64,000 bases of DNA from positions 66,269 through 130,268 of the IMG/VR virus record IMGVR_UViG_3300036820_000002. The stretch is one strand, 5' to 3'. The DNA is from a virus. The notes beneath the pieces are model-generated. The model did no database searches, had not been told where the DNA came from, and was given only the letters and a program-made list of their open reading frames with translations. The translations under genes were made by a program, and so were the position numbers. Positions 1 through 64,000 of this stretch are shown piece by piece. Positions within the stretch are counted from its first letter, which is position 1; each line of letters begins with the position of its first letter.

Positions 1-84
1 TGCCCGCGCATCCGGTTGCCCGTAGGGCATCGGCAGCTGGTCCAGCAGGTTCAGCAAGAATGACTGCGCGACGACAATGCCCAT
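1..84 (-). CDS. 5' part of a hypothetical virion-module protein (runs off the window edge)
   Basis: ATG at 84 and open frame MGIVVAQSFLLNLLDQLPMPYGQPDARA; lies downstream of the head-tail genes. Confidence 0.45.
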   Translation of the reverse strand, partial: MGIVVAQSFLLNLLDQLPMPYGQPDARA

Positions 85-135
85 GCAGGGGGCCTTTCCG
101 GGATAAAAAAAACCCCTGATGGATTTATACCAGGT

Positions 136-351
136 TTATGCCCGGCGCGCTTTCTGCGCCTTCTGGGCTTTCTGCGCCTTCGGGGAGCCGACCGGGCCCT
201 CGGACGACGACTCGTATTCCTGGTGCAGGATCTGCAGCTGCTGCAGGTACTGCTGGCGGGCCATCATCCGCTGCTCGCGGTACAGGGCGCGGGCATTGCG
301 GCGGCGCATGCTCAGCGCCGACATCCTGCGGTTCACCGGGGTCGATGCCAT
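136..351 (-). CDS. small basic hypothetical protein
   Basis: 71-aa ORF directly after the 362-1363 gene, same strand; KAQ repeats. Confidence 0.45.
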   Translation of the reverse strand: MASTPVNRRMSALSMRRRNARALYREQRMMARQQYLQQLQILHQEYESSSEGPVGSPKAQKAQKAQKARRA

Positions 352-361
352 GAAAATCGCC

Positions 362-1363
362 TTAGACCGTGCGCCGGAACGGGTGGCAGAGGAGCTCGGC
401 CTCGGTATTCAGGCCGGTGATGTCACCGCCGGTCGCCTGCGAATGGCCGCCGATGTCGTGGATGGTGGTGGAGGTGGCGCCGCGTACCAGTGCCTCGGCG
501 GTCGCGAACAGGATGCACGCCTCCTCGATGGACGCCGGCAGGGAAGTAATCAGCGTCCCCGCCTCATGGGGGTAGACCAGGGGCGTGGCCAGGGTCAGCG
601 TGCCCGGTCCCGTTTTTACTGATGCCGACGTGACGCGGACGGCCTCCTGCTGACCGGAGTCGGGGATCCGCCCGGTAGCCCCGGTGTAGGTCCCGTAGTA
701 ATTGGTGACCGCCCAGCCGGTGGTGTCATCGACGGTGATGACGCTGTCCCCGGCATCAGCTGAGACCGTGACCTCGCTGTGCGGCCACCCGTTGATGTAG
801 CTCACCTGGACAGCCCACCCGTTACGGCCGTAAGCCCAGGTGATGTAGCCGGGAGCCAGGATGACGGCCTGGCCTCCCTGGGCGCTGCCGCCGGGGGCGC
901 TGCTGCCGTAGATTCCGATCGGGGGAGTTTCCGGCTCGAAGTAGCCGGCCGGGACGCTGGTCCAGCTGCGCGGCCACATGTTGTTCGGGCAGGTCTGCAC
1001 TGCCGTGACTTCCAGCACCGGCCAGCGGGCCAGGATCAGCCGTGCGTTATATCCCGCTCCGCCCCAGTAGGGGGTCGGGGAGGAGCCGCCGCCGCCGGGC
1101 CCGACGGTGACCTTGAAGTCGGGGCCGTGGAGCAGCTCGTCATCGGCAGTGGCGCGGAGCGTCTGGTTGCAGTAGCCGTCGACCTTGGCTGTCGCGCGGG
1201 CGCACATGTTCCAGATCTCGTTCTGGGTCTGCGCGGGAGTGGCGTCGTCCCAGGGGGTAATCGTCGTCCAGTCGATGCCGGTAAAGTAGGCGCCGATTGC
1301 AATGTTACGGGGGAAATGTAAGGAGCTAGCCCGAAGGGCAATGGCGTTGACATAAGGCATCAC
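362..1363 (-). CDS. putative head-tail adaptor/connector protein
   Basis: ARATAKVDGYCNQTL near the N-terminus, VSYINGW, and LPASIEEACI...AELLCHPFRR at the C-terminus resemble gp6-like adaptors; downstream of the capsid gene. Confidence 0.6.
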   Translation of the reverse strand: MMPYVNAIALRASSLHFPRNIAIGAYFTGIDWTTITPWDDATPAQTQNEIWNMCARATAKVDGYCNQTLRATADDELLHGPDFKVTVGPGGGGSSPTPYWGGAGYNARLILARWPVLEVTAVQTCPNNMWPRSWTSVPAGYFEPETPPIGIYGSSAPGGSAQGGQAVILAPGYITWAYGRNGWAVQVSYINGWPHSEVTVSADAGDSVITVDDTTGWAVTNYYGTYTGATGRIPDSGQQEAVRVTSASVKTGPGTLTLATPLVYPHEAGTLITSLPASIEEACILFATAEALVRGATSTTIHDIGGHSQATGGDITGLNTEAELLCHPFRRTV

Positions 1364-1568
1364 CTCCCTCCGTGACCTGGTAAGCTACTGAGCCTTTCTT
1401 CTGGGCCCGGTCGCATTTAGTGCAGATCCACCCGTCTTTCCAGACGGAATGCTTTTCGCAGATGTCCTCGCGGCAGCGGTTGCACTGGGCCCAGGGGGCG
1501 GCTGTCCGGGCGGCGCGGCCCCGTTTAGGCCCGCCGCACCTCCTGCACAGCCCCGGGGCCCGTGACAT
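1326..1568 (-). CDS. small Cys-rich zinc-finger-like protein
   Basis: CxxC, CxxC, CxxH and CxxC motifs in 80 aa. Confidence 0.45.
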   Translation of the reverse strand: MSRAPGLCRRCGGPKRGRAARTAAPWAQCNRCREDICEKHSVWKDGWICTKCDRAQKKGSVAYQVTEGGDALCQRHCPSG

Positions 1569-1583
1569 CTAATCTCGCGGTCC

Positions 1584-2243
1584 TCATGCAGCCTCCAGGC
1601 GCATGATCATCTCGTCTTTGGTGCCCTTATCGGGGAGATCCTTCTCCCGGCACATTTTGCGCAGCGTCTGCACGTGGAGCCGGTCTAGCGGGATAACTGC
1701 TTCCGGAGCGGCTTCTACCTGTGCACGCGCGTTCATCGCCGCCCCGCATTCGGCGCAGAACTTGGCCCCGGCGGCATTGTCGTGGCCGTTGACGCACAGC
1801 ATCGTGCCGTAGAGGATCCCGGCGGGGAGTTCCTTCTCCAGTAGCCACATCGCCTCGACGGGGACGTTGACCCCGGTAGCGCGGATCGCGGCCAGTGCCT
1901 GCAGCATCTGGATCTGCTGGCTGCCGCGCTCGGCGCGGACGTGGTTGACGGCCGCCTCATCGGGGGTCAGGGGGACGGAATCAGGGGTCGAGGACCACAG
2001 CGGATCAGCGTCAGCGACGCGCTCCTGCTTCGCCGGGATGCCCGCCTTCGGGTCGCCGGGGGTCGTCTTGAGGATGCGCTGCTTGCGATCTCCCTTGAGG
2101 TAGCCTTCACAGGAGGGGCAGTCCAGCCGGAATGCTTTGTCAGGAGCGCCACGGGTCACCGTCCGGGAATGGGAGGCTCCGCAGCCGCCTGCCGACGCCG
2201 GCACGGAAATGTGCATGACATCGGAGCGCGCGTAAAGGACCAA
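1584..2243 (-). CDS. zinc-ribbon protein with C-terminal SAP-like DNA-binding motif
   Basis: TTG start after GAGAGGA; CPSC and CVNGH..KFCAECG; ends LDRLHVQTLRKMCREKDLPDKGTKDEMIMRL (SAP-like). Confidence 0.7.
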   Translation of the reverse strand: MVLYARSDVMHISVPASAGGCGASHSRTVTRGAPDKAFRLDCPSCEGYLKGDRKQRILKTTPGDPKAGIPAKQERVADADPLWSSTPDSVPLTPDEAAVNHVRAERGSQQIQMLQALAAIRATGVNVPVEAMWLLEKELPAGILYGTMLCVNGHDNAAGAKFCAECGAAMNARAQVEAAPEAVIPLDRLHVQTLRKMCREKDLPDKGTKDEMIMRLEAA

Positions 2244-2279
2244 CGGAATCAGTTCCTCTCGGGAGAACGGGAAAAGAAA

Positions 2280-2789
2280 ATGGATACGGACAGGCTTGTC
2301 TTCGTCGACTGCGAGGCACGCGGCGCGAGCTCGTTTTCCGGGGTGATGACGGAATTTGCCGCCGGGTACTACCGGACCCGGGACACTTTCCACGGGCGCC
2401 TGCATGAAGGCAGCCCCGACCCGGCTAACCCGGCCGTTCCGCTCCCGGGGAAGCGCATCGCCTCCGACCTGGAGGTCGCCACCCGTCTCTCCGGGTGGAT
2501 CGCGCAGCGGCTGGGCGGGGCGCGGCCTGTTTTCGTCAGCGACAATCCGGCCTATGACTGGCAGTGGGTGGCCGCGATGTATGACAGGGCGGGGATAGCG
2601 AACCCGTTCGGGCATTCCGGCCGCCGTATCGGTGACTTCTGGGCCGGGGTGACCAGGGACTGGCGGAATACGCAGCAATGGAAGCAGTTCCGCGTCACCC
2701 GTCATGACCACAATCCGGTTAATGACGTCCTGGGGAACATGGAGGCGTTCGCCCAGATCCTGGACCGGATGGAAACAGGGATGATCTAG
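2280..2789 (+). CDS. DEDDh 3'-5' exo(ribo)nuclease (DUF5051/Rv2179c-like)
   Basis: VFVDCE, FVSDNPAYDWQW, NPFGHSGRRIGDFWAG and HDHNPVND motifs. Confidence 0.8.
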   Translation: MDTDRLVFVDCEARGASSFSGVMTEFAAGYYRTRDTFHGRLHEGSPDPANPAVPLPGKRIASDLEVATRLSGWIAQRLGGARPVFVSDNPAYDWQWVAAMYDRAGIANPFGHSGRRIGDFWAGVTRDWRNTQQWKQFRVTRHDHNPVNDVLGNMEAFAQILDRMETGMI

Positions 2790-3109
2790 GGCTGGTACTC
2801 GCCGGGGAGGGAATGGTCCATCTCCGGCTCCGGGACGGTCGGGCCGTGGCCTTTCGGGCACTGCCGGGTCCAGGAATGCCAGAGGGTGTTGCAGGTGCGG
2901 CACCACATGCCCGGCGGTGACTTCCGCACGTAGAATTTCTCCGGCCCGGCGTCGACGAGTCCGGCGTTCGCGTAATCCTGGTTCCTCAGCTTCTTCAGCT
3001 GCCGGGGGTCCTCGATGCTCACGAAGCTGCCGGGGCCTCGCTCGGCCATGAATTTCTGGTTGCCGTCAGCGAACCCGGCGCAGCCGGGAGGAAGCTGGAT
3101 CCTGGGCAA
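2786..3109 (-). CDS. hypothetical protein with zinc-ribbon
   Basis: CRTC...CPKGH; in series with the structural genes. Confidence 0.55.
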   Translation of the reverse strand: MPRIQLPPGCAGFADGNQKFMAERGPGSFVSIEDPRQLKKLRNQDYANAGLVDAGPEKFYVRKSPPGMWCRTCNTLWHSWTRQCPKGHGPTVPEPEMDHSLPGEYQP

Positions 3110-3119
3110 TGCGCGTCCT

Positions 3120-3410
3120 TTAGAAGTTAGTGGAGACGATGTACTGGATGGATGTCGCGGACGCGGCGGCCGTGGAGCCGGTGGTCCCGTAGAGCTGCTG
3201 GCCCCTGCTCCCGACGAACGCAGTGAAGCTGGTCGGGAGGGAATGGCACTGCATCCCGTTCGCGGACGTGACAGCCGTGGACGTCCCGATCCATACCGGG
3301 ACGGCGCTCAGGTTGTAGAAGGTGACGGCGCAGGAACTGGCCGGCACCGCGAACAGGAATGTCCCGGTCGTCCCGCTCGGGACGGTCGCCTGTCCCATGA
3401 CAATCGCCAC
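3120..3410 (-). CDS. small beta-rich putative virion protein
   Basis: Thr/Ser/Gly-rich; GGAG RBS; N...PVWIG motif similar to those in 4829-5353 and 5368-5667. Confidence 0.6.
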   Translation of the reverse strand: MAIVMGQATVPSGTTGTFLFAVPASSCAVTFYNLSAVPVWIGTSTAVTSANGMQCHSLPTSFTAFVGSRGQQLYGTTGSTAAASATSIQYIVSTNF

Positions 3411-3419
3411 ATGGCTCCT

Positions 3420-4127
3420 CTAGGCGCCGGCGAGAAGCCAGCGGACATCAGGGTTGAATTTCCGGCGCAGCCGGGCCACGTCGAGGATGAAACCGGTGCT
3501 GCGCCATTCCTGGAAGGCCTTCAGGTCGCGGTCCCCGAACAGCTCCTCAGTCTCGGAATAGAGGGAGTCCTTGTCCGTGGTGTCATCAACGGAGTAATGC
3601 CGGTGTTCCACTACCGCTTCGGGGACATACCGGATCAGCCCGGAATGGACACCCAGGTCGGCGATAATATTGTCACAGTAAAAATGCATTTGCCATGGCG
3701 GCGCGAACCAGCCCAGCTCGGTGACCAGGTCGGAGCTGGCCAGCCAGATCTCCGGGATGTCGGAGCGCCTCTTGTCATCGGGATAGACCCAGCCGGTGCC
3801 GCCGAGGTCATCCAGGGCCCGCAGCAGGATCTCGTCCCAGCCGGGGGTGAGGAAGACGTGGTCGTCGCCGGCGAACATCAGCGTGTCATACAGCGGCGCG
3901 TGAGCCAGCGCGGCTGCGTTCAGCTTCCCGCTAAAGAAGGCGCGCGGGGTGATGACGGTATGCGCCGCATCTCCCCAGTCGGTACCGTCATAGGAGTCGT
4001 CGTCGCAGTCCGTCACGACCAGGATCTCGGTGTCCGGGGACGTCCTGGTCGCACGGAAAGAATCAAGCAGCCGGGCGAGCTGGCCCGGACGGGTCCTGGT
4101 CGGGACGATTACCAGCAGGGAAGTCAC
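3420..4127 (-). CDS. glycosyltransferase family 2
   Basis: LLVIVPTRTRP, LVVTDCDD, KLN, FAGDDH (DxD-like), HFYCD and VVEHRH motifs. Confidence 0.85.
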   Translation of the reverse strand: MTSLLVIVPTRTRPGQLARLLDSFRATRTSPDTEILVVTDCDDDSYDGTDWGDAAHTVITPRAFFSGKLNAAALAHAPLYDTLMFAGDDHVFLTPGWDEILLRALDDLGGTGWVYPDDKRRSDIPEIWLASSDLVTELGWFAPPWQMHFYCDNIIADLGVHSGLIRYVPEAVVEHRHYSVDDTTDKDSLYSETEELFGDRDLKAFQEWRSTGFILDVARLRRKFNPDVRWLLAGA

Positions 4128-4828
4128 TCACACGGTCCTTTGCCGTCACGGGCACGCTGGTAGGAATCCCAGGTGCCGCAGTCGCGGAAGTCATCCAGCC
4201 ACACCACCGGGGTGCCCTGCAGGGCAGTGACAGGCCCCCGGACCTGCCGCAGGGTGGAGGCGGTGATCAGGTCCAGCCCAGCCAGCCCGTCCGGGCCGCT
4301 GAACCCGAACATGCCCCAGGCACTGTCATAGATCCCGGGGACGTCTGGCTTGTCCTCATAGGCCACGACGTGGTCATCGCGGGTGCGCAGCGCCCCGAGG
4401 GCGCCCAGTTCCTCTTCGGGCTTAGGTGCCGCCGCGAAGCAGAAGCCGCTCTCCAGCAGCCGGTCCCCGATCCGGGACAGCACGTCCCCGGTGCAGGAGT
4501 AGATGACGTCGGGAAGCATCAGGATGGTAATGCTCCCCAGCCAGGGTTCCAGGCAGCGGACGGCGTCAGGCATATCCCTGGTGTCGGGGTCCTGCCGGAC
4601 CCGGGCCAGCGGCGCCCTGGGGAGCCTGCGGCCGATGTAGGCTGCCGTCTGCTCCCGCATCCCGCCGTCCATCAGCAGGATGCGGACGTCGAGGCCCGTT
4701 TCCCGGATCAGGTCCAGGCAGGAGTCGATGACGAGCCTGCCCGGCTCCAGCGGGGCCAGTTCCTTGGGGAACGGCAGCCCCAGACGTGATCCCGCCCCGG
4801 CGCAGGGGAGGATCACTGTCGCGATCAC
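4124..4828 (-). CDS. sugar-phosphate nucleotidyltransferase (NTP_transferase family)
   Basis: VILPCAGAGSRLGLPFPKEL signature, LPD, YEDKP, DCGTWDSY. Confidence 0.85.
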   Translation of the reverse strand: MIATVILPCAGAGSRLGLPFPKELAPLEPGRLVIDSCLDLIRETGLDVRILLMDGGMREQTAAYIGRRLPRAPLARVRQDPDTRDMPDAVRCLEPWLGSITILMLPDVIYSCTGDVLSRIGDRLLESGFCFAAAPKPEEELGALGALRTRDDHVVAYEDKPDVPGIYDSAWGMFGFSGPDGLAGLDLITASTLRQVRGPVTALQGTPVVWLDDFRDCGTWDSYQRARDGKGPCE

Positions 4829-5353
4829 TTACACGACCCCGGCCGTCACGCGCAGCTGCCCGAAGGTAGGCGTGCACGTGTAGATGACGTCAGAGGTGGC
4901 GTGAGGGTACTGCAGGGTGGTCGCCAGCGTCAGTGACGTGGAAGCCAGCCCGAAGGTGGAGATTGCCACTACTTCCGCGTTCGCGGTGTTCACCGTGTTC
5001 GCGATCATGATGGTCCCCCCGGTGAACAGGCTGCCGGTAGTCGCCGTGACAGCGCAGGTGATCACGGTGACGCCGGGAGCCACCGCCGCGCCGACGGTGC
5101 CGATGACCGGCCCCTGGGAGACCGCTGACATCGCGTACATCGCGACGTTGCCGATGAGCTCCACCGGCCGTGACCTCGGCGTGATCGGGAAGCCCCCGTT
5201 GATCCCCATGCCCTGCTGCCCGACGTAGACCGTGTTCAGGCCTTCATTGCTGAGCCGCAGGTTGGTAGTCGCCGACGTATTCGGGGTGAAGATCCACGTC
5301 GGGGTGTAGGTGAGGTTGACATGCTGGTCGACCCCGGGCCCGAGGTAGGGCAT
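4829..5353 (-). CDS. putative virion/decoration protein
   Basis: ATG after AGGAG; Thr/Val-rich beta-like sequence; near the capsid gene. Confidence 0.55.
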   Translation of the reverse strand: MPYLGPGVDQHVNLTYTPTWIFTPNTSATTNLRLSNEGLNTVYVGQQGMGINGGFPITPRSRPVELIGNVAMYAMSAVSQGPVIGTVGAAVAPGVTVITCAVTATTGSLFTGGTIMIANTVNTANAEVVAISTFGLASTSLTLATTLQYPHATSDVIYTCTPTFGQLRVTAGVV

Positions 5354-5367
5354 CTGGTTCTCCTGTC

Positions 5368-5667
5368 TCAGACGACCGAGACGACCGACGCCCAGCCGAG
5401 GTTGACCGTGGCGGTTCCCGGGCTGTACGCGTAGATCTTGGCGGACGGCGGCGCCTGTCCCATCAGCACGGTGGTCTGCCCGGCCGGGATCAGGAAGCCG
5501 GTGGCGGCAGCGGCACTGGAGGCAGACGTGCCCATCGTCACGTACAGCAGGGCGGTGCTGCCGTTGTTGATGGCCAGGTCCCGGTAGTAACCGGTGGCCG
5601 GGATGGTGTACGGGGTGGTGCTGGACGTGATGGTCGCCGTGGTGAAGTAGCTGACGGCAAGAGCCAC
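5368..5667 (-). CDS. putative virion/decoration protein
   Basis: GTG after AAGGAG; Thr/Ser-rich; directly downstream of the capsid gene. Confidence 0.55.
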   Translation of the reverse strand: MALAVSYFTTATITSSTTPYTIPATGYYRDLAINNGSTALLYVTMGTSASSAAAATGFLIPAGQTTVLMGQAPPSAKIYAYSPGTATVNLGWASVVSVV

Positions 5668-5767
5668 ACAACTCCTTTTCCTGTGTGCTGGGTAACGGAA
5701 GACGGGCGGCTCTGCGCCGCGATCGCGGTACCTGCATGACAGTTGCATCACGCAGGTACCGCTCTCA

Positions 5768-7708
5768 TTAGCTGTACGGGGTGGTGTCGGAAACCTGCAG
5801 GCCCTGCAGGATCCCCGAATAGAACGGCGCGTGCGCGATCAGGCTGCCCAGGAGGAAGATCGAGTACCTGAACGTCGCGTCGATGACAGGCCAGGCGACG
5901 CTGCAGTAGTCCTGGACGCAGGTCATCTCCCACGCATTGTCGATGTGGCTCCAGGTCTGCGGCAGCTGGTAGCTCATCAGCAGGGCGGTGCCCTGGCTCA
6001 TCCACGGGTGGACGGTGAGCTTGACGGTGCTGCGGGTGACCGGGTTGACGAACTCGGCGACGGCCGCGCCCGCCCGGATGCCGCTGATCTGGTCCTGGCT
6101 GATGTTCAGCAGGTAATTCAGCGCGCTGCCCTGCAGCAGCATGTCGTTGGCCAGCCGCATCAGGTCGCCGCCGTCCGCGACGATCTCGCTCGGGTCCGCC
6201 TTGTAGGCACCCGGGGTGACCTGGTTCATCCCGTTGTTCTCCCACAGGGCGTCCAGCGCGGTGAAGATCGCGTTGGTGCTCAGGTGGGTGCCGACGGACT
6301 GGTTGACGTAACCGCCCTGCCAGACGCCGCCGGCCTCGAAGCCGACATTGCTGTACGGCCCGGAGCCAGTCGAGGACAGGCCGGACAGGACGGGGATGAG
6401 CCCCTCCATCCGGTTGCCGGAACCGGTGCCGGTGTCGGCGCCGGGGGCGGCCTGCTGGGAGGAGGTGGAGATGGTCCCCTGCAGGGTGACCCGGTAACCG
6501 CCGACAGCGGTGGGGGACTGCTTGCCGGAGTAGGAGACACCGGACTGCACGGTGGTGCCGACCATCAGGTACGGGGTGGAGGCGGTCGCCGCGTAGATGT
6601 TGTACTGCTGAGCCCCCGGGACCGGGGAGATCGCGACATCAGCGACCGAGTTGGCCGCCAGGGTGGCGGTCCCGTTCGCGGAGGCGACCGTCTCGCCGAA
6701 GTAGTTCAGCGCGGTCACCGCGACATACAGGGTGCCTGATGTGGTGCCCAGCGCCGTCTCGTTGGAGCCGGCGGTCCGGACGGTGACCGTGGGGGCGGCC
6801 GGGGTCGCCAGCGGCTGCGAGCTGCCGGCGATCATCTGGTATTCCTCGCCGAGCATCATCTCCTGCAGCAGGACCAGGTTCGCCAGTGCGCTCAGGTCCT
6901 CGAATCCCTGCCCCTCAAACTGGGCAAGCCACGACAGTGCTTCGGTCAGCCCGAAGAAGCGGTAGGGGACGTTGAGCTTGTACTCGGTCTGCTTGCCGGT
7001 CTGCGGCAGGTTGATCGGCCAGTTCCCCGACCCGGAGATCGAGTTGTTCGAGGTCTGCACCAGCTCGGGGATCGAGATGTCGATGATCCCCTGGCCGCCG
7101 GTCTGGCTGCCGGAGATCCCGAGCAGGCCGTAGACCTGACGGGAAGCGCCCTGGCCGGCCGGCCTCGGGAACTTGTTCCGGAACAGGGTGTATACGGGAT
7201 ATACGAGCCTGCTCGGCGCAAGGAGGTCGAAGGGGACCAGGCCGTAGGGCTGGCCGGAGGTGCCCATGTTCGTCGCGGTGAACGACTTGGGCAGGTCCAC
7301 GCCCATGCTCTTGGCGAGGGAGATGTCCATGCTCTTGCGGACGCTCGCGTCGTTGGCCAGCCGGTAACCGATGTTCCCTGCCGCCGGGTGGCGCAGGAAG
7401 TCGGGACTGAACCGGGCTGCGACGCTGTCGCTGTCCCAGCGCCCTTCGGCGACGGCCGCGCGGGTGTCCAGGATGGCCTGGTGGCTCTTGGACAGGATCG
7501 CGGTGTTATGCTGGGCCTCATTCAGCGGCACGCCGCCGTTGGTGACATGCCCGACGCCCTTGACCAGGGACTTGCTCAGCGAGGTGAAGGTCGCCTCATA
7601 ATTACTGCGCCGCGCGGTCCGCGCGGCAGCGGCACTGGCCGCGCCGGCGCTGGCGCCGCCCATCTGGGGGGCCTCGATGCCCTCCTCGGTGCTGACGATA
7701 TCCGCCAC
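5768..7708 (-). CDS. major capsid protein with inserted beta-rich domain
   Basis: 646 aa after the protease gene; PFDLLAPS..VYPVYTLFRNKFPR, LLQEMMLGEEY, VHPWMSQG; central Ig/Fn3-like insertion (YVAVTALNYFGET, PGAQQYNIY). Confidence 0.8.
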   Translation of the reverse strand: MADIVSTEEGIEAPQMGGASAGAASAAAARTARRSNYEATFTSLSKSLVKGVGHVTNGGVPLNEAQHNTAILSKSHQAILDTRAAVAEGRWDSDSVAARFSPDFLRHPAAGNIGYRLANDASVRKSMDISLAKSMGVDLPKSFTATNMGTSGQPYGLVPFDLLAPSRLVYPVYTLFRNKFPRPAGQGASRQVYGLLGISGSQTGGQGIIDISIPELVQTSNNSISGSGNWPINLPQTGKQTEYKLNVPYRFFGLTEALSWLAQFEGQGFEDLSALANLVLLQEMMLGEEYQMIAGSSQPLATPAAPTVTVRTAGSNETALGTTSGTLYVAVTALNYFGETVASANGTATLAANSVADVAISPVPGAQQYNIYAATASTPYLMVGTTVQSGVSYSGKQSPTAVGGYRVTLQGTISTSSQQAAPGADTGTGSGNRMEGLIPVLSGLSSTGSGPYSNVGFEAGGVWQGGYVNQSVGTHLSTNAIFTALDALWENNGMNQVTPGAYKADPSEIVADGGDLMRLANDMLLQGSALNYLLNISQDQISGIRAGAAVAEFVNPVTRSTVKLTVHPWMSQGTALLMSYQLPQTWSHIDNAWEMTCVQDYCSVAWPVIDATFRYSIFLLGSLIAHAPFYSGILQGLQVSDTTPYS

Positions 7709-7734
7709 ACACTCTCCGATCTGCGGTAAGGAAC

Positions 7735-10308
7735 TCAGGACTGGTACTTGTCGAGCTCGGCCCGTGCGGCTTCCCGCTCAAAGGGGTTCTCGCTCGTACG
7801 CCAGGTGTGGGTCAGCTGGCGCTGGATCATCTGCTGAGTACGCTCCGCGTTCTCGGCGATCTGGGTCACGGCCGCCGGCCGGGACTTGCGGACGGGGTTC
7901 AGGGCGAGGCCGCTGAAGGCGGCAGTCAGCGGGTCCGGCTGGTCGGCGATGGCCTCCAGCACCCTCTGCTGCTCATCCAGGCGGTTCTGCTGGGTCTTGA
8001 TGAGGTCAGCCATCGGGGCGAGCGCCTGCGTGATGGCGGACTTGATGAGGTCCGGGTCAGGGTTGGCTGCTTTGAGCGATTCTTGCAGCTCCTGGATCTG
8101 CCCGGGGGTGGTGCCGGGGGCGCTCTTCGTGACGTCGGGGGCGTTGTCCTTGCGGGACATCGAGTTGCCGACCCGCGCGCGCGCCTCATCCAGGGTGAGC
8201 TTGCCGCTCATCACCTTCTTGCCGAGCTTCTTGAGCATCTTCTTGCGGCTCTTGACCAGCTCCGTGTCCCCGGTCCCGGGATGCTCCGGCTCCTGGCCCT
8301 TGCCCTCGAAGGCGGGGACCGGCCGTGCCTGCCCCTGGGTGTGAGGGTCACGGGCCGTCATCGGGCAGGCCATCGGGAACTCGTGGGCCAGGTGGTCGTG
8401 GAGGGTGGCCAGCGCCTGGCGCGCCTTCTCCTTCTCGATGTAGGCGTAGGACAGGTTCACCGGCACGCCGGTCTCGGCGGGGTACTCCCAGTCGCCCTTC
8501 ATGTGGCTCGGGCTCGGCGACTGGTGCCCGGCACCCAGCGGCGGCCGGTCGAAGGAGTGTGCACTGGGCGCCGAGGAGGCCACCTGCGGGCTGGAATTCG
8601 GAGGGCCATAGCCCGGGGACAGGGCCGCCTGCCCGGCGGTGATCACCGGGCGGCAGAACGTCTGCGGGCTCATCGCGCCGGGGCTGGGATACGTTCCCGG
8701 GCCCGGGTTAGCGTCCCGGAATGCCTTGTGCAGCTCCAGCCGGTAATCGTTGAGCTCGGCCGGGTCGGCGGTCTTGAGGACCTGCACGGCCTTCCAGGCG
8801 CCGGTCAGCTCGTAAGCACGCTCCAGCGGGCCGCAGGCGGCATCCACGGCCTTGCGCATCCACAGGTCAGCGTCAATAGTGCTGGCGAAGCTGGCGTAGG
8901 GGTGGTACTTGAGGGTGTCCTGCGGATCATAGGCAGCGCAGGTAAGGTCGTGGAGGCGGCCCATGTCATGGTCGATGCCGATGGCCTTGAACCGCAGCAT
9001 CGCGGCATGCTCGGGATCAGCGCTCTTGGTGTCAGGGGTCTTGCGCCCGGCTGGCATCGGGGATTCCTGCAGCGCGTCCGGGTGCGGGATCGGGTCCATG
9101 TCAGCGGCCTCAGCAGCGCCGGATGCCGTCTTCGGGTCGACCGCGCACTTGTCGGTATGAGCGTGGTCAGCCTTGCAGCTGCTGTCCCCGGAGTCATCGC
9201 TGTCACCCTTGCCGTCATTCATCCACGGCGGCAGCTTCTTGCCCTTCTTCGGCTTCTTCGCCTTCGCCGGCTCCTTAGTGACCTCCGGGGTCGCCTCGGC
9301 CGTCAGGGCACTGTCGTCCTTGACGACGTCGGGGGTAACCTCATCGGTCACACACTGTCCTTTCTCCGACTCCTCGGAGTCATGGAGGGGGTTGGGAACA
9401 TCCAGTTCGCGGGCACGGCGCGCGATCAGGCGCTTGGCGCCGCTGACGTTGCCGTGACCGGACCGGGCCAGCACCGCCGCGTTGTGCAGGTCGTCGGCGT
9501 TCTCGATCGGGTAGCTGCCGTCGGGGAGGGCGCTGCCTTCCCCGGCCAGCCGGCGGCGGGTCGCGGTATCGATGTCGCGCTTGTACACGGCGTACTCGGC
9601 GTCGGTGATGGCCTTGGCGGCCAGCTCGTCGTAATGGCTCTCGACGACCTTGTGCTGCATGATCTTCATCAGGTCGTCGGGGGTGAAGGTGATGGACAGG
9701 TCGGGAGCCTTGGGGCGCTCCTGTACCGCGTTCTGCGATTTGGTCACGGCGTCACCGGAGAGGTACTTCGCGATGACATCCTCGTCGCCGAACACGTCGT
9801 TGAGCAGATGGACGGTACCGCCCTCGGACTTGACCAGGGCGATGCCGCAGGACTTGTTGGCGGGGCGGTCGACCAGGGAGATTTCCACGATCTGGCCCCC
9901 GGTGATGATGCCGCCGCGCGCCTTGCCGGTGACGTCGCGCTCGATGACGGGGCGGGCGATCCCGACGCTGTAGGCGGTCAGCACTCCCTTGGCGACCAGC
10001 TTCTGGGCTACCGGCTCCACCACCAGTGCCTTGACCCAGGTGGCGTTGCCGTCATGCTCGACGGCGATGCCCTTCCCGGCCGGGTCGCGCTGCGGGTTGT
10101 GCTGGACCCGGACGTTGGCGCCGGTCTCCTGCCAGGCCTTGATCGCAGCGAAGGCGAAAGCGGGCTGGACGATCTGCTCGTCGGCATCGACGCTGCCGTC
10201 GGTTGCCTTCCCGTAGACGACCAGGTCACCGTCAGCATTCGTCTCCGACTTCTCAATCGGGAAACTGGCGAAAACCAGTTCGTCAGTACCGGTCAGCGTT
10301 ACCGCCAC
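7735..10308 (-). CDS. prohead protease (HK97-like) fused to a scaffold-like region
   Basis: N-terminal VYGKATDGSVDADEQIV, VRVQH, AYSVG, IVEISLVDRPAN; internal LPDGSYPIENADDLHNA motif; coiled-coil C-terminus. Confidence 0.85.
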   Translation of the reverse strand: MAVTLTGTDELVFASFPIEKSETNADGDLVVYGKATDGSVDADEQIVQPAFAFAAIKAWQETGANVRVQHNPQRDPAGKGIAVEHDGNATWVKALVVEPVAQKLVAKGVLTAYSVGIARPVIERDVTGKARGGIITGGQIVEISLVDRPANKSCGIALVKSEGGTVHLLNDVFGDEDVIAKYLSGDAVTKSQNAVQERPKAPDLSITFTPDDLMKIMQHKVVESHYDELAAKAITDAEYAVYKRDIDTATRRRLAGEGSALPDGSYPIENADDLHNAAVLARSGHGNVSGAKRLIARRARELDVPNPLHDSEESEKGQCVTDEVTPDVVKDDSALTAEATPEVTKEPAKAKKPKKGKKLPPWMNDGKGDSDDSGDSSCKADHAHTDKCAVDPKTASGAAEAADMDPIPHPDALQESPMPAGRKTPDTKSADPEHAAMLRFKAIGIDHDMGRLHDLTCAAYDPQDTLKYHPYASFASTIDADLWMRKAVDAACGPLERAYELTGAWKAVQVLKTADPAELNDYRLELHKAFRDANPGPGTYPSPGAMSPQTFCRPVITAGQAALSPGYGPPNSSPQVASSAPSAHSFDRPPLGAGHQSPSPSHMKGDWEYPAETGVPVNLSYAYIEKEKARQALATLHDHLAHEFPMACPMTARDPHTQGQARPVPAFEGKGQEPEHPGTGDTELVKSRKKMLKKLGKKVMSGKLTLDEARARVGNSMSRKDNAPDVTKSAPGTTPGQIQELQESLKAANPDPDLIKSAITQALAPMADLIKTQQNRLDEQQRVLEAIADQPDPLTAAFSGLALNPVRKSRPAAVTQIAENAERTQQMIQRQLTHTWRTSENPFEREAARAELDKYQS

Positions 10309-10502
10309 ACAGCTCCTCGGTTATTTCTTCCTGAGCGTCCGGGCAACCCAGGCACCGTGGCGGCCGAACGGCACCACGTATCCTGCCTCGGTGTAGATCA
10401 CTCCGTGTTTCAGCTTCGGGTTGATGCCTGCGCGCCCGGCAGCGTTGAGCGCGCAGGCCAGGTCATGCAGCAGCAGGGCATTCCTGCGCTTCTTCTTCCT
10501 GC

Positions 10503-10823
10503 TCACGCCACCGAGGTGAGGACGGCGGTGCCGGTCCACGGGTTAGACCCGGTGACGGTGTCGCTGGCCAGCGTCCAGGTGCCGGACGGGGTGCGGGTGT
10601 CGGTGGCGGCGGCGGTCACCGGGAGCATCGCCCCGGCGGCGGCCACGGTCAGCGTCCCGCTCTGGCTGGCGCTGGTGCTGGCGTCGGTGACGGTGGCGGT
10701 GACGGTGCTCCCCACGTCGGAGGAGGCGGCGTCGGTGCTGGTGTAGATGACAGTCAGGGTGATGGTGTCACCCGGGTTATAGACCGCCTGGTCGAAGGTC
10801 ATGCTGGTGATGGCGAGGGACAT
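10503..10823 (-). CDS. small Ig-like Thr-rich hypothetical protein
   Basis: FDQAVYNPGDTITLTV; GGAGG RBS. Confidence 0.6.
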   Translation of the reverse strand: MSLAITSMTFDQAVYNPGDTITLTVIYTSTDAASSDVGSTVTATVTDASTSASQSGTLTVAAAGAMLPVTAAATDTRTPSGTWTLASDTVTGSNPWTGTAVLTSVA

Positions 10824-10934
10824 GCTTCCTCCTGATGCGGATCCGCGCCTTGTGGGACGCGTGAGATTCCTGGTCGCCGATATGGACAGTGACGGTTACG
10901 GCCCTGGTTTTCCCCCAGGGCAGCCAGCGGAGCA

Positions 10935-11252
10935 TCAGTGATGGGTCTCCTTGAGCGCGTCCCATTCCGCCAGGGCATTCCTGGCGGCCTGCCGGACCTC
11001 ACCGGTCACTGTCTCCTTCCCGCCGAAGGAGGTACCTGCCGCCCATTCCCGCATAGCGGCTATCGCGGTTGCTATTGCCCGGGACTCATCCATTCCCTGG
11101 GTGCGCATGAGCGCTCTCGCGGTATTCTGGATATAAGCGGGGAGCTGCTGGCGCTGCGGGATCTTCCTGCTGGGCGTGCGCCACAGCCCGTGGGTCCCGA
11201 GCGGGTGATGAACGGTACTGGCGGCCGGTGTCCGTGCTGACTTCTTCTTCAC
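10935..11252 (-). CDS. phage head-region hypothetical protein
   Basis: LPAYIQNTARALMR...DESRAIATAI..WAAG..AEWDALK helical motif between the portal and protease genes; start uncertain. Confidence 0.55.
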   Translation of the reverse strand: MKKKSARTPAASTVHHPLGTHGLWRTPSRKIPQRQQLPAYIQNTARALMRTQGMDESRAIATAIAAMREWAAGTSFGGKETVTGEVRQAARNALAEWDALKETHH

Positions 11253-11269
11253 TGCCCAGGCTTCCGCGT

Positions 11270-14200
11270 TTACTTGTTCTCTGGTGAATTCCCCTGGTGC
11301 AGCTGCGCGGAATGTGTTTCCAGCGCGGCCATCCGGTCCTGCGGGCGGATCGTGCCGATATAGGACAGCACATCCTGCTTCAGGTTGTGCCGGGCGATGG
11401 CGCGGTGGTGGCCGTCGACAAGGAATCCCTTGCTGCCGCCGGGTTCCTGGACCAGGATGCTCGGTGCGACATGGCCCTTGTGCGCGGTGATGGCCCGCTC
11501 GAATTCCTTTACCTTGCCCGGCTGGTGGGTGGCCGCCCATTTGCTGATGTCGTCGGTGTCGATGCTATCCCACGGCACTGAGACCGGTCCCTGCCAGGTA
11601 GCACGTTTCACCCAGGCGATCTTCTCCGGCGGGAAGTTCTGCGACATCGCCAGGTAAATGTGCTCCGCCTCGACGGGATTAGGGTCACGGAAGTCCGCTG
11701 CCCCTTTACGGGCTCCGGGAATGTCGTGGACGGTGTTTCCCTCAGGGGTGAGTTCCTCCACGGCCTCGCCGGGATCGAAGGCTTCCGGAGGGACGGCTCG
11801 CGGGTTATAGGGCTTCAGGGCCTGCGGTTCATAGACCCCGACGACCGGGTGGCCGGAATCGTTCTTCGGGATGCCTGCGGCATCGCCGCCGGGATCACTG
11901 CCGATACCCCCGTCTGGCCAGGTTCCTTCTGTCTCCTGGCCGGGGAAGCGGCTCGCCGGGCGGTTACGGGTCCGGCGGCGGGGAAATGCGTCATCCTCGC
12001 TGCCCCGGGGGTAGATGACGGCCCCGGCGGAATCGCTGTCCGGGTCGCTTCTGGGCGGTTCTCCCCCGGCGCTGCTTCCCGGTACTGCCCCGGGGCCGGC
12101 ATCGGGCCATTCAGCACCCTGCGCGTTATGCGGGTAGGGCCAGCGGGCACCGCCGCCCTGCGCGGAGACGTCCTGGCCGTCCAGGACGATGCGCTCGCCG
12201 TTCTCGGTGACCATGTTCTGCAGGAACTTCAGCGAGTCATCCTTCAGGGTGTCGCTGAGATGGATCTCATCCTCCCAGTCACCCCGGAAGCCGCTGGTGA
12301 GATCCAGGCCGCTGACCTGGCTGCGGCGGAACCAGGCTGCCCCGGCGCTTTCCTGCGGGGTGGACCCGTTCATCCTCGGGGTGAAGATCTCCGGAGCCTC
12401 GCAGAGCCACAGGTAGGAGGTTTTCCCGTCAGGGTCGGTGTGGGTGAAGTCGCGGATCACCCGCAGCTGCGGGATGTCCCCGATCTCCTCGGTGGTTTCC
12501 CGGACCGCCGCGTCCCAGCCGTCCTCGCCGGGGTGGGCGCTGCCGCCGGGCATGCCCCAGTCGCCGTCATCACGCTGCTGCAGCAGGTAACGCCATTTCC
12601 CGTGATCATCACGGGCCCGGATGAGCAGCCAGGCGACCCGCGCAGGGTCACCGGACTTATGCGCCAGCGGCGGGAGGGCTTCTACCCCTGCGGGCGCGGG
12701 AACGCAGCGGCAGCCGGGATGGCACAGCCCCAGCATCCCGCCGGCGGAGAAGGGAGCATCCAGCGGGATGTCGCCGTCATCGGCGGCGTTCAGGCAGGTA
12801 TCGCAGGCATCCCCGGTCAGCAGGTGCTTGTAGGTGACCCCGGCGTCCTTGTAGGCGGCGAGCGCACCAGTATTCATGGCACGTGCCACCTCGGTATGGG
12901 CGATCATCTGGCTGCGGGCGGCGGAGTTGCCCAGACCGGTCCGGGAGACCTGGCTGAGCCAGTGCTGTCCCTCGGTATCCAGGAAGCCCTGTACCGCGTG
13001 CGGGTCAGGCTCGCCGTGATGGCCGGCCAGGATAGTGCCGGATTCATAGCCCAGCTGCCAGGCGCTTTCCCACATCGGGGTCATCGCATCGAGGAAGATG
13101 CCCTTCGTCTGGTCGGCGATGATGTCCAGCAGCGTGCTCCGGGTGGTCATCAGCACCCCGGCAGCGGCATCCTTGCGAATCCCGGAGCTCTTGATCTCCG
13201 CGTCCTGGAACGCCTGCGCGATCACGGCGGTGTACTTATGGACCAGGGTGAGATCATGCTGCCAGCCGGGGAACCAGGACTCGCCGTGGTGGCGGATATG
13301 CGAGGCCTTCTCTTCGCCGAGGAGCTGCCCGGCTCGCTCGACCGCGACGTCCAGCAGGACGCCCTTGGCGATGTCCTCGGCGATCATGGCCAGGGTGCCG
13401 TTGCCGATGTGCTCAGGCTTCCAGGAGGAGATCAGCCGGCCCTTGCGCAGGTGGCGGCGCAGCGCGTCCAGCTCTGAGGCCGCCGCCTTCTTCCGCGACC
13501 CCGCCACGGAGCTGCGGCTGGTGGTGCCGCCGGTCCTCGGGGTCGGGGACTGGACGGCGCCCTGGGCTGCCGCATGCCCGGGGGTGATGCCGCCTTCGCG
13601 GTGCGGGGCCAGCGGTGCCGGGTGACTGCCGTTGGGCTTGGTCTGCCCCGCCTGCCGGACGCTGGGCTGGCTGGTCCGGCTCCTGGTGGAGGAGGTGCGT
13701 TGCCCGGAGTTGGTGCCCTGCCCGGCCTGGGCCGCCGCGATGAGCTGCGGGGCCATGCTGAACGGGATCGGGCCTTGCGCGGTGAACACGACCGGCTCGC
13801 TGGTCTCCTGCAGGTTCCACGGCGGCAGGTCCAGCCGGTCGCGGACCTCATCGATGGAGGCGATGCCGTTCTGCACCTGCTGGACGCCCAGCTCAGTGAT
13901 GGCCTGCTTGTCCTCGTCGTCGACGAGCCCCTCGAACTGGAACTGCATGTCCGGCATCTGGCAGATGTCCTGCAGGATGTGGTTGAAGATGTCGCAGAGG
14001 AACAGCAGCAGGGGCATCGTCGACTTGCGGGACTTGATGTCACGGGACTGCTGCCCGGCGAACCGGACCCCGGACGCGCTCGGGCCGGTAGAGGTGCCGC
14101 CGATGTCGGGGATGATGCCCAGCTCCTGCGGCTGCACGTCGAAGGCCATGCAGACCTGGTTCATGACCAGGTAGTCGAAGGAGTCGGAGAGGTCCACCGG

Positions 14201-15364
14201 CCGCTGCGGCTCCACTTTCGAGCCCGGCGGCAGCACGACCACTTTCAGGTGGTAGGCGGGGTCGCCGGCAAGGGCGTTGAGGGCATTCTGCAGCTCCCCG
14301 ATCTGGGTCGGGGTGATGTTCGGGTCGCCGGGAGAGATGTAGACCGCCGGGACAGTCCCCTCGGTGAAGTAGTCGAGCTGGAATTCCTGTTTCTGCAGCC
14401 CGGAGATGATCGGCAGCAGCGCCCGTTCCACCGGCGGGAAGCCGTAGGGGGATTCCCGTTGCGGCCAGTACGGGGCATACAGCATGATGTCGGTGCTGAA
14501 CTTGTTGACCTCGGCCCCGGCCAGCCCGGCGTCATCGATGTCGGCACCGGTCGCGATCGTCATGTAGTCGCTGCGCGGCACCCCGTAGAGGAACTGCTGG
14601 TAGGCAGGCGCCGGGGGGGGCGGGTGCTCGCCGTGGATCCCGATCAGCGGCCGGATGGTGGGGCCGGAGACCAGCCGCAGGCTGTCCAGGTCGCTGCCGA
14701 GGAGGCCGCGCCCGCCCATCCCAAAGGAGGCGCCGTATTTCGGGCGGAAGATGACGGTCAGCGCGTCATACACGAAGATCTCTTCGAGAAGCGCGTTCAG
14801 GAAGCTCTGGAAGGTCCAGAAATCCGGGTCCGGGTGGCGGAAGAACCGCACCGCCTTGGCTTTGCGCTCGCCGAAGTCGCGCATCGCCTTCGCGTCACCC
14901 TGGTAGGCCTTGGCGGCGTCAGTGGTCAAGGTGATGTCCCAGCGCAGCCCCCGGATCTCCTGCTGGCGCAGGTCGATGGATGCCCTGGCGACAGAGTACT
15001 TCTGGGCCAGCGTGCGGAGCTGGTCGAAGGAGGCGAGCTTGAGGCCCTCGGTGCCGGGAGGGGTGGGCAGGTTCCAGCCGGTGCGGTACTGCCACAGCCG
15101 TGGGTCCGGGTAGAGGCCGCCGGACGGCGGCTCGTCGACGGGGACCGGCTGAATCGGGGACATCGGGGCGAATGCGCCGTCGGTGAAGACGCGGCTCGGG
15201 CGGGGCAGGAAGGGCCCGTAGGTGTTTGCATAGGGGTCCTGGAACCAGGCATTCGCCTGTACCGGGCTGATCTGGCCCATGCCGCCGGACTGGGGGGCGG
15301 GTGTGTAGCGGGCCCCGCCCGGGATTGCCTTCATCGCGGCGACCAGCGCACCGGGACGCGCCAT
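11270..15364 (-). CDS. portal protein fused to MuF-like minor head, Nudix hydrolase and ParB/Srx-like domains
   Basis: portal motifs (YGFPPVE, YFTEGTVP, GIASIDEVR); MuF (IAHTEVARAMNTG...CDTC...HPGCRC); Nudix box GGSAHPGEDGWDAAVRETTEEIG; ParB-like LVDGHHR. Confidence 0.85.
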   Translation of the reverse strand: MARPGALVAAMKAIPGGARYTPAPQSGGMGQISPVQANAWFQDPYANTYGPFLPRPSRVFTDGAFAPMSPIQPVPVDEPPSGGLYPDPRLWQYRTGWNLPTPPGTEGLKLASFDQLRTLAQKYSVARASIDLRQQEIRGLRWDITLTTDAAKAYQGDAKAMRDFGERKAKAVRFFRHPDPDFWTFQSFLNALLEEIFVYDALTVIFRPKYGASFGMGGRGLLGSDLDSLRLVSGPTIRPLIGIHGEHPPPPAPAYQQFLYGVPRSDYMTIATGADIDDAGLAGAEVNKFSTDIMLYAPYWPQRESPYGFPPVERALLPIISGLQKQEFQLDYFTEGTVPAVYISPGDPNITPTQIGELQNALNALAGDPAYHLKVVVLPPGSKVEPQRPVDLSDSFDYLVMNQVCMAFDVQPQELGIIPDIGGTSTGPSASGVRFAGQQSRDIKSRKSTMPLLLFLCDIFNHILQDICQMPDMQFQFEGLVDDEDKQAITELGVQQVQNGIASIDEVRDRLDLPPWNLQETSEPVVFTAQGPIPFSMAPQLIAAAQAGQGTNSGQRTSSTRSRTSQPSVRQAGQTKPNGSHPAPLAPHREGGITPGHAAAQGAVQSPTPRTGGTTSRSSVAGSRKKAAASELDALRRHLRKGRLISSWKPEHIGNGTLAMIAEDIAKGVLLDVAVERAGQLLGEEKASHIRHHGESWFPGWQHDLTLVHKYTAVIAQAFQDAEIKSSGIRKDAAAGVLMTTRSTLLDIIADQTKGIFLDAMTPMWESAWQLGYESGTILAGHHGEPDPHAVQGFLDTEGQHWLSQVSRTGLGNSAARSQMIAHTEVARAMNTGALAAYKDAGVTYKHLLTGDACDTCLNAADDGDIPLDAPFSAGGMLGLCHPGCRCVPAPAGVEALPPLAHKSGDPARVAWLLIRARDDHGKWRYLLQQRDDGDWGMPGGSAHPGEDGWDAAVRETTEEIGDIPQLRVIRDFTHTDPDGKTSYLWLCEAPEIFTPRMNGSTPQESAGAAWFRRSQVSGLDLTSGFRGDWEDEIHLSDTLKDDSLKFLQNMVTENGERIVLDGQDVSAQGGGARWPYPHNAQGAEWPDAGPGAVPGSSAGGEPPRSDPDSDSAGAVIYPRGSEDDAFPRRRTRNRPASRFPGQETEGTWPDGGIGSDPGGDAAGIPKNDSGHPVVGVYEPQALKPYNPRAVPPEAFDPGEAVEELTPEGNTVHDIPGARKGAADFRDPNPVEAEHIYLAMSQNFPPEKIAWVKRATWQGPVSVPWDSIDTDDISKWAATHQPGKVKEFERAITAHKGHVAPSILVQEPGGSKGFLVDGHHRAIARHNLKQDVLSYIGTIRPQDRMAALETHSAQLHQGNSPENK

Positions 15365-15374
15365 CCGTGCCTTT

Positions 15375-17339
15375 CTAGGAAATGGCCAGCTGGCCGGCAA
15401 TGAGAACCGGGATCTCCGGGTCGTCGGTAATTTTCAGGTAGATGATGTAGGTGCCGATTCCCGGGTTCGCGGTTCCTGAAGGGCCGATCAGTGCCTGCGC
15501 CGAGTAGGGATACAGGACGTTGGAGGGCACCGAGATCCAGCTGCCGTTCACCCAGTCACCGGATTGCGGAACCTGGGTCGCAGTGGGCATGAAGGCGAAC
15601 TGGACGGCATCCCCGGTCGGGTTATAGGCACTGCCGTTTTTCGCGGCCGTGACGGGAACGGAGATGTACTGGGTGGACAGCTGGGAGATGCCCAGCATCG
15701 AGTAACTGCCCACGACCCACTCCGCCTGCCCGGTTCCGGTGTCCCACAGGCTGCCGGGCGAGCCGGTGAGGAAGATGACGATTCCCGATGACGGGATCTG
15801 CCCGGTCGCATGGAATTGCGGGATGATACCCAGCAGTGCTGACCGGTAGTTCCCGTGCCTGCGCAGGGCCGTAAATCCTGGGTGGATGACCAGGGCCCCG
15901 GACCGCGCGTTGCCGTGAGAGCGGTATGCGGTGAATGCCGGGATGAGATCCAGGGATGCGGTGCGGTACTGCCCGTGGGCTCGCTGGGTGGTCAGTCCGG
16001 GAGTTACCGCGAGGGAGGCGGTCCGGTACTTCCCGTGGATCCTGGCAGCGGTAAACGCGGGGGTCACGGTCGTGGACGCGGTCCGGTACTTTCCTCGCGT
16101 CCGCACTGCGGTGAACGACGGGGTGACCGCGAGGGTGCTGGCCCGGTATTTTCCCCGGGTCCTGCTCGCGGTGAAGGACGGGGTGAGAGCCAGCGAGGCG
16201 GTCGCGGTATGCGCGATGCCCCCGGCCGGGGTGACTTCGACATCGACCCAGTAGTTCTCGCTGCCGGTAGTGAGCCCGGGGTACACCCAGGTGGTCTGGT
16301 AGGACCCCTGCCCGGGGCTGCCGCCGGCGTTATCGGGAGCGGAGATGATGCCGTTGGTGATCCCGGCGCTGCCGGGCCCGGTCGACCAGTAGGCGCCGGT
16401 TACCGACATCCACTCCGACCCGGAGGCGTGGTACGTCGAGACCTTGTAGTTCACCGACGCGGAGAGGCTGACTCCCGCTGAGGAGTAGTTGCAGTAGACC
16501 CAGCCTCCGCCGGCGGAGGCTGCCCCGCCGGCGGGGAGCAGCCAGCTCGGGGAGCTGTTGTCAGTCCCGGCGACCTCGGTGGTCGCTGAGACGTTCCACA
16601 GAGCGCACCGGGTAGGCAGGGATGCTGCCCCTGAGGGGGAGTAGTGCCAGATCTTATCCAGTGAGGAGGCCTGCGTGAGGCTGAACTCCGAGGCCAGGAT
16701 GTAGCCGGTGACGTCGGAGCTGACCCCGGTGAGGTTATCCGGTAGCGAGGGCCAGAGCCGGTAGGTGGCACCGGACGGCGCGGTGGTGGTGATCTGGATG
16801 TCCAGCCAGCAGTTCCAGCCGGCGTCCGCGTCGGCGGCGAAGACGGACGTCGGGTCGGTGCTGGAGGGCTGGTAGACGCACTGGCTGTTGCCGTAAGGAT
16901 CGGGATTGCTGCCGGTGCTGTCAGAGAAGGCGGTCAGCGGGCCGCTGACGATTCCTGCCGCGTAGGCGCCGCCGCTGGCGAATTCGGAATCTGTCAGCGG
17001 GAAAGGACCGGAGAATGCCGTCTGCGCCTGGTAGGTGGCGCCGGCGCTGAGCGGGACCGGCGTGGTGTAGGCAACGTAATTCCAGCCCGCGCTGAGCGTT
17101 CCTGACGTGACCTCGGTCCCGGGGACCAGGATCCCGGCGGCACTGCCGTAGACCTGCCAGAGGCAGAATGGCTGCGCGGAGGTGCTCTGCCCGCCGGTAC
17201 TGCAGACCCACCACCAGAAGCCGGCCAGGTAAAGGCCGCCGGAGGTGACCGTGAACTTGATGCCTGGCCCGAATGGCCCGGTAAAGTTCGTGGCAGCAGC
17301 CGGGCCGTTTGTCGAGGGCCACAGCCGGTAGGTGGTCAT
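15375..17339 (-). CDS. virion protein with two DUF4082-like domains and 20-aa repeats
   Basis: duplicated YRLWPS...(W)xD(I/V)x(I/V)T domains; about 7 repeats of TASLxVTPxFTAxRxxGxYR. Confidence 0.65.
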   Translation of the reverse strand: MTTYRLWPSTNGPAAATNFTGPFGPGIKFTVTSGGLYLAGFWWWVCSTGGQSTSAQPFCLWQVYGSAAGILVPGTEVTSGTLSAGWNYVAYTTPVPLSAGATYQAQTAFSGPFPLTDSEFASGGAYAAGIVSGPLTAFSDSTGSNPDPYGNSQCVYQPSSTDPTSVFAADADAGWNCWLDIQITTTAPSGATYRLWPSLPDNLTGVSSDVTGYILASEFSLTQASSLDKIWHYSPSGAASLPTRCALWNVSATTEVAGTDNSSPSWLLPAGGAASAGGGWVYCNYSSAGVSLSASVNYKVSTYHASGSEWMSVTGAYWSTGPGSAGITNGIISAPDNAGGSPGQGSYQTTWVYPGLTTGSENYWVDVEVTPAGGIAHTATASLALTPSFTASRTRGKYRASTLAVTPSFTAVRTRGKYRTASTTVTPAFTAARIHGKYRTASLAVTPGLTTQRAHGQYRTASLDLIPAFTAYRSHGNARSGALVIHPGFTALRRHGNYRSALLGIIPQFHATGQIPSSGIVIFLTGSPGSLWDTGTGQAEWVVGSYSMLGISQLSTQYISVPVTAAKNGSAYNPTGDAVQFAFMPTATQVPQSGDWVNGSWISVPSNVLYPYSAQALIGPSGTANPGIGTYIIYLKITDDPEIPVLIAGQLAIS

Positions 17340-17387
17340 CAGACTCCCCCGGCGTTATTTTTGCTTTTCTTTTTACTCTTTTTTTTT

Positions 17388-17759
17388 TTACGAGGCTGTC
17401 GGCAGGGTAATAGTAATGCTGGTCAGGGTCAGGCTGTCGCCGGTATCCATGGTGACGCTGGAGCTCAGCGTCATGCTCAGCCCGAATGCCCCTGATGAGC
17501 TCAGCGACCAGAAGGAGATGTCGGTATCCATCTCGGCGTTAGTCCCGGCCCAGGATGTCCATTCCGGCTGATTGCTCGCGGCAATACTGCCGGCGGACGC
17601 CGACCCCCATGTCACCGCCTCGCGGGTCGTCACCGAGGAGACGTTGGCAGTCCCTGCGCTGCCCGGGGCGCCGGTATGCAGCTGGACATAGGCGGCATCG
17701 GTGCCGGTGATGGTACCCAGTGCCGCGTCGGCGACTGCTACGGAAAGCCCGTCAGCCAT
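17388..17759 (-). CDS. putative tail-fibre/virion-associated protein
   Basis: YVQLHTGAPGSAGTAN...R..VTW motif common in small phage structural proteins. Confidence 0.65.
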   Translation of the reverse strand: MADGLSVAVADAALGTITGTDAAYVQLHTGAPGSAGTANVSSVTTREAVTWGSASAGSIAASNQPEWTSWAGTNAEMDTDISFWSLSSSGAFGLSMTLSSSVTMDTGDSLTLTSITITLPTAS

Positions 17760-17937
17760 GGAAGATCACCTGCTCCGGGACGGCGGAGAGAATACGCTCG
17801 CAGGCATTCCCGCACTGGCGGCAGAAATAGGTTCCCGCATTATTTCCGGGAGCCAGCTTTGCGGCACAGCAGGCCGATGATGCGCGTCTGACCTCCCCGT
17901 TCGCGGTCATGACGGGAGTAATTGAAAGGGCAGCCAC
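17752..17937 (-). CDS. small Cys-rich hypothetical protein
   Basis: SACC and CRQCG..C; GTG after GGAGG. Confidence 0.5.
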   Translation of the reverse strand: MAALSITPVMTANGEVRRASSACCAAKLAPGNNAGTYFCRQCGNACERILSAVPEQVIFHG

Positions 17938-17988
17938 ACACCTCCAGCAGGCCGGGGAAAGCGCGCGGGCATGATCATTCCCCAGCCA

Positions 17989-18017
17989 CTTATATCACAG
18001 GTAAATGCAGGATGCAA
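17989..18017 (-). promoter_or_regulatory. putative sigma70-type promoter for the head genes
   Basis: TTGCAT-N17-TATAAG on the minus strand. Confidence 0.45.
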
Positions 18018-18221
18018 TAATTGAAGGATCATTCCCCGGGAACATCGGGCTGCGGAGGATTCTGCGGCGCCTGCTGGACGGCATTCAAGATAAGCGCTAC
18101 GGTGACCCGGCAGGTGATCTCCAGGGCATAGGCTTCCGCCATCCCGGCATTCACCTGCCCGGCGAACAGGGCGTTGACGGCACGTCCCAGCCTGGCGAAG
18201 TCAACGGGCACGAACGGGTCT

Positions 18222-18455
18222 TCAGGCATCGTCATCCCACACCTCTTCCGGCCATACGATCTCTGAGTCATCATAATGGCGCCAGTATTCCACTTCCGTG
18301 CGGACAGTCCCGTTCTGGCTCCATGCCTGCCGCCGGATGCGCGGGCAGGCCCGCCAGTGAACGCCGCCGCAGTCACCGCAGGGTGCAGCCGGGCGGACCG
18401 GGAAGAGCTCGCGGAGAAGTGCCTTCTCCTCCAGGGTCGGCGCCCTTGCAGTCAT
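18222..18455 (-). CDS. small zinc-binding hypothetical protein
   Basis: CGDCGGVHWRACPR; GGAG RBS. Confidence 0.5.
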   Translation of the reverse strand: MTARAPTLEEKALLRELFPVRPAAPCGDCGGVHWRACPRIRRQAWSQNGTVRTEVEYWRHYDDSEIVWPEEVWDDDA

Positions 18456-18574
18456 GATCTCTCCAGGTCCAGGAAAATGCCGCATCATAATGGATAATTC
18501 CCGGGTGCGGTTCCAGCGTGCACCAGATTAGCATGCAGCCGCATTCCAGGATGATTCTCGCGGAGGCACCGCAT

Positions 18575-20275
18575 TCAGCGGCGCCGCCAGTCCTTGCCTG
18601 CATAGACGTGGGCTCCGGTACTGCTCCCGGTGAATGCCGCCAGCTGCTTCAGGTAGAACGAAGGGTCGGTATTGCATTCCGGGCAGCTGGGCATGTTCAT
18701 CGGGCGCACATGATTGTTCTCGCAGGTGCGGGAGTAAGCCATATGCCAGCGGTTAGCACGGTCCCTGACCCTCTCCTTCTCCTGCGGCGCGATTCCTGCC
18801 CCGCAGTGCCGGCACATCTTGTCCAGCAGCTGGTTGACGTTCTCCCCGCACTCCGTGCAAGGGTAGAAGCTGTACATCTCCATGTAGCTGGCGCCACTGC
18901 GGCGGGACAGCTCGATCAGCGCCCAGATCGCGGCATCCGCGCGGTCATCGTGCTGGCGGGAGCGCTCGATCTCCGGGATCATCGCGGTCAGCTGCTTCTC
19001 CATCATCTCGAACTCGCCGACCATGTGCAGCCGTCCGGCCGCTGCCAGATGAGAGATGGATTCCGCGCGGATGTACTTGCCCTTCATCGCCGCGACGCTC
19101 TTGTAGGGGATGTTCGGGTCTTCCTTGGACAGCAGCTCCGGCATGTAGTCGCCGACGGTGTTCTCGCCGACGACCAGGTCTGCCTCCCAGCGGTGGAAGG
19201 CGCTGGCGACTACCTCCATGCACCGCTTGGGGGTACCGCGCAGGGAGAGGTCCTCCAGGATGTAGAAGTGATGATCACCGCTTTCGGCGGCCACGACGAT
19301 CCCGGTCTCGTCGGAGGACTCGGAGGAGGTGGACGCCGGGTCGATGGCCACCACGATGCGGCGCCATTCCGGTACGTCCTCGGGGTAGATGCGGTACTCA
19401 CAGAAGTTCTCGGCGGAGAACAAGGCGCCGTCGGAGCCCTGCACCAGCTTGCCTTCCAGCTCCTGCTGTTCCAGGTAGGTGCCCTTGTACTGGCGGCGCA
19501 GGTCCGCCAGGGCGCCCTCGGCGAAGTAGGGGTTCTCACTGGAGGAGGCGGTGGTGATGTGGAAGCGGCGCGGGTCGGCGTTCGCCATCTCCACCAGGTC
19601 GCGGATCAGCCGCAGCTTGCTGGGGGTGGTGGTGATCATCAGCCGGGGGTCGTTGTTCTTCGGCTTGATCCGCAGCGCCGGCTTGAGGCCGTAGTCGAAG
19701 AAGCGGACGTACTTGATCATGGCCAGCTCGTCGAACCAGCAGTAGCTCAGGTTGGCGCCACGGACGGAGTCGACGTTCTCGGCGGAGAACCCCTGGATGA
19801 TACTGCCGTTGCGCATCGTGATGGACAGGTTGTTCTTGTTGACTTCCCGGATCTCCCCGGGCTGCGCGTTCGCCACGATGCCGGACTGTAGGTCTTCGAA
19901 GCACGTCTTGCGCACGTGGATGTAGGTGGGGGCACAGACCCCGACGTAGATCTCCGGCTCCGACAGGGCCATCGCGATCGCCCACTCGGCGCCGGCCCGG
20001 GTCTTGCCGGTACCTCGTCCGGCCAGGCAGATCCAGGTGGTCCAGTCCCTGGTCGGGCCGTCGCAGCCGCAGGAGTAGGTGACGCCCGTCTTGGGGTGGG
20101 TCCAGGGCAGGTGGTGGCGGGGATGATCGGGAGGCAGCTGCTTGTTCCGGGCCGCCAGCTCCCAGGGGCGCGGCTCGCTGGCGGCCCGCACGGCATGAAG
20201 CCAGCGGGCTATCTCCGCGTGGGTTTCCGGGGAGAGCTTCTTCGGGTCTTTAGGCACACACTCCAGACATGGCAA
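18575..20275 (-). CDS. terL: terminase large subunit with C-terminal zinc ribbons
   Basis: Walker A AGRGTGKT, Walker B WFDE, TTTP coupling motif, nuclease AIDPA..DETG..DDRADA; extra CxxC motifs at the C-terminus. Confidence 0.93.
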   Translation of the reverse strand: MPCLECVPKDPKKLSPETHAEIARWLHAVRAASEPRPWELAARNKQLPPDHPRHHLPWTHPKTGVTYSCGCDGPTRDWTTWICLAGRGTGKTRAGAEWAIAMALSEPEIYVGVCAPTYIHVRKTCFEDLQSGIVANAQPGEIREVNKNNLSITMRNGSIIQGFSAENVDSVRGANLSYCWFDELAMIKYVRFFDYGLKPALRIKPKNNDPRLMITTTPSKLRLIRDLVEMANADPRRFHITTASSSENPYFAEGALADLRRQYKGTYLEQQELEGKLVQGSDGALFSAENFCEYRIYPEDVPEWRRIVVAIDPASTSSESSDETGIVVAAESGDHHFYILEDLSLRGTPKRCMEVVASAFHRWEADLVVGENTVGDYMPELLSKEDPNIPYKSVAAMKGKYIRAESISHLAAAGRLHMVGEFEMMEKQLTAMIPEIERSRQHDDRADAAIWALIELSRRSGASYMEMYSFYPCTECGENVNQLLDKMCRHCGAGIAPQEKERVRDRANRWHMAYSRTCENNHVRPMNMPSCPECNTDPSFYLKQLAAFTGSSTGAHVYAGKDWRRR

Positions 20276-20307
20276 GACCCCCGGGGGAAGGTTTCCGGGG
20301 GTCTTGC
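20272..20307 (-). terminator. hairpin downstream of the Rpf-like gene
   Basis: GCAAGACCCCCGG...CCGGGGGTCTTGC inverted repeat. Confidence 0.5.
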
Positions 20308-20328
20308 GGGGTTACGGACCCTACGGCG

Positions 20329-20994
20329 TCAGCAGCCGTCGTAGGGTCTCCACGGGGAGGTGCCGTCGAGGGCGTACGCCTTTTCGAAGGCGGCATCCTG
20401 CTCGGCGGGTGAGTAGTCGCGGGCCGGGCCGGGGAGGCCGGTGATCGCGGTCCAGGTGGTGTCCAGGAAGCCGTAGAGGCCGCTGGCCGTGGAATACGGA
20501 TTCTGGGCGTCAGGATTGCCTCCCGACTCGCGGGAGATGACGCACTGCTGGAATGAGCTCATTCCTTCCGTGGGGATGGCGGCGGTACTGGCCAGGGTGG
20601 CCGCAGGGCGGTGCTGCCGTTCCTGCGGCAGCGGCCCCCGGGCGCAGCGGATGACCAGGACCTCGCCGGGGATGATGATGTTGTCGTTGTTGCCGATGAC
20701 GCCCCTGTTCGCGTCGTAGAGGCCGGGCCAGTCGGCGGGGGTGCCGCAGTGGCGCGCGGCCAGCACCGACAGGGTATCCCCCGGGCGGACGGTGACGCTC
20801 TCCTGGACGGCACTCGCCACGTCGTAGCTGGCGGTGAAGCCCGCACGGGGGATGGCGGCAGCGGCGGCTGCGGGGGAATGGGACACGGCGGCAGCTCCTG
20901 CTGCCACCGCGCCGGCGGCCACGGTGGTCCTGGCGGCCCTGATGACTGGTGCTGCCTTGCCGGGACGGCGGTGCCGTCCGATGCGTGACACCAT
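20329..20994 (-). CDS. secreted LysM + Rpf-like lytic transglycosylase
   Basis: signal-like N-terminus (GRHRRP..AAGAVAAG); LysM VTVRPGDTLS; CVISRESGGNP..ASGLYGF..TW..EQD..G.SPW. Confidence 0.85.
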   Translation of the reverse strand: MVSRIGRHRRPGKAAPVIRAARTTVAAGAVAAGAAAVSHSPAAAAAAIPRAGFTASYDVASAVQESVTVRPGDTLSVLAARHCGTPADWPGLYDANRGVIGNNDNIIIPGEVLVIRCARGPLPQERQHRPAATLASTAAIPTEGMSSFQQCVISRESGGNPDAQNPYSTASGLYGFLDTTWTAITGLPGPARDYSPAEQDAAFEKAYALDGTSPWRPYDGC

Positions 20995-21117
20995 ACGGGT
21001 GGAGCTCCTGATGGCAGGGTGCCCGCGCAGGCGGCGTGCGCCTGCTGCATTCCCGGGGTCACGGGGAACGGACGGGCCTGGTATCATGGCCCGTGAGGCA
21101 TAGGTCCCCTGGGACAA

Positions 21118-21146
21118 GATTTACCCAGAATGACAGCTCCCGTCAA
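21118..21146 (-). promoter_or_regulatory. putative promoter of the Rpf-like gene
   Basis: TTGACG-N17-TAAATC on the minus strand. Confidence 0.45.
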
Positions 21147-21169
21147 ACCTGTCACGCGTTTCCGGGAAT

Positions 21170-21427
21170 TCATCCGGTTCCCAGCGCCTCTTTCAGTGCG
21201 ATCAGCGCCTCGCTGATGAGGATCAGCTGAGCCCTGGAGTAGGCCCGGGGCTGGCGTCCCTGCCGGGAGAATGACGACATCCGGATCACTCCCGACGGCT
21301 GCAGCCTGGTGATCCTGACCAGCTCGCGGAGGTCTTTCTCCGGCATGTCCAGCAGCTGCGCGGCGATGTCCAGGGGCAGGTCATCGCCGGTGATGTCGGT
21401 GAACTGGTAGCCGGCCCAGCCGGTCAT
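21170..21427 (-). CDS. small putative HTH DNA-binding protein
   Basis: LDIAAQLLDM..LREL..GRQPRAYS (MerR-like pattern). Confidence 0.5.
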   Translation of the reverse strand: MTGWAGYQFTDITGDDLPLDIAAQLLDMPEKDLRELVRITRLQPSGVIRMSSFSRQGRQPRAYSRAQLILISEALIALKEALGTG

Positions 21428-21681
21428 CGCCACATCCCGAAAATCAGGTGGAAGAACAGCCAGGTGAGCCCGGCCGCGAAGATACTTGCCAGAGTGTAAT
21501 GCAGCCAGGTCCAGTCGGCGAAGTCGAAGGGGTTGGCCAGGCTGATCTTCTCGATGCCCCAGAACTGGTCCGAGAGGGTGTTGCGGGCGTTCACCGCGAG
21601 CCAGTAGGCTTCCGGGCCGCCGAACCCGAGGATGAACCAGGCCAGCCAGTACCAGCCCCAGCCGCTGACACGGGGGCTCAC
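21424..21681 (-). CDS. small membrane protein
   Basis: two hydrophobic Trp-rich segments; start/stop overlap with neighbours. Confidence 0.6.
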   Translation of the reverse strand: MSPRVSGWGWYWLAWFILGFGGPEAYWLAVNARNTLSDQFWGIEKISLANPFDFADWTWLHYTLASIFAAGLTWLFFHLIFGMWR

Positions 21682-22301
21682 GCTGCGGTGGGGACGCCGG
21701 GGATCCCGTCCTGCCAGACCAGCACCCAGCCGCTGAGGTGGCCGGAGTACTCCATGTGCGCGACCGGCTTGCGGCCCTGGTCATCAGTGCAGTCGCCGAT
21801 GCACTGGATCAGCCCTTCCAGCGGCCTGATCCGGAGCGTGTGGCAGCGGCAGAAAGGGCAGACCGGTTCCGGCTGCCCGGGGGTGCGGGGCAGCCGGCGG
21901 GGCATCTCGGTGATGTCGAGGGCGATCTTGGCCCGGCGGGTCCAGGAGGACAGCGACCTCACCGCGATGCGCACAGAATCGTCGCAGACGGCATGAGCGA
22001 GCTGGCACAGGTTATTCACCGCTGCGGTGCTGTTCGCCCCGCTACCGCCCCGGTGGCGCACCGGGAGGCCCGCTTCCCGTTGCATCGAGGCTTCCAGCTG
22101 GCGGATCTCGGCGTGGAGATCGAGGACGGCGTCAGCGGCAGTGGCATTCCACGGCGGCTGGCTGAAGTCGAGCTTGCCTCGCCGGTGCTCGCCACCTGAC
22201 GGACGGATCCCGATCACCGCTTCGAGGAGGTCCCCGAACCGGATGACGCCGTCGGCGAGAGTCCTGAGTTCTTCACGGAGCGGGATGCCGTCAGGTTTCA
22301 C
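21678..22301 (-). CDS. phage protein with C-terminal zinc ribbon
   Basis: SQPPWNATAAD...CPFC...IQC..C. Confidence 0.6.
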   Translation of the reverse strand: MKPDGIPLREELRTLADGVIRFGDLLEAVIGIRPSGGEHRRGKLDFSQPPWNATAADAVLDLHAEIRQLEASMQREAGLPVRHRGGSGANSTAAVNNLCQLAHAVCDDSVRIAVRSLSSWTRRAKIALDITEMPRRLPRTPGQPEPVCPFCRCHTLRIRPLEGLIQCIGDCTDDQGRKPVAHMEYSGHLSGWVLVWQDGIPGVPTAA

Positions 22302-22319
22302 CTCATGAGGATAACATTT

Positions 22320-22679
22320 TCATCCCAGGCCGTCACCGCGCAGGTTCCTCACGATGGCGACAGCCTGGGTATCTTTCCGCTGCTGGTCCGGCGGCAGTTC
22401 CCGCCACGGCCGCAGGCACGGGTGCGTCCTGGGCGTGGCACACGGGTCCTTGACCTCACCCAGGACCCAGCCCAGGGCGGTCATCTCATCCGCCCACACC
22501 TCGTGGATGGCCTCGGGACCGTATCCCTGCTCGATGAGCGCGACCCGGCGGATGACCTGCTGCCGGTGCGCCCCGGAGAGGGTCTCCCAGGGGCCGTCGG
22601 GGGCGGGATCGGCGAGTGCGATATTGAGGGCGCAGTGGGCTGCATGGACGACTTGCGCGGTCTGCTCGGCAGTCAGCAT
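22320..22679 (-). CDS. RyR-domain phage protein
   Basis: HEVW...GWVLGEVKD...THPCLRPWRELPPDQQRKD. Confidence 0.8.
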   Translation of the reverse strand: MLTAEQTAQVVHAAHCALNIALADPAPDGPWETLSGAHRQQVIRRVALIEQGYGPEAIHEVWADEMTALGWVLGEVKDPCATPRTHPCLRPWRELPPDQQRKDTQAVAIVRNLRGDGLG

Positions 22680-22725
22680 CAGGTTCTCCGTCTCTACGCT
22701 TCTGCGGGCAGTATATTCTCAGTTC

Positions 22726-23640
22726 ATGAACGATGCGGACCGGATAGGGATAGCAGGGGACTGGCACGGCCACGCGCAGTGGGCGGTGATCGCCATCCAC
22801 GCGATGGCGGCGCTGCTGGGGGAGCACCCGCTGATCCTGCAGCTCGGTGATCTCGGGGTCTACCCCGATGACGGGCGGCGGGAGTGGATGGGGCGGACCT
22901 GGACGGAGCAGACCTTCCTGGAGGCGGTCAGCGAGGCGCTGGAGGCCTGTGACGGGGAGCTCGTGTTCATTGAGGGCAACCATGAGGACCATGAGCTACT
23001 GAAGGGGAGGGAGGCGGCCTGGCGTGATGCCTGCGACGCGTTCATGGACTGCCCGTGCGGCAGCGGTGACTATGACAGCTGCCAGGACTGCACGGCCGTA
23101 TACTGCACCCGTCACGGGGACGGGCAGCTGCCCCGGCCGGTGATCATCGCGCCCAGGATCACCTGGCTGCCCCGGGGGTACCGGTGGCAGTGGCATGACC
23201 GGACCTGGCTGGCCTGCGGCGGGGCGGTGTCGGTGGACAAGCTGCTGCGCACCGAGGGCACTGACTGGTTCGCGGGGGAAGAGATCACCGATGAGGAGGA
23301 GGCGATGATCATCGCCGGCGGTCATGCCGACGTGGTGGTCAGCCATGATGCCCCTCGCTGCGTGGGATTGCAGCTGATGAGCCCTCCGCCCAGGATGTGG
23401 GAGGCGATGATCCCGGCGGCGGAGGCGCACCGGGAGAGGATGCAGCGGATCGGGGAGGGAGTGACTCCTTCCTGGTGGTTCCACGGGCATTACCACCAGA
23501 CCCACTGCACTGGGGTGCGGATCGGGGAGCGGGGGGGCTGGTGCGAGGTGCGCGGTCTCCACATGAACGGGTGCGACGGGAACTGGGGCATCCTGGATCT
23601 TTCCTCGATGACCTGGCTGGAACCGGGGGAGCCTGCGTGA
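22726..23640 (+). CDS. calcineurin-like metallophosphoesterase
   Basis: GDWHG, LGDLG, GNHED, SHDAP and HGHYH motifs. Confidence 0.9.
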   Translation: MNDADRIGIAGDWHGHAQWAVIAIHAMAALLGEHPLILQLGDLGVYPDDGRREWMGRTWTEQTFLEAVSEALEACDGELVFIEGNHEDHELLKGREAAWRDACDAFMDCPCGSGDYDSCQDCTAVYCTRHGDGQLPRPVIIAPRITWLPRGYRWQWHDRTWLACGGAVSVDKLLRTEGTDWFAGEEITDEEEAMIIAGGHADVVVSHDAPRCVGLQLMSPPPRMWEAMIPAAEAHRERMQRIGEGVTPSWWFHGHYHQTHCTGVRIGERGGWCEVRGLHMNGCDGNWGILDLSSMTWLEPGEPA

Positions 23641-24434
23641 CCGGCGTCGTGGAGTGCGGTGAATCCTACGTTTTCCCGGTGACCGGGCAGCCGGTCCGAA
23701 CCGTCACCATCGACGGCGAGCCGTGGTTCGTGGGGCGAGATGTCGCCGGAGCGCTCGGGTATACCAATCCGCGCAAAGCCGTGAGGGATCACGTTCCCGC
23801 AGGTCACCATAGGGGGAACGAATCGTTCCCCCTATCTGACCTGGGCTTTCAGGCGCAGACGGTACTGATTGATGAGCCCGGCATGTACCGGCTGATCATG
23901 CGCGCCAGCACCGCGCTTGCCGAGCGGTTCCAGGAGTGGGTGACCGCTGAGGTACTGCCCGCTATCCGCACGACGGGCAACTACAGCGTTCGGTCCGTGC
24001 AGCCGCATGTGGCGGACCTCACCACGCCTGAAGGCGTGATGGTGCTGGCCGGCCTTTACCAGGACGCCGCTCGCCGGCTTGTTGATGCTACCCGGCGAGT
24101 GGCGGAGCTGGAGCCGCGAGCGGAGGCCTGGGATTCACTGGGAAGCGGTACTGACAGCTGGTCTCTCCGTGATGCTGCCGGCATTCTTAATCAGGACTGG
24201 CAGATAGATACCGGCCAGAATAGGCTGCTGGCCTACCTGAAGGCGCAGGGGATGATTGACCGTAACGATATCCCCTATGCCCGTTACTCACGGTATCTGA
24301 CGGGATGCCCCAAGGAGTACACCTCCCCTAGCGGCAAGACGGTGACACGTCGTCAGATCAGGATCACCCATGACGGGCTTGGCTACCTGCGCCGCCGTCT
24401 TGCCGGACCTGTGCAGCTGCGGCTGCTGTCCTAG
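23637..24434 (+). CDS. phage antirepressor (BRO-N + KilAC/ANT)
   Basis: IDGEPWFVGRDVAGALGY, EPGMYRLI..AERFQEWVTAEVLPAIR, GQNRL, ITHDGL. Confidence 0.9.
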   Translation: MTGVVECGESYVFPVTGQPVRTVTIDGEPWFVGRDVAGALGYTNPRKAVRDHVPAGHHRGNESFPLSDLGFQAQTVLIDEPGMYRLIMRASTALAERFQEWVTAEVLPAIRTTGNYSVRSVQPHVADLTTPEGVMVLAGLYQDAARRLVDATRRVAELEPRAEAWDSLGSGTDSWSLRDAAGILNQDWQIDTGQNRLLAYLKAQGMIDRNDIPYARYSRYLTGCPKEYTSPSGKTVTRRQIRITHDGLGYLRRRLAGPVQLRLLS

Positions 24435-24613
24435 AACCGGCGGTACCTGTTCCGGCGGTACTGCCGGTTCCGGCGGGCGGTGTCTTCCGCAGATGTCGCG
24501 GCCAGGAAGATGAACGCGATGAGCAGGCAGGCCCCGGCGGGACCCCACTGGCCCATGCAGGCGCTGACGAGGGCACAGAGGAAAAGCAGTGCCGCTACTC
24601 CACCTATGAACAT
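24431..24613 (-). CDS. small membrane protein
   Basis: two hydrophobic helices; AAGGA RBS. Confidence 0.55.
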   Translation of the reverse strand: MFIGGVAALLFLCALVSACMGQWGPAGACLLIAFIFLAATSAEDTARRNRQYRRNRYRRF

Positions 24614-24983
24614 GTTGATATCCTTTCTTTTCTACGGGTAGTACAACATACCAGGGCAGCGGGATGTTCCCTGATCCCCGGTGATTGACGCCAGTCTAAC
24701 CCTCTACGCGTGGAAGAGCTTTTTTTCCCTGAAATATCAAGCAGCCCTCTACACACGAGGGCTGTTTTTTTTTAACAAACTGCGGCCATGCTCCTGCTGA
24801 AACTCTCCTGCAAGCGGTTGCGCGGTTTCCGCTGATTTCCTTTTCATATCCGAGGGGGCCTGACGGCATTCCCGGTTAACTGCGTTAACTACAGGTGAAT
24901 CATCCTAACCCCAAGTTAACCGCATTAGCTGATAATTCGAACAAATGTGCGTAGAGTACATATTCGAATTATTACAGCACATC

Positions 24984-25154
24984 GTTAGCAAGACTAACCT
25001 TATTCGTTAGCAAGGCTAAGAGTAATGGTTAGTGGTGCTAAGAGTAATGGTTAGTGCTGCTAACCGTTATTGTTAGCGGTGCTAAGGGGAAGTAGTTAGC
25101 AGCACTAACCTTATTTGTTAGTTATGCTAACCATTATCCGTTAGTATAACTAAC
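24984..25154. repeat. array of 8 palindromes GTTAG-N5-CTAA(C/G), period 22-23 bp
   Basis: copies start at 24984, 25006, 25028, 25050, 25072, 25095, 25117 and 25140; AT-rich. Confidence 0.9.
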
Positions 25155-25844
25155 CTTTACCCCTGAGCGATGCTCACCGTTGACCGTGACCGCCGGAGGC
25201 GCTTGAGCTTCAAGCTCGTCACCCGTCAGTGACTGCCCCTGACTGCCCCTGTGCGCCCCGCTGCCGGTCCGGGGTACCCGTCCTACGCCCTTCACCTCCC
25301 GAACCCGTCTGCGTGGCTGCCAGCCGCTTGCAGGGGGTACTGGGGTACTGCCCATCTCCCAGCTACGGCCGGGTTCCGCTCTCACCCGTCGGGCGTTCCT
25401 CTATTCGAGAAAACGCCCTCTGACGGTGGTCGCTCCGCTCCCCGTTTCTCTTTCTCCCCGTAACCTGAAGGTACACCGAGCCTATTGTAGACTCGTTTTT
25501 CTGCATTGACACGTAATTGCAGGTCAGCCGGCGTGTCGCGGTGTTCTGACTACCTACGTCCTCCCCTCCACGTGGTCCGCTTCCCCCACGCACTTGCGTA
25601 TGGCCCTGAGAGCCTCTGTGGCGGGTCTACATAGGGGGGCCAGTGTCATCACATCACCGAACCCCCGGTCGTCATTCTCCCTGCTCAGCAGCGTTGTGCA
25701 GGGGCACTCACGCACCACTACCCCGAGGTGGAGCTCTCCTAGTGACCGGAGTATGTACTCACGGTGATGTCAACCCCCTCTCTTTGTTACATTCCCTGGT
25801 GAGCATGTGGTGTTTCCGCAGCTCAAATATGCTGACAAGCGTAG

Positions 25845-25860
25845 TGTGACCTAGATCACA
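25845..25860. promoter_or_regulatory. CRP/GlxR-type operator
   Basis: TGTGA-CCTAGA-TCACA, a perfect TGTGA-N6-TCACA, in non-coding DNA. Confidence 0.6.
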
Positions 25861-25899
25861 GGGAAAGCTTTACAACCTCCTCCCACCTGGTCTTTCTTC

Positions 25900-27270
25900 T
25901 CATCGGTGCTGGTAGTGGACGTGGAGTACCCGGAGAGCATGTGTTACGTTTCGGGGAGTTTCACAGCACGGTCCGCCGGTTCGGGGGCCGCTTCACTCGC
26001 ACGACGTAGGTTGGTGGTCCCCCGTCGGGGGCCGGACGGAAACAGCAGCGACGGCTGACAACTTCATGACGGAAAACCTAGCGGGATGCGTGGATGTGGT
26101 CGCATCGTGGTGAGCTAGGGTCACTGATCCCCCGAGAACTACGGCAACGGTCCCCTGAGAATGGCGGAACCTAGCTCCATAAATGGGTAGCGATCACGGA
26201 TCTTTGCAAGTGACCCAATACGGCGTAACACGCGGGAGTAACCCCCGTAACCCTGATGTCATGGGGTTCTTGCAGGTCAAAGTCACTGTTCTGTCCGGTA
26301 GCACATGTGCAAATGTGCGCAGTACCGGATTGCTGGTGACGCACCGATACGTTAGGTAGGGATCACGTGATCCCCGGGACAGGTCGTACCTGTTCCATGC
26401 GGACCGTAAACCGGACCGGTAGGTATTCACGCTGCCGGGAGGTGACTTGTCACCTCGGAACCAATAAGGCCGGACAATCGGGTAGCACAGTCCGTCATAT
26501 GCCCATTGACATGTCCAGTACGACATGCGGATGGGGTTCTCATGAGGTGATGCTGTCTTGGCGGTAGCCAGGCACAACGGAAGGGCCGCAGCTATGCCCT
26601 TGATTCTCCCTTGTGCCTCGGCGTGAACAGACGGAGCGGTAGGTCCCGCTCCCCCGGTAAAGCACCAGGCAGTGATACAACCACCCGACATCACACGCAG
26701 CGGGCAGGACAGTTGACAGATGCCCTGTGCCGCGTGCAACCACTCCAAGGCAGTCCGCTTACGGGACACGCCGCACGACGGAGTGGCGTTACCCGTCGCC
26801 CTGGTCAGCAGAGATTCAGGTCCCATTGTCCTTACCCGATGGGCCGGTAAAGAGTGAACATTACTCTTCCGGTTACCACTTATGACATTGCGGCTTCTTC
26901 GCTGACCAGGGACCTTCGACGGCAGTTTTCAGAGTCGCCTTACGTTCATGGTGGCTCACGGCGGCTAAGCGTTCACGCTCCCCTTCCGCATGCCGGCAGC
27001 CTTCAGTGGCTAGCGGGTGCATGCTTGCGGGCGGCTCACTGAATGCGGATTCACCGTGAGCGGCTATGTCGGCAGGGAGACTTACCGACAGCACATACAC
27101 CAGCCAGCGATCATTTACGGGTCGTTGGTTAACGCCGTTAACCGCATCCAACGACGCAGATACCACGCGGGAACGTGGTTTGGCTCACTCCTTGAACAGG
27201 TCATGACACCCTTTACGGGTGACAGGGAATGCCTGCCCGGACAGTCCAGAGTATCCACGCGGTTACGGAA
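25900..27270 (+). ncRNA. candidate large structured non-coding RNA (boundaries and strand approximate)
   Basis: no credible ORF; many nested inverted repeats, e.g. 26282-26340, 26359-26374, 26439-26456, 26570-26618, 26793-26922, 27121-27155. Confidence 0.55.
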
Positions 27271-27280
27271 AGTCACTCAG

Positions 27281-27472
27281 ATGAGAAAGGTCATCGTGCC
27301 AATTTCTTCTTCGCCGAGAGCCCGGCGTGTCGCGGTGCTGGTCATCATCACCCTGGTGATGGTAACGGGCATCGCTATCGGTCACGTCACTACGTCGCGC
27401 ACCGTCACGATCGTGTGCACCCAGACCGTTTCTCACGGTCAGAGCTACCTGAATAACTGTTTTTACCGGTAA
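27281..27472 (+). CDS. small membrane/secreted protein
   Basis: hydrophobic VAVLVIITLVMVTGIAIG. Confidence 0.5.
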   Translation: MRKVIVPISSSPRARRVAVLVIITLVMVTGIAIGHVTTSRTVTIVCTQTVSHGQSYLNNCFYR

Positions 27473-27900
27473 GACCACGGAAAGGAACGTGAATGGTCTA
27501 CCTGTTCCTGCACCGCACGGAAAGCGGCGGTATCTGGATGCCCCGGCGTGTTGCATGGTTCATCATGCGGCACGTCCAAGGACTGGATTACATTCCTCGC
27601 ACGTGCCTCGCGTACTATTCCATCGCCGATTCCCACGACGGTGCGTGCTGCTACGCGTCGTACAAGCGCGGCGACGGCACCACCATGTCAGGTCGTCAGT
27701 GGTTCCGGGGGGCCCGTGACTAACCTTCAGCGCTACTCCTCGCGGGAACTACGCGCCGTGTATTACGGCGGCAACGGCTACATCGTCCGCCGTGACACCT
27801 ACCCCCGCCACCGACGTCAGGTCGTCTCGGTGTCCGTAGGCGTCCGGCAGGGACTTGCCGCCCCGTCCGGATTCACCGTCTTTACCTACCGGCGGCCGGC

Positions 27901-28128
27901 ATGAACGACGCCACCGACGTCATCCTAGAGCAGGCTAGTTACCGCAACGCGGTGAACAACAGCCGCGACGGTGCTGTTACCGAGATACCCGCATGGGTGG
28001 TGATGGTCCCCGGCAGTTTTTCCGGCATTGTCTATGACCCGTCGGTGCTGCTGGACAAGCTGAGTACCCCCGGCGCCACGGCCACGCGGGTCAGGCGCTA
28101 CCGGCCCGTTAACCGGAAGACGATATGA
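27901..28128 (+). CDS. hypothetical protein
   Basis: ATGA overlaps with neighbours. Confidence 0.5.
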   Translation: MNDATDVILEQASYRNAVNNSRDGAVTEIPAWVVMVPGSFSGIVYDPSVLLDKLSTPGATATRVRRYRPVNRKTI

Positions 28129-28373
28129 CGTATGTCAAGATCGGTGATCATAAGTGCACCGACGAAACTGTTAGCCGTGCACTAGATCATCACCAGGACA
28201 CGCGGCTTATACGCGGCTGGGTATGCATCGACGGCGTGCGGATTATCACGCTGGCCGGCGGCGAGGTGCTGCGCTTGCACACCTTGCGCGACGCCGCGTT
28301 GCTTGTTCACGGACTTGGCAGCGCGGACCATGCAATCAGGTCTGGTAAGGCGAATATCACGTCGGGAAAGTGA
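28125..28373 (+). CDS. hypothetical protein
   Basis: ATGA-coupled ORF. Confidence 0.55.
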   Translation: MTYVKIGDHKCTDETVSRALDHHQDTRLIRGWVCIDGVRIITLAGGEVLRLHTLRDAALLVHGLGSADHAIRSGKANITSGK

Positions 28374-28511
28374 GGAGATCATTGGACCGAGACGGACCGA
28401 CGCCGCTCGCTGAGCTTCTGGAGCTAGCCTGCCCCATGGAACTTCTTGAGGCTGGCGTCATCACGTGCGGCGAATTCGCCGCGATTACCTGCCGTTAAGC
28501 AGGAGGGCAGC

Positions 28512-28737
28512 CTCTGGCATGAGGAGCGGGAAATACCCGCGTGACCGTTCAATCCGGTCACTGTCCGCCCGGCCACGCCAGAACGCGCTTGAATGCGCCG
28601 TAGGCGTGGCCGTACCACCTCTGAACAGAACTGCAAGGCTCACCCGCCCTGTTCGCCGGCAAGCGCGACGCTGTCCGGTTCATACAAGCCCACGAGTGCA
28701 TCGCATTCGGTGCCGCCGACAATCCGCAACGCCAGAG
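28512..28737 (+). ncRNA. candidate multibranch structured RNA
   Basis: closing stem CTCTGGC/GCCAGAG; internal hairpins GCGGG/CCCGC, GTGACC/GGTCAC, CGGCCACGCC/GGCGTGGCCG, GAACAG/CTGTTC. Confidence 0.4.
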
Positions 28738-28795
28738 AGAGCTATTCGGGCGTGTCATATTCCCCTCCGTCACCTGAAAGGACACTGACAGAGAA

Positions 28796-29182
28796 ATGAC
28801 CTACACCTATTCAGAGGCTCGTGCGGCTGCTGAAGCCTACGCATGGGCACGCCACGACGCCGACCAGACGCTTACGTGCGCAAAAAACGGGCTGCGAGGT
28901 GACGGTAGCGGCTATGATTTCAGCCTGGCTTACGCCGACGCCTGGAACGCATGGAATGCAAACACGCGTTCGTCAGTCTCTCCCCCCGGGCGGGCATGGG
29001 AGAACTGGCAGGCATCTCACGGCACGACCATCGACGCTACCCGCATCGTGATAATGAGCGTGGTGCTCACCGTCGCCTCTGGCAAGACCAACGATGAGAT
29101 CGCCGATTCTGTCCGGCGTGAACTTGTCAGCCCGACTACCGGAGTGTTGTGGACGGTCAATGACGTGAGCGTGGTGACATGA
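28796..29182 (+). CDS. hypothetical protein
   Basis: 128-aa ORF coupled to the next gene. Confidence 0.6.
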   Translation: MTYTYSEARAAAEAYAWARHDADQTLTCAKNGLRGDGSGYDFSLAYADAWNAWNANTRSSVSPPGRAWENWQASHGTTIDATRIVIMSVVLTVASGKTNDEIADSVRRELVSPTTGVLWTVNDVSVVT

Positions 29183-29361
29183 CCGCATACGGGTACATCG
29201 CTCTGTACGGTGAACGCCGTACGGAGCTTTACGCGGCTAGCTTGCATGAGGCTAAGCAAAAAGCTCTAGCGCATTTCAAGCCGCCAAAGAGCAAGCGCCA
29301 CCTAGTCAGCGTGCATCTGGCAGAAATTGACGGCGAGACTGTCACGCAAACCACCAATTGA
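29179..29361 (+). CDS. small phage protein
   Basis: YIALY...ELYAASLHEAKQKA..F..K...V.VHLAE pattern. Confidence 0.65.
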   Translation: MTAYGYIALYGERRTELYAASLHEAKQKALAHFKPPKSKRHLVSVHLAEIDGETVTQTTN

Positions 29362-29473
29362 GACATCGTTAACCGCACGGGGGGGCATTGTCCCCCCTTT
29401 GCCATGGGGACACGCGGTGCGTGCCTCCATGGTGAAGAGAAAAGAAGAGATACGGAAGAAAGGACTTACGTCT

Positions 29474-30817
29474 ATGGAGCCCTCACGGATAGTGGCGTCC
29501 GCCATCGATGACATCTCTGACCGCACCTTCAGCTACGGCATGGAGATGATGGCGGAACGCCGGGGGGAATTCCCCGATGACCTGGCTATGAAACTGGCCG
29601 GAATCGCCATGGTGCCCGCTGCCAGGCAGGCATTCGATGACTACCTGTCCGCCTACTGGACCGGCCGCCAGCTCCCCGGGTTCACCGACTACGCCAAGTC
29701 GGAGGTGGTCATCGGTGACGGTCTGCACGCGGCTATCTACTGCGCGGCCCGTGCGGCGATGGGCTATTCCAAACCGTACGTGCTGGGTAAGAGCCTGGCT
29801 GAGAACACCGGCGGCGCTTTCGCGGTCGGCGGGGGCAAGCCGGTGTTCTGGCTCAACTCCCGCAGCCGCGCCGGCGGGCAAGGCTCCCCGGACCAGGGGG
29901 TGAGCCTGAACTACCTCCCCGGCGCCCCCGTGCAGCCGGACCAGATCACTCCCGGTGAGTACAGCACCAACGCTGACGTGCGGTTCGCTGTCCGTGCCGC
30001 ACTCGCCCAGCACGCCATGGTGATCCCCGGCTCGGAGGTCACCGACCTGAATCAGAGTAGCAGCGCTCCCACGTGCTGGGATGTCACGTTCGGTGACCGG
30101 ACGGAGACGTTCGGGCGGGTGCTAGATATGCGCGGTATCGGCACTCCGGTCTTTGACGGGTCCAACGGCAGCACCGTGATCACGTTCGCGGAATTCATGA
30201 CCCGGATGGCGGGGACCTTCCCGCTGCGCGGCCTACAGCGGGTCGCGGTCATCGGCGGGGGAGACAGCGCCAAGTGCGCGGCTGAATCCCTCCTCGGGAT
30301 CGCCCCGGCCACCCACATGTCAGCGACCGCGCTGGACTACGTCGGCAAAGTGGACTGGTACGCCGGCGATGACGTGATCACTACCGGCGGGTGCATGTCC
30401 TGGCGGGACGGCCGTGGCCGCTACATCCGGCTCGGGCAGTACCTGCCGGGCAACGTGTCGCAGCCGTCGCCACGTCTTCAGATGTTCACTCAGCGGGTCA
30501 CCCCGACGCCCCTGGCCGGAGGGACGGTGCTGATCGGCGAACGCAGCTACGACCTTGCTGTGGTGTGCACGGGGTCCGTGCTGCCGCCACTCGGCGGTTA
30601 CGGCACGGGCAGCTTCACCCCCTACCGGGTGAACGGGGCGGCCATTGCTCGCAGTCTCAGCGAGTTTGAGGTCTACCGGGCAGGCCCGGCGGCTGCTCTC
30701 GGTTTCAGCAGTGCCGAAATTGATTCCGGTGTGGCCAGCAACCCGGCGAACTCGGTGGCCATCTTCCGGAATGCGCCGCGCACCTACGCGCTGGGTTCGG
30801 TTCTCCCGTCCCTGTAA
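29474..30817 (+). CDS. FAD/NAD(P)-binding oxidoreductase-like protein
   Basis: two Rossmann-like motifs VVIGDGLHAA and VAVIGGGDSA, plus YDLAVVCTG. Confidence 0.6.
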   Translation: MEPSRIVASAIDDISDRTFSYGMEMMAERRGEFPDDLAMKLAGIAMVPAARQAFDDYLSAYWTGRQLPGFTDYAKSEVVIGDGLHAAIYCAARAAMGYSKPYVLGKSLAENTGGAFAVGGGKPVFWLNSRSRAGGQGSPDQGVSLNYLPGAPVQPDQITPGEYSTNADVRFAVRAALAQHAMVIPGSEVTDLNQSSSAPTCWDVTFGDRTETFGRVLDMRGIGTPVFDGSNGSTVITFAEFMTRMAGTFPLRGLQRVAVIGGGDSAKCAAESLLGIAPATHMSATALDYVGKVDWYAGDDVITTGGCMSWRDGRGRYIRLGQYLPGNVSQPSPRLQMFTQRVTPTPLAGGTVLIGERSYDLAVVCTGSVLPPLGGYGTGSFTPYRVNGAAIARSLSEFEVYRAGPAAALGFSSAEIDSGVASNPANSVAIFRNAPRTYALGSVLPSL

Positions 30818-30872
30818 GACCCATCTCTCTACGGGTGCCCAGTCACAGCTCATTCACTGAAAGGAAACCAGC

Positions 30873-31364
30873 ATGGCTATCACCACCGACAACACCACCA
30901 TTAACAGCAGCGACGTGATCGCGCGGATAGAGGAACTGGAAGAGGAAACCGGGATTGAGTATGAGGTCTACCGGACCCGCAACGATGAGGTCATCGCGAG
31001 CTTCGATGTTCTCAATGAGGCAGAGAGTTACATCAGCGAGGAGGATTACAACCCCGACCGCGTCAAGGTCCGCGAGACGGACAAGGGCGATGAGGAGGAC
31101 CGCGACGAACTACGGTCGCTGCGTGATTTCGACTCAGACGGCCGCTCCACGTTCGGCACCTTCACCTGGCAGGACGGCATTACCCTCATCAACGAGAATG
31201 GGATAGGCCAAGAATATGCCAGGGAACGCGCGGAGAGCGAGAACCCGCGCGTTGACTGGGACACGTGGCCGTTTAATCTCATCGACTGGGATTACGCCGC
31301 CACTGAACTAACAGAGGGTAACGACTACGCCGACCTGAGCGGTGTCTCCTACTACTACCTGTAA
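30873..31364 (+). CDS. highly acidic ArdA/Ocr-like antirestriction (DNA-mimic) candidate
   Basis: very Asp/Glu-rich; EYARE..E...WPFNLIDWDYAATEL...Y....G.SYY C-terminus; early-gene position. Confidence 0.55.
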   Translation: MAITTDNTTINSSDVIARIEELEEETGIEYEVYRTRNDEVIASFDVLNEAESYISEEDYNPDRVKVRETDKGDEEDRDELRSLRDFDSDGRSTFGTFTWQDGITLINENGIGQEYARERAESENPRVDWDTWPFNLIDWDYAATELTEGNDYADLSGVSYYYL

Positions 31365-31677
31365 CGGGTCGCCTGGCCGCGCGCACCGTGAGTGACCACG
31401 GTGCGCGCCCCTGGATACCCGCGACGGAAAGGAAAGGAATGAAAGACCCCCGCGCCGTCAACCGTGACGCGCAGCTAGGCCGCGCCGTCATCGACAGCCA
31501 CGGCATGGTCCCCTATATCGAGATCGGCGGCGTACGCATCTACGCCCGCATCGAGAATGGCGATCTGGCTGTCATCATCGAGATGGAGCATGCCGACCGT
31601 GACGCCTTCAGTGGCGCCATCACATTCCGTCACGGATAATTCAGTCAGGCAGAACGGTAACAGAAAGGAAAACGTTA

Positions 31678-31977
31678 ATGATCCCTGAAAGACGGCCGGA
31701 GCTGGGGGCAATCACCCTTGACCGGCTGATACCCGGCTGGTACTGGCAGGTAAATATCGTGACGCTGGAAATGCGTTGCGGTGACCGCTGCATTCTCGGG
31801 CAGCTCTACGGCAGTTTCCTTCGCGGAGCGTACCAGATTCACCTTCGATGGCCACGTGAAAAGGCACTGCTCACCCTCGGGTTCTCACTGCCCTACGACG
31901 TGCCGGACGGCGAGTGGGACCTGCTCCGTGCGGCATGGGTCGCGCTGATCCTCGCAAGGAGGAACGGACATGGCTGA
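31678..31977 (+). CDS. paralog family A (GA.LLD..PGW..LGQLYG) member 1
   Basis: LGAITLDRLIPGW...CILGQLYG..LGF..W. Confidence 0.7.
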   Translation: MIPERRPELGAITLDRLIPGWYWQVNIVTLEMRCGDRCILGQLYGSFLRGAYQIHLRWPREKALLTLGFSLPYDVPDGEWDLLRAAWVALILARRNGHG

Positions 31978-32449
31978 CCCGCGTGATGTCACGCCCGCCG
32001 AACGCGGCGCGGCACTGCTTGATGAGAAGAAGCCAGGATGGGAACAGCTTATCGACCGTGACCGGCTGGACATGTCCTCCACGAACACGGACGTGCTCGG
32101 ACAGCTTTACGGCAGCTACGGTGCTGGTCTTAGCCAGCTAGGCGGATCTTTGGGCGCCTACGGATTCGGCGCTGGTGGCGGTACATACCCGGAACTCACC
32201 AGGGAATGGCGGCAGCTCATCACCGCTCGCCTTGAAGGACGCCCGGACAGTTCCGCCGGGCGGCGTAGTACTCCCAAGCCGCCTAAGCAGCGTCCGCGTG
32301 AGGTCTGCCTTGACGATGACGAGCTAGCCACGGCTGTAGCCAGAGTGTGCAGGATCGGCGCCTCCGAGCCCCTGACAGAGAGCATGCGGCCCATTCTCCT
32401 CGCCGAGATCATCGCCGCCATGAAAGCAGAGAAAGGACAGCGGTCATGA
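31970..32449 (+). CDS. paralog family A member 2
   Basis: RGAALLDEKKPGW...DVLGQLYG..YGF..LTREW. Confidence 0.75.
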   Translation: MADPRDVTPAERGAALLDEKKPGWEQLIDRDRLDMSSTNTDVLGQLYGSYGAGLSQLGGSLGAYGFGAGGGTYPELTREWRQLITARLEGRPDSSAGRRSTPKPPKQRPREVCLDDDELATAVARVCRIGASEPLTESMRPILLAEIIAAMKAEKGQRS

Positions 32450-32952
32450 CCGTGCAGACCGTACTGACATACAAAAGCGCCATCGGCACCGTCACTGATG
32501 AATATCCTGACGGCAAGCCCCCTGGCACCTACCTCGCCATGATCGAGACGGCTATGCGGAGCGTAGGGCTTACCGGCCTGACCATGACGATCGTTCCCGA
32601 AGTGATACCGGAGGCACCCGAACCTGACCCTTACGCCGTTCTTGCGCTGCGGGCGAAGACAGGTGCTGCACTGCTGGACTTGAAGCGGCCCGGCTGGGCT
32701 GATGAGGCAGCCGACCGTAACCTGTCGTCACTGAACATGGCATCAATCTCCAATGACATCCTTGCCCGGGTTTACGGAGATTACTACACCGGCAAAATCG
32801 CGCTCGGGCTGTCCGAGGGGGCCCAGGAGTCCGATGCGGCTGCTTTCGGCTTTTATATCCGTGACGGCAGCGTTCCGGATGTGAATAAGGGCTACCGGCT
32901 GCTCGGCGATGAGTGGCGCATTCAGGTCACCTCCCGGACGGAAGGTAGCTGA
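32446..32952 (+). CDS. paralog family A member 3
   Basis: TGAALLDLKRPGW...DILARVYG..FGF..LGDEW. Confidence 0.7.
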   Translation: MTVQTVLTYKSAIGTVTDEYPDGKPPGTYLAMIETAMRSVGLTGLTMTIVPEVIPEAPEPDPYAVLALRAKTGAALLDLKRPGWADEAADRNLSSLNMASISNDILARVYGDYYTGKIALGLSEGAQESDAAAFGFYIRDGSVPDVNKGYRLLGDEWRIQVTSRTEGS

Positions 32953-33390
32953 CGTGCCGCGCAAGAAGGACCTGACTGCCTCCCTTGATGACGCTACCGG
33001 GGAAGTCACCGAATACCGGCAGCTCTATGAGAACGAGCAGAAGCTGAGACGGTCCGCCGAAAAAAAGCGTGGCGAGATAGAGCGGGAACTGCGCTATACC
33101 CAGCGTCTGCTGCATGCCCAGCGGGACAAGACCCCTGACCGGCTGTCCGGCGCTGACAGCATGCGCGACGGGTCCGCTGTCTGTAACATCCTGGCTGTCC
33201 TGGCATCGATGCCTGCCTACCGCTACGTATTCGGGGCCCTGGCTGACACGCTGGCTGTCCGGGAGGTCGTAGCGGCTACTGCGGAGTTCCCGCAGAGCGT
33301 GCGGGACAGCAACGCGCCCGGCTCAAGGATGAGCAGGCAGGCATTCATCGCGGCTGTCAAGGGCTCCCTTAAGACCCCTGGAAATGAGGA

Positions 33391-33780
33391 GTGATGTACC
33401 TGAGTGAGCGCATAGAACGGGAGAAAATCACTATCCGCTGCGTGAAACTGCCCGATGATCCCGCGTTCCCCAACTCCTACCGAGTCACCGTCCAGCGGGC
33501 CACGGGCGGCACCAAGGTGACCATTCCCCGGTTCGTAATGGGATCGTATAACTTCCGTGAGCCGTTCGTCACTGAAGTCATTAACGTCCTGTATCCCGAT
33601 ATCACCGACGCCGCGAATTATCCTGTCTTCGAGGACTGGGCGCAGAACTACGGCTATGACCCCGATTCTCGCAAGGCTTACCAGATCCATAAAGACCTGC
33701 TGCGCCGTGCCCGGCAGGTGAAGAAATTCCTCGGGACGGCTTATGAGACATGGCTCAATGACACCGACAACGATACATGA
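33391..33780 (+). CDS. phage hypothetical protein
   Basis: FEDWAQNYGYDPDSRKAYQI...KKFLG motif; GAGGAG RBS. Confidence 0.65.
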   Translation: MMYLSERIEREKITIRCVKLPDDPAFPNSYRVTVQRATGGTKVTIPRFVMGSYNFREPFVTEVINVLYPDITDAANYPVFEDWAQNYGYDPDSRKAYQIHKDLLRRARQVKKFLGTAYETWLNDTDNDT

Positions 33781-34002
33781 TGACGAAGCAAAAGGACAAG
33801 ATATGACCATGAGATCACAGATCTACGTCGATAACAGCCTCTCCTATCGGCCTATTGATATTGATACCGTGCTGCTCGTCCGCACGGACACTGATGGCGC
33901 TAACTTCTGGGAGACCTTCGGCGAGATGAATGAGCTGCTAGACGCCATCCGCGCCCACGTGAACACGCCCGGCGTCTCCCGGCTCGAAGTGGTGATGGGA
34001 CC

Positions 34003-34368
34003 ATGACCGCAAGTAACAAGATTCTCGTGGAACAGGGCATGATCGTCGTCAATGACGTGGCCATCCAAGAGGAACGTGACGGGTTCATGGTGCTGGAAGC
34101 TGACATGCACAGCAAGTACGCAGAGGTAGGGGCTATCGGCGGGTGGGACGTTGACGGGACCGGCGTCCCAGCGGTCTTCCTTACCGCCACCGAGCACACC
34201 CTGAAAACAAATACCAGCTCGGACGCCATGACAATGATCACGCTGCCCGCCCGCTGCAAGGGCTGGGAGGTTTTTGCCCAGACGGCACGGTACACGGTGC
34301 GCATCATCGCGTGGCGTGCCGACCCTGACCGCGAACCGGATGTCATCTGGCTGGGTGAGCGGCTGTGA
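34003..34368 (+). CDS. hypothetical protein
   Basis: coupled ORF in a plus-strand operon. Confidence 0.55.
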   Translation: MTASNKILVEQGMIVVNDVAIQEERDGFMVLEADMHSKYAEVGAIGGWDVDGTGVPAVFLTATEHTLKTNTSSDAMTMITLPARCKGWEVFAQTARYTVRIIAWRADPDREPDVIWLGERL

Positions 34369-34979
34369 ACGCCGTGAACGCGCCCGCCCCGCAGATAGGG
34401 GTGCTGAAAGCAAAGCTTCGCTTTCGGGGGCTCGTGAACCTGTTCCGCCCCTACCTGCTCGCTGGCGGCGGACGGCAGGAGCTGCCCCGCGACGTGATGA
34501 GCCGGCGGGCGGTGAGCCGCTGGGTGACTCAGTACCAGCACGATGAGTGGAATGCCTTCATGGCCGCGCACAGCGATGACGGGCAGTGGCCGCCTGGCCC
34601 GGCTGGCATCTGCCTGCCCTGGCTGGTCCACACCGACATCGACAAGTATCACCGCTGCCCCGTGTGCCACACCATGGCGGGGATCAGGGCTCAGATGGAA
34701 GCGACCGGCGGCTACATCAGGAACCGTCACGTCTATACCTGCTCGGAGTTCCACCACGATGACAACGGGGAGATTATCCCCGACTGGTACCCGTGCGGGC
34801 AGCGTTTCTCGCGCCGCTGGTACCTCCCGGGCTACCCCTCCAACGGTGACGGCTTCCGGAACCGGCTGCGGGTGCTGTGGTTCCGCAGGTACCAGCTCAA
34901 TCCGCAGAACAGGCTGTGGTACTGGCACACGCGGGCAAGGATAAGGAAAGCACTCACGCACAGAAAAGAAAGAAAATGA
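34365..34979 (+). CDS. hypothetical Cys/Trp-rich protein
   Basis: GTGA coupling; CPVCH. Confidence 0.55.
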   Translation: MNAVNAPAPQIGVLKAKLRFRGLVNLFRPYLLAGGGRQELPRDVMSRRAVSRWVTQYQHDEWNAFMAAHSDDGQWPPGPAGICLPWLVHTDIDKYHRCPVCHTMAGIRAQMEATGGYIRNRHVYTCSEFHHDDNGEIIPDWYPCGQRFSRRWYLPGYPSNGDGFRNRLRVLWFRRYQLNPQNRLWYWHTRARIRKALTHRKERK

Positions 34980-35590
34980 CACCGGAAATTAACAGGCGGG
35001 CCGCAATGACTGCGCAACTCCACCTTACGCACCGTAAGCAGTACCTGCGCGGTATCGCCCAGGGCGGCGGCGATGAGAAGGCCGGCCGTGACTACCGTCC
35101 GCAGGATTGCGCTACGGGCACTCCTGACGAGCGTCACGCCTTCACCCTGGGCTACTGCGACGGATGGTCGGAGAGTGCGGATAGCAGGACTAGCAACGGA
35201 AGGGACACGTTCGGGATTACCTCTGATGAGGAGATCACCAGCCGTTTCCGTAATGTCTGGGATGAGGATATCAGCGATGACCTGAACGCAGTGCTTACAC
35301 TCAATGAGGCATTCGCCGGGGAATGGAATGAGGCATTCGCCGGGGAATGGCAGGTCGTAATGATCCCCGAAGGCTGGGATATCGCCGCTGACCTGATCGC
35401 GTCCACTACTGACGGCTTCTATGACGGCTATGAGGTCAAGATCAGGGCGCCGCACGCTGACTTCTGGCTATGCGCGGAAATCCAGACCGTCACCGATACC
35501 GATCCCATCCCGCCGGCACACCTGGTCACCATGGCCGTCGATACCGCTAACGACCTGCTGGCCGCCTGGCGCGACCACGGAAACGGATAG
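34976..35590 (+). CDS. hypothetical protein
   Basis: ATGA coupling; contains an exact in-frame 24-bp duplication at 35303-35350. Confidence 0.55.
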   Translation: MTPEINRRAAMTAQLHLTHRKQYLRGIAQGGGDEKAGRDYRPQDCATGTPDERHAFTLGYCDGWSESADSRTSNGRDTFGITSDEEITSRFRNVWDEDISDDLNAVLTLNEAFAGEWNEAFAGEWQVVMIPEGWDIAADLIASTTDGFYDGYEVKIRAPHADFWLCAEIQTVTDTDPIPPAHLVTMAVDTANDLLAAWRDHGNG

Positions 35591-35593
35591 AGA

Positions 35594-36286
35594 ATGAGAA
35601 TCGTCCCGCTAGACCGGAACGGCCACCTGATCTCTGATATCGCCACCGCGACAGTCGGGGTATCGGCCAGTGACCCGCCGTTCGTGATGGGGAATGAGCT
35701 GTACTCCGCTTGCGCGATGTGCGGCGCCTCCCGCTATGAGCTGGAGATCACCGCTGAAGGGGCGCGGATGCCGCAGCCCTGCCCCGTCCCGGACGGCATC
35801 ACCACCTCGGTGACGCTGCAGGTCCCGTCGGGGAAGATCGTCGTGGCTGATGACCTGCGCCGCGTCTACTCCGTCGATAAGAGCGAGATGGCGTCGTATA
35901 ACAGCACGCTCGGGCAGGCTCAGGTCACCGAGGCGATGGCCGCCGCCGGCTGCGCCTACGGGCCGGTGGGCAACACCTGCCCCGGCCTGTACCGCACCGG
36001 GCCGGGCAGCTACGTGATCGCCAACCCCGCTTATGACGAAGAGGGAGAAGGCACCCTCACCCCGCAAGGCTGGGAGTACCTCGGCGGGATCGTCACCGAC
36101 CTGTGGGCCTACTGCATCGCCGACTACGGCGATTTCATCAGCAAGGCGGGTGCTCCCCGTCCGTATGAGCAGGTGGTAGACATCCCCGCCGGCACCTACA
36201 CCGTCCGCCACCATACCGGCGAGAAGGGGTTCAACCGGGATGCTCCCGGTTGTGTTATCTTCGCGCACATCGACAGGAACGGCTAA
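35594..36286 (+). CDS. hypothetical protein
   Basis: 230-aa ORF with high third-position GC; PSGKIVVADDLR, TDLWAY. Confidence 0.65.
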   Translation: MRIVPLDRNGHLISDIATATVGVSASDPPFVMGNELYSACAMCGASRYELEITAEGARMPQPCPVPDGITTSVTLQVPSGKIVVADDLRRVYSVDKSEMASYNSTLGQAQVTEAMAAAGCAYGPVGNTCPGLYRTGPGSYVIANPAYDEEGEGTLTPQGWEYLGGIVTDLWAYCIADYGDFISKAGAPRPYEQVVDIPAGTYTVRHHTGEKGFNRDAPGCVIFAHIDRNG

Positions 36287-36289
36287 GAC

Positions 36290-36670
36290 ATGGCACGTAT
36301 CTACCTCCGCACGACCAACAGCCGGGGCAATGAGGTATCAGCGGCTGAGCCCGGCTTCTGCCATATCGGCGGCTGGAACGCCGGCGTCCGGGTCCGGGTG
36401 GGGCGCCGCGATAACCGCGACACCTTCACGGTGGAGATGACCAGCGGCAGCTACGGCGGCGAAACAGTCACTCTCGGAGTGGTCACGGATACCGGCGACG
36501 GTCCCCGCTGGGAACCCGCCTCCCCCGCCGATGAAGCCGTGCGTCCCCGTGAGCCCGGCAGCATCATCAGGATCGACGGGGAGGACCACAGGACGGCCTG
36601 CGGCCATTCGTTCGTCACCTGCCACGCAAACCGCTGCTTCCGGCAGCATGACGTCCCCGATGAGGACTAG
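36290..36670 (+). CDS. hypothetical protein
   Basis: HIGGWNAGVRV..F.V.MT.GS pattern. Confidence 0.55.
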   Translation: MARIYLRTTNSRGNEVSAAEPGFCHIGGWNAGVRVRVGRRDNRDTFTVEMTSGSYGGETVTLGVVTDTGDGPRWEPASPADEAVRPREPGSIIRIDGEDHRTACGHSFVTCHANRCFRQHDVPDED

Positions 36671-36724
36671 CCAGGAATACCCACGACGTTGTAGAGTGTT
36701 CTGCAATGGAAGAGAAGAGAAAAG

Positions 36725-37126
36725 ATGACCGACCTGATCAGCGGCAGTGCTCTCGCGAGGGAGCTGGGCTGCGCCCGTTCCGCCGTAACCAACTGGGTCA
36801 CCCGCGATATCCTCCCCGACCACCTCAAGCCCGTCAACCGGGTTGACCGCAATAATCCCGCTGTCAGGGGCAGGCCGGTCTGGGACCGGGCACAGCTCCC
36901 CGCCTTCCGCGAGTGGCGCGCGTCCCATGCTCCCCGTTTCTCCCTCCGCAACACCCCCACCCGGAAGTTCTTCCTGGTCACCGTGGATGCCCCGGAGGAA
37001 TTCACCGCCAGGGTCATCCAGGCAGCGCTCATCACCGCGCTGGATGCACCGGATAACTACCCGCTGGATGTCAGCGAGTGGGATGTCATCGTCGAAGACC
37101 TGCACCGGAAAGAAGAGAAGCCATGA
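36725..37126 (+). CDS. HTH DNA-binding protein
   Basis: LARELGCARSAVTNWVTR. Confidence 0.65.
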   Translation: MTDLISGSALARELGCARSAVTNWVTRDILPDHLKPVNRVDRNNPAVRGRPVWDRAQLPAFREWRASHAPRFSLRNTPTRKFFLVTVDAPEEFTARVIQAALITALDAPDNYPLDVSEWDVIVEDLHRKEEKP

Positions 37127-37322
37127 GGATGGCCCTGCTGCTCTGGCGCCTGCGCTCCCGGTATTCCGATGAAGACTGGGCGGATCTCAGCCGTTCCTGT
37201 GAAGCGATGACCTGGGAGGAATACGGAGAGTACGATCCGGACCAGGTCAGGCACTGACCGCTGGCCATGGTGCGCGTCTGACGTCTATCAGAATACAACC
37301 TGAAAGGAGAAGTGATAAAGAC

Positions 37323-37766
37323 ATGACCGTGAAGAAAGGCGACCGGGTCGCCTATACCGTCACCATCCGGGAAGCCCCGCATTTCCTGAATACCATCCGC
37401 GTCACCCGTTACGGCACCGTCACCGCTACCTGGGAGACCGGCCGCGAGCAGGGACCGAAAGTCAGGATCGCGGTGGAGAACTGGCAGGAGGGCTCCAGCA
37501 AGTACGCAGAGCGCTTCTCCAGGGACGTGGCACCTGCCCATGCTGCTTATGACGGAGTGGAGTTCCGGACGTTCAGGGACGCTCAGGTGCGCATCTACGA
37601 CCAGACTCTCGATGACGCCAGCGACATGTACATCATGGAGGTCCTCGGGGTCACTGTCCGGGTGTACCGGCGGGCCGACGGCAGCCTGGTGCTGGGGGCT
37701 GAAACTGACAGCTACCCGCTGGACACCGACATCTGCGGCACGCAGACAACCTACGGAGAGACATGA
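37323..37766 (+). CDS. hypothetical protein
   Basis: 147-aa ORF, purine-rich leader. Confidence 0.55.
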   Translation: MTVKKGDRVAYTVTIREAPHFLNTIRVTRYGTVTATWETGREQGPKVRIAVENWQEGSSKYAERFSRDVAPAHAAYDGVEFRTFRDAQVRIYDQTLDDASDMYIMEVLGVTVRVYRRADGSLVLGAETDSYPLDTDICGTQTTYGET

Positions 37767-38256
37767 GCACCGTCATCAGCATCACGTTCAGTGAGGACGT
37801 GCTCACAGCAGACCAGATGGCCGCCGTCATGCACGCCGCCAGAGCTGCCGGTGCTCTCTGCTCGCAGATACAGAGCAGCATCGCACCCGGCCTCATCTAC
37901 ACCGAAGATCACCAGGAGGAGGAGCCATGATCCCGGTCCCCGGCAGCCACGTCCCCGAGGTCATCTATTTCGATGAATGGCATGTGAGCATCCCGGCCGA
38001 AGTGTGCCGGGCCTGCTCTGACTACAAGGCGGGATACTGGGTGCCCGCTTCTTTCTGCCCCCTCGCGAAAGCCGCGATGGGGCCGTGGCCCCAGGCAACC
38101 TACGGAGAATAGCATGACGTTTGAGATCAGCGAAGAGCAGCAGCAGGACCACCACCACCACCACCACGACAAGCTAAGAGCTATCGACCCGGATCACGAT
38201 CAGATCAGCTGCATGTGCTGCTGCACAGACTGCGGTGAAGGCTGAAAGGAGGAACC

Positions 38257-38874
38257 ATGATCCCGGTCACCGCTGATGACGAGCTGCTGGCCAGCTACGT
38301 CGCGAACATCACCATCGCCTGGCACGCGGCGTCCCCGGACCAGCAGCAGCAAGGGCGCTCCTGGTACCGGACGGCCCAGGATCTTGCCTACGTCATCGGC
38401 GACGGCGACATACGGATGGGGGCCGGGCTGATTGCGGCCCTGTCCGCCAACAAACGCTGGGAGCTGAATCTCACGCTGGCTAAGGATGCCGCTCAGGGTG
38501 ATGTCCACGGCCACACCAAGGCCACCCTGGACAAGGTCCGTGCCATCCTCTGCGGGGCCGATCCCGCAGGCATCCTCCCGCTGGACAAGAAGACCGGCGC
38601 CTTCTACCGGTGCATCCTGAACCCCGGTGATCCCGACCCGGTAGTGATCGACCGGCACGCCCACGATATCGCCGTGGGTTCTGTCTACGGCAACCAGGAT
38701 CGCGGCCTGTCCAGCCTCGCCCGGTACGCCACCCTCTCTCACGCCTACCGGGTGGCAGCGAGGGCGATCGGCGAGATACCCAGCATCGTGCAGGCCGCCA
38801 CCTGGGTGGCTCACGTGGACATGCTCTCCGGGACCGGAACCCGGGGATACAGGAACGGAAGGGATAACGGGTGA
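38257..38874 (+). CDS. phage protein (DUF7178-like; possibly DNA-glycosylase-related fold)
   Basis: G.SWY..A, AGLIAALS...W..N, KT.AFYRCI.P, VVIDRHA, QAATW; GGAGG RBS. Confidence 0.65.
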   Translation: MIPVTADDELLASYVANITIAWHAASPDQQQQGRSWYRTAQDLAYVIGDGDIRMGAGLIAALSANKRWELNLTLAKDAAQGDVHGHTKATLDKVRAILCGADPAGILPLDKKTGAFYRCILNPGDPDPVVIDRHAHDIAVGSVYGNQDRGLSSLARYATLSHAYRVAARAIGEIPSIVQAATWVAHVDMLSGTGTRGYRNGRDNG

Positions 38875-39052
38875 CCGGTAACGACCGGCTGGACGCCGAC
38901 ATCGAGGACATGACCAAACTGGAACTCAAGCTCACCATCCGGCAGCTCATCAAGGACCCCAGGGTTCCTGATGACGCCGTCACCGACGCCGTGAGGACCG
39001 TCCTCACCGCTAGCTAGAAGAGATAGGCCCCGAAAAGAAGAGAAGGAAGCAA

Positions 39053-40369
39053 ATGATCCTCGACGCGCGCAACGCCGACCTGGAAACCATCTACGACATC
39101 CTGACCCGGCAGCGGGCACGGCGCCTCGACCTGGTCGTGGGCAGCGGGCTGATCTCAGCCCATGACGCCAGCATCGTGATCGCCGACACCCCCGCCACCC
39201 AGGTGGTCGGCGAGGACGGGGTGACCCGTTCAGCCGGGCTGTACCGGCCCACGCCGATCGCCGATGAGGGGCTGGGCATGAAGCTGTCCATTCCGCCGGC
39301 GTACCTCAAGCAGCTCCGCGTCAGCCGGCCCGATCTTTATGACGCGAACGTGAACGGGATGCTGCAAGGCCTGAAGGACTACGGCTGGCCCGGTCCGGAC
39401 GGGATCAGCCCGGAGCCGGAGGAGATCTACCCGCCGTTCGGCAAGAACCTGCTGCTGCGGCTGCTGCGCGGCGATGACAGCGAGGAAGGCGTGCTGCGGG
39501 CCGTCCTCAGCCCGAAGTACAAGGTCATCGATAACCTGGACGTGCTGCTGGCGGTAATGGCAGGGATGCAGGAAGCCGGGGTCAACGCTGTCCCGGGAAC
39601 CTGCGACCTGTCGGACCGGCGGATGTTCGCCCGGTTCGACGTACCGGAGGTCGCCGCGCTGGCCCCGCAGCTGCTGGCGGGCTACCGCAGCCCCTTCGAC
39701 GGCCCCGGCGGAGCGGAGCGGGCGGGCCAGGACCAGCCCGGCTACCGGTTCCGCGCGGAGCGGGGCAGCTGGAGCCCGGAGGCAGCCCTGCGGGCAGCTC
39801 ATGCTGAAGGGCAGGGCTATGAGCCGGGCACGGAGCCGGTCGTGTGGGCCGGGCTGGTGGTCAGCAACTCCGACACCGGCGGCGGGGCACGCACCATCGC
39901 GCCGCAGATCCGGGTCCGCGTCTGCAAGAACGGCCTCACCCTGCTGGCGGAGGCGGACAAGCGCATCCACCTCGGGTCCGCGCAGGAAGAGGGAGTCATC
40001 GAGTGGTCGGCGGAAACCCAGGAGCAGGAGCTGGCGCTGATCACCGCCCAGACCAAGGACGCGGTCCGCACCTTCCTGAGCCCGGACTGGTTCGGTGCCC
40101 AGGTCGCCGCCATCGAGGCGAAGGCGGGGGTCGTGATCAGGGAGCCGGAGCCGGTGGTCCGCGAGGTCGCCAGGGCGGCCGGATTCACCAAGGCCGAGGC
40201 TGAGGGCATCCTGCAGCACTTCTTCCGGGGCGGCGGCGGCACTGCCGGGATGGTGGCCAACGCGGTCACCAGCTTCAGCCAGACGCTGCCGAGTCCGGAG
40301 CGGGCCGCTGAGATGGATGCCAGGGCGGTGACCGTGATGAACCACGCGGCCCGGATCGCCGTCCGGTAA
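39053..40369 (+). CDS. DUF932-like phage protein
   Basis: RAVLSPKYKVIDN, VSNSDTGGG, VCKNG, ANAVT. Confidence 0.75.
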   Translation: MILDARNADLETIYDILTRQRARRLDLVVGSGLISAHDASIVIADTPATQVVGEDGVTRSAGLYRPTPIADEGLGMKLSIPPAYLKQLRVSRPDLYDANVNGMLQGLKDYGWPGPDGISPEPEEIYPPFGKNLLLRLLRGDDSEEGVLRAVLSPKYKVIDNLDVLLAVMAGMQEAGVNAVPGTCDLSDRRMFARFDVPEVAALAPQLLAGYRSPFDGPGGAERAGQDQPGYRFRAERGSWSPEAALRAAHAEGQGYEPGTEPVVWAGLVVSNSDTGGGARTIAPQIRVRVCKNGLTLLAEADKRIHLGSAQEEGVIEWSAETQEQELALITAQTKDAVRTFLSPDWFGAQVAAIEAKAGVVIREPEPVVREVARAAGFTKAEAEGILQHFFRGGGGTAGMVANAVTSFSQTLPSPERAAEMDARAVTVMNHAARIAVR

Positions 40370-40375
40370 GAAGCC

Positions 40376-40437
40376 GGTGACCTCCGGCGGCCACTACGAC
40401 CTCGTCGCCCGATGACGCGTCGCTGCCGGGGGTCACC
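40376..40437 (+). ncRNA. single TIGR-like guide unit
   Basis: stem-CCA-ctacgacct-CGTCGCCCG-atgacgcgt-CG-stem. Confidence 0.75.
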
Positions 40438-40458
40438 ACAGCAGAGGGAGAAACCAGC

Positions 40459-40770
40459 ATGATCGAGGTATTCCGGACGGAAAACCCGCCGTTCCAGGGG
40501 GAGGTCTTCTACACGATCATCTCCGAGGATACCGGGAGCATCGTCATCGATACCGAGGCAGGCACGATCGACCTCAGCCGGGTCGCCGGGATCTTCGGCT
40601 CCGGTGAGGTAGCAGGAATCGTCGGCGGGGGTGACTTCCCCCGCACCGCCATGGTCACGGTGATGCCTCATGACATAGGACGCCGCCTGTACCGCATGCG
40701 GGCTGGCGGCAGCTACATATGGCAGGCAGAGAGCGACCCGGACCGCGCAGCGAGGATCGCTGCCGGGTAA
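40459..40770 (+). CDS. paralog family B member 1
   Basis: EVFR..GEVFYTIISEDTG..GTI..DIGRRLYR..Y.W. Confidence 0.7.
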   Translation: MIEVFRTENPPFQGEVFYTIISEDTGSIVIDTEAGTIDLSRVAGIFGSGEVAGIVGGGDFPRTAMVTVMPHDIGRRLYRMRAGGSYIWQAESDPDRAARIAAG

Positions 40771-40772
40771 CA

Positions 40773-40832
40773 GTAACCCCCGGCGGCCATCTCACCCCCG
40801 TCACCCATCGAGTATGCGCCGCCGGGAATTAC
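40773..40832 (+). ncRNA. single TIGR-like guide unit
   Basis: stem-CCA-tctcacccc-CGTCACCCA-tcgagtatg-CG-stem. Confidence 0.8.
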
Positions 40833-40898
40833 CCCAGAGGAGAAACCATTGGATTACCGGATCACCATCAAGAAGCTGGACGGCTTCGGGAGGACCAC

Positions 40899-41357
40899 GT
40901 GAAAGAAGTATTCAGGGACACCGACCCGCGCAGTGACCGCACAGTCTTCCATGACGGTGATGTATTCTACACCATCATGAAGGAAGATACCGGTGCGGAG
41001 AGCATTCCCACTCAGGTAGGCACGATCAATGCCTGGCAGGTGATCGGGTGGAAATTCCCTGCTGTCGTATCCTCAGATACGGGCCGCCGTCTCTATCGCC
41101 GCAGTGACAGTGATGGCCATTATTTCTGGCGTACGGAAACAGGTCTGGAATACCGGAGCAGGCTCTGCGAGCAGGAAGCGGATAAGAAGAAGCGCCCCCC
41201 TATCGAGGAGGAGCGCTCACGGCTGCTCGCGGAGGAAGTCGCTCATCATGAGGCTAATATGCGCGCCGAGATGAAGCGGTTCAGCCGCGAGATGCAGCGC
41301 ATCCAGGATCTTTACCGGCTGCGCACGGAGACCCCGAGTGATCCTGCTCTCGGCTGA
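40899..41357 (+). CDS. paralog family B member 2
   Basis: EVFR..GDVFYTIMKEDTG..GTI..DTGRRLYR..YFW; GGAGG RBS. Confidence 0.7.
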   Translation: MKEVFRDTDPRSDRTVFHDGDVFYTIMKEDTGAESIPTQVGTINAWQVIGWKFPAVVSSDTGRRLYRRSDSDGHYFWRTETGLEYRSRLCEQEADKKKRPPIEEERSRLLAEEVAHHEANMRAEMKRFSREMQRIQDLYRLRTETPSDPALG

Positions 41358-41456
41358 GGGTGGCCCGCTCGTCGGCCATCTCCAAGCGGAACGCACCGCA
41401 TGTCACTACCATTGGCGGTATACTACCATGTTTACCACCAAACGAAAGGGCTTCGC

Positions 41457-42065
41457 ATGGCGAAGACATCCATATATCTGCCTGACGACCTGGCCGAGCA
41501 GGTCCGCGCTTACGGCATCCCGGTATCCGAGGTTGCCCAGACCGCGCTGCGCCAGGCCGTCAAAGACGCCGAGATCAAGGGGAGCATCATGACAAACATC
41601 CAGGCCGTGGCCGACCGAATGAAGGGGATCATCGCCGCAGAGACCGAGACCAAGGGAGCGGAGATTCGCAAGCTCGGCACTAAGTGGGCTCGTGAGAGCG
41701 CCACGGCGGGCGAGCTTGAATACCTGGCGACCTACGACAAGGCGGATGGCTTCAACGCGCCGATAAGCCTGGTCATGTACCTAGATACGGGTGCTCCCTT
41801 CGGACCGAGCAGGCCGTATTGGGCAGAATTCCAAAACGGCGCCCGCGAGGTCTGGGGTGCCGTCCAGCCTCTCCTAACGGAAATGGATAATCACGGGTTT
41901 ACGGTCCCGGTTGGGTCTGGCGGCTATTCGGGGACAGTCACCCCGGAGTACCAGCTGTGGCTGCTGCGCGAACCGGCGCCAGATGCCCCGCTCGCCGAAC
42001 ATGAAAGGAAAGGAAAAGTACATGGATTACACCACCTGCGCCCCGCGCGGGGCGCAGCTCCTTGA
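41457..42065 (+). CDS. protein with N-terminal ribbon-helix-helix (CcdA/CopG-like) domain
   Basis: MAKTSIYLPDDLAEQVRAYGIPVSEVAQTALRQAV. Confidence 0.7.
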   Translation: MAKTSIYLPDDLAEQVRAYGIPVSEVAQTALRQAVKDAEIKGSIMTNIQAVADRMKGIIAAETETKGAEIRKLGTKWARESATAGELEYLATYDKADGFNAPISLVMYLDTGAPFGPSRPYWAEFQNGAREVWGAVQPLLTEMDNHGFTVPVGSGGYSGTVTPEYQLWLLREPAPDAPLAEHERKGKVHGLHHLRPARGAAP

Positions 42066-42522
42066 CGGCAGGAACCCGCAGTGGCCGTTCAGGATCCGGC
42101 TGGATACCCTCGACATGTCTGACCCGGAGAACTGCATCATCGGGCAGCTCTACGACGGGATGAGCTATGACCATGGCCTGGAGACCCTGCTAGGCATTGA
42201 TCCGGCCCAGGCACGCACCTACGGCTTCGATCTGCCGCATGAGCTGAGAAACGGCCAGGAGATCGTCGACGGCTACAAGCGGCTCAACAGCGAGTGGACG
42301 GAGCTGATCCGGACCCGCCGTGAGGCAATGGCCCGTACCGTGATCACCCTCACCGGCCCCGACGACAAACGGCTGGCAAGGCAGGCGTTCCGTTCGCTAG
42401 CTGCGGACCTGCGCGACCACGTCAAGCGGAAGGCATTTGCCGGAGATTCCTGCAAGGATTACTGCAAGCGCATGCGTGCCGATGCCGCCCGGCTGGAGAG
42501 ACTTGCAGAGGAACTCGGGTGA
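42022..42522 (+). CDS. paralog family A member 4
   Basis: RGAQLLDGRNPQW..LDM..CIIGQLY..YGF..LNSEW. Confidence 0.7.
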   Translation: MDYTTCAPRGAQLLDGRNPQWPFRIRLDTLDMSDPENCIIGQLYDGMSYDHGLETLLGIDPAQARTYGFDLPHELRNGQEIVDGYKRLNSEWTELIRTRREAMARTVITLTGPDDKRLARQAFRSLAADLRDHVKRKAFAGDSCKDYCKRMRADAARLERLAEELG

Positions 42523-43017
42523 GCGGCTACTGGAGCGACCTCCGCGACTCCATCGGCGCTATCGTGGACTACCTCTGGGACGCGGAAGAAGCCGATTACC
42601 GGGAGCAGGAAAGGCTCGGCGACACGGGCAATCACATCTTCACGGACTTGCAGAGGGTCAGGGAATGGCTAGAACCATGACAGAGAAGGAAGCCGTGGAT
42701 ATCACCGGGATGAGCAACGGGGAGCTGATGCGCCTCCAGATTCAGTACAGGCGGGAACACCCGAACCCGTACACCGTGGAACTTCACGAGCGAGCCGCCC
42801 GACTGGCGGCGGAACGTGTTACCGAGCGCAAGATAGCTGAAGCCGGCTGGGAGCTGGAGAAGGACACAGCCGGAGCGCAGGCTACCGGGCTCAGCCTAGA
42901 TAAGTACCGCGAGGTCAAGGCCGTCGTCATTCCTGACTACGAAGAGAAAATAAGCCTGTTCAGGTTCTGATCCCTTACCTGCATTATACCGGAAAAGAAA
43001 AGAAAGGTACCAGGACA

Positions 43018-43479
43018 ATGAGAGATTACCCGCCGCCGCGTCCGGTCGATCCCGCCGACGTGGCCCGCATCATCCGACTGAACCCCGAGCGCCACTACCA
43101 GGGGGGATGGATCACCAATCCGTCCAGCGTCCGGGAGACACTGGTGGAGGAAGCGCGCCCCTACGCCAGCCGGCCGTACCCGGCCCTCCCTAAGGACCCG
43201 CGCCACCCGGTCTGCCAGACCAGGGCGTGCGTCGGCGGCTGGGCGGCCATCCTGGGCGCTCCTGACGGCACCCTTATCACCTTCGGCGGCGGCCTGGAGT
43301 TCCCCGACGGCAGCCGTGCCGCCGTGAGCAGCTATGCCCGCGACGCGATGGGCATCACCATCGACGCCGCCATACTGCTCTTCGACGGGAATAACACCCG
43401 CAATCAGGTGCTGGAAGCTCTCGACGAGCTGGCGCTGGACCGGGACGCGGACATCTCGTGGATCTTCATCGAGGACTAG
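43018..43479 (+). CDS. paralog family C member 1
   Basis: PERHYQGGW...CQTRACVGGWAAIL. Confidence 0.65.
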   Translation: MRDYPPPRPVDPADVARIIRLNPERHYQGGWITNPSSVRETLVEEARPYASRPYPALPKDPRHPVCQTRACVGGWAAILGAPDGTLITFGGGLEFPDGSRAAVSSYARDAMGITIDAAILLFDGNNTRNQVLEALDELALDRDADISWIFIED

Positions 43480-43548
43480 GGCAGTTGACATGCTCATGGA
43501 GCATGCTAAGCTCGCATCCGGATTGTCCCCCGAAAAGAAAGAACAGGC

Positions 43549-44187
43549 ATGACACAGACCGCGATCCCCCGGCTCAGCCTCGGCGAGCCCGTCACTGCTG
43601 AGCAATTCGCCGCCGCGATGACCGCCGGCTACACGGAGCTGGAAAGGCTGGCCAGTCATCACGGCTGGTGCGGCGGCTGGCGGCAGTACGCCGCCAGGCT
43701 GACCCCCGCCTACCAGGACGTCTACGGGGTCAGCTCCGTCCGGCCGGTCACCTTCCAGTGGCCGGTGCCGCCAGAGGACCTCACCGAGCAGGCCCGCGCC
43801 CGCTACGCCGGGCTGGAGAATGACTTCTACCGCCAGGAACTGGCCACCTTCCGCCGCCGTGGCCTCGGGATGGTCGCGCAGAATCGGCTCAGCCTTGCTG
43901 ACGCCAACCGCGTCCTGGTCGCCATGGGCCTCCCGTCCTATGAAACCCCGGACGCAGGCTGCGCCTACAACGCCTACCCGGCAGGATTCGTCCTGGATGT
44001 CCCGGCCGACTACGACGACACTGCTGTCAAGGCGGCTATCCAGGGTGCTTACCAGGCCTGGCTGTCCGCACTGCCGGAGGGCTTCACCGCCTACAGCGGC
44101 AACGCGGAGAAGATTGCCGGACGTTCGGTACAGCTGGAGGCCCGCAACGCCCCGGTAGTGGCACCTGCCGACTGCGACCAGGTGTAA
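43549..44187 (+). CDS. paralog family D member 1
   Basis: PVTAEQFA..WC.GW..WPVP.EDLT..ARARY..FRRR.L..AMGLP. Confidence 0.75.
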   Translation: MTQTAIPRLSLGEPVTAEQFAAAMTAGYTELERLASHHGWCGGWRQYAARLTPAYQDVYGVSSVRPVTFQWPVPPEDLTEQARARYAGLENDFYRQELATFRRRGLGMVAQNRLSLADANRVLVAMGLPSYETPDAGCAYNAYPAGFVLDVPADYDDTAVKAAIQGAYQAWLSALPEGFTAYSGNAEKIAGRSVQLEARNAPVVAPADCDQV

Positions 44188-44193
44188 CCCTCA

Positions 44194-44232
44194 CGGGGGT
44201 GCCCGCATCACAGAGGCATGCGGGCACCCCCG
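44194..44232 (+). terminator. intergenic hairpin
   Basis: CGGGGGTGCCCGCAT...ATGCGGGCACCCCCG. Confidence 0.5.
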
Positions 44233-44263
44233 TCCGGATCAGGAAAAGAAAAGGAATCATCGC

Positions 44264-44899
44264 ATGGCTATCACGAAGAGCAGCAAGGTAACCCCCCTCA
44301 ACCTCAGCGGGCCTGTCACTCGCGAGCAGTTCGCGACGGCCATCACCCTGGCCTGGCCCGAGCTGAAGCAGCTGGCCGTCAGCAAGCGCTGGTGCCGGGG
44401 CTGGCTGGACACCCTCCGGAAGATCTCCCCGGTCTTCCCGCACCCCGGCGAGCAGGAGCCCGACCTGAGCCGGGCCAGCTACACCTGGCCGGTACCCCGC
44501 GAAGACCTGACCAGCGCCGCGCAGGCCCGCTATGAGGCGGAGGAGCTGGCGTTCTACGCAACCGCGCTCACCCAGTTCCGGCGCCGGGCGCTGTACTTCG
44601 CCCAGAAGGGGACCGTCACCCTGGCGGAGGTCAACACCGTCTTCGCCGCGATGGGACTGCCGCAGTACGATGCGCCGGACCTGCCTGCCCAGTACTACAT
44701 GTACACCGGCTCGACGCGGATCTCGGTGGCACCCGGCTTCCAGGGCAATGTCCAGGAGGTCCTCCGCGAGGCACTCGCGAACGCCCTCCCCGAGGGCATC
44801 ACCATCACCGATGGCTGGAACCCCCTGTCCGCCGACCTGGAAATCGCCAGGACCCCGCAGGTCGCTGACAGTGACTTCGAGCCCGTCCGCGAGGACTGA
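44264..44899 (+). CDS. paralog family D member 2
   Basis: same motifs as 43549-44187; tandem duplicate. Confidence 0.75.
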   Translation: MAITKSSKVTPLNLSGPVTREQFATAITLAWPELKQLAVSKRWCRGWLDTLRKISPVFPHPGEQEPDLSRASYTWPVPREDLTSAAQARYEAEELAFYATALTQFRRRALYFAQKGTVTLAEVNTVFAAMGLPQYDAPDLPAQYYMYTGSTRISVAPGFQGNVQEVLREALANALPEGITITDGWNPLSADLEIARTPQVADSDFEPVRED

Positions 44900-44996
44900 C
44901 CGCCCTCGCGCTGAGAAGCACAGGTCACCACCCGGGCGGGGTGCGAGCACCAGGGCAGCGATGACCCTGGTGCTCTTCCCGCAGAGAGGAGCATGC

Positions 44997-45500
44997 ATGC
45001 ACGCCGATATCACGTCGCAATCCATTCTCTGCTCAGAGACTATCACCAGGGCGCCGGGTGCAGGGGCTGCTGGAGTCCGGGACGCCGTCGCCGACGTCAA
45101 GCAGGTTATCGTCATCCGCAGGGACCTCGGGATGCGGAGAGGAAAAGAAATCGCCCAGGGAGCGCATGCCAGCATCGCCTGGCTGACGGAGAGATGTACT
45201 CAGAAGGTTTGCGCCGAAGGGTACGGTGACAACTGGGGTATAAATTTCATCGGAAGATTCACGCACGCTGAGTGGCAGTGGGTGGAAGGGAATGTCCGTA
45301 AAGTGACCCTGCAGGTCTCCTCTGAAGAGGAGCTGTTCCGGATCTATGAGGCAGCTCGGGAAGCCGGGCTGGAAGTGCACCTCATTACCGACTCGGGGCT
45401 CACTGAATTCAGCGGCATACCGACGGCCACCTGCCTGGCAATCGGGCCTGATTTCGATGAGAAAATCAACCCGGTCACTAGTGATCTCATCCTCTACTGA
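44997..45500 (+). CDS. pth2: peptidyl-tRNA hydrolase, Pth2 family
   Basis: KQVIVIRRDLGMRRGKEIAQGAHAS, KVTLQV, ITDSGLTE, TCLAIGP; start uncertain. Confidence 0.88.
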   Translation: MHADITSQSILCSETITRAPGAGAAGVRDAVADVKQVIVIRRDLGMRRGKEIAQGAHASIAWLTERCTQKVCAEGYGDNWGINFIGRFTHAEWQWVEGNVRKVTLQVSSEEELFRIYEAAREAGLEVHLITDSGLTEFSGIPTATCLAIGPDFDEKINPVTSDLILY

Positions 45501-45518
45501 AAAAGAAAGGAGATAGTA

Positions 45519-45938
45519 ATGATCACCCCGGAGATGTTCGCAAGAGAACTACGCGCGCTGGCACTGGCAGAAAGCGGCAGCGAGACGGCGGATGCCATTG
45601 GGAAGAAGATAACCCAGCTGGAAGACTTCACCGATGAGCTGGGGAACGCCTGGGACGACCTGGAGAATGCCCGTAGCGCTGCTGGTGACCTCACCGCGAT
45701 GACAGAAAGCCGGTTCAACCCGCTGATCAACGTCCGCGCCATCGGCCTGGCAGCCCGCGCCTTCCTCCATGCCACTCCCGGCGGGAATAACATCCTGGAC
45801 CAGGTCAGCGACCTCCGGGCCATCTGGGAGTTCTACTGCGATGTCATCGAAGACATCACTGAGGACCGCGATGACGCCTGGCAGGACCTGAGCGCCGCGC
45901 TGGTCACGGTCGCGGACACCATCAGCCGCGCGCCCTAG
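45519..45938 (+). CDS. helical hypothetical protein
   Basis: AAGGAG RBS; acidic and helical. Confidence 0.55.
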   Translation: MITPEMFARELRALALAESGSETADAIGKKITQLEDFTDELGNAWDDLENARSAAGDLTAMTESRFNPLINVRAIGLAARAFLHATPGGNNILDQVSDLRAIWEFYCDVIEDITEDRDDAWQDLSAALVTVADTISRAP

Positions 45939-45969
45939 AGTACGCTACAATGCGCTGGAAGGAGGTATC

Positions 45970-46311
45970 ATGCAGCTCTACGACTGGGACACCCTGTTCA
46001 ACGGGGACGTCCACGTCCTGCACCCCGACCGCCGGGTGACCCTGACTACGTTCACGGCCAGCCGCGAGTCGTTCCGGTCCTCCGCCCAGCAGGCAGCAGC
46101 CCGGCGCGGGCTGCGGCTGGAGACACGCAAGGCCGGCGACGGCCTCACCCTCCAGGTCACCGGCCACAGCGCCGTCTTTCACCTGAACGCGGCCGTGCGG
46201 GAGCTGAAGGAGGCCTACCGCATCCTCGGCGACAAGGAAGGGGCCGGGCTGCTGTTCCTGGCCACCCAGGTCAGGGAGCTGTCCGCCGGGATCGGGGGGG
46301 AGCAGCGATGA
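45970..46311 (+). CDS. hypothetical protein
   Basis: GGAGG RBS; YDWDTLFNG..FR..A.RRG motif. Confidence 0.6.
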   Translation: MQLYDWDTLFNGDVHVLHPDRRVTLTTFTASRESFRSSAQQAAARRGLRLETRKAGDGLTLQVTGHSAVFHLNAAVRELKEAYRILGDKEGAGLLFLATQVRELSAGIGGEQR

Positions 46312-46597
46312 CGCAGTGCCCTGACTGCCCGCCGGGCGCCCACGCGCAGTACGTCCGCGACCTGCTGGCCGACCGGGAGGAGGATGCCCGGATCACCGCC
46401 GCCCGGCTGGATGAGCTCCAGGACGCCCTCATCGACACCCTTCTCAATGAGGATCTCCCGGTGGTCTGCGATAACGGCTGCCCGCTGGGAATGCTCGGCA
46501 TGCACAAGTTCTCCTGCCTCAGCGAACAGCTGGTCATCAGCATGCGGGCCACATAGAGAAAAAAATCCGGCAGCACCTTCTGAATGGCTGATGAGAT

Positions 46598-47350
46598 ATG
46601 GAACACGGAGAGCGCACCACCGCGATCTTCCGGAAGCTGACCGCTCACCCGGAAGGAATGTCCACCCCGGCCCTGGCCATGGCCATCGACGGCCGCCGGG
46701 ACCAGCACATGCTGTCCAGTTACGGGCAGATCCTGCGCCGTCATGAGGCATCCGGGCGGGTGAGCGGCGACCGGTGGACCCGGGACCCCCGCTGGGGGCA
46801 GCCCGCTGCCCGCATCTGGGTAATCACCCCGGCCGGCGAGGAGTGGCTGCAAGACCGGACGCTCCCCCGTCCCCTGGCGAAGAGGAAGCCGCCTCCTGAC
46901 CAGGGCCGTCATGAGCTGCTGGCTACCGCCCGCGAGCTCTACGGTCCCGGTACCCCCCGCGAGATCCGCCAGCCGCTGGCCGCCGAGCTGCGCCGGGCCG
47001 GCTGCCGGCTCCACGAGATCGCGGCCGTCTTCGACGTCAGCCCCGAGACGGTGCGGCTGGACGTGGAACGGGCCGGTATCGCCAGGGGGGACCACCAGGT
47101 GACCGTCCAGCGGGTCTTCGAGGTGAAGTGCACCAGCTGCCCGATGAAGGCACTAGCCCGGTCCGGCCGGGAAGCCGGCGCCATCCGGCGGGCTCACCTG
47201 GCCCGGCCCGATACAGCGGTCACAGCACCCGCAGTCACTGCTCCCGCCGTGGCTGTCATCCCCGAGGCCCCGCAGGACGAGCTGGCCCGGCTGCTCCGCG
47301 AGCAGTCCGGCCTGGATGCGCGCATCGCCAGGCTGCTGGGAATGACATAG
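46598..47350 (+). CDS. putative DNA-binding protein (wHTH + HTH)
   Basis: WVITPAGEEWL; LHEIAAVFDVSPETVR. Confidence 0.6.
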   Translation: MEHGERTTAIFRKLTAHPEGMSTPALAMAIDGRRDQHMLSSYGQILRRHEASGRVSGDRWTRDPRWGQPAARIWVITPAGEEWLQDRTLPRPLAKRKPPPDQGRHELLATARELYGPGTPREIRQPLAAELRRAGCRLHEIAAVFDVSPETVRLDVERAGIARGDHQVTVQRVFEVKCTSCPMKALARSGREAGAIRRAHLARPDTAVTAPAVTAPAVAVIPEAPQDELARLLREQSGLDARIARLLGMT

Positions 47351-48276
47351 AGAGAAGAAACGGATAGGACGGATATGCCGTCGGTAACCTGCTCACAATG
47401 TCCTTTCACCAGCTATAACCCGCATAATATCCGTGACGGCTACTGCGGGAACTGCCACGACTGGACCGGTGTCCCGGCCGGGGCCATCACGCCGGGGATG
47501 CAGGCTGTCATAGACATCGAGGAACGGCTGCTCTATCCTGCCTGGTACGACCGGCTGCGGTTCACCCCGGTCAGGTATCCCGGGGTCGGGTTCGTGGTCA
47601 TCGGGTCAGAGTCAGGGGTGTGCATCCGCATCTACGCCGCGAGCGGCGAGTCATCCGCCCGCTGCCAGCGGACCGCCGCCCGCTTCCATAGGATCCTGGC
47701 GAACGCCGGGTACCAGGTGGAGCACCGGCAGCTGGACCTGCTCGTCACCGGCAAGGGAGAAAAGCGCTATGCCTGAGTTCAGCGACCTCGCGAATACCGC
47801 AAAGTACGACCCTGATCACCTTGACCCCCGTGCGGTCCGCAGCGCCCTGCTGCGGGCCGTGGAGATCGAGGACGCCCTCCAGTGCCTCACCCGCTGCGGC
47901 ACGCTCAGCGTCGCGCGCAAGGGTGAGGAGACAGAGCTGTCGTTCGCTCTCCGGCTGGACAGCGAGACCGCTGACGCGCTACTGGTGGTACTGCTGGACC
48001 TCGGCGGGTTCACTCCCCTGATAGAGCGGGAAGAGTCATGAGCGGCTCGCACCGGAAGCGGGATGTACGGCGGCACCGGATAGCAGAGGAGAAAAGCAAT
48101 GGCCAGGATGCTGGCAGCGGCCCACGGGAAGAACCAGGCGGAGCGCCCTGACTGCTGCCGTGGCGATGACAAGTTCCGCGCACCTAGCGCCAAGCGCGTC
48201 CGCAAGGCTATCCAGCGGGCGCGGGAAAAGAGGGAATGGAAGGAGAAAGGCGTTGACCGGGGAAAGGAGACCGGCA

Positions 48277-48681
48277 ATGACCAGGATGGCGGAGCGCCCT
48301 AAGGAAGCTGCATGGGAATTCAAGGACACCGATCATATCGGGGATCCCACCAGGCTGTCGTGGACGTCATTCCTCAGCCGTGCTTTCGAGCTGGGATACC
48401 TTACTCCCGAGGAATACGCCCGGCGGCTGGAGATAATCGCCGGAGCAGTCACCAAGAGCGATATCGAGGAAGCTACCAGGAACCTGCCCTGCCGGCGGGA
48501 GTGGGGAATCAGCTGGAACGAGGCCAGGAAGAAGGGACTGCAGCCCCGGTGGGAGATTACCCCGCAGGCGTCCCGGCGCCGCCACCGTGACTGCGTCCGC
48601 CTGTTCGTGATAATCGCGATCATCACCGCCATCATCGAGATGACCGTCTTCATCGGGCTGATCGTCAACATCCTGGTATGA
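48277..48681 (+). CDS. DUF1707/SHOCT-like membrane protein
   Basis: LSRAFELGYLTPEEYARRL..A.T..LP plus a C-terminal TM helix. Confidence 0.65.
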   Translation: MTRMAERPKEAAWEFKDTDHIGDPTRLSWTSFLSRAFELGYLTPEEYARRLEIIAGAVTKSDIEEATRNLPCRREWGISWNEARKKGLQPRWEITPQASRRRHRDCVRLFVIIAIITAIIEMTVFIGLIVNILV

Positions 48682-48759
48682 AACATATGGAATGAAACAG
48701 TCCAGGTAAGCGTTACGCATACTGCGCGGTAACTCCCGAAAAGAAAATGAAGGAAGACC

Positions 48760-49986
48760 ATGACCACCTCCCGACAGCGCACCCGGGTCCGCCAGCCCGC
48801 CAGCCCCTCCGTCCTCGGCGGGGCCGCCATCCTCGGCGACATCCGCACCTTTACCGGCAGCATGCTCTACGCCGCCGATGAGATGCTGGACGCCCTCACC
48901 CTGGCCTGCGCGGCCACCCACACCATCGCCAGTTTCACCACCGTCCCCCGCCTGCTGGCCACCTCCGAGGAGGCGGAAAGCGGCAAGACTACCGTCCTGG
49001 ACATCATCACCATGCTGGGCAGCCACGCCTGGGAAGGGGAGAGCAGCCAGCCGGCGCTGCGAGCCGCCTTCCAGCGGCCGGAGCGGCCCGTGGTCGTCAT
49101 CGACGAGATCTCCCAGGTCTTCGGCAAGGGCGGTAACCGGGGCAACGGCACCGAGCTGGCCAAGATCCTGCTCAAGGGATACCGGTGCACCTCCACCTTC
49201 AGCCTCCAGGTCGACGGGGCCGATGATGAGATCAGCTCCTTCTGCTTCGCCGCGTTCGGCGGGCTGAAGAACGCCGTCCCGAAAGACATCCGCAGCCGCT
49301 GCATCGTGTGGAACATGCACCCGGCCCCGGAGAACATCCGGCTCCGCGACACTCTCGACGAGGACACCCTCGCGCTGGCGGAGATCCAGCGGACCCGGCT
49401 GCATCAGTGGGCCCGCACCCACGAGTCCGAGATCAAGGATGCCTTCCGCAACATGCGGGCGCCGCACCGCAAGTTCCGCTCCCGCCGCCGCCAGATCTGG
49501 GGCGCCCTGTTCGCCGTGGCCCAGGTCGCGGGCGGCGCCTGGCCGCAGAAGTGCCTGGCTGCCTTCAAGATGATGGGGCTGGACGCCTCCGACGCGGTCG
49601 TGCTGAGCGCCGAGCAGCGGGTCATCCGGGACGCGGCAGCCTGCTTCGAGCGGTCCGGTGCCGGGCAGATGCTGGGCGCCGACCTCCGCGAGCAGCTGCT
49701 GGAACTCCCTGACGCGAAGCTGTACCGGGCGCTGTCGGAGAACGGGTTCGCCCAGCTGATGTCAGCGGCGCTGGGGTCCAACCAGGCCATGACCGTCGGG
49801 AACCGGCGGGCCAGGGGATGGCACGCAGCCCGCGTGCTCACCCTCTGGGATGAGCTGGAGGAGCAGCTGGAGGCCGTCCAGGCACCCGGCGGCGACGACA
49901 ACCCCTACGAGGGCTTCTTCGACGTGGAGTACATCACGGAAGTCACGCATGTCACAGCGCATCAGAATGGAACGATAGCAGCATGA
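48760..49986 (+). CDS. P-loop NTPase / DUF3631-like replication-associated protein
   Basis: PRLL..SE.ESGKTT, VVIDE, ILLKGY, IRSRCI, W..L.AVA..AGG.WP. Confidence 0.75.
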   Translation: MTTSRQRTRVRQPASPSVLGGAAILGDIRTFTGSMLYAADEMLDALTLACAATHTIASFTTVPRLLATSEEAESGKTTVLDIITMLGSHAWEGESSQPALRAAFQRPERPVVVIDEISQVFGKGGNRGNGTELAKILLKGYRCTSTFSLQVDGADDEISSFCFAAFGGLKNAVPKDIRSRCIVWNMHPAPENIRLRDTLDEDTLALAEIQRTRLHQWARTHESEIKDAFRNMRAPHRKFRSRRRQIWGALFAVAQVAGGAWPQKCLAAFKMMGLDASDAVVLSAEQRVIRDAAACFERSGAGQMLGADLREQLLELPDAKLYRALSENGFAQLMSAALGSNQAMTVGNRRARGWHAARVLTLWDELEEQLEAVQAPGGDDNPYEGFFDVEYITEVTHVTAHQNGTIAA

Positions 49987-50108
49987 ATGCACGGATATCA
50001 CGTACCGACGATCGGTTCCCAGAGAGCCAGAGGATATCACGTGTGCCGGACCACCCCGGTAGATTGTGCAATTCCGGCTCCTGCAGCAGCCGCGTGAGGT
50101 TACCATAC

Positions 50109-50172
50109 GTCAGGGACAGCAGCACCAGACGAGGCCCGTCAGCCATGCATCCCGCCTGCTGCTGTCCCTGAC
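50109..50172 (+). ncRNA. single TIGR-like guide unit
   Basis: 16-bp stem GTCAGGGACAGCAGCA-CCA-gacgaggcc-CGTCAGCCA-tgcatcccg-CC-stem. Confidence 0.75.
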
Positions 50173-50539
50173 CTGAAACGGATAGAGGATATGAGCACCG
50201 GCATTCTCCGCCATGACGGCATCTACTTCCGCCGCTGGATGTGGTGGGCGCCCTGGGGCATCACGGACCCCTGGCGGCCCCGCCTCCTGCGCGGCGGCGA
50301 TGAGTGGTGCAACGACTCGGTCGCGGCCGGGCTGCCGTTCACCGGCCTCCTGGCTATCTCCTGGCGCAGGCGGCTGCGCGCGCTCCCCTGCCGGGACTGC
50401 TGGAGGCTGACCCCGGACTGGCAGCAGGCTGACTACGCGCCCTGCGGCTGGCTCCACGACGGCCGTCTCCGCGACGATGCTCACCACCACGTAGACGGCA
50501 TCTGCGATGACGCCCGGGGATGGCTTGCAGGGGAGCGGG

Positions 50540-50992
50540 ATGGACAGTGAAGACCGCCTCTGCACTCGCTGCGAGGCTCCGCTTCCCGGCACCCGCACCC
50601 TCTACTGCTCCACGACCTGCAAGAGGGCGGTGCAGCACTGGCGCGCGGCAGTCCGCAACGGCTGGCGCCGCACCGGGCTCAGCACCCATACCCCCCGAAA
50701 GCGCCGCATGCTGCTCATCCGGCAGGACGGGCGCTGCGGCATCTGCGGCCAGCCGGTCAGCTGGAACAGCGAACTCAACTGGGACCACATCATCCCCCGC
50801 TCCCACGGCGGGATTAATGCCCTCATCAACCTGCAGCTGGTACACCCCGCGTGCAACCAGCTCAAGGCAGACCGCTGCCCGTACTGCGAAGGAAGAGATA
50901 ATGCCCCCGAGACCGGAAAAGAAGACCGTGATCACCCTGGAAGTCCAGTCCCGGGATCCCGGTGGCGGACCCTGGCGGACCTGGGTCAATGA
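50540..50992 (+). CDS. HNH endonuclease
   Basis: QDGRCGICG..WDHIIPRSHGG...NLQLVHPACNQLK. Confidence 0.88.
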   Translation: MDSEDRLCTRCEAPLPGTRTLYCSTTCKRAVQHWRAAVRNGWRRTGLSTHTPRKRRMLLIRQDGRCGICGQPVSWNSELNWDHIIPRSHGGINALINLQLVHPACNQLKADRCPYCEGRDNAPETGKEDRDHPGSPVPGSRWRTLADLGQ

Positions 50993-51478
50993 GGGCCCGG
51001 AAGGAGATTCCACCGAGCAGGAGGCGCGCTTCGACGCGCAGCTTGCCATGGGCGGCACCCCGCACCTGGAGTACCGGATCGTCCGGATCATCGCGCGGCT
51101 GACCATCGAGACCCTGCCGCTGACGGAGGCTGCCAGTGAGCCTGCGCCGGTTTGACATCGAGACGATCCCGCTGGAGAAGGACGGGGACCGGATGTACTT
51201 CTGCACCCAGCCTGAGCTCCACACGGCCATCGAGGCCCTGCTCAACGGCGAGGGCCTGATCATCTACCGCACTGACAAGGACGCAAGAGAAGGGGCTGAG
51301 TACCGGTGAAATACGTGAAAAGCTGGACCTTCCACGCCATCGGCGACAAGATCCAGGTCATCTTCGAAAACAATACCCAGCAGAAGGACATCACCATGAC
51401 GCCCGCGCAGCTGGAGCGGTTCGCCGATGAGGCGCTGAACCGGGCGCTGGCCGCCCAGGGACGGGAAGGGAGCAGGTC

Positions 51479-51817
51479 ATGATAACACGGAGGAGGCACA
51501 CGGGCACCTCCCCCGCTCAGCGCGGGGCAGCCCTCCTCGACGAGGTGCGCCCTGGCTGGCGGGAGAACCTCACCCGGCCGGTCAACGTCACCAGTATCCG
51601 GGACTGCCCGCTCGGGCAGCTTTACGGCAGCTACGGCGAAGGAATGGTGACCTTGCGAAACCGTCACCACCGGGAAGACGCCCACTTCAGTGACTCCTGC
51701 GGGTTCACCACCGACCGGTCCTGGTACAAGAGCGCAGGTGCGCTGAACCGGGAATGGGCCGGCATCATCAGCGGGCGCCGGTCACTGTGGCAACGGCTGG
51801 CCGGGCGGGCGGCATGA
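51479..51817 (+). CDS. paralog family A member 5
   Basis: RGAALLDEVRPGW..CPLGQLYGSY..CGF..LNREW. Confidence 0.72.
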   Translation: MITRRRHTGTSPAQRGAALLDEVRPGWRENLTRPVNVTSIRDCPLGQLYGSYGEGMVTLRNRHHREDAHFSDSCGFTTDRSWYKSAGALNREWAGIISGRRSLWQRLAGRAA

Positions 51818-52367
51818 CCCCGCTGGCGGCGATGGCCGCGAAGATCAGCTACAAGCCCGGCTGGCAATTCTGGATTGATGACGGCGGCCGGCGTCCCCGG
51901 CTGGTCATCAAGGCATCCGTCCTCCACTCGCGGACACTGGAGCCGATCGCTTTCGAGGTGCGGCGGCTGATCCCGGGTATCGCCCAGGGTAACGCCGCCG
52001 TCTTCGCCAGCTGGGTGAAGGATGTCGTGGAGGAAACGGAGATCCACGAGCTAAGGGAGTTCTTCCGTTATAACGGCGAGCTGGCGGATGACCCGCATGC
52101 CGTTATAAGACAGGATGAAACAGGAGGACAGCCATGACCCCCGCCGGGAAGCTGGCAGGACAAGATGGCTAGGCAGCCGCCGGTACTGGTGAACGTCACC
52201 CGGGCCCCGGGAGCGCCTTTCCAGGGCACCCTGGGATACTGGTGGTACGTTACTCCCGCCGGGTACATCAAGCGCTGGCGGCACCCGGGGCCTCAGCTGA
52301 AGCCTCTCCCCGCTGGCGGCCATAAGTATCATCGGCGCTGTAAGGCACGGAAAAGAAGGAGCAGGAC

Positions 52368-52856
52368 ATGATGAAGAGAATGCTGGCAGCCGCACTAACC
52401 CTCGGAGGGTGCCTGCTGAGCACCACCGCAGCTCAAGCCGCTTTTCCAGGGTACGTCCTGGCATCCACCGGGAGCGTGGTCCTGGCAGGTGCTCACGCGA
52501 AGCCCCTCCTCTGCCTGGCCACACCGGATATCACGAGCGCTGCCGTGACCGTGCGGCCCTGCAGTGACGTTACTGAACAGCAATGGATCCTGGTCCGGAA
52601 CTGGGGGCTGGCTGTCCCGAAAATTCACCTGGACCGTGCGCATCTCGGCATCTGGTACGGGCGCATCATGCTGCTGCCGGGACGCATCGGGGCGGTGTCC
52701 TTCACCCAATACCACGGTAATCAGTGGCTGATTAAGCTCGGCGGCCTGTGCCTGAGCGTTCCTCCGGCCACCAGGTCAGTACTCTGGGAGCGCTGCGGAA
52801 TCCCTGGCGCGAAGCAAATCTGGATAATACGGCCCTGGGAGCTGGTAAAGCTGTGA
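52368..52856 (+). CDS. secreted ricin-B/beta-trefoil-like protein
   Basis: signal peptide; CL..V.VRPC...QQW, GLCL...C....KQIW. Confidence 0.55.
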   Translation: MMKRMLAAALTLGGCLLSTTAAQAAFPGYVLASTGSVVLAGAHAKPLLCLATPDITSAAVTVRPCSDVTEQQWILVRNWGLAVPKIHLDRAHLGIWYGRIMLLPGRIGAVSFTQYHGNQWLIKLGGLCLSVPPATRSVLWERCGIPGAKQIWIIRPWELVKL

Positions 52857-53390
52857 GCGAGTCCGTGAAGCGGCGGCTGCGTGCCGTCAGCGACCAGGAC
52901 AAGGAACAGGTCATCATGCAGCTGCTGACCATCTGGCAGGAGTATCCCTCCCTGCGGCTCGGGCAGCTGATCGCGAACGCCTTCCCGCCGGACATCAGCG
53001 AGCCCCTTGCTTACATCGAGGACTCCGTCCTGATCGCGGGGCTGCAGAGGGTCTACCCGAGGAAGCGGGATTACCCGGAGGGAGCGGAGTAACCGTGGAT
53101 TACCTGGTGACCACCGAGGATGAAAGCGCCGGGCCGCTGGTATTCTCTACCGACGAGGAGCTGGCTGAGGTGCTGCAGAACTACGTGGAGCAGTATCTCC
53201 AGCCGGGATGGACAGGACCCGCGATCACCGGGATCTGGGCTACCGGGGACTCTGGTATGCGCACCGAGCTGGAGCTCGCCGAGATTACCAGGATTCCCGA
53301 GATCGAGCAGATCGAGGTGATCTATGCTTTGCGCAGCAAGGGCAGTATGCTCTGCGAGTATTTCTGGTTCTCCGTGTGGGTGAACCGGTA

Positions 53391-53641
53391 GGATGTACCC
53401 GGCCGGACAATAGCAACACTATGCCCATTGTTGCGGCCCCGGCCGGGTATCCAGTAAAGGAAAAGATATGAGACAGCTGTTCGTCTGGACCGGGCAGGAT
53501 TAAGCTGACCTCCCCGGCTGGCCAAGGAGGCGTCATCACCCCGCACACTCTCGCCGACCGGGGTCGGTCCTGCTGAGCTAACTGCCGGGCCGGCCAAAGC
53601 GGATACGCCGCCCAGGTCATGATCGCCGGCCCGGGCAGTTA
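53391..53641 (+). ncRNA. TIGR-like mini-array, 3 stem-loop units
   Basis: units at 53391, 53507 and 53579; e.g. CCA-aagcggata-CGCCGCCCA-ggtcatgat-CG. Confidence 0.75.
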
Positions 53642-53698
53642 CCTGAAAAGACCCCGGGACAGCACCAAGGCTGTCCCGGATCCTGAAAGGAATGATAA

Positions 53699-54436
53699 GT
53701 GACTGCACCAGAACGCACTGAGACCGGGGGCCCGTCGAGGACCCCGCGCAGTGAGATCACCGCCGTCGTCTCAGCGAACCGCACGAAAGAGCCGGTGGCC
53801 CTGCTGGACCTGTCCACCTCGATGGACTGGGAAGCAGAACAGGGCGGACCGGAATGGGACGGCACCAGCGGGGGCAGGCGCGGCCTGGTCATCGCGGCGC
53901 TCCACGGACTGGTCGCCTCTCTTGAAAACGAGGACAGCGAGGCCGCTGGCGAGCAGGCCGGCGGCAGTGACGACCGGGGGGGCCTGATGGCCCACGGCTT
54001 CGCCAGCGGCCACGTGGAGATCGGTGACCTGAACTCCTCCAACCTGGAGCGGCGGCTGAGTGCCATCCCGTGGGGCGGCACCACCCATATCATGCCTGCG
54101 TGGAAGGCGGCGCTAGCGGACTACGACGAGGAGTTCGGCGACCGCGAGCCTGGTGAGCAGCCGGTAATGCTGGTGCTGGTCATTACCGACGGGGAGGCCG
54201 ACGACTGGGCCGAGTTCGGGCCGGTGCTGGAGACCGCGAACGCCCGCCGCGTCTTCACGGTAGCCGTCGTCGGGCACAGCGACCACCACGATGCCACCGT
54301 CCGCGCCTACCAGCAGGCGGCAGCGCGGAACACCGCGCAGGACGCGTTCGGCAAGACCCACGTCCATGTCGTCAGCTTCGACTCGGTGACGGACCCGGCG
54401 GAGATCGCCGAGGACCTGATCACCTTGATGGGATAA
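53699..54436 (+). CDS. von Willebrand factor A domain protein
   Basis: MIDAS DLSTS, GGTT, LVITDGEADD. Confidence 0.85.
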   Translation: MTAPERTETGGPSRTPRSEITAVVSANRTKEPVALLDLSTSMDWEAEQGGPEWDGTSGGRRGLVIAALHGLVASLENEDSEAAGEQAGGSDDRGGLMAHGFASGHVEIGDLNSSNLERRLSAIPWGGTTHIMPAWKAALADYDEEFGDREPGEQPVMLVLVITDGEADDWAEFGPVLETANARRVFTVAVVGHSDHHDATVRAYQQAAARNTAQDAFGKTHVHVVSFDSVTDPAEIAEDLITLMG

Positions 54437-54439
54437 CAG

Positions 54440-54889
54440 GTGAAGCTGACCAGGACGCAAGCCCAGAGCATGCTCCGAGGCGACGGGACCGTGACGGGCC
54501 TGTCTCTCGAAGCCGACCGGCAGACCGGCTCCGGTCGGTGGGAGAGCATCCACCAGTTGGTGCTCCGGGACAGCCAGGAGCATTACTGGGCGGCCCGCTA
54601 CACCCGGGGCCTCACCGAGTACCAGGACCAGGAGCCGTTCGAGGGCCAGGAAGAGGTGGAGTTCGCCCGGGTGCAGAAGGTACCCGCAGCAGGCTTCGAC
54701 TACACCCCGGAACCCGACGGCAAGGACTGCCGGGTGAACCAGCTGATGACCCTGTCAGCAGCTAAACTCGCCGCCGAGATCAGCCGGGTGCAGGGGCTGC
54801 TGGAGTCCGGGACGCCGTCGCCGGACTACCAGGCCTTCCTGGTCCACGACCTGGCCGACCTGACGCACCTGCTGATAACGGGGAGGTAG
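54440..54889 (+). CDS. phage hypothetical protein
   Basis: GRWES...YTRGLTEYQD..PF motif. Confidence 0.6.
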   Translation: MKLTRTQAQSMLRGDGTVTGLSLEADRQTGSGRWESIHQLVLRDSQEHYWAARYTRGLTEYQDQEPFEGQEEVEFARVQKVPAAGFDYTPEPDGKDCRVNQLMTLSAAKLAAEISRVQGLLESGTPSPDYQAFLVHDLADLTHLLITGR

Positions 54890-54930
54890 ATGATACTCCC
54901 GGCTAGCCACGCCTGCCAGCCGGGCCTGAC

Positions 54931-55250
54931 TGCCCCGTCACCGGAGAGGTCACGGTACCCAAAAGGATGTCGTGGCGGGGCACCGTCTCTCCCGGGCAGC
55001 CGCCTGGCCGGCCATCCACGGTCCCGCACTCCCAGTGACGGCTCACCAGCCAGGTACAGCCCGCCTCCCGGCGGCCAAATGGATCGCGTCGTCCACGATG
55101 AGCTCGCCGCCGGGAGGCGTGACCAGCCCCCCTTATTCCCGCAGGCCATCTCGTTTCCGGCCCCCATGAGGAGCTTGCCTGCGGGATCCACGGATCCCCC
55201 CTTGCGGTCAAGCTACGCTCACTGCCCATAGGTGCGCCGCCGCAAGGGGG
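54931..55250 (+). ncRNA. TIGR-like array, 4 clear + 1 degenerate stem-loop units
   Basis: units at 54931, 55062, 55137 and 55197; e.g. CCA-aatggatcg-CGTCGTCCA-cgatgagct-CG in a 13-bp stem. Confidence 0.85.
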
Positions 55251-55802
55251 TCAGTCCTCGCCGACGACCTCGGCATCCACGATGTCGGGGTTGCCCTCCA
55301 GCATCCTGGTCAGCTCCGCGTTCCTGTTGATCAGGTCAGCCACGTAGGCCTGCCATTCCAGCATCTCCCTGGTCTCATCCACCACCTTGGGCTTGCGGAT
55401 GTGCAGCCCGTAGAGGGCGCTCACCTCATGGATCACCGAGGTCACCGCCTTCGCCGCCTCGATGGTGACGGTGTCATCCAGCACCGGCCGGGAGAAGTCG
55501 GGGCGGCCGTTAGCATCGAGCTCGTAGACGGGCTTGCCGCTGGGGGAGACGCGGACCTGGCGCGGCTGGGTCATCAGGAACAGCAGCTTCTCATCAAGCA
55601 CGTATTCGAGCTTGGCCGCCATCTGCTCGCGCTTCTCGTCGTCAGGGATGGAGTCGCGCTGAGCGTGGTTGATCTGGCTGACCCGGGCAACGGTGATGCC
55701 GTAGGTGTCGGCGATGTCGGCGAGCCGGTCACCGCGCGCGATCCGGGCGGTGATCTCCAGGTCCCTGCGGATCAGGGAGATATCTCTCGAACGTCCGCCC
55801 AC
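55251..55802 (-). CDS. HTH protein, possibly terminase small subunit-like
   Basis: N-terminal HTH LADIADTYGITVARVSQI; SGKPVY..PVLDD..LYGL..P. Confidence 0.6.
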   Translation of the reverse strand: MGGRSRDISLIRRDLEITARIARGDRLADIADTYGITVARVSQINHAQRDSIPDDEKREQMAAKLEYVLDEKLLFLMTQPRQVRVSPSGKPVYELDANGRPDFSRPVLDDTVTIEAAKAVTSVIHEVSALYGLHIRKPKVVDETREMLEWQAYVADLINRNAELTRMLEGNPDIVDAEVVGED

Positions 55803-55914
55803 ACACTCCTAGAACATTTAGCCGGAATAAGCCACCTAAAGGCTATCACGGGGAAAACTGATGATCATCATGCGCCAGCGCGCCGCGTGTGTCAGGATTA
55901 ATCCGGATCACCCC

Positions 55915-55943
55915 TTGACGGGGTACGAACCATGGGGTACGTT
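55915..55943 (+). promoter_or_regulatory. putative promoter of the TIGR-Tas-like operon
   Basis: TTGACG-N17-TACGTT; overlaps a GGGGTACG direct repeat. Confidence 0.6.
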
Positions 55944-55986
55944 TCAGTCCATACGCGAAGAGAATGCTCCGCCGGAAGGGAACCCG

Positions 55987-56502
55987 ATGACCGCCAGCAC
56001 TGACACCGGAGCTGACACTGAGGTGTTCAGCCTCAATCACCTGCTCCGCGAGGTATGGGATGAGCTCGGCGGCGCCGACTACCACATCCTGGCCCACGAG
56101 GTGCTGCACCGGCTCGACCCTGCGCACTACGAGGCCGCCCTCGGGCAGGCCCTGGCCGTCTACACCTCCCGGTTCGTGGGCAGCAAGCGGATGCGCACCC
56201 CGCACCAGGCAGGCCAGCAGAACTCGGGGCGCTCGGCCAAGGTACGGGGCATCCGGACCGCCTCCGCGCAGCTGCGCACCATCTGGTACGCCACCCCCGA
56301 TGGCCAGAAGGCGCTCGGCGACTGCACCCTCTCCGACGTCTTCTACATCGTCGGCGGGCTGGAGCGGCAGGCCCGCCAGCACATGGACAAGGCACGGTGG
56401 CTGCGCGGCCTCGCGGAGGCGATGACCACCCACCCGGTCCGCCGCGTGCAGGACCTCCCCGCCGGTATCATCAGCGGCTTCTTCACCGGGGCCGAGCAGT
56501 GA
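55987..56502 (+). CDS. hypothetical protein upstream of the guide array
   Basis: 171 aa with purine-rich RBS; KALGDCT..D..V.DLP motifs. Confidence 0.7.
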   Translation: MTASTDTGADTEVFSLNHLLREVWDELGGADYHILAHEVLHRLDPAHYEAALGQALAVYTSRFVGSKRMRTPHQAGQQNSGRSAKVRGIRTASAQLRTIWYATPDGQKALGDCTLSDVFYIVGGLERQARQHMDKARWLRGLAEAMTTHPVRRVQDLPAGIISGFFTGAEQ

Positions 56503-56527
56503 CCGCCCGGCCGGGCGGGGCATTCAT

Positions 56528-57427
56528 CCTGCGGGCCAGCGCCTGTTCGCCACTCATCCCGCCTGCGCCCGCAGGCTCCGCTGTTCCCGGCGGCCAGGCT
56601 GTTCCCGGCGGCCAGAGGTGCCACGGCGCTCATGATAGCACCGTCGCCGGGGCTCCCGTCCTGCAGGCCACTGCCTGTCCGCCACTCATCCCCGGCGCGC
56701 TTGCAGGGCTCATCATTCCCGGCAGCCAGATGCCATCCGGCACCCATGCTCCGCCCGCTGCCGGGGGACTCTTCCCGCTTGCGGGGATCTCCTCTTCCGG
56801 TGGCCAGCGCCCGCGCGTCAGCCGTGCCTCCTCCGCCACCGGAAGCCCCATCATCTCGCAGGTCATCTGCCTCACGTCAGCCAGGCGTTCCTCGCCTGCG
56901 GGAACCTTCCGCCCTCGCAGCCAGTCTGCCGCTGAGGTCCTCCCCCGCCCGCAGGCCGATCATTACTCGCCGCCCATCAGTGAGCCGCCTGCGGGCCTTC
57001 ATCCAGACCGCAGCCATCCCCCGGCCGCCGCTCATATAGCCGTCGCTGCGGTTCCCTCACCCCCGCAGGCCGATCCTGACGCGTTCTCCATCCGTGTCGC
57101 CGGCCGGGACCACGCCTTCCCGCAGGTCATGCACTCGTGGCTGCCATCAGGAGCTCTGCTCCCCATTTGCGGCTCGCAGCTGCAGGCCGTCATCCCGGCG
57201 GCCACTGACGTGGCCGCCGTTCATCCAGCCAGTGCTGCCGGGGACCGCCGGCCATCACGCTCCCGTCTCCCGAGATGGCTGCGCCGGAAAGGGAAAAAAG
57301 GAACTACCATGATCACCGCCGAGACTCTCCCCGGGACCCAGCAACCTGGCGTCACCCATAACTATGCCGGTCCCGGGGAGCCGGCAGCCAGTCCTAGCGC
57401 GCCTTCCATGACAGCCCCGCTGCTGGC
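56528..57427 (+). ncRNA. main TIGR-like stem-loop array (about 12 clear + 3 degenerate units)
   Basis: units at 56528, 56604, 56660, 56718, 56794, 56855, 56947, 57007, 57194, 57248, 57327 and 57381, with stem-CCA-N9-CG(N5)CA-N9-CG-stem geometry and minor box variants. Confidence 0.88.
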
Positions 57428-58706
57428 CAACCCCGCCCTCGCGCTGGCCGCTGACGTGGTCTCTGACCTAGAGAAGGTCAGGATCGCCAACCAGAACCGG
57501 CTGCGCCAGATGATCCGCTCCGTTGAGGACTCCGACGGGGAGGAACGCGGCCTCGGGCTGCTGCCCCCCGGCTTCAGCAAGGACAGCAGGACCCTGGTCG
57601 ATGACATCCAGGACGCGGCGATCGCGATCACGGCCGCCGCTGACAGCCTGCGCCAGCGGCCCCGCTGCCCCGAGGGGTGGGTCCCTGACGTGTGGAACCT
57701 CACCCTGATCATCGTGATGATGGTAACGGCGGAGAAGGACGCGATCCGCAACCTGGAGCGGATCATGAAGCAGCACCCGCTCGGGCCCTGGGCCGCGCAG
57801 CAGAAGGGCGTCGGGAACAAGCAGCTGGCCCGGCTGCTGGCCGCGACCGGCGACCCCTACATCCGGCCCGAGATCACCCTCGCCGACGGCACCGTGGACC
57901 CCTCCCGCCCCCGGCGCGGCCCCGCCGAGCTGTGGGCCTACTGCGGCTACCACGTGCTGACTGCCGTCGTCGGCGGCACCGAGGTAGGCGTGGCCCCCCG
58001 CCGCAAGCGCGGCGAGCACGCCAACTGGTCCGCCGACGCGAAGATGCGCGCCTACCTGGTGGCAGAATCCTGCATCAAGCAGAAGGGCACCCCTTACCGG
58101 GATCTCTACGATATGACCAGGATCAAGCACGCAGACGCGCTGCACAGGGCGGAGTGCCTGCGCTGCGGGCCCAAGGGGAGCCCGGCCCAGCCGGGAAGCC
58201 CCCTCTCCGACGGTCACAAGCACGCACGCGGGCTCCGCGCCGTGGCCAAGGAGGTGCTGAAGGAACTGTGGCGCGAAGCACGCCGCCTGCACCACGGCGG
58301 CACCGACCCTGACGGCCCCCGGGATTCCCTGCCGCCCCTTCTTCCCGCATCATCCATGGCACGGTCGGCGGCAGGGAACGGCCCGGCCAAGCAGGTTACG
58401 TCCCCCACTGGGTCCCCGCCGGCCAGAGATACCACCTCACCCACGATCACCTCGCCGACCATAAAGGTCACCTCACCCATGATTACTTCGTCGGCCAGAG
58501 ACACCCCGTCACCCATGAATCCTCCGCCGGGCCTGCCGGACTTCCTCGCCGACCTGGACACCTTCCTCGGCAGCCTGCCTCCTCTCTCCGCCGGAGACGA
58601 CCGCAGCCATGTATCCTCCGTCCCCCAGAATGAAGGCGCTGCGGATGACCCCTCCCCCGGACATGGCGACACCGGTACCCCTATGGCTGGCCCCGGGGGA
58701 GAATGA
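57309..58706 (+). CDS. IS110/Nop-domain RNA-binding protein with no nuclease domain (TasA-like)
   Basis: coiled coil (DLEKVRIANQNRL), KGVG..LARLL, LWAYCG, APRRKRG, W...KMR.YL, YD..R, H..G.R..KE.LKELW; no DEDD RuvC or HNH; alternative start at 57408. Confidence 0.8.
   Translation: MITAETLPGTQQPGVTHNYAGPGEPAASPSAPSMTAPLLANPALALAADVVSDLEKVRIANQNRLRQMIRSVEDSDGEERGLGLLPPGFSKDSRTLVDDIQDAAIAITAAADSLRQRPRCPEGWVPDVWNLTLIIVMMVTAEKDAIRNLERIMKQHPLGPWAAQQKGVGNKQLARLLAATGDPYIRPEITLADGTVDPSRPRRGPAELWAYCGYHVLTAVVGGTEVGVAPRRKRGEHANWSADAKMRAYLVAESCIKQKGTPYRDLYDMTRIKHADALHRAECLRCGPKGSPAQPGSPLSDGHKHARGLRAVAKEVLKELWREARRLHHGGTDPDGPRDSLPPLLPASSMARSAAGNGPAKQVTSPTGSPPARDTTSPTITSPTIKVTSPMITSSARDTPSPMNPPPGLPDFLADLDTFLGSLPPLSAGDDRSHVSSVPQNEGAADDPSPGHGDTGTPMAGPGGE
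58383..58531 (+). repeat. 4 tandem TIGR-like units with exact 36-nt period
   Basis: CCA at 58387, 58423, 58459 and 58495; loops CGTCCCCCA/CCTCACCCA/CCTCACCCA/CGTCACCCA; variable 9-mers. Confidence 0.88.
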
Positions 58707-58767
58707 CCAGGTCCCCGCAGGTTCAGGGAGATGATGCCACCCAAACTCAGTCCGCCTGCGGGGACCT
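58601..58767 (+). ncRNA. 3 further TIGR-like stem-loop units
   Basis: units at 58601, 58652 and 58709; e.g. CCA-tgtatcctc-CGTCCCCCA-gaatgaagg-CG. Confidence 0.8.
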
Positions 58768-58823
58768 CTACGCGTAAGGGAAATGCCCCCAGCGGGGGAA
58801 ACCGGATTGAAGAGGAGAAAACC

Positions 58824-59051
58824 GTGAGCTGCCCGATGTGCCCGCACTGCACGGGCGCCCCCGAGAACCTGCTGTCCGCCGGGGATGTCGCCACCTTGTT
58901 CCGGGTGGACCCCAAGACGGTCACCCGGTGGGCGAATGAGGGGTGGCTGGCCTGCACTCGCACCCTCGGCGGCCACCGCCGCTACTCCCGTGACGAGGTG
59001 GACGCGATCATCGCCACCGGGAGGCGGCCCGGCCGCCGGGACGCGGCGTGA
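58824..59051 (+). CDS. bldC: BldC-family MerR-like/excisionase DNA-binding protein
   Basis: LLSAGDVATLFRVDPKTVTRWA..G.L...RTLGGHRRY closely follows the BldC signature. Confidence 0.85.
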   Translation: MSCPMCPHCTGAPENLLSAGDVATLFRVDPKTVTRWANEGWLACTRTLGGHRRYSRDEVDAIIATGRRPGRRDAA

Positions 59052-59341
59052 GCGTGCGGTCCGCCGGGACGGCCGTGAGCAGGCGGGCCGGGCTCAACCT
59101 GCGTGCCGAGCGGCTCGCGGCGGGGCTGCGCCCGGACCAGCTGTCCGCGATGATCACCCTGTCCGGGAGCCGCGTCTCCGCCAAGCTGATCGAGCTGATC
59201 GAGCACGGCATCCCGGACCGCAGGCGGGGACGGCGGGTCAGGGTCATGTCCGTCGACGAGGCGTGGATCTTCGCCGGGGTGCTCGGCATCCCGGTCACCC
59301 GGCTGCTGGAGGAAAGGAGCGATGATGGTCAGGATTCTTGA
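59048..59341 (+). CDS. XRE-type HTH protein
   Basis: LRAERLAAGL..DQL..IELIEHG..SVDE..FA.VLGI. Confidence 0.7.
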   Translation: MSVRSAGTAVSRRAGLNLRAERLAAGLRPDQLSAMITLSGSRVSAKLIELIEHGIPDRRRGRRVRVMSVDEAWIFAGVLGIPVTRLLEERSDDGQDS

Positions 59342-59557
59342 CGGGGAGCTGCCCCCGGTGCAGGTGCCGGGGGTCCCGCTGCCGCTGTACGTCGGCATGA
59401 GCCTGCAGGGACCCTGCGTCTTGGCCGACGGCGAGAAGGCAGCCAGGTGGCTGCTGCAGGACCCGCATGCCCGGCGGCTGTGGATCCTGCCCGGACCCGC
59501 CACCGAGCTGACCATCATGCCGGCGATCGCGGCCCGGCTGATCCCGAAGGAGTCCTG

Positions 59558-60025
59558 ATGGGCAACCACTCCGATACCCTGGCCCGCAGCTCGTTCGCGC
59601 TGTCCTCAGCGCCGGGCAGGCATGCGGTAATAAAACCGCCCCGGCTCCCGCACAAGGGGAAGCTGCCGCGCTGGTGCCCGACCTGGAAGCACGCCGCTGC
59701 CGGGTACATCGCCACCGCCGGGATCACGCTGGCCATCCTGGCCGGGACCGCCGGGGGATCCAGCGCGTCCGTGCCGCCGCCGGCCCGCCACCCGGGAATC
59801 ATGGCTCCGGCGTCAGCCCCGGCTAGCACTGCTCCCGCTCCCTCCTCCTCTCCGGCCCCGCCGGTTCCCGCCGTGACCCGCTACACGGCGCGGCCCGGGG
59901 ACACCCTGTGGGGGATCGCGGTCCGCCAGTGCGGCACCGCCGCTGACGTCAGCACGCTGGCCCGCGCTAACAAGATCAGCGGCGGCCAGCTCAGGATCGG
60001 GGAGAGCATTGTCATCACCTGCTAA
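59558..60025 (+). CDS. membrane-anchored LysM protein
   Basis: TM helix, Pro/Ala linker, YTARPGDTLWGIA..LARAN..LRIGE. Confidence 0.8.
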   Translation: MGNHSDTLARSSFALSSAPGRHAVIKPPRLPHKGKLPRWCPTWKHAAAGYIATAGITLAILAGTAGGSSASVPPPARHPGIMAPASAPASTAPAPSSSPAPPVPAVTRYTARPGDTLWGIAVRQCGTAADVSTLARANKISGGQLRIGESIVITC

Positions 60026-60489
60026 CAGCCAGGCGGAGCAGCTCGCCTTCCACCTGACCGGCGTGCACCGGGACCCCTTCGCCATCTGCGGCAGTTTCGA
60101 GCGCAACCTGCGCCAGCATGAAGCTGACCACGCCAGCCTGGCCGCCGGCGGCACCGGCATCGTGCTGCACATCGAGGCGACCTGGTCATTCGATGAGGAC
60201 TGGGTAGAAAGAGTACTGGAGAAAATGGAGGCATCGCGGTGAGCGAGATAGATGACGCCACGGGAATCGACATCCCGGACACCGTCGCGGAGTACGCGCG
60301 GACCTCAGCAGCCAAGCGCGCCTACCTGTTCTACGTCACCTACCTGAGCCGGGAGGACATATCGCACCCCTCCTGGGAGCAGCTCAGCGAGCCTTCCCGT
60401 GACCTGTGGCGGGAGCTGACCGGGGCTGTCGACGACGGCTTCTCTGACGGGCTGGTGCGCGGGCTGCGGTTGCATGAGACGGGGTCGCT

Positions 60490-61275
60490 GTGAGCCTGGT
60501 TCACAAGCCGTGGGCGCTGCCGGAGCTGGACATCTCCGGCGATGAGGGCCATCCTGACTGGACTCCCGGCGAGGAAGATGCCCTCTTCCGGAAGACGGGC
60601 CCGGAAACGGTGGAACTGCACCGCCCGCCCGGGGTCTACGCCAGCTGGCTGCAGAACATCCGGGAGAACCGGGACCGCGACGTCACCGCCTACGAGGCGG
60701 ACCCGCGCAGCCTGGCCGCCGCCTGGTCCTGGCTGGACAGCCACCCGCTGTTCTGGACGGTCGCCCCCGGGTACCCCCGCAATCACGTCCGGCTGGTCAC
60801 CGACTCCCTCGGGGTGGCGCGCGGCCTCGACCTGTTCCCGGCGGCCGTTCCCGGCGGGACCGAGATCCGCTATGAAGTCATGATCTCCCCGGACCTGCAT
60901 GACTGGGAGCTCGACGGGAGCTGCGGCAGCTGGGAGGAGGTCATCCTGGAAGCGGCCCGCAAGGTCCACCTGGCCCACGGCAACGACCGGGCCGGGATCA
61001 GCGTCCCGCCGTGGCCGCTGCCCCCCTACGGGCAGCTCTCCGTCCCGGTCCACATCACCGGGAAAGTGCAGTGGACCGGCGGCAACCTGGAGGAGATCCG
61101 GGCGTTCGCCGGCGGGTTCTTCTCCGTGACCTCCCGGAACCCGGTCATCCGGGACAGCAGGGGGGGCCTGCATGACCTTCCCCCCGGCTCCTGGGCAGTC
61201 TGCTATTCCCCCGGCGACTTCGGCGTCTTCACCGACGGCGCCCGCACCCGCTTCTTCGGAAAGGATCCCGCATGA
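60490..61275 (+). CDS. hypothetical protein
   Basis: 261-aa coupled ORF; WLDSHPLFW, HDWELD. Confidence 0.6.
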   Translation: MSLVHKPWALPELDISGDEGHPDWTPGEEDALFRKTGPETVELHRPPGVYASWLQNIRENRDRDVTAYEADPRSLAAAWSWLDSHPLFWTVAPGYPRNHVRLVTDSLGVARGLDLFPAAVPGGTEIRYEVMISPDLHDWELDGSCGSWEEVILEAARKVHLAHGNDRAGISVPPWPLPPYGQLSVPVHITGKVQWTGGNLEEIRAFAGGFFSVTSRNPVIRDSRGGLHDLPPGSWAVCYSPGDFGVFTDGARTRFFGKDPA

Positions 61276-61739
61276 ACAACGACATCGCCGACCTGGCAAT
61301 CACCGCCATCACCGACCATCCGCAGGCCCATGACCAGGGACTGTGGCTGCGGCACCCGCCGCTTTACTTCGAGATGCATGCCCCGGCCGCCATGGTTCGC
61401 GGCGTCATGGCCACGGTCACAGCAGTCCGTGATGCCCTGGAGGGCCCGCCCTGCGGCACGCGCGCCTGCCTGGCCGGGTGGGTTGCGGTACTCACCGCCC
61501 CCGAGGATACCCTCTTCTGCTACGGGCCCCTGGGTATGCACATGGTGATCAGCGACCTGCCGGTGAGCATCATGGCGTACGCGACCCGGAAGCTGGAGAT
61601 CACTGATGAGCAGGCCGCTGTGCTGTTCCTGAAGACCCCGGATGACCAGGTGGTGCCGGTGATCAAGTACCTCAAGGACCACCCGGAGGCCAGCAGCAGG
61701 GAGATGCTCGCGGAGATGCCCGGCCGGCGGCTGACATGA
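61272..61739 (+). CDS. paralog family C member 2
   Basis: PQAHDQGLW...CGTRACLAGWVAVL. Confidence 0.65.
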   Translation: MNNDIADLAITAITDHPQAHDQGLWLRHPPLYFEMHAPAAMVRGVMATVTAVRDALEGPPCGTRACLAGWVAVLTAPEDTLFCYGPLGMHMVISDLPVSIMAYATRKLEITDEQAAVLFLKTPDDQVVPVIKYLKDHPEASSREMLAEMPGRRLT

Positions 61740-61930
61740 GCAAGCCGGACCAACACGTCGATATCCCGGACCAACACGTCGATATCGAGGATGCTCAGGA
61801 GCGGCTGGTAGAGCTGGTGGAGCACGTCGTTGCCACCGGGGAGAAAATCTTCATCGACCGGGACGGCATCCCGGTCGCGGTCATCATCCCCTACCAGTGG
61901 TATGAGAAGGCCGTTCATGGACTCCGCTGA
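61736..61930 (+). CDS. Phd/YefM antitoxin-like protein
   Basis: IEDAQERLVELVEHV...GEKIFIDRDGIPVAVIIP. Confidence 0.75.
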   Translation: MSKPDQHVDIPDQHVDIEDAQERLVELVEHVVATGEKIFIDRDGIPVAVIIPYQWYEKAVHGLR

Positions 61931-62568
61931 CCGCGACCCGCACATGAGCGAGCTGCCGTGCCTGGTCTGCGGCAAGCCGTCCCGGCCGGCGATGCCCGGC
62001 GGCGGGGAAGCCTCGCCGCCTTCGGATGCGCTGCTGTTCCTCACCTACGGGAACTACGGCAGCACCGTCTTTGACTCAGTACTCGGCGAGGAGTACCTGC
62101 TCGCGGTGATCTGCGATGAATGCGTCACCGCCGCCGGGAAGCAGGGCCACCTGCTGCACTGCCGCAAGCTCCTGCCGGGCACGGTCACGGTCCGGTGGAG
62201 GCCGCAGTGACCGGGGAGACGGTACGGTGCTACTCCGAGGGCAGGGTCGGCTGCGGCTGCCACTGCGACATCTACCTGTACGGCACGTGGTGCGGGGAGC
62301 CGGCAGCCAGCTGCTGGGATTTCGGGTGCGTTCATGAGCACGTCCGCCGCTGGGCGGGAATATGCGCCGGGCATGAGCAGTATATTGCCTCGATGCATGG
62401 CAGCTGCGATAACTGCCTGGCAGGAGCACAGTCCCACGATTGCGAGGTCACCTTCCGAGCCATCCCGGAACCGGTCACCCGGAGGCACCTGACGGTGGTG
62501 ACCCGATGAGTCGCAGTTCATTCCCTGGTCAGGGACATCACCAGCGGACCGATGAGAAAGGAACGGGC

Positions 62569-63101
62569 ATGATCCCTGACGCGACCCGGGGCTGGATGGC
62601 CGGGGTGCTGGACTTCCACGGCATCATCACCAGCAAGGGCAGTAAGCACCGCCCTGAAGGCAGTGAGCAGATCTGCCTGACCGTCACCACCACGAAACAG
62701 CCCGAGGTGATCGCCCGGCTCTGCGAACTGACCGGCATCACCCCTCGGGGCGGGAGACGCCCCCGTTCAGTTCGTCGCTAATCAACCGGAAAGGGTGCAC
62801 CGAGCACTGCCCGGAGCCGCACATCCACGGGGTGACGCCCGTGCTGCGAGACATCACCAGCTGGTCGGTGAGCGGCGCCTCCCTGGCCGTGGTGCTGTGG
62901 AACCTGCGGGATTACCTGGTCACCACCGTGCAGCCGTGGGAATCCACCCTCCTGCACTGCCTGGCCGTAGCTAAGCTCAGAGGGCGCGGGTCGGTGGCCA
63001 CCCTGGCCGGGCTGCAGCGGCTGGAGGGCCTGGGCTGGGAGATACCGCCGGTCTTCACCGCGATGACGGGCACGGAAGAGAGAGGAAGGCAGACGGCATG
63101 A
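62569..63101 (+). pseudogene. frameshifted LAGLIDADG-like protein
   Basis: GWMAGVLDFHGII motif; the frame ends at 62781 and a protein-like continuation (SWSVSG..LWNLRDYL) lies in another frame. Confidence 0.5.
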
Positions 63102-63631
63102 GAATGAGGATGGCTGCCGCGATCTGGGCGCTGGCCGCCGCCGCCGCAATCGCCCTGCCGGCGATTGCGGCGGCCAAGCCGGAACCCGGGCAGGAGGCCT
63201 TCGGCATCATCGGGCTCACCGGGAGCGATGACCTGTGCATCAGCATCGTGGTACCGGTCCCGGGTGAGGTGCTGCACATGACGGACTGCCACGGCACCGC
63301 GAAACCGGCGAACTGGTGGCAGCTGACCAGGATCCAGGGCCGGGGCGCCATCTTCATCGCCGCCCGGCCGGAGCTGGCCGTCAGCCAGCTGCCTGCCGAT
63401 CCGGCGCAGGCCAGGCTGCAGCTGGTGCCGGTCACCATCACATACCAGCCTGATGAGCGCGGTCATTACCGGCTGCTCTCCCCGGAAGGGGCGTGCCTGT
63501 CCGCGCGGAGCCTGACCGCAGCGATGCCGTACCTGTACTGGGAACCATGCGGCTCTTACCAGCCGGCGAAAAAGGGCAGGCGCCTCCCCTGGTACCAGGA
63601 ATGGGACCTGCCCGGGTTCCATACCGAATGA
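63098..63631 (+). CDS. secreted ricin-B-like protein
   Basis: signal peptide; DLCI..DC..NWW, GACL..EPC..QEW. Confidence 0.5.
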   Translation: MRMRMAAAIWALAAAAAIALPAIAAAKPEPGQEAFGIIGLTGSDDLCISIVVPVPGEVLHMTDCHGTAKPANWWQLTRIQGRGAIFIAARPELAVSQLPADPAQARLQLVPVTITYQPDERGHYRLLSPEGACLSARSLTAAMPYLYWEPCGSYQPAKKGRRLPWYQEWDLPGFHTE

Positions 63632-63648
63632 AACAGAAAGGAAGCAGA

Positions 63649-64000
63649 ATGAGAGCAAGGACAAAGATCCTGCTGGCCTCAGCACAGGCCGCTGCAGCCA
63701 TCGTCATCACGGCGGCATCTCCGGCCAGCGCTGCCGCCGGCACGTCCAGCGGCCCGGTCAGCCTGACCGGCAGCTCCCCGGGGGCATGCCTGACGGCGGA
63801 ATCCCCCGAGCCCCGCACCCCGGTGATGCTGAAGGAGTGCACAGCCCCGGGCTACCAGATCTGGATCGTGCGGAAAAACAGCAACGACCGGGGCAATGTC
63901 CTGATCGAGCCTTCGCCGCAGAGCAGCATCGGGTACCTGGTCAGCAAGAAGGTGACCGGGGTCGCGCTGACGACGGCAGCCCTGTCCCTCTATTTCCGGG
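63649..64000 (+). CDS. secreted ricin-B-like protein (partial)
   Basis: signal peptide; GACLTA..V.LKEC...YQIW; runs off the window edge. Confidence 0.5.
   Translation, partial: MRARTKILLASAQAAAAIVITAASPASAAAGTSSGPVSLTGSSPGACLTAESPEPRTPVMLKECTAPGYQIWIVRKNSNDRGNVLIEPSPQSSIGYLVSKKVTGVALTTAALSLYFR

What the first reader, a model, noticed from the sequence alone, without database searches (positions are those of the whole stretch)
50109..55250. Satellite guide clusters between unrelated genes
Seen: 1 unit at 50109, 3 at 53391-53641 and 4-5 at 54931-55250. All are on the plus strand, with different stems (up to 16 bp) but an invariant 3+9+9+9+2 interior. Different stem sequences with preserved pairing amount to internal covariation. 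Inference: the guide repertoire is spread through the early transcripts.
Basis: partly seen in the sequence, partly recalled or inferred. Interest (0 to 1): 0.8.

Follow-up and report, generated by a model that had tools for sequence, protein, structure and literature searches.

The report
Scattered TIGR guide hairpins in phage
These hairpins are extra guide-RNA units of a known phage system (TIGR-Tas) that sit between unrelated genes 2-7 kb from the protein that would use them, an unusual layout whose expression is untested.

Summary
Eight of the nine proposed units are real: one at 50109-50172, three at 53396-53634 and four at 54931-55250. The possible fifth unit near 55002 is a degenerate remnant. 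Each is a plus-strand hairpin with a different 9-16 bp stem around an exactly 32-nt interior, CCA-N9-CG-N4-CCA-N9-CG.

They belong to a stem-loop TIGR-Tas system, a published kind (Faure 2025; Xu 2026). Its nuclease-less TasA-type gene lies at 57408-58706 of the window. The fold has pLDDT 90.5, and the top structural matches are TasH-tigRNA and TIGR-TasR complexes. About 20 further units surround or lie inside that gene.

A covariance model trained only on units next to tas recovers four of the finding's units at E below 1e-3 and two near 0.05. Box positions are conserved (8.75 of 10 against 2.9 expected), while spacers are as unlike as random sequence. That argues for selection on Tas binding.

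What is unusual is the layout. Across 66 related loci, all strong units but one lie within about 1.6 kb of tas. Here they lie 2.2-7.3 kb away, and two more lie 17 kb away, among phage-specific genes.

Expression, processing and targets could not be tested: no RNA run is listed and no target was found above controls. Verdict: a known kind in an uncommon, dispersed arrangement.

The parts
50109..50172 (+). Solo satellite unit S1. 16-bp perfect stem, 32-nt interior at 50125-50156. Lies between the ORF ending at 49986 (DUF3631) and the ORF starting at 50191.
   Evidence: R1 E 0.044. Fold -36.4 kcal/mol, z -5.7. 9/10 box positions.
53396..53449 (+). Satellite unit S2a. 11-bp stem, interior at 53407-53438. 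This is the most degenerate unit for its boxes, and its two spacers can partly pair with each other.
   Evidence: R1 E 0.44. 7/10 boxes. Starts 4 nt after the stop of ORF 53095-53391.
53512..53563 (+). Satellite unit S2b. 10-bp stem with one mismatch, interior at 53522-53553.
   Evidence: R1 E 0.12. Fold z -2.9. 8/10 boxes.
53585..53634 (+). Satellite unit S2c. 9-bp perfect stem, extendable to about 16 bp with a bulge. Interior at 53594-53625.
   Evidence: R1 E 4.6e-5. 10/10 boxes.
54931..54982 (+). Satellite unit S3a. 10-bp stem including a G-U pair, interior at 54941-54972. Begins 41 nt after the stop of ORF 54440-54889.
   Evidence: R1 E 0.05. Fold z -2.1. 9/10 boxes.
55002..55055 (+). Doubtful fifth element of cluster S3. 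Weak stem round a loop of about 41 nt with degenerate boxes. Probably a decayed unit or chance.
   Evidence: R1 E 3.3. Fold z -1.9, with 5 of 200 shuffles folding as well.
55062..55119 (+). Satellite unit S3b. 13-bp perfect stem, interior at 55075-55106.
   Evidence: R1 E 1.6e-7. 10/10 boxes.
55137..55186 (+). Satellite unit S3c. 9-bp stem, interior at 55146-55177. Its second box D is TG.
   Evidence: R1 E 4.4e-7. 9/10 boxes.
55197..55250 (+). Satellite unit S3d. 11-bp stem, interior at 55208-55239. It ends one base before the stop codon of the convergent minus-strand ORF 55251-55802.
   Evidence: R1 E 8.6e-5. 8/10 boxes.
40376..40826 (+). Two further solo units outside the finding (interiors start at 40391 and 40787), 16.6-17.0 kb upstream of tas. 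Each starts 7-9 nt after a plus-strand stop codon.
   Evidence: R1 E 1.8e-4 and 1.1e-8.. Distances.
55861..56502 (+). Gene of unknown function (phrog_4604) that opens the conserved module gene-array-tas.
   Evidence: phrog_4604 at 8.8e-12. Homologs lie directly upstream of the array in 14 of 37 related loci.
56526..57055 (+). Main upstream array: 8 clean stem-loop units, with interiors starting at 56536, 56612, 56668, 56726, 56804, 56863, 56956 and 57014. Weaker units follow at 57060, 57192 and 57248.
57408..58706 (+). tas gene, TasA type with no nuclease domain. The public gene call is 432 aa from 57408. An alternative ATG at 57309 has a purine-rich stretch before it. Units at 57338 and 57388 lie at its 5' end. 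Units at 58336, 58387, 58423, 58459, 58495, 58607 and 58661 lie in its 3' tail.
   Evidence: phrog_4285 at 5e-78. Profile against PDB: TasR 9mty 2.4e-16, TasH 1.9e-9. AlphaFold pLDDT 90.5. Foldseek top hits are the TasH and TasR complexes. Gene call P0002.
58712..58764 (+). Unit with a 33-nt interior just after the tas stop codon.
   Evidence: R1 E 0.005.

Best explanation
The window is the last 64 kb of a circular, roughly 130-kb phage from soil. Its relatives are proviruses of Actinomycetota. It carries one stem-loop TIGR-Tas system.

The conserved module is: a gene of unknown function (55861-56502), then an array of stem-loop guide units, then a nuclease-less TasA-type gene (57408-58706) with more units at both of its ends.

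The eight hairpins of the finding are additional units of the same guide type. Each has a variable stem, then box C (CCA), a 9-nt spacer A, box D (CG), four bases, a second box C (CCA), a 9-nt spacer B and a second box D (CG). They sit in three intergenic gaps 2.2-7.3 kb upstream of tas, outside the conserved module, among genes that no relative has near tas.

Shown here: their presence, strand, geometry, covariation, box conservation against randomised spacers, the Tas identity of the protein, and the rarity of this layout among relatives.

Inferred, by analogy with published stem-loop TIGR systems: the units are transcribed as parts of the plus-strand operons they follow. A TasA dimer made from the single tas gene binds the boxes and the stem in trans. 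Host RNases trim the flanks. [quoted passage not shown] TasA would bind there without cutting and repress transcription.

The satellites would add eight distinct guides. They may also tie guide supply to other transcription units, and may double as 3'-end hairpins for those messages.
For: Tas identity:
- The 300-aa core folds at pLDDT 90.5.
- Its best structural matches are TasH-tigRNA-dsDNA (9w04) and TIGR-TasR with tigRNA and target DNA (9mty), at E 2-4e-7. IS621 bridge-RNA recombinase and Nop5/Prp31 follow.
- The family profile hits 9mty at 2.4e-16 and TasH at 1.9e-9.
- The model begins directly with the coiled-coil helix, and Pfam finds no HNH or RuvC domain.

Unit identity:
- R1 was trained on 12 tas-proximal units only. 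It finds 53584, 55065, 55136 and 55198 at E 4.6e-5 to 1.6e-7, and 50113 and 54931 at about 0.05.
- Genome-wide, 20 of the 21 hits at E <= 0.01 lie at window 40.4-58.7 kb, and all 21 are on the plus strand.

Selection on the boxes:
- The satellites match 8.75 of 10 box positions. Tas-proximal units match 9.18, and 2.94 is expected from base composition.
- Their spacers are 26% identical pairwise, against 27% expected at random.

Stems: they covary.

Clade consensus: in 190 units pooled from this phage and relatives, positions that were not imposed by the filter are 94-97% conserved.

Fit with published anatomy:
- Xu 2026 (bioRxiv 10.64898/2026.09.09.750476, sections 5, 7 and 11 plus passages read) reports 9-nt loops, units upstream of, downstream of and inside tas, a detection motif set that includes CCA with CG, and TasA acting as an RNA-guided repressor.

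Only one tas gene exists in the genome.
Against: - No expression or processing data exist for this DNA.
- Four of the eight units are weak model matches (E 0.044-0.44). Three of those four have degenerate boxes (7-8 of 10); the fourth, at 50109, matches 9 of 10. A fifth unit, 55197-55250, also matches only 8 of 10. Some units may therefore be decaying.
- No DNA target was found. In the phage's own genome there are 5 sites with at most 3 mismatches, against 2-12 in 20 mispaired controls. In 356 kb of related loci there are 17 sites, against 6-18 in the controls.
- The published CUU processing motif at the stem base occurs in only 12% of the clade's units.
- Cluster 54931-55250 lies in a different transcription unit from tas, separated from it by a minus-strand gene. 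Nothing shows that transcript is made when TasA is present.
- Model R1 was trained on this phage's own units. It is therefore more sensitive here than in relatives, which inflates the contrast in layout.
Confidence: 0.7

Rival explanations
1. The satellites are relics. They would be former guide units left behind when the genome was rearranged or genes were inserted. They would no longer be loaded by TasA and would be kept, if at all, as structural hairpins that end or stabilise the upstream messages.
For: - Satellite boxes are slightly more degenerate than tas-proximal ones (8.75 against 9.18 of 10).
- Four of eight units score E 0.044-0.44 with R1.
- One neighbouring element (55002-55055) looks decayed.
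- The units sit 3-120 nt after plus-strand stop codons, where terminal hairpins are expected.
- The last unit abuts a convergent gene.
- The genes between the clusters have no homologs near tas in any relative, which fits insertions.
Against: - The spacers are fully randomised, yet the ten box positions and the exact 32-nt interior are kept in all eight units. That is hard to explain without selection on Tas binding.
- A plain structural hairpin has no need for a 32-nt loop.
- The best four satellites score as well as trained units.
- Tas-proximal units carry the same kinds of box variants (TCA, CCG, CCC).
Confidence: 0.22
2. The hairpins are ordinary intrinsic terminators or attenuators that resemble guide units only by chance.
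For: They are G+C-rich stems placed just after plus-strand genes.
Against: - The loops are 32 nt, not 3-8 nt, and no run of T follows.
- The terminator-like scan found 18 sites at 40.0-59.5 kb, all on the minus strand and none at the units.
- Box positions match at 8.75 of 10, against 2.94 expected.
- The same interior is conserved in 190 units of related tas loci, against 1 on the opposite strand.
Confidence: 0.03
3. The elements act as DNA rather than RNA. For example, they could be palindromic protein-binding or recombination sites, or sites that the Tas complex itself recognises.
For: Inverted repeats can be DNA sites. Tas proteins are related to IS110 recombinases.
Against: - The box motifs are strictly strand-specific and always on the tas strand: 190 units against 1, and all 139 and all 91 hits on the tas strand.
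- Stems covary through G-U pairs, which exist only in RNA.
- No guide of this phage matches any unit or any other site in the genome above controls.
Confidence: 0.03

Closest known systems
Stem-loop TIGR array with TasA from a Peromyscus leucopus gut contig (PlTasA). Sources: Faure et al. 2025, PMC12045711, section 9 passages read; Guan et al. 2026, bioRxiv 10.64898/2026.08.11.744272, abstract and section 5 read.
   Same: - A nuclease-less Tas made of a coiled coil plus a Nop domain.
- Units with variable palindromic stems.
- Two 9-nt spacers, each preceded by box C and followed by box D.
- Several sub-arrays rather than one block.
   Different: - There the 13 units form three sub-arrays about 450 nt apart at the tas locus. 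Here eight units lie 2.2-7.3 kb away and two lie 17 kb away, separated from tas by 2 to more than 10 protein genes, one of them on the opposite strand.
- Box D here is CG.
- The published system has RNA-seq and cryo-EM data. This one has none.
Bifidobacterium longum TasA and Candidatus Staskawiczbacteria TasR loci, and the TIGRFinder census. Source: Xu et al. 2026, bioRxiv 10.64898/2026.09.09.750476, sections 5, 7, 11 and methods passages read.
   Same: - Units lie upstream of, downstream of and inside the tas coding sequence.
- A 9-nt loop between the spacers.
- Stems conserved only next to the boxes.
- The motif set includes CCA with CG.
- Overlapping stems are counted as zero linker length.
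- TasA acts as a repressor.
   Different: - The census looked at up to 10 kb on each side of tas (median recovered 5.4 kb) and describes arrays as surrounding tas.
- I found no statement about solo or clustered units among unrelated genes in the text I read.
- Its figures and supplementary tables were not visible to me and may bear on this.
Compact arrays of this same Tas clade in Actinomycetota phages and proviruses, including Mycobacterium phage Bethlehem gp71 (annotated as transposase).
   Same: - Same Tas family, at 31-65% identity.
- Same 52-nt unit model.
- Same strand rule.
- Same upstream gene in 14 of 37 loci.
   Different: In 66 related loci, every strong unit except one (L068, 6.3 kb upstream) lies within about 1.6 kb of the tas match. 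Bethlehem has five units packed into the 335-nt gap before gp71.
Orphan or remote CRISPR arrays. This is an analogy from general knowledge and was not tested here.
   Same: Guide-encoding elements at a distance from the single effector locus that must serve them in trans.
   Different: The guide architecture differs (dual short spacers in a hairpin). There are no repeats of fixed sequence, no adaptation genes, and the effector lacks a nuclease.

Membership tests
TIGR-Tas, stem-loop type | A Tas protein with a coiled coil and a Nop-like C-terminal RNA-binding domain is encoded in the same genome. | tested here: met
   - Profile against PDB: TasR 9mty 2.4e-16, TasH 1.9e-9.
- Fold pLDDT 90.5.
- Foldseek top ten hits are all TasH or TasR complexes at E 2e-7 to 2e-6.
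- No Pfam family matches.
TIGR-Tas, stem-loop type | Each unit holds two short variable spacers (8-12 nt). Each spacer is preceded by box C and followed by box D. | tested here: met
   - All eight satellites read 3+9+9+9+2, with 7-10 of 10 box positions.
- The clade consensus from 190 units has un-imposed positions 94-97% conserved.
- Box D is CG, which is within the published motif set.
TIGR-Tas, stem-loop type | Variable but consistently palindromic flanks form a stem. | tested here: met
   - A3: 88.3% of cells paired, 11 of 12 pairs changed on both sides, 0 of 500 shuffles as high.
- A1: 96.3% of cells paired, 9 of 9 pairs changed on both sides.
- Folds.
- The units were partly selected for pairing.
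TIGR-Tas, stem-loop type | Units stand in tandem arrays adjacent to tas: upstream, downstream or inside it. | tested here: not met
   - The main array meets this feature. The eight units of the finding do not.
- They occur as groups of 1, 3 and 4, at 2.2-7.3 kb from tas, with protein genes between.
- This is a criterion of layout, not of mechanism. It is why I file the finding as a variant.
TIGR-Tas, stem-loop type | Units lie on the same strand as tas. | tested here: met
   All units are on the plus strand. The same rule holds in relatives.
TIGR-Tas, stem-loop type | Units are transcribed, processed into single stem-loop RNAs and bound by Tas. | not testable with these tools
   The only listed run holding this DNA is a soil metagenome DNA run.
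TIGR-Tas, stem-loop type | Spacers A and B pair with opposite strands of a contiguous DNA target. | tested here: inconclusive
   - No site above mispaired controls in the phage's own genome or in 356 kb of related loci.
- The host is unknown.
- 18-nt sites are too short for searches of large collections, as Xu 2026 also states.
TIGR-Tas, stem-loop type | A CUU motif at the stem base, the processing site reported by Xu 2026. | tested here: inconclusive
   CTT is about 14-fold enriched at position -12, but it is present in only 12% of 190 units.
TasA subtype (no nuclease) | No RuvC or HNH domain precedes the coiled coil. | tested here: met
   - The model's first element is helix 9-36 of the coiled coil.
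- Pfam finds no HNH or RuvC in the 769-aa open frame.
- The separate HNH gene at 50507-50992 is a free-standing phage endonuclease.
Intrinsic terminator | A short G+C-rich hairpin with a 3-8 nt loop, followed by a run of U. | tested here: not met
   The loops are 32 nt. There are 0 plus-strand terminator-like sites at 40.0-59.5 kb.
Any Rfam family, including box C/D sRNAs | A match to a curated covariance model. | tested here: not met
   0 matches at E <= 0.1 in 39000-60000. No tRNA or tmRNA in the window.

The most novel reading that the evidence does not exclude
Guide units of a TIGR-Tas system can leave the array and settle as single or small groups of hairpins at the 3' ends of unrelated operons. 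There they would serve two roles at once: message-end or processing structures, and trans-acting TasA guides. Guide supply would then follow the timing of several transcription units. If so, Tas genes now reported as 'arrayless' may draw on dispersed guides that array-centred searches miss.
Probability: 0.3. Interest if true: 0.6.

Novelty: new variant of a known kind. Interest (0 to 1): 0.45.

Why it matters
TIGR-Tas systems were described in 2025. Their natural targets and biological roles are stated to be open (Faure 2025 discussion; Xu 2026 discussion).

This phage shows that well-formed guide units can lie kilobases from tas, in other transcription units and among genes unrelated to the system. 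Three things follow:
- Censuses that look for arrays next to tas can undercount a phage's guide repertoire. The two units 17 kb away lie beyond the 10-kb flanks used by TIGRFinder.
- It offers a concrete alternative guide source for Tas genes reported without arrays, which Xu 2026 names as an open question.
- It raises a testable idea: guide production may be tied to the timing of different operons.

The same clade is present in cultured mycobacteriophages such as Bethlehem. The basic biology can therefore be tested in Mycobacterium smegmatis.

The kind of system and the unit anatomy are already published, so this is a refinement rather than a new principle.

Tried and rejected
1. A relaxed hairpin scan (7 of 8 pairs, any loop) did not separate signal from shuffles: 421 against 336-403. 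I replaced it with the motif-plus-pairing scan.

2. Self-targeting. No site in the 130-kb genome rose above mispaired controls in either target geometry. The same held in 356 kb of related loci. I did not scan the large collections for 18-nt sites, because chance matches would dominate.

3. Expression. No RNA holder is listed for window 50000-58800. The one DNA holder may be the source sample.

4. Close relatives.
- Megablast of 48000-60000 against GenBank phages found nothing.
- The portal region is only about 30% identical to known phages.

5. A second tas gene or a second copy of the upstream gene that might own the satellites: none found.

6. Synteny. None of the 12 genes tested between 48.7 and 55.8 kb has a homolog in relatives' flanks. 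So I could not decide between an array split by insertions and units that moved.

7. Promoter scan. There are no informative plus-strand sites near the units. The consensus used is not suited to Actinomycetota.

8. Literature.
- One search was badly built and useless.
- 'tigRNA' with 'orphan' gave one general review, seen only in the listing.
- 'tigRNA' with 'dispersed' gave none.
- The words orphan, distant and dispersed are absent from the main text of Xu 2026.
- Figures and supplements of the papers were not visible and may show unit positions far from tas.

Full report
**What is in the sequence**

The stretch 50109-55250 holds plus-strand hairpins whose stems all differ. Their interiors all measure exactly 32 nt and read CCA, nine variable bases, CG, four bases, CCA, nine variable bases, CG.

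A perfect-stem scan of the whole window shows loop lengths of 30, 32 and 34 nt at 15-17 occurrences each, against 1-9 for most other lengths. These are the same hairpins closed at different points.

A combined motif-and-pairing scan gives 29 plus-strand and 7 minus-strand sites at loose thresholds. No minus-strand site combines 9 or more box matches with full pairing.

Eight units in the finding stand up:
- 50109-50172
- 53396-53449, 53512-53563 and 53585-53634
- 54931-54982, 55062-55119, 55137-55186 and 55197-55250

The possible fifth unit of the last cluster (55002-55055) is at noise level in the model search. It folds weakly round a loop of about 41 nt.

**What system they belong to**

An open frame at 56397-58706 matches phrog_4285 ('transposase') at 5e-78 over residues 338-634. 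It has no Pfam match.

The public gene call is 432 aa from 57408. Its first 300 residues were folded with 23 relatives and give pLDDT 90.5. The best structural matches are:
- the TasH-tigRNA-dsDNA complexes and the TIGR-TasR complex with tigRNA and target DNA (E 2-4e-7);
- then the IS621 bridge-RNA recombinase;
- then Nop5 and Prp31.

The family profile hits TasR (9mty) at 2.4e-16 and TasH at 1.9e-9. The model starts with the coiled-coil helix and has no nuclease domain, so this is a TasA-type protein.

Around it lie at least eight clean units upstream (56526-57055), two at the 5' end of the gene, seven in its 3' tail and one after the stop codon.

This is the stem-loop form of TIGR-Tas:
- Faure et al. 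[quoted passage not shown]
- Xu et al. 2026 report 9-nt loops, units upstream of, downstream of and inside tas, a detection motif set that includes CCA with CG, and TasA acting as an RNA-guided repressor.

My tests agree.

**Are the satellites the same thing?**

I trained covariance model R1 on 12 units next to tas only and searched the window with filters off. The units it was not trained on score as follows:
- 40777 at 1.1e-8
- 55065 at 1.6e-7
- 55136 at 4.4e-7
- 53584 at 4.6e-5
- 55198 at 8.6e-5
- 40381 at 1.8e-4
- 50113 at 0.044
- 54931 at 0.05
- 53511 at 0.12
- 53397 at 0.44

So four of the eight units in the finding are strong matches, two are marginal and two are weak. The model covers only 9 stem pairs, so long stems such as the 16-bp one at 50109 earn no extra credit.

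The window is the last 64 kb of a 130,268-bp virus record with a 127-bp terminal repeat, which makes it effectively circular. In the whole genome, 20 of the 21 hits at E <= 0.01 lie at window 40.4-58.7 kb on the plus strand. The remaining hit is a 33-nt-interior unit just past the window's end.

The satellite stems covary: 88.3% of cells are paired against 58.4% in shuffles, and 11 of 12 pairs change on both sides.

The satellites match 8.75 of 10 box positions. Tas-proximal units match 9.18, and 2.94 is expected from composition. Their spacers are 26% identical pairwise, which is the random level.

Boxes and interior length have therefore been kept while everything else has drifted. That is the signature of selection on Tas binding rather than of a plain hairpin.

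**What is unusual**

I compared 66 related tas loci:
- 10 from viral contigs, also searched as whole contigs of 16-111 kb;
- 26 from metagenome contigs, mostly short, four with long flanks;
- 30 from Actinomycetota genomes, most with 10-kb flanks on both sides.

The hit counts are 66 at E <= 0.05, 139 at E <= 0.01 and 91 at E <= 0.001 respectively. All but one of these (a minus-strand hit in L002 at E 0.0085) are on the tas strand, and they are packed next to or inside tas, typically about 59 nt apart.

Distant hits in the whole viral contigs are only marginal (E 0.006-0.034).

One exception counts against uniqueness. L068 has a well-formed solo unit 6.3 kb upstream of a tas that is 31% identical.

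With a strict structure-first filter, no unit in 36 relatives lies more than 1.5 kb from the tas match. This window has seven units at 2.2-16.6 kb.

The gene at 55861-56502 has homologs directly upstream of the array in 14 of 37 loci. None of the genes that separate the satellite clusters has a homolog in any relative's flanks. The genome has a single tas.

The satellites therefore lie outside the conserved module, among phage-specific genes, and would have to be served in trans.

One caution applies. R1 was trained on this phage's units and is more sensitive here than in relatives.

**Position and likely transcription**

Each satellite or cluster begins 3-120 nt after a plus-strand stop codon: after 49986, 53391 and 54889 in the finding, and after 40369 and 40770 further upstream.

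The cluster 54931-55250 ends one base before the stop of a convergent minus-strand gene (55251-55802). That gene separates the cluster from the tas module.

No canonical terminator features are present. The loops are 32 nt, no run of T follows, and there are no plus-strand terminator-like sites at 40.0-59.5 kb.

The units are thus placed where they would be carried at the ends of, or between, cistrons of plus-strand messages. Neither promoters nor timing could be established, and no RNA run is listed. 'Early transcripts' remains an inference.

**Mechanism**

- Shown: the anatomy, the Tas protein and the conservation pattern.
- Inferred from the published systems: transcription with the surrounding operons; binding of a TasA dimer to the boxes and the stem; trimming by host RNases; and guidance to an 18-bp site, with spacer A pairing one strand and spacer B the other.
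- I took the target geometry as spacer A followed by the reverse complement of spacer B on one strand. This follows from the 8-nt 3' overhang reported by Faure 2025 and from box C sitting at the unwinding junction in Guan 2026.

Without a nuclease, TasA would be expected to bind and repress (Xu 2026 abstract and section list).

All 27 spacer pairs in the window are distinct. I found no target in the phage itself or in related loci above mispaired controls. The host is unknown.

**Rivals**

- Relics. The main rival is that some or all satellites are relics kept only as structural hairpins. It is supported by their slightly weaker boxes, by four weak model scores and by the decayed neighbour at 55002. 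It is opposed by the kept boxes and the exact interior length against fully randomised spacers.
- Chance terminators. This is excluded by loop size, the lack of a T run and box conservation.
- DNA sites. This is opposed by strict strand specificity and by G-U pairs in the stems.

**Novelty**

The kind of system, the unit anatomy, the CG box D, units inside tas and overlapping stems are all in print.

I did not find a description of guide units scattered singly or in small groups among unrelated genes, kilobases from tas:
- 'tigRNA' with 'dispersed' returned no paper.
- 'tigRNA' with 'orphan' returned one general review.
- The words orphan, distant and dispersed are absent from the main text of Xu 2026.

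Figures and supplements were not visible to me. TIGRFinder took up to 10 kb of flank, so such units may sit unremarked in its tables.

I rate this a new variant of a known kind, of moderate interest.

Noticed in passing
window 58387-58530: Four units follow each other at an exact 36-nt period and share 4-8 bp stems. This is a dual-repeat-like mini-array inside the 3' tail of the tas open frame, in the same locus as long-stem units. Xu 2026 counts overlapping stems as zero linker length. Faure 2025 mentions intermediates between the two array types.
   Followed up: partly
window 55861-56502, and loci L002, L003, L004, L008, L011-L014, L016, L017, L023, L031, L032, L034: A gene of unknown function (phrog_4604, no Pfam match) lies directly upstream of the array in 14 of 37 related loci at 30-48% identity. 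Gene-array-tas is therefore a conserved three-part module, and this gene is a candidate accessory factor.
   Followed up: partly
190 pooled units from the window and L001-L037: Every third spacer base after each box C (interior positions 6, 9, 12 and 24, 27, 30) is G+C-rich: 71% against 53% elsewhere, Fisher p 7e-23. The effect is strongest in units upstream of tas (n = 141), so translation in the tas frame does not explain it. It is not evident in the window's 15 units alone. The main texts of Faure 2025 and Xu 2026 do not mention it. Possible causes are codon-phased targets or a structural preference.
   Followed up: partly
window 40376-40437 and 40779-40826: Two solo units lie 16.6-17.0 kb upstream of tas (R1 E 1.8e-4 and 1.1e-8), beyond the 10-kb flanks used by TIGRFinder. 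The ORF 40459-40770 between them has a 36%-identical paralog at 40905-41168.
   Followed up: partly
genome G000 bases 312-364, about 0.2 kb past the window's end on the circular map: Another plus-strand unit with an 11-bp stem and a 33-nt interior, whose middle segment lacks the second CCA. It lies about 5.5 kb downstream of tas (R1 E 0.0099).
   Followed up: partly
L038 (Mycobacterium phage Bethlehem) 5219-5523, and L039 (prophiFSAT01-1) 5748-5924: Bethlehem gp71, annotated as transposase, is a Tas homolog (43% identity). It has five units in the 335-nt gap before it. In prophiFSAT01-1 the units overlap gene 26, an annotated hypothetical protein, so that gene call may be spurious. In all, 90 GenBank phage records carry a homolog, 83 of them mycobacteriophages.
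   Followed up: partly
loci L001-L037, units inside the tas match: All 34 of the 34 units that lie inside the tas coding match start in the same reading-frame phase relative to tas. This fits a homologous insertion that is kept translatable.
   Followed up: no
L068 3632-3683: A well-formed solo unit lies 6.3 kb upstream of a divergent tas (31% identity) in an Actinomycetota genome bin. Near that tas only marginal hits are found (E about 0.04). This is the only other strong distant unit among the 66 related loci.
   Followed up: partly
window 56397-58706: One frame stays open for 769 codons across the whole upstream array and into tas. An ATG at 57309 with a purine-rich stretch before it would place two units inside the coding sequence. 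The public gene call starts at 57408, inside a unit's interior.
   Followed up: partly
window 24873-25110: A+T-richer hairpins with 30-34 nt loops but no box motifs. They are unrelated to the guide family (R1 E 3.8).
   Followed up: no
window 11270-15400, minus strand: A 1376-aa ORF. Only its first third matches portal proteins, at about 30% identity, and a short stretch matches a MuF-like protein. This suggests a large fusion protein.
   Followed up: no
window 53653-53680: A short-loop 11-bp hairpin lies between the last unit of the 53.4-53.6 kb cluster and the next gene. On the minus strand it reads as a terminator-like site. All 18 terminator-like sites at 40.0-59.5 kb are on the minus strand.
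   Followed up: no

What the first reader, a model, noticed from the sequence alone, without database searches (positions are those of the whole stretch)
57309..58706. Guide units embedded in the coding sequence of their putative protein
Seen: two units (57327-57427) lie after the RBS-backed ATG at 57309. Four tandem units with exact 36-nt period (58383-58531) and two stem-loop units lie before the stop at 58706, giving low-complexity tails (..TSPT..TSPM..). The same frame is open back to 56397 across the main array. Inference: dual-use sequence, where guide processing would cut the mRNA and give autoregulation. The frame-preserving 36-nt units may show a transition between stem-loop and tandem arrays.
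Basis: partly seen in the sequence, partly recalled or inferred. Interest (0 to 1): 0.8.

Follow-up and report, generated by a model that had tools for sequence, protein, structure and literature searches.

The report
Guide RNAs inside their protein's gene
A soil phage carries a known kind of RNA-guided DNA-binding system (TIGR-TasA) in which the small guide-RNA units sit inside the reading frame of the protein that uses them, an arrangement already reported in a 2026 preprint.

Summary
ORF 57309-58706 encodes a nuclease-free TasA protein. Its folded core is residues 41-330, and its closest solved relatives are TasR and TasH structures.

Both ends of the ORF are made of guide units of the form CCA-N9-CG-N4-CCA-N9-CG:
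- two hairpin units follow ATG 57309;
- the 135-residue tail holds one hairpin unit, four stemless 36-nt tandem units, one more unit and a decayed one.

The unit-encoded parts are predicted disordered and lack the codon-position GC pattern of the core.

In 126 related loci the guide array is usually kept inside the tasA frame:
- no stops across the array in 52 of 63 loci, against 14 and 8 for the other frames;
- in 35 of 41 relatives the tas start codon overlaps the stop of a conserved upstream gene by 4 nt.

The window has the same junction at GTG 56499. The ORF therefore probably starts there (735 aa) and includes the main array.

Long 3' tails are atypical (median 5 aa in 99 relatives). This one may be neutral read-through.

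Autoregulation by guide processing is untested. Intragenic tigRNAs were described by Xu et al. 2026, so this is a new member of a known kind. This scan has noted TIGR-Tas loci on other DNA before.

The parts
55987..56502 (+). Conserved upstream partner gene (171 aa from ATG 55987; phrog_4604, function unknown). Its TGA stop (56500-56502) overlaps the tas-frame GTG.
   Evidence: Homolog found upstream of the array in 47 of 126 loci. AF2 pLDDT 88.2 with no fold match.
56499..58706 (+). Maximal tasA ORF: 735 aa with no internal stop. It starts at a GTG that overlaps the upstream gene's stop by 4 nt (GTGA).
   Evidence: The same -3 junction with an open frame to the core occurs in 35 of 41 distinct relatives.
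56528..57053 (+). Main array: 8 stem-loop tigRNA units with cores at 56536, 56612, 56668, 56726, 56804, 56863, 56956 and 57014. Stems are 8-10 bp. All units are in phase 1 or 2 of the tas frame.
57054..57308 (+). Decayed units, a weak unit (core 57252-57283, 4-bp stem) and the purine-rich SD-like stretch 57286-57302.
57309..57311 (+). SD-backed ATG, 18 nt before the next stem.
57327..57380 (+). In-ORF stem-loop unit with a 12-bp stem and core 57338-57369. It encodes LPGT...AGPGE.
57380..57427 (+). In-ORF stem-loop unit with an 8-bp stem and core 57388-57419. Its 3' arm is also codons L38-L39-A40 of the conserved core.
57429..58298 (+). TasA folded core (residues 41-330): coiled coil plus Nop-type RNA-binding domain, with no nuclease domain.
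   Evidence: GC1/2/3 is 0.71/0.49/0.92.
58325..58378 (+). In-ORF stem-loop unit in the C-tail with a 12-bp stem and 2 box mismatches.
   Evidence: z -2.53.
58387..58526 (+). Four tandem units with an exact 36-nt period and 4-nt near-palindromic edges (CCGG/CCGA/TCGG). The layout is like a dual-repeat array. The first D box of units 2 and 3 is CC.
   Evidence: No stable fold (z 0.02).
58601..58644 (+). In-ORF stem-loop unit with a 6-bp stem and perfect boxes.
58652..58701 (+). Decayed unit: a 9-bp hairpin with mutated boxes.
58704..58706 (+). TGA stop of tasA, 135 codons after the end of the core.
58709..58767 (+). Stem-loop unit just after the stop: 13-bp perfect stem, boxes TCA/TG.
   Evidence: z -4.83.

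Best explanation
This is a stem-loop TIGR-TasA system. TasA is a Nop-domain, nuclease-free DNA binder guided by RNAs with two spacers. Its guide units lie inside the tasA reading frame.

Shown here:
- The protein is a Tas family member.
- The units have the defining box C, box D and double 9-nt spacer layout, with covarying stems.
- The units lie on both sides of the folded core, in the same open frame.
- One unit shares bases with conserved codons.
- Relatives keep the frame open through their arrays, starting from a codon that overlaps the stop of a conserved upstream gene.

Inferred, about 70%: in this phage translation starts at GTG 56499, coupled to the upstream gene. It runs through the main array into the core. 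ATG 57309 serves as a second, internal start.

The unit-encoded peptide is a disordered by-product. Selection acts only against stop codons and on unit phase.

The 135-residue C-tail is most likely read-through into the downstream array after loss of the usual stop.

Inferred, about 30%: one transcript is both tasA mRNA and guide precursor. Cutting out a guide, or TasA binding to it, would then prevent translation of that copy. This would balance protein against guides.
For: Protein identity:
- phrog_4285, E 1e-78, residues 34-330.
- phmmer hits to TasR 9mty (E 6e-8) and TasH 21kl (E 0.005).
- The ten best Foldseek matches are all TIGR-Tas structures, E 2e-8 to 1e-6.
- No Pfam domain and no nuclease domain.

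Units:
- Template statistics.
- Stem covariation with 0 of 500 shuffles reaching the score.
- The same 9/4/9 layout on the tas strand is the best fit in 39 of 46 viral loci.

Embedding:
- pLDDT is above 90 for residues 41-330, 48-67 for residues 1-40 and 32-48 for residues 331-465.
- GC3 is 0.92 in the core against 0.71-0.73 in the unit-encoded parts.

Family evidence:
- 63 of 101 distinct loci have an array of 3 or more units abutting the core.
- The tas frame has no stop across the array in 52 of those 63 loci. The other two frames have none in 14 and 8. Total stops are 22, 95 and 172.
- Unit phases are 20, 181 and 151 of 352 units.
- A tas-frame ATG or GTG lies 12-28 nt before the first stem in 45 of 61 loci, and at exactly 16 nt in 19. 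The other frames give 12 and 11.
- The last unit's hairpin reaches codon 38 in 42 of 101 loci. Pairwise identity is 0.51-0.53 for its stems and 0.27 for its spacers.
- The start codon overlaps the upstream gene's stop by 4 nt in 35 of 41 relatives and in the window.

Literature: Xu et al. 2026 (sections 5 and 11 read) report intragenic stem-loop tigRNAs at the 5' end, the 3' end and internally. They recovered intragenic tigRNAs of Bifidobacterium longum TasA by small-RNA sequencing.
Against: - In this window alone the open frames are not significant (P about 0.11 each).
- GTG 56499 has only a weak SD and lies 29 nt, not 16-18 nt, before the first stem. ATG 57309 has the only good SD.
- The source's own gene call starts at M34.
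- The unit-encoded parts show no coding signature.
- The tail is atypical. Among 99 relatives the median is 5 aa, and 68 have 15 aa or fewer.
- Tandem units 2 and 3 and unit 58336 have mutated boxes, so some in-ORF units may be dead.
- The CUU motif that Xu et al. place at stem bases was seen at only 6 of 26 units.
- The relatives are not all independent; some loci look like the same phage assembled twice.
- No expression, processing or translation data exist for this DNA.
Confidence: 0.78

Rival explanations
1. Annotation artefact. The real TasA is only the core. The open frames across units are what any GC-rich sequence gives, and the units are simply flanking arrays.
For: - The chance of no stop is 0.11 for the tail and 0.11 for the array.
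- GC by codon position is flat in the unit-encoded parts.
- Most relatives stop within 15 aa of the core end.
- In Mycobacterium phage Bethlehem the three units lie upstream of the SD and GTG of gp71, outside the ORF.
Against: - Unit 57388 shares bases with conserved codons 38-40. The next in-frame start (V50) would delete nearly invariant residues D41 to D49.
- There is no stop before 58704 in a sequence confirmed at depth 251.
- Stop depletion, phase bias and the conserved 4-nt start/stop overlap across the family cannot come from base composition.
Confidence: 0.07
2. The unit-encoded tails are functional protein parts in their own right. An example would be a flexible linker carrying a short docking helix (PDFLADLDTFLGSL, residues about 410-423).
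For: - AF2 draws a short helix at residues 413-419.
- The stretch 58532-58600 is not a clean unit.
- Xu et al. 2026 (section 6 read) note long disordered N-terminal regions as a feature of TasA clades.
Against: - pLDDT is 32-48 across the tail, the helix included.
- No codon-position GC signature.
- Tails are absent or short in most relatives.
- Spacer-encoded residues diverge to random-level identity of 0.27.
Confidence: 0.08
3. The in-ORF units, at least those in the 3' tail, are dead relics of an array overrun by the ORF and no longer yield guides.
For: - Mutated boxes in units 58336, 58423 and 58459, and decayed hairpins at 58652-58701.
- The tandem block has no stable fold (z 0.02).
- The protein has no tyrosine after residue 330 (read). 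It therefore lacks the Tyr/His dyad that Xu et al. 2026 (section 10 read) say processes 36-nt dual-repeat guides.
Against: - Units 57338, 57388, 58387, 58495 and 58607 have perfect boxes.
- Units at matching positions in relatives keep their stems while the spacers change.
- Intragenic units of a related TasA are recovered as RNA (Xu et al. 2026, section 11 read).
Confidence: 0.2

Closest known systems
Intragenic stem-loop tigRNAs of TIGR-TasA systems, e.g. Bifidobacterium longum TasA (Xu et al. 2026, bioRxiv 10.64898/2026.09.09.750476; sections 5, 6, 10, 11, 13 read)
   Same: - Nuclease-free TasA.
- Stem-loop units inside the tas coding sequence without breaking the frame.
- Embedded parts map to disordered protein regions.
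- The same suggestion that guide maturation and Tas translation are linked.
   Different: - BlTasA's embedded units lie in the internal wedge loop. Here they are at the 5' and 3' ends, and the wedge insertion seen in many relatives is absent.
- The start-codon overlap with an upstream gene, the stop depletion and the phase bias are not in the main text that I read or searched.
- The supplements were closed.
Stem-loop TIGR-TasA of the Peromyscus leucopus gut contig, PlTasA (Faure et al. 2025, PMC12045711, section 9 read; Guan et al. 2026 preprint, passages read)
   Same: - Solo Nop-domain protein.
[quoted passage not shown]
- Variable palindromic stems.
- Array split into sub-arrays around the gene.
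   Different: - Sequence relation to PlTasA was not tested, as its sequence was not at hand.
- Here the linker between the spacer halves has a fixed length of 4 nt and is often TCAC.
- Here the units are inside the ORF.
Dual-repeat TIGR arrays (TaTasR 9mty, SpTasH 21kl, FpTasA; Faure et al. 2025)
   Same: - The four tandem units have a 36-nt period and 9-nt spacers.
- They have a loop repeat (CG-TCAC-CCA) and an edge repeat (CG-NCGR-CCA).
- The protein core matches TasR and TasH by sequence and fold.
   Different: - Only four units, and they lie inside the ORF.
- They sit in a locus that is otherwise stem-loop.
- The protein lacks the C-terminal Tyr/His processing loop.
Mycobacterium phage Bethlehem gp71 'transposase' and its cluster-A relatives (NC_009878.1)
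   Same: - About 43% identical over query residues 49-328.
- Three 9/4-5/9 stem-loop units in the 335-nt gap upstream of the gene.
   Different: - The units lie upstream of the SD and GTG, outside the ORF.
- The protein is 235 aa with no tails.
IS110-family bridge recombinases (IS621 8wt6, ISCro4 9t56) and box C/D Nop5/Nop56/58
   Same: Shared RNA-binding fold, at a distance: Foldseek E about 0.01-0.02 for IS621 and ISCro4, and 0.2-0.3 for Nop proteins.
   Different: No RuvC/DEDD domain, no bridge RNA and no fibrillarin or L7Ae partners. It is not a member of either family.

Membership tests
TIGR-Tas (stem-loop TasA) | Tas protein with a Nop-type RNA-binding domain and coiled coil | tested here: met
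   - phmmer to 9mty, E 6e-8, and to TasH, E 0.005.
- The ten best Foldseek matches are all TasR or TasH.
- Long helices at 42-69, 96-113 and 126-155.
TIGR-Tas (stem-loop TasA) | No RuvC or HNH nuclease domain (TasA type) | tested here: met
   - No Pfam hit.
- Residues before 41 are disordered and unit-encoded.
TIGR-Tas (stem-loop TasA) | Units with two 8-12-nt spacers, each between box C (CCA and variants) and box D (CG/TG) | tested here: met
   CCA-N9-CG-N4-CCA-N9-CG occurs exactly 11 times on the + strand and 0 times on the - strand. Shuffles gave a mean of 0.6.
TIGR-Tas (stem-loop TasA) | Variable palindromic stems of at least 5 bp flanking each unit | tested here: met
   - 20 units have stems of 6-16 bp.
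- Covariation score 0.627 against 0.203 in shuffles, with 0 of 500 reaching it. Slid controls gave 0.07-0.24.
TIGR-Tas (stem-loop TasA) | Units transcribed and matured into tigRNAs bound by Tas | not testable with these tools
   Only one DNA run holds the stretch.
TIGR-Tas (stem-loop TasA) | CUU motif at the stem base (Xu et al. 2026) | tested here: inconclusive
   CTT lies within a few nt of the stem base at 6 of 26 units. The exact expected position is not given in the text I read.
TIGR-Tas (stem-loop TasA) | Absence of the C-terminal Tyr/His processing loop (a trait of stem-loop clades) | tested here: met
   - No tyrosine in residues 330-465.
- Relatives end a median of 5 aa after the core.
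Intragenic tigRNA arrangement (Xu et al. 2026) | Units inside the tas ORF without breaking the frame, mapping to disordered regions | tested here: met
Dual-repeat TIGR array | 36-nt units with conserved edge and loop repeats | tested here: met
   Met for the four units at 58387-58526 only.
Dual-repeat TIGR array | Tas protein with the Tyr/His dyad that cuts the edge repeat | tested here: not met
   No tyrosine after residue 330. The locus is therefore not filed as a dual-repeat system.
IS110 bridge-RNA recombinase | N-terminal DEDD/RuvC domain | tested here: not met
   - No such domain.
- Foldseek matches to IS621 cover only the shared C-terminal fold.

The most novel reading that the evidence does not exclude
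In this TasA clade the guide array is placed inside the tasA reading frame by design. The start codon is coupled to a conserved upstream gene and sits a fixed 16-18 nt before the first hairpin. The last hairpin is built from the first conserved codons of the protein. Every transcript must therefore be either translated into TasA or matured into guides. This would be a built-in switch that sets the protein-to-guide ratio. In this phage, 3' units ahead of the stop codon would add a non-stop-mRNA route to the same end.
Probability: 0.3. Interest if true: 0.65.

Novelty: new member of a known kind. Interest (0 to 1): 0.42.

Why it matters
Two questions about stem-loop TIGR systems are stated as open by Xu et al. 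2026: how their guides mature, and whether maturation is tied to Tas translation. This locus and its relatives give countable sequence rules that turn the idea into reporter and sequencing experiments:
- a 4-nt start/stop overlap with an upstream gene;
- a start codon 16 nt before the first stem;
- avoidance of stop codons and of one unit phase;
- a last hairpin made of conserved codons.

The locus is also an extreme case, with about 17 units or relics in one 735-codon frame. It mixes stem-loop units with 36-nt tandem units while using a protein that lacks the known 36-nt processing site.

Cultured Mycobacterium smegmatis phages carry the same protein family with upstream units, so a laboratory model exists.

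Tried and rejected
- My first reading was a mobile hairpin repeat (MITE/REP-like) invading the ORF ends (stated). I dropped it once the unit layout and the protein matched TIGR-Tas.
- Rfam gave no match at E up to 1 over 54000-61000.
- The sigma-70 promoter and terminator scan of 55200-59200 found nothing on the + strand. I make no statement about promoters.
- Self-targeting: 26 guides were searched against the phage's own 130 kb in both possible geometries. There were no hits with 0-1 mismatch, and hits with 2-4 mismatches were as frequent as in two wrong-geometry controls. I did not search other collections, because exact 18-mers are expected by chance at that scale.
- RNA evidence: no RNA holder was listed. 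One DNA run, the probable source and so not independent, holds the stretch.
- The spacer-similarity test for recent duplication of the tandem units is flawed. My shuffles destroyed the positional base preferences, for example spacer B beginning with T in 16 of 26 units. I draw no conclusion from it.
- The L024 'tandem' hit lies 2.3 kb downstream of tas and looks like chance.
- The stretch 58533-58573 looks by eye like a decayed unit, but folding gives no support (z -0.64).
- Upstream partner protein: no Pfam family was shared by more than 1 of 18 members. The best PDB profile hit was eS6 at E 0.008, not credible. The protein atlas gave no usable hit. Foldseek's best E was 2.3. VIA-align's best Z was 5.1, over one long helix. 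Its function remains unknown.
- Supplements of the papers were closed. The TIGRSafari annotations and supplementary tables of Xu et al. may already list this clade's features.
- A search for 'tigRNA' together with 'intragenic' found only Xu et al. 2026.
Full report
What is there. The window is the last 64 kb of a single 130,268-nt contig. The stretch lies in a GC-rich (about 70%), C-skewed region. ORF 57309-58706 encodes 465 residues. Its middle, residues 34-330, matches the phage family phrog_4285 'transposase' at E 1e-78. No Pfam family matches.

By sequence the protein hits the solved TIGR proteins TasR (9mty, E 6e-8, query 206-327) and TasH (21kl, E 0.005). An AlphaFold2 model built from 50 sequences is confident for residues 41-330. 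Its ten best Foldseek matches in the PDB are all TasR or TasH structures (E 2e-8 to 1e-6). IS621 and ISCro4 follow at E about 0.01-0.02, and Nop5/Nop56/58 at 0.2-0.3. There is no nuclease domain. The protein is therefore a TasA in the nomenclature of Faure et al. 2025 (PMC12045711; passages and section 9 read).

The units. A scan for hairpins with 24-40-nt loops showed a family with stems of varying sequence and a 30-nt loop carrying a conserved centre. All members are on the + strand. Written in the terms of Xu et al. 2026 (methods passage read), each unit is box C CCA, a 9-nt spacer, box D CG, a 4-nt linker (often TCAC), then CCA, a second 9-nt spacer and CG.

The exact template occurs 11 times on the + strand of the genome and never on the - strand. 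Ten first-order Markov shuffles gave a mean of 0.6 and a maximum of 3. With one or two box mismatches allowed and a stem required, I count 26 units in the window, at 40391-58723. Across 25 of them aligned without gaps, the 12 flanking positions pair in 76.3% of cells against 53.2% in shuffles. The covariation score is 0.627 against 0.203, and 0 of 500 shuffles reach it. Slid controls score 0.07-0.24. Rfam has no match.

Every element named is present.
- After ATG 57309, which is preceded by a purine-rich SD-like stretch, come two perfect-box units: 57327-57380 (12-bp stem) and 57380-57427 (8-bp stem).
- The folded core ends near residue 330 (window 58298).
- The tail then consists almost wholly of units. 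Four units follow with cores exactly 36 nt apart (58387, 58423, 58459, 58495), joined by 4-nt near-palindromic edges. A unit lies at 58601-58644 and a decayed hairpin at 58652-58701.
- The stop is at 58704-58706, and one more unit follows at 58709-58767.

RNA folding supports the hairpins, with z from -1.2 to -4.8. It shows no stable structure for the tandem block, z 0.02. A Logan contig at depth 251 from the only run that holds the stretch matches 56400-58900 with no difference. That run is a soil metagenome, probably the source and so not independent. There is no hidden stop near 58300.

Is the overlap with coding sequence real? Within this window the evidence is mixed.
- The core has the GC pattern of a high-GC gene: GC1/2/3 of 0.71/0.49/0.92.
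- The first 38 codons (0.66/0.66/0.71), the tail (0.64/0.66/0.73) and the upstream array read in the same frame (0.72/0.67/0.73) do not.
- A stop-free frame arises in 11% of dinucleotide shuffles of the tail and in 11% of shuffles of the array.
- The model gives pLDDT 48-67 for residues 1-40 and 32-48 for residues 331-465.

So the unit-encoded peptide looks like a disordered by-product. On the other hand, the 3' arm of unit 57388 (CTGCTGGC, 57420-57427) is at the same time codons L38-L39-A40, directly before the nearly invariant D41 and P42 of the family. The next in-frame start downstream, V50, would remove conserved residues. At least this unit is truly dual-use.

Relatives. I fetched 46 viral and 80 metagenome loci encoding relatives at 29-54% identity, plus short fragments up to 70%. 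Some are the same element assembled twice. I de-duplicated by 300 nt of core sequence, but the remaining loci are still not all independent.
- The 9/4/9 unit on the tas strand is the best-fitting layout in 39 of 46 viral loci.
- Of 101 distinct loci, 63 have an array of at least three units abutting the core upstream. Across that array the tas frame has no stop in 52 of 63. The other two frames have none in 14 and 8. Total stops are 22, 95 and 172 over 22.5 kb.
- Units avoid one phase of the tas frame: 20, 181 and 151 of 352 units. I read this as follows. Spacer B often begins TGA, TAG or TAA, which would be a stop in that phase (for the base counts).
- The arrays have no codon-position GC pattern either: 0.69/0.63/0.70 against 0.72/0.49/0.81 for the cores.
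- A tas-frame ATG or GTG lies 12-28 nt before the first stem in 45 of 61 loci, and at exactly 16 nt in 19. The other frames give 12 and 11, with no peak.
- In 42 of 101 loci, the window included, the last unit's hairpin reaches codon 38. Across the 41 relatives its stem arms are 51-53% identical pairwise and its spacers 27%, which is chance level. This is what one expects of a conserved scaffold carrying fast-changing guides.

The start of the gene. A homolog of the gene just upstream (55987-56502, phrog_4604) precedes the array in 47 of 126 loci. In 35 of 41 distinct relatives that have it, the first tas-frame start codon overlaps its stop codon by 4 nt (ATGA or GTGA). In those same loci the tas frame is open from there through every unit to the core.

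The window has exactly this junction: GTG 56499-56501 over TGA 56500-56502. It is followed by 735 codons without a stop, with ten units before the core. My rough estimate of the chance rate for such a junction is about 0.1. This is my own arithmetic from stop-codon usage, one frame in three and the third-position base; it is not a computed control. I therefore think it more likely than not (about 70%) that the main array at 56528-57053 is also inside the tasA ORF. That ATG has the only good SD and lies 18 nt before the next stem, which is the family geometry.

Against this reading, GTG 56499 has a weak SD and lies 29 nt before the first stem. The stretch 57054-57300 holds only decayed units. 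The database's own gene call for this contig starts at M34.

The 3' tail. Among 99 distinct relatives with a complete 3' end, the ORF ends a median of 5 residues after the core. The tail is 15 residues or fewer in 68, 30 or more in 16, and 100 or more in 3. Of 24 loci with downstream units chained to the core, 17 have at least one unit inside the ORF. This is usually one unit, and two to four units in L001, L029, L053, L055 and L118. The window, with six units and two relics in a 135-residue tail, is the most extreme case I saw. A recurrent but minority pattern, no coding signature and a chance probability of 0.11 together point to read-through after loss of the usual stop. I hold this at about even odds against a selected role.

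The tandem block. The four 36-nt units have the period, spacer length, loop repeat and edge repeat of dual-repeat TIGR arrays. They share box and linker sequences with the stem-loop units around them. Units 2 and 3 have CC in place of the first D box. Among the roughly 100 relatives only L094 has a similar array: seven units at an exact 36-nt period, upstream of its core. L027 has units 42 nt apart. Xu et al. (section 10 read) state that 36-nt guides are cut by a Tyr/His dyad in a C-terminal loop that all stem-loop clades lack. This protein has no tyrosine after residue 330. Either these units mature by another route or they are not used. Faure et al. (section 9 read) already suggested intermediates between the two array types, on the ground of conserved loop sequences. 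Here the stem side is intermediate too.

How it most likely works. Established by others: TasA-tigRNA complexes bind DNA matching both spacers and repress transcription, and intragenic units of B. longum TasA are recovered as processed RNA (Xu et al. 2026, sections 11-13 read). Shown here: the sequence rules above.

Inferred: the operon transcript is both the tasA message and the guide precursor. Ribosomes coming from the upstream gene must unwind each hairpin to reach the core. Cutting out a unit, or TasA sitting on one (the first stem begins at the edge of an initiating ribosome's footprint), would stop translation of that copy. More TasA would then mean less new TasA. For the 3' units, cutting would leave a message without a stop codon. 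None of this was testable here. Xu et al. make the general suggestion that maturation and translation may be linked.

The guides do not match the phage's own genome. Self-repression through DNA binding is therefore not supported, and the targets remain unknown.

Novelty and score. Guide units inside tas genes at the 5' end, the 3' end and internally, mapping to disordered regions, are in print as a preprint of September 2026. The locus is therefore a new member of a known kind. The following are not in the main text of that preprint as far as my word searches and section reading go (supplements closed):
- the family-wide counts;
- the coupling to a conserved upstream gene;
- the hairpin built from conserved codons;
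- the mixed array.

They sharpen an open question rather than open a new one.

This scan has noted TIGR-Tas-like loci before on other DNA: 825 notes in at least 475 genomes hold the search words. That note gave me the lead.

Noticed in passing
window 55987-56502: A 171-aa protein of unknown function (phrog_4604) is conserved directly upstream of the array and tasA in 47 of 126 loci. It is joined to the tas frame by a 4-nt stop/start overlap. AF2 gives a confident helical model (pLDDT 88) with no sequence or fold match. It is a candidate partner of stem-loop TasA, for example in guide maturation, which is still unexplained in the literature.
   Followed up: partly
L127 (Mycobacterium phage Bethlehem, NC_009878.1 record 45995-47037): The cultured cluster-A phage Bethlehem has three stem-loop units with the same box layout in the 335-nt gap upstream of gp71 'transposase', a TasA homolog. 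83 of the 90 phage records with a homolog are Mycobacterium phages. M. smegmatis phages could therefore serve as a laboratory model.
   Followed up: partly
window 56516-56729 and 56930-57096: Two pairs of longer direct repeats lie inside the main array: 82 nt at 132-nt spacing, 73% identical, and 53 nt at 114-nt spacing, 74% identical. They suggest that the array grows by duplicating blocks of units which then diverge in their spacers.
   Followed up: no
window 57327-57380 and the unit at -82 nt from the core in relatives (e.g. L047, L064, L067, L077, L085): The second-to-last unit keeps nearly the same stem (TCCCCGGCGG / CCGCCGGGGA type, peptide LPG..AGE) across relatives. It does so although it lies in the disordered region, not in conserved protein. 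I have no explanation for why this stem is conserved.
   Followed up: no
window, spacer B of the 26 units: The first three bases after the second CCA are biased: T in 16, G in 14 and A in 12 of 26 units. Box C may therefore be longer than CCA, and the effective guide shorter than 9 nt.
   Followed up: no
window 58824-59051: The next gene downstream is an HTH_17/MerR-type excisionase-like protein (Pfam E 1e-10). A homolog follows tasA in only 1 of 126 related loci, so it is not part of the system.
   Followed up: partly
L094 2039-2305: A relative with 44% identical TasA has a seven-unit array at an exact 36-nt period with 5-bp edges, about 200 nt upstream of its core. This is a dual-repeat-like array in a stem-loop clade.
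   Followed up: partly
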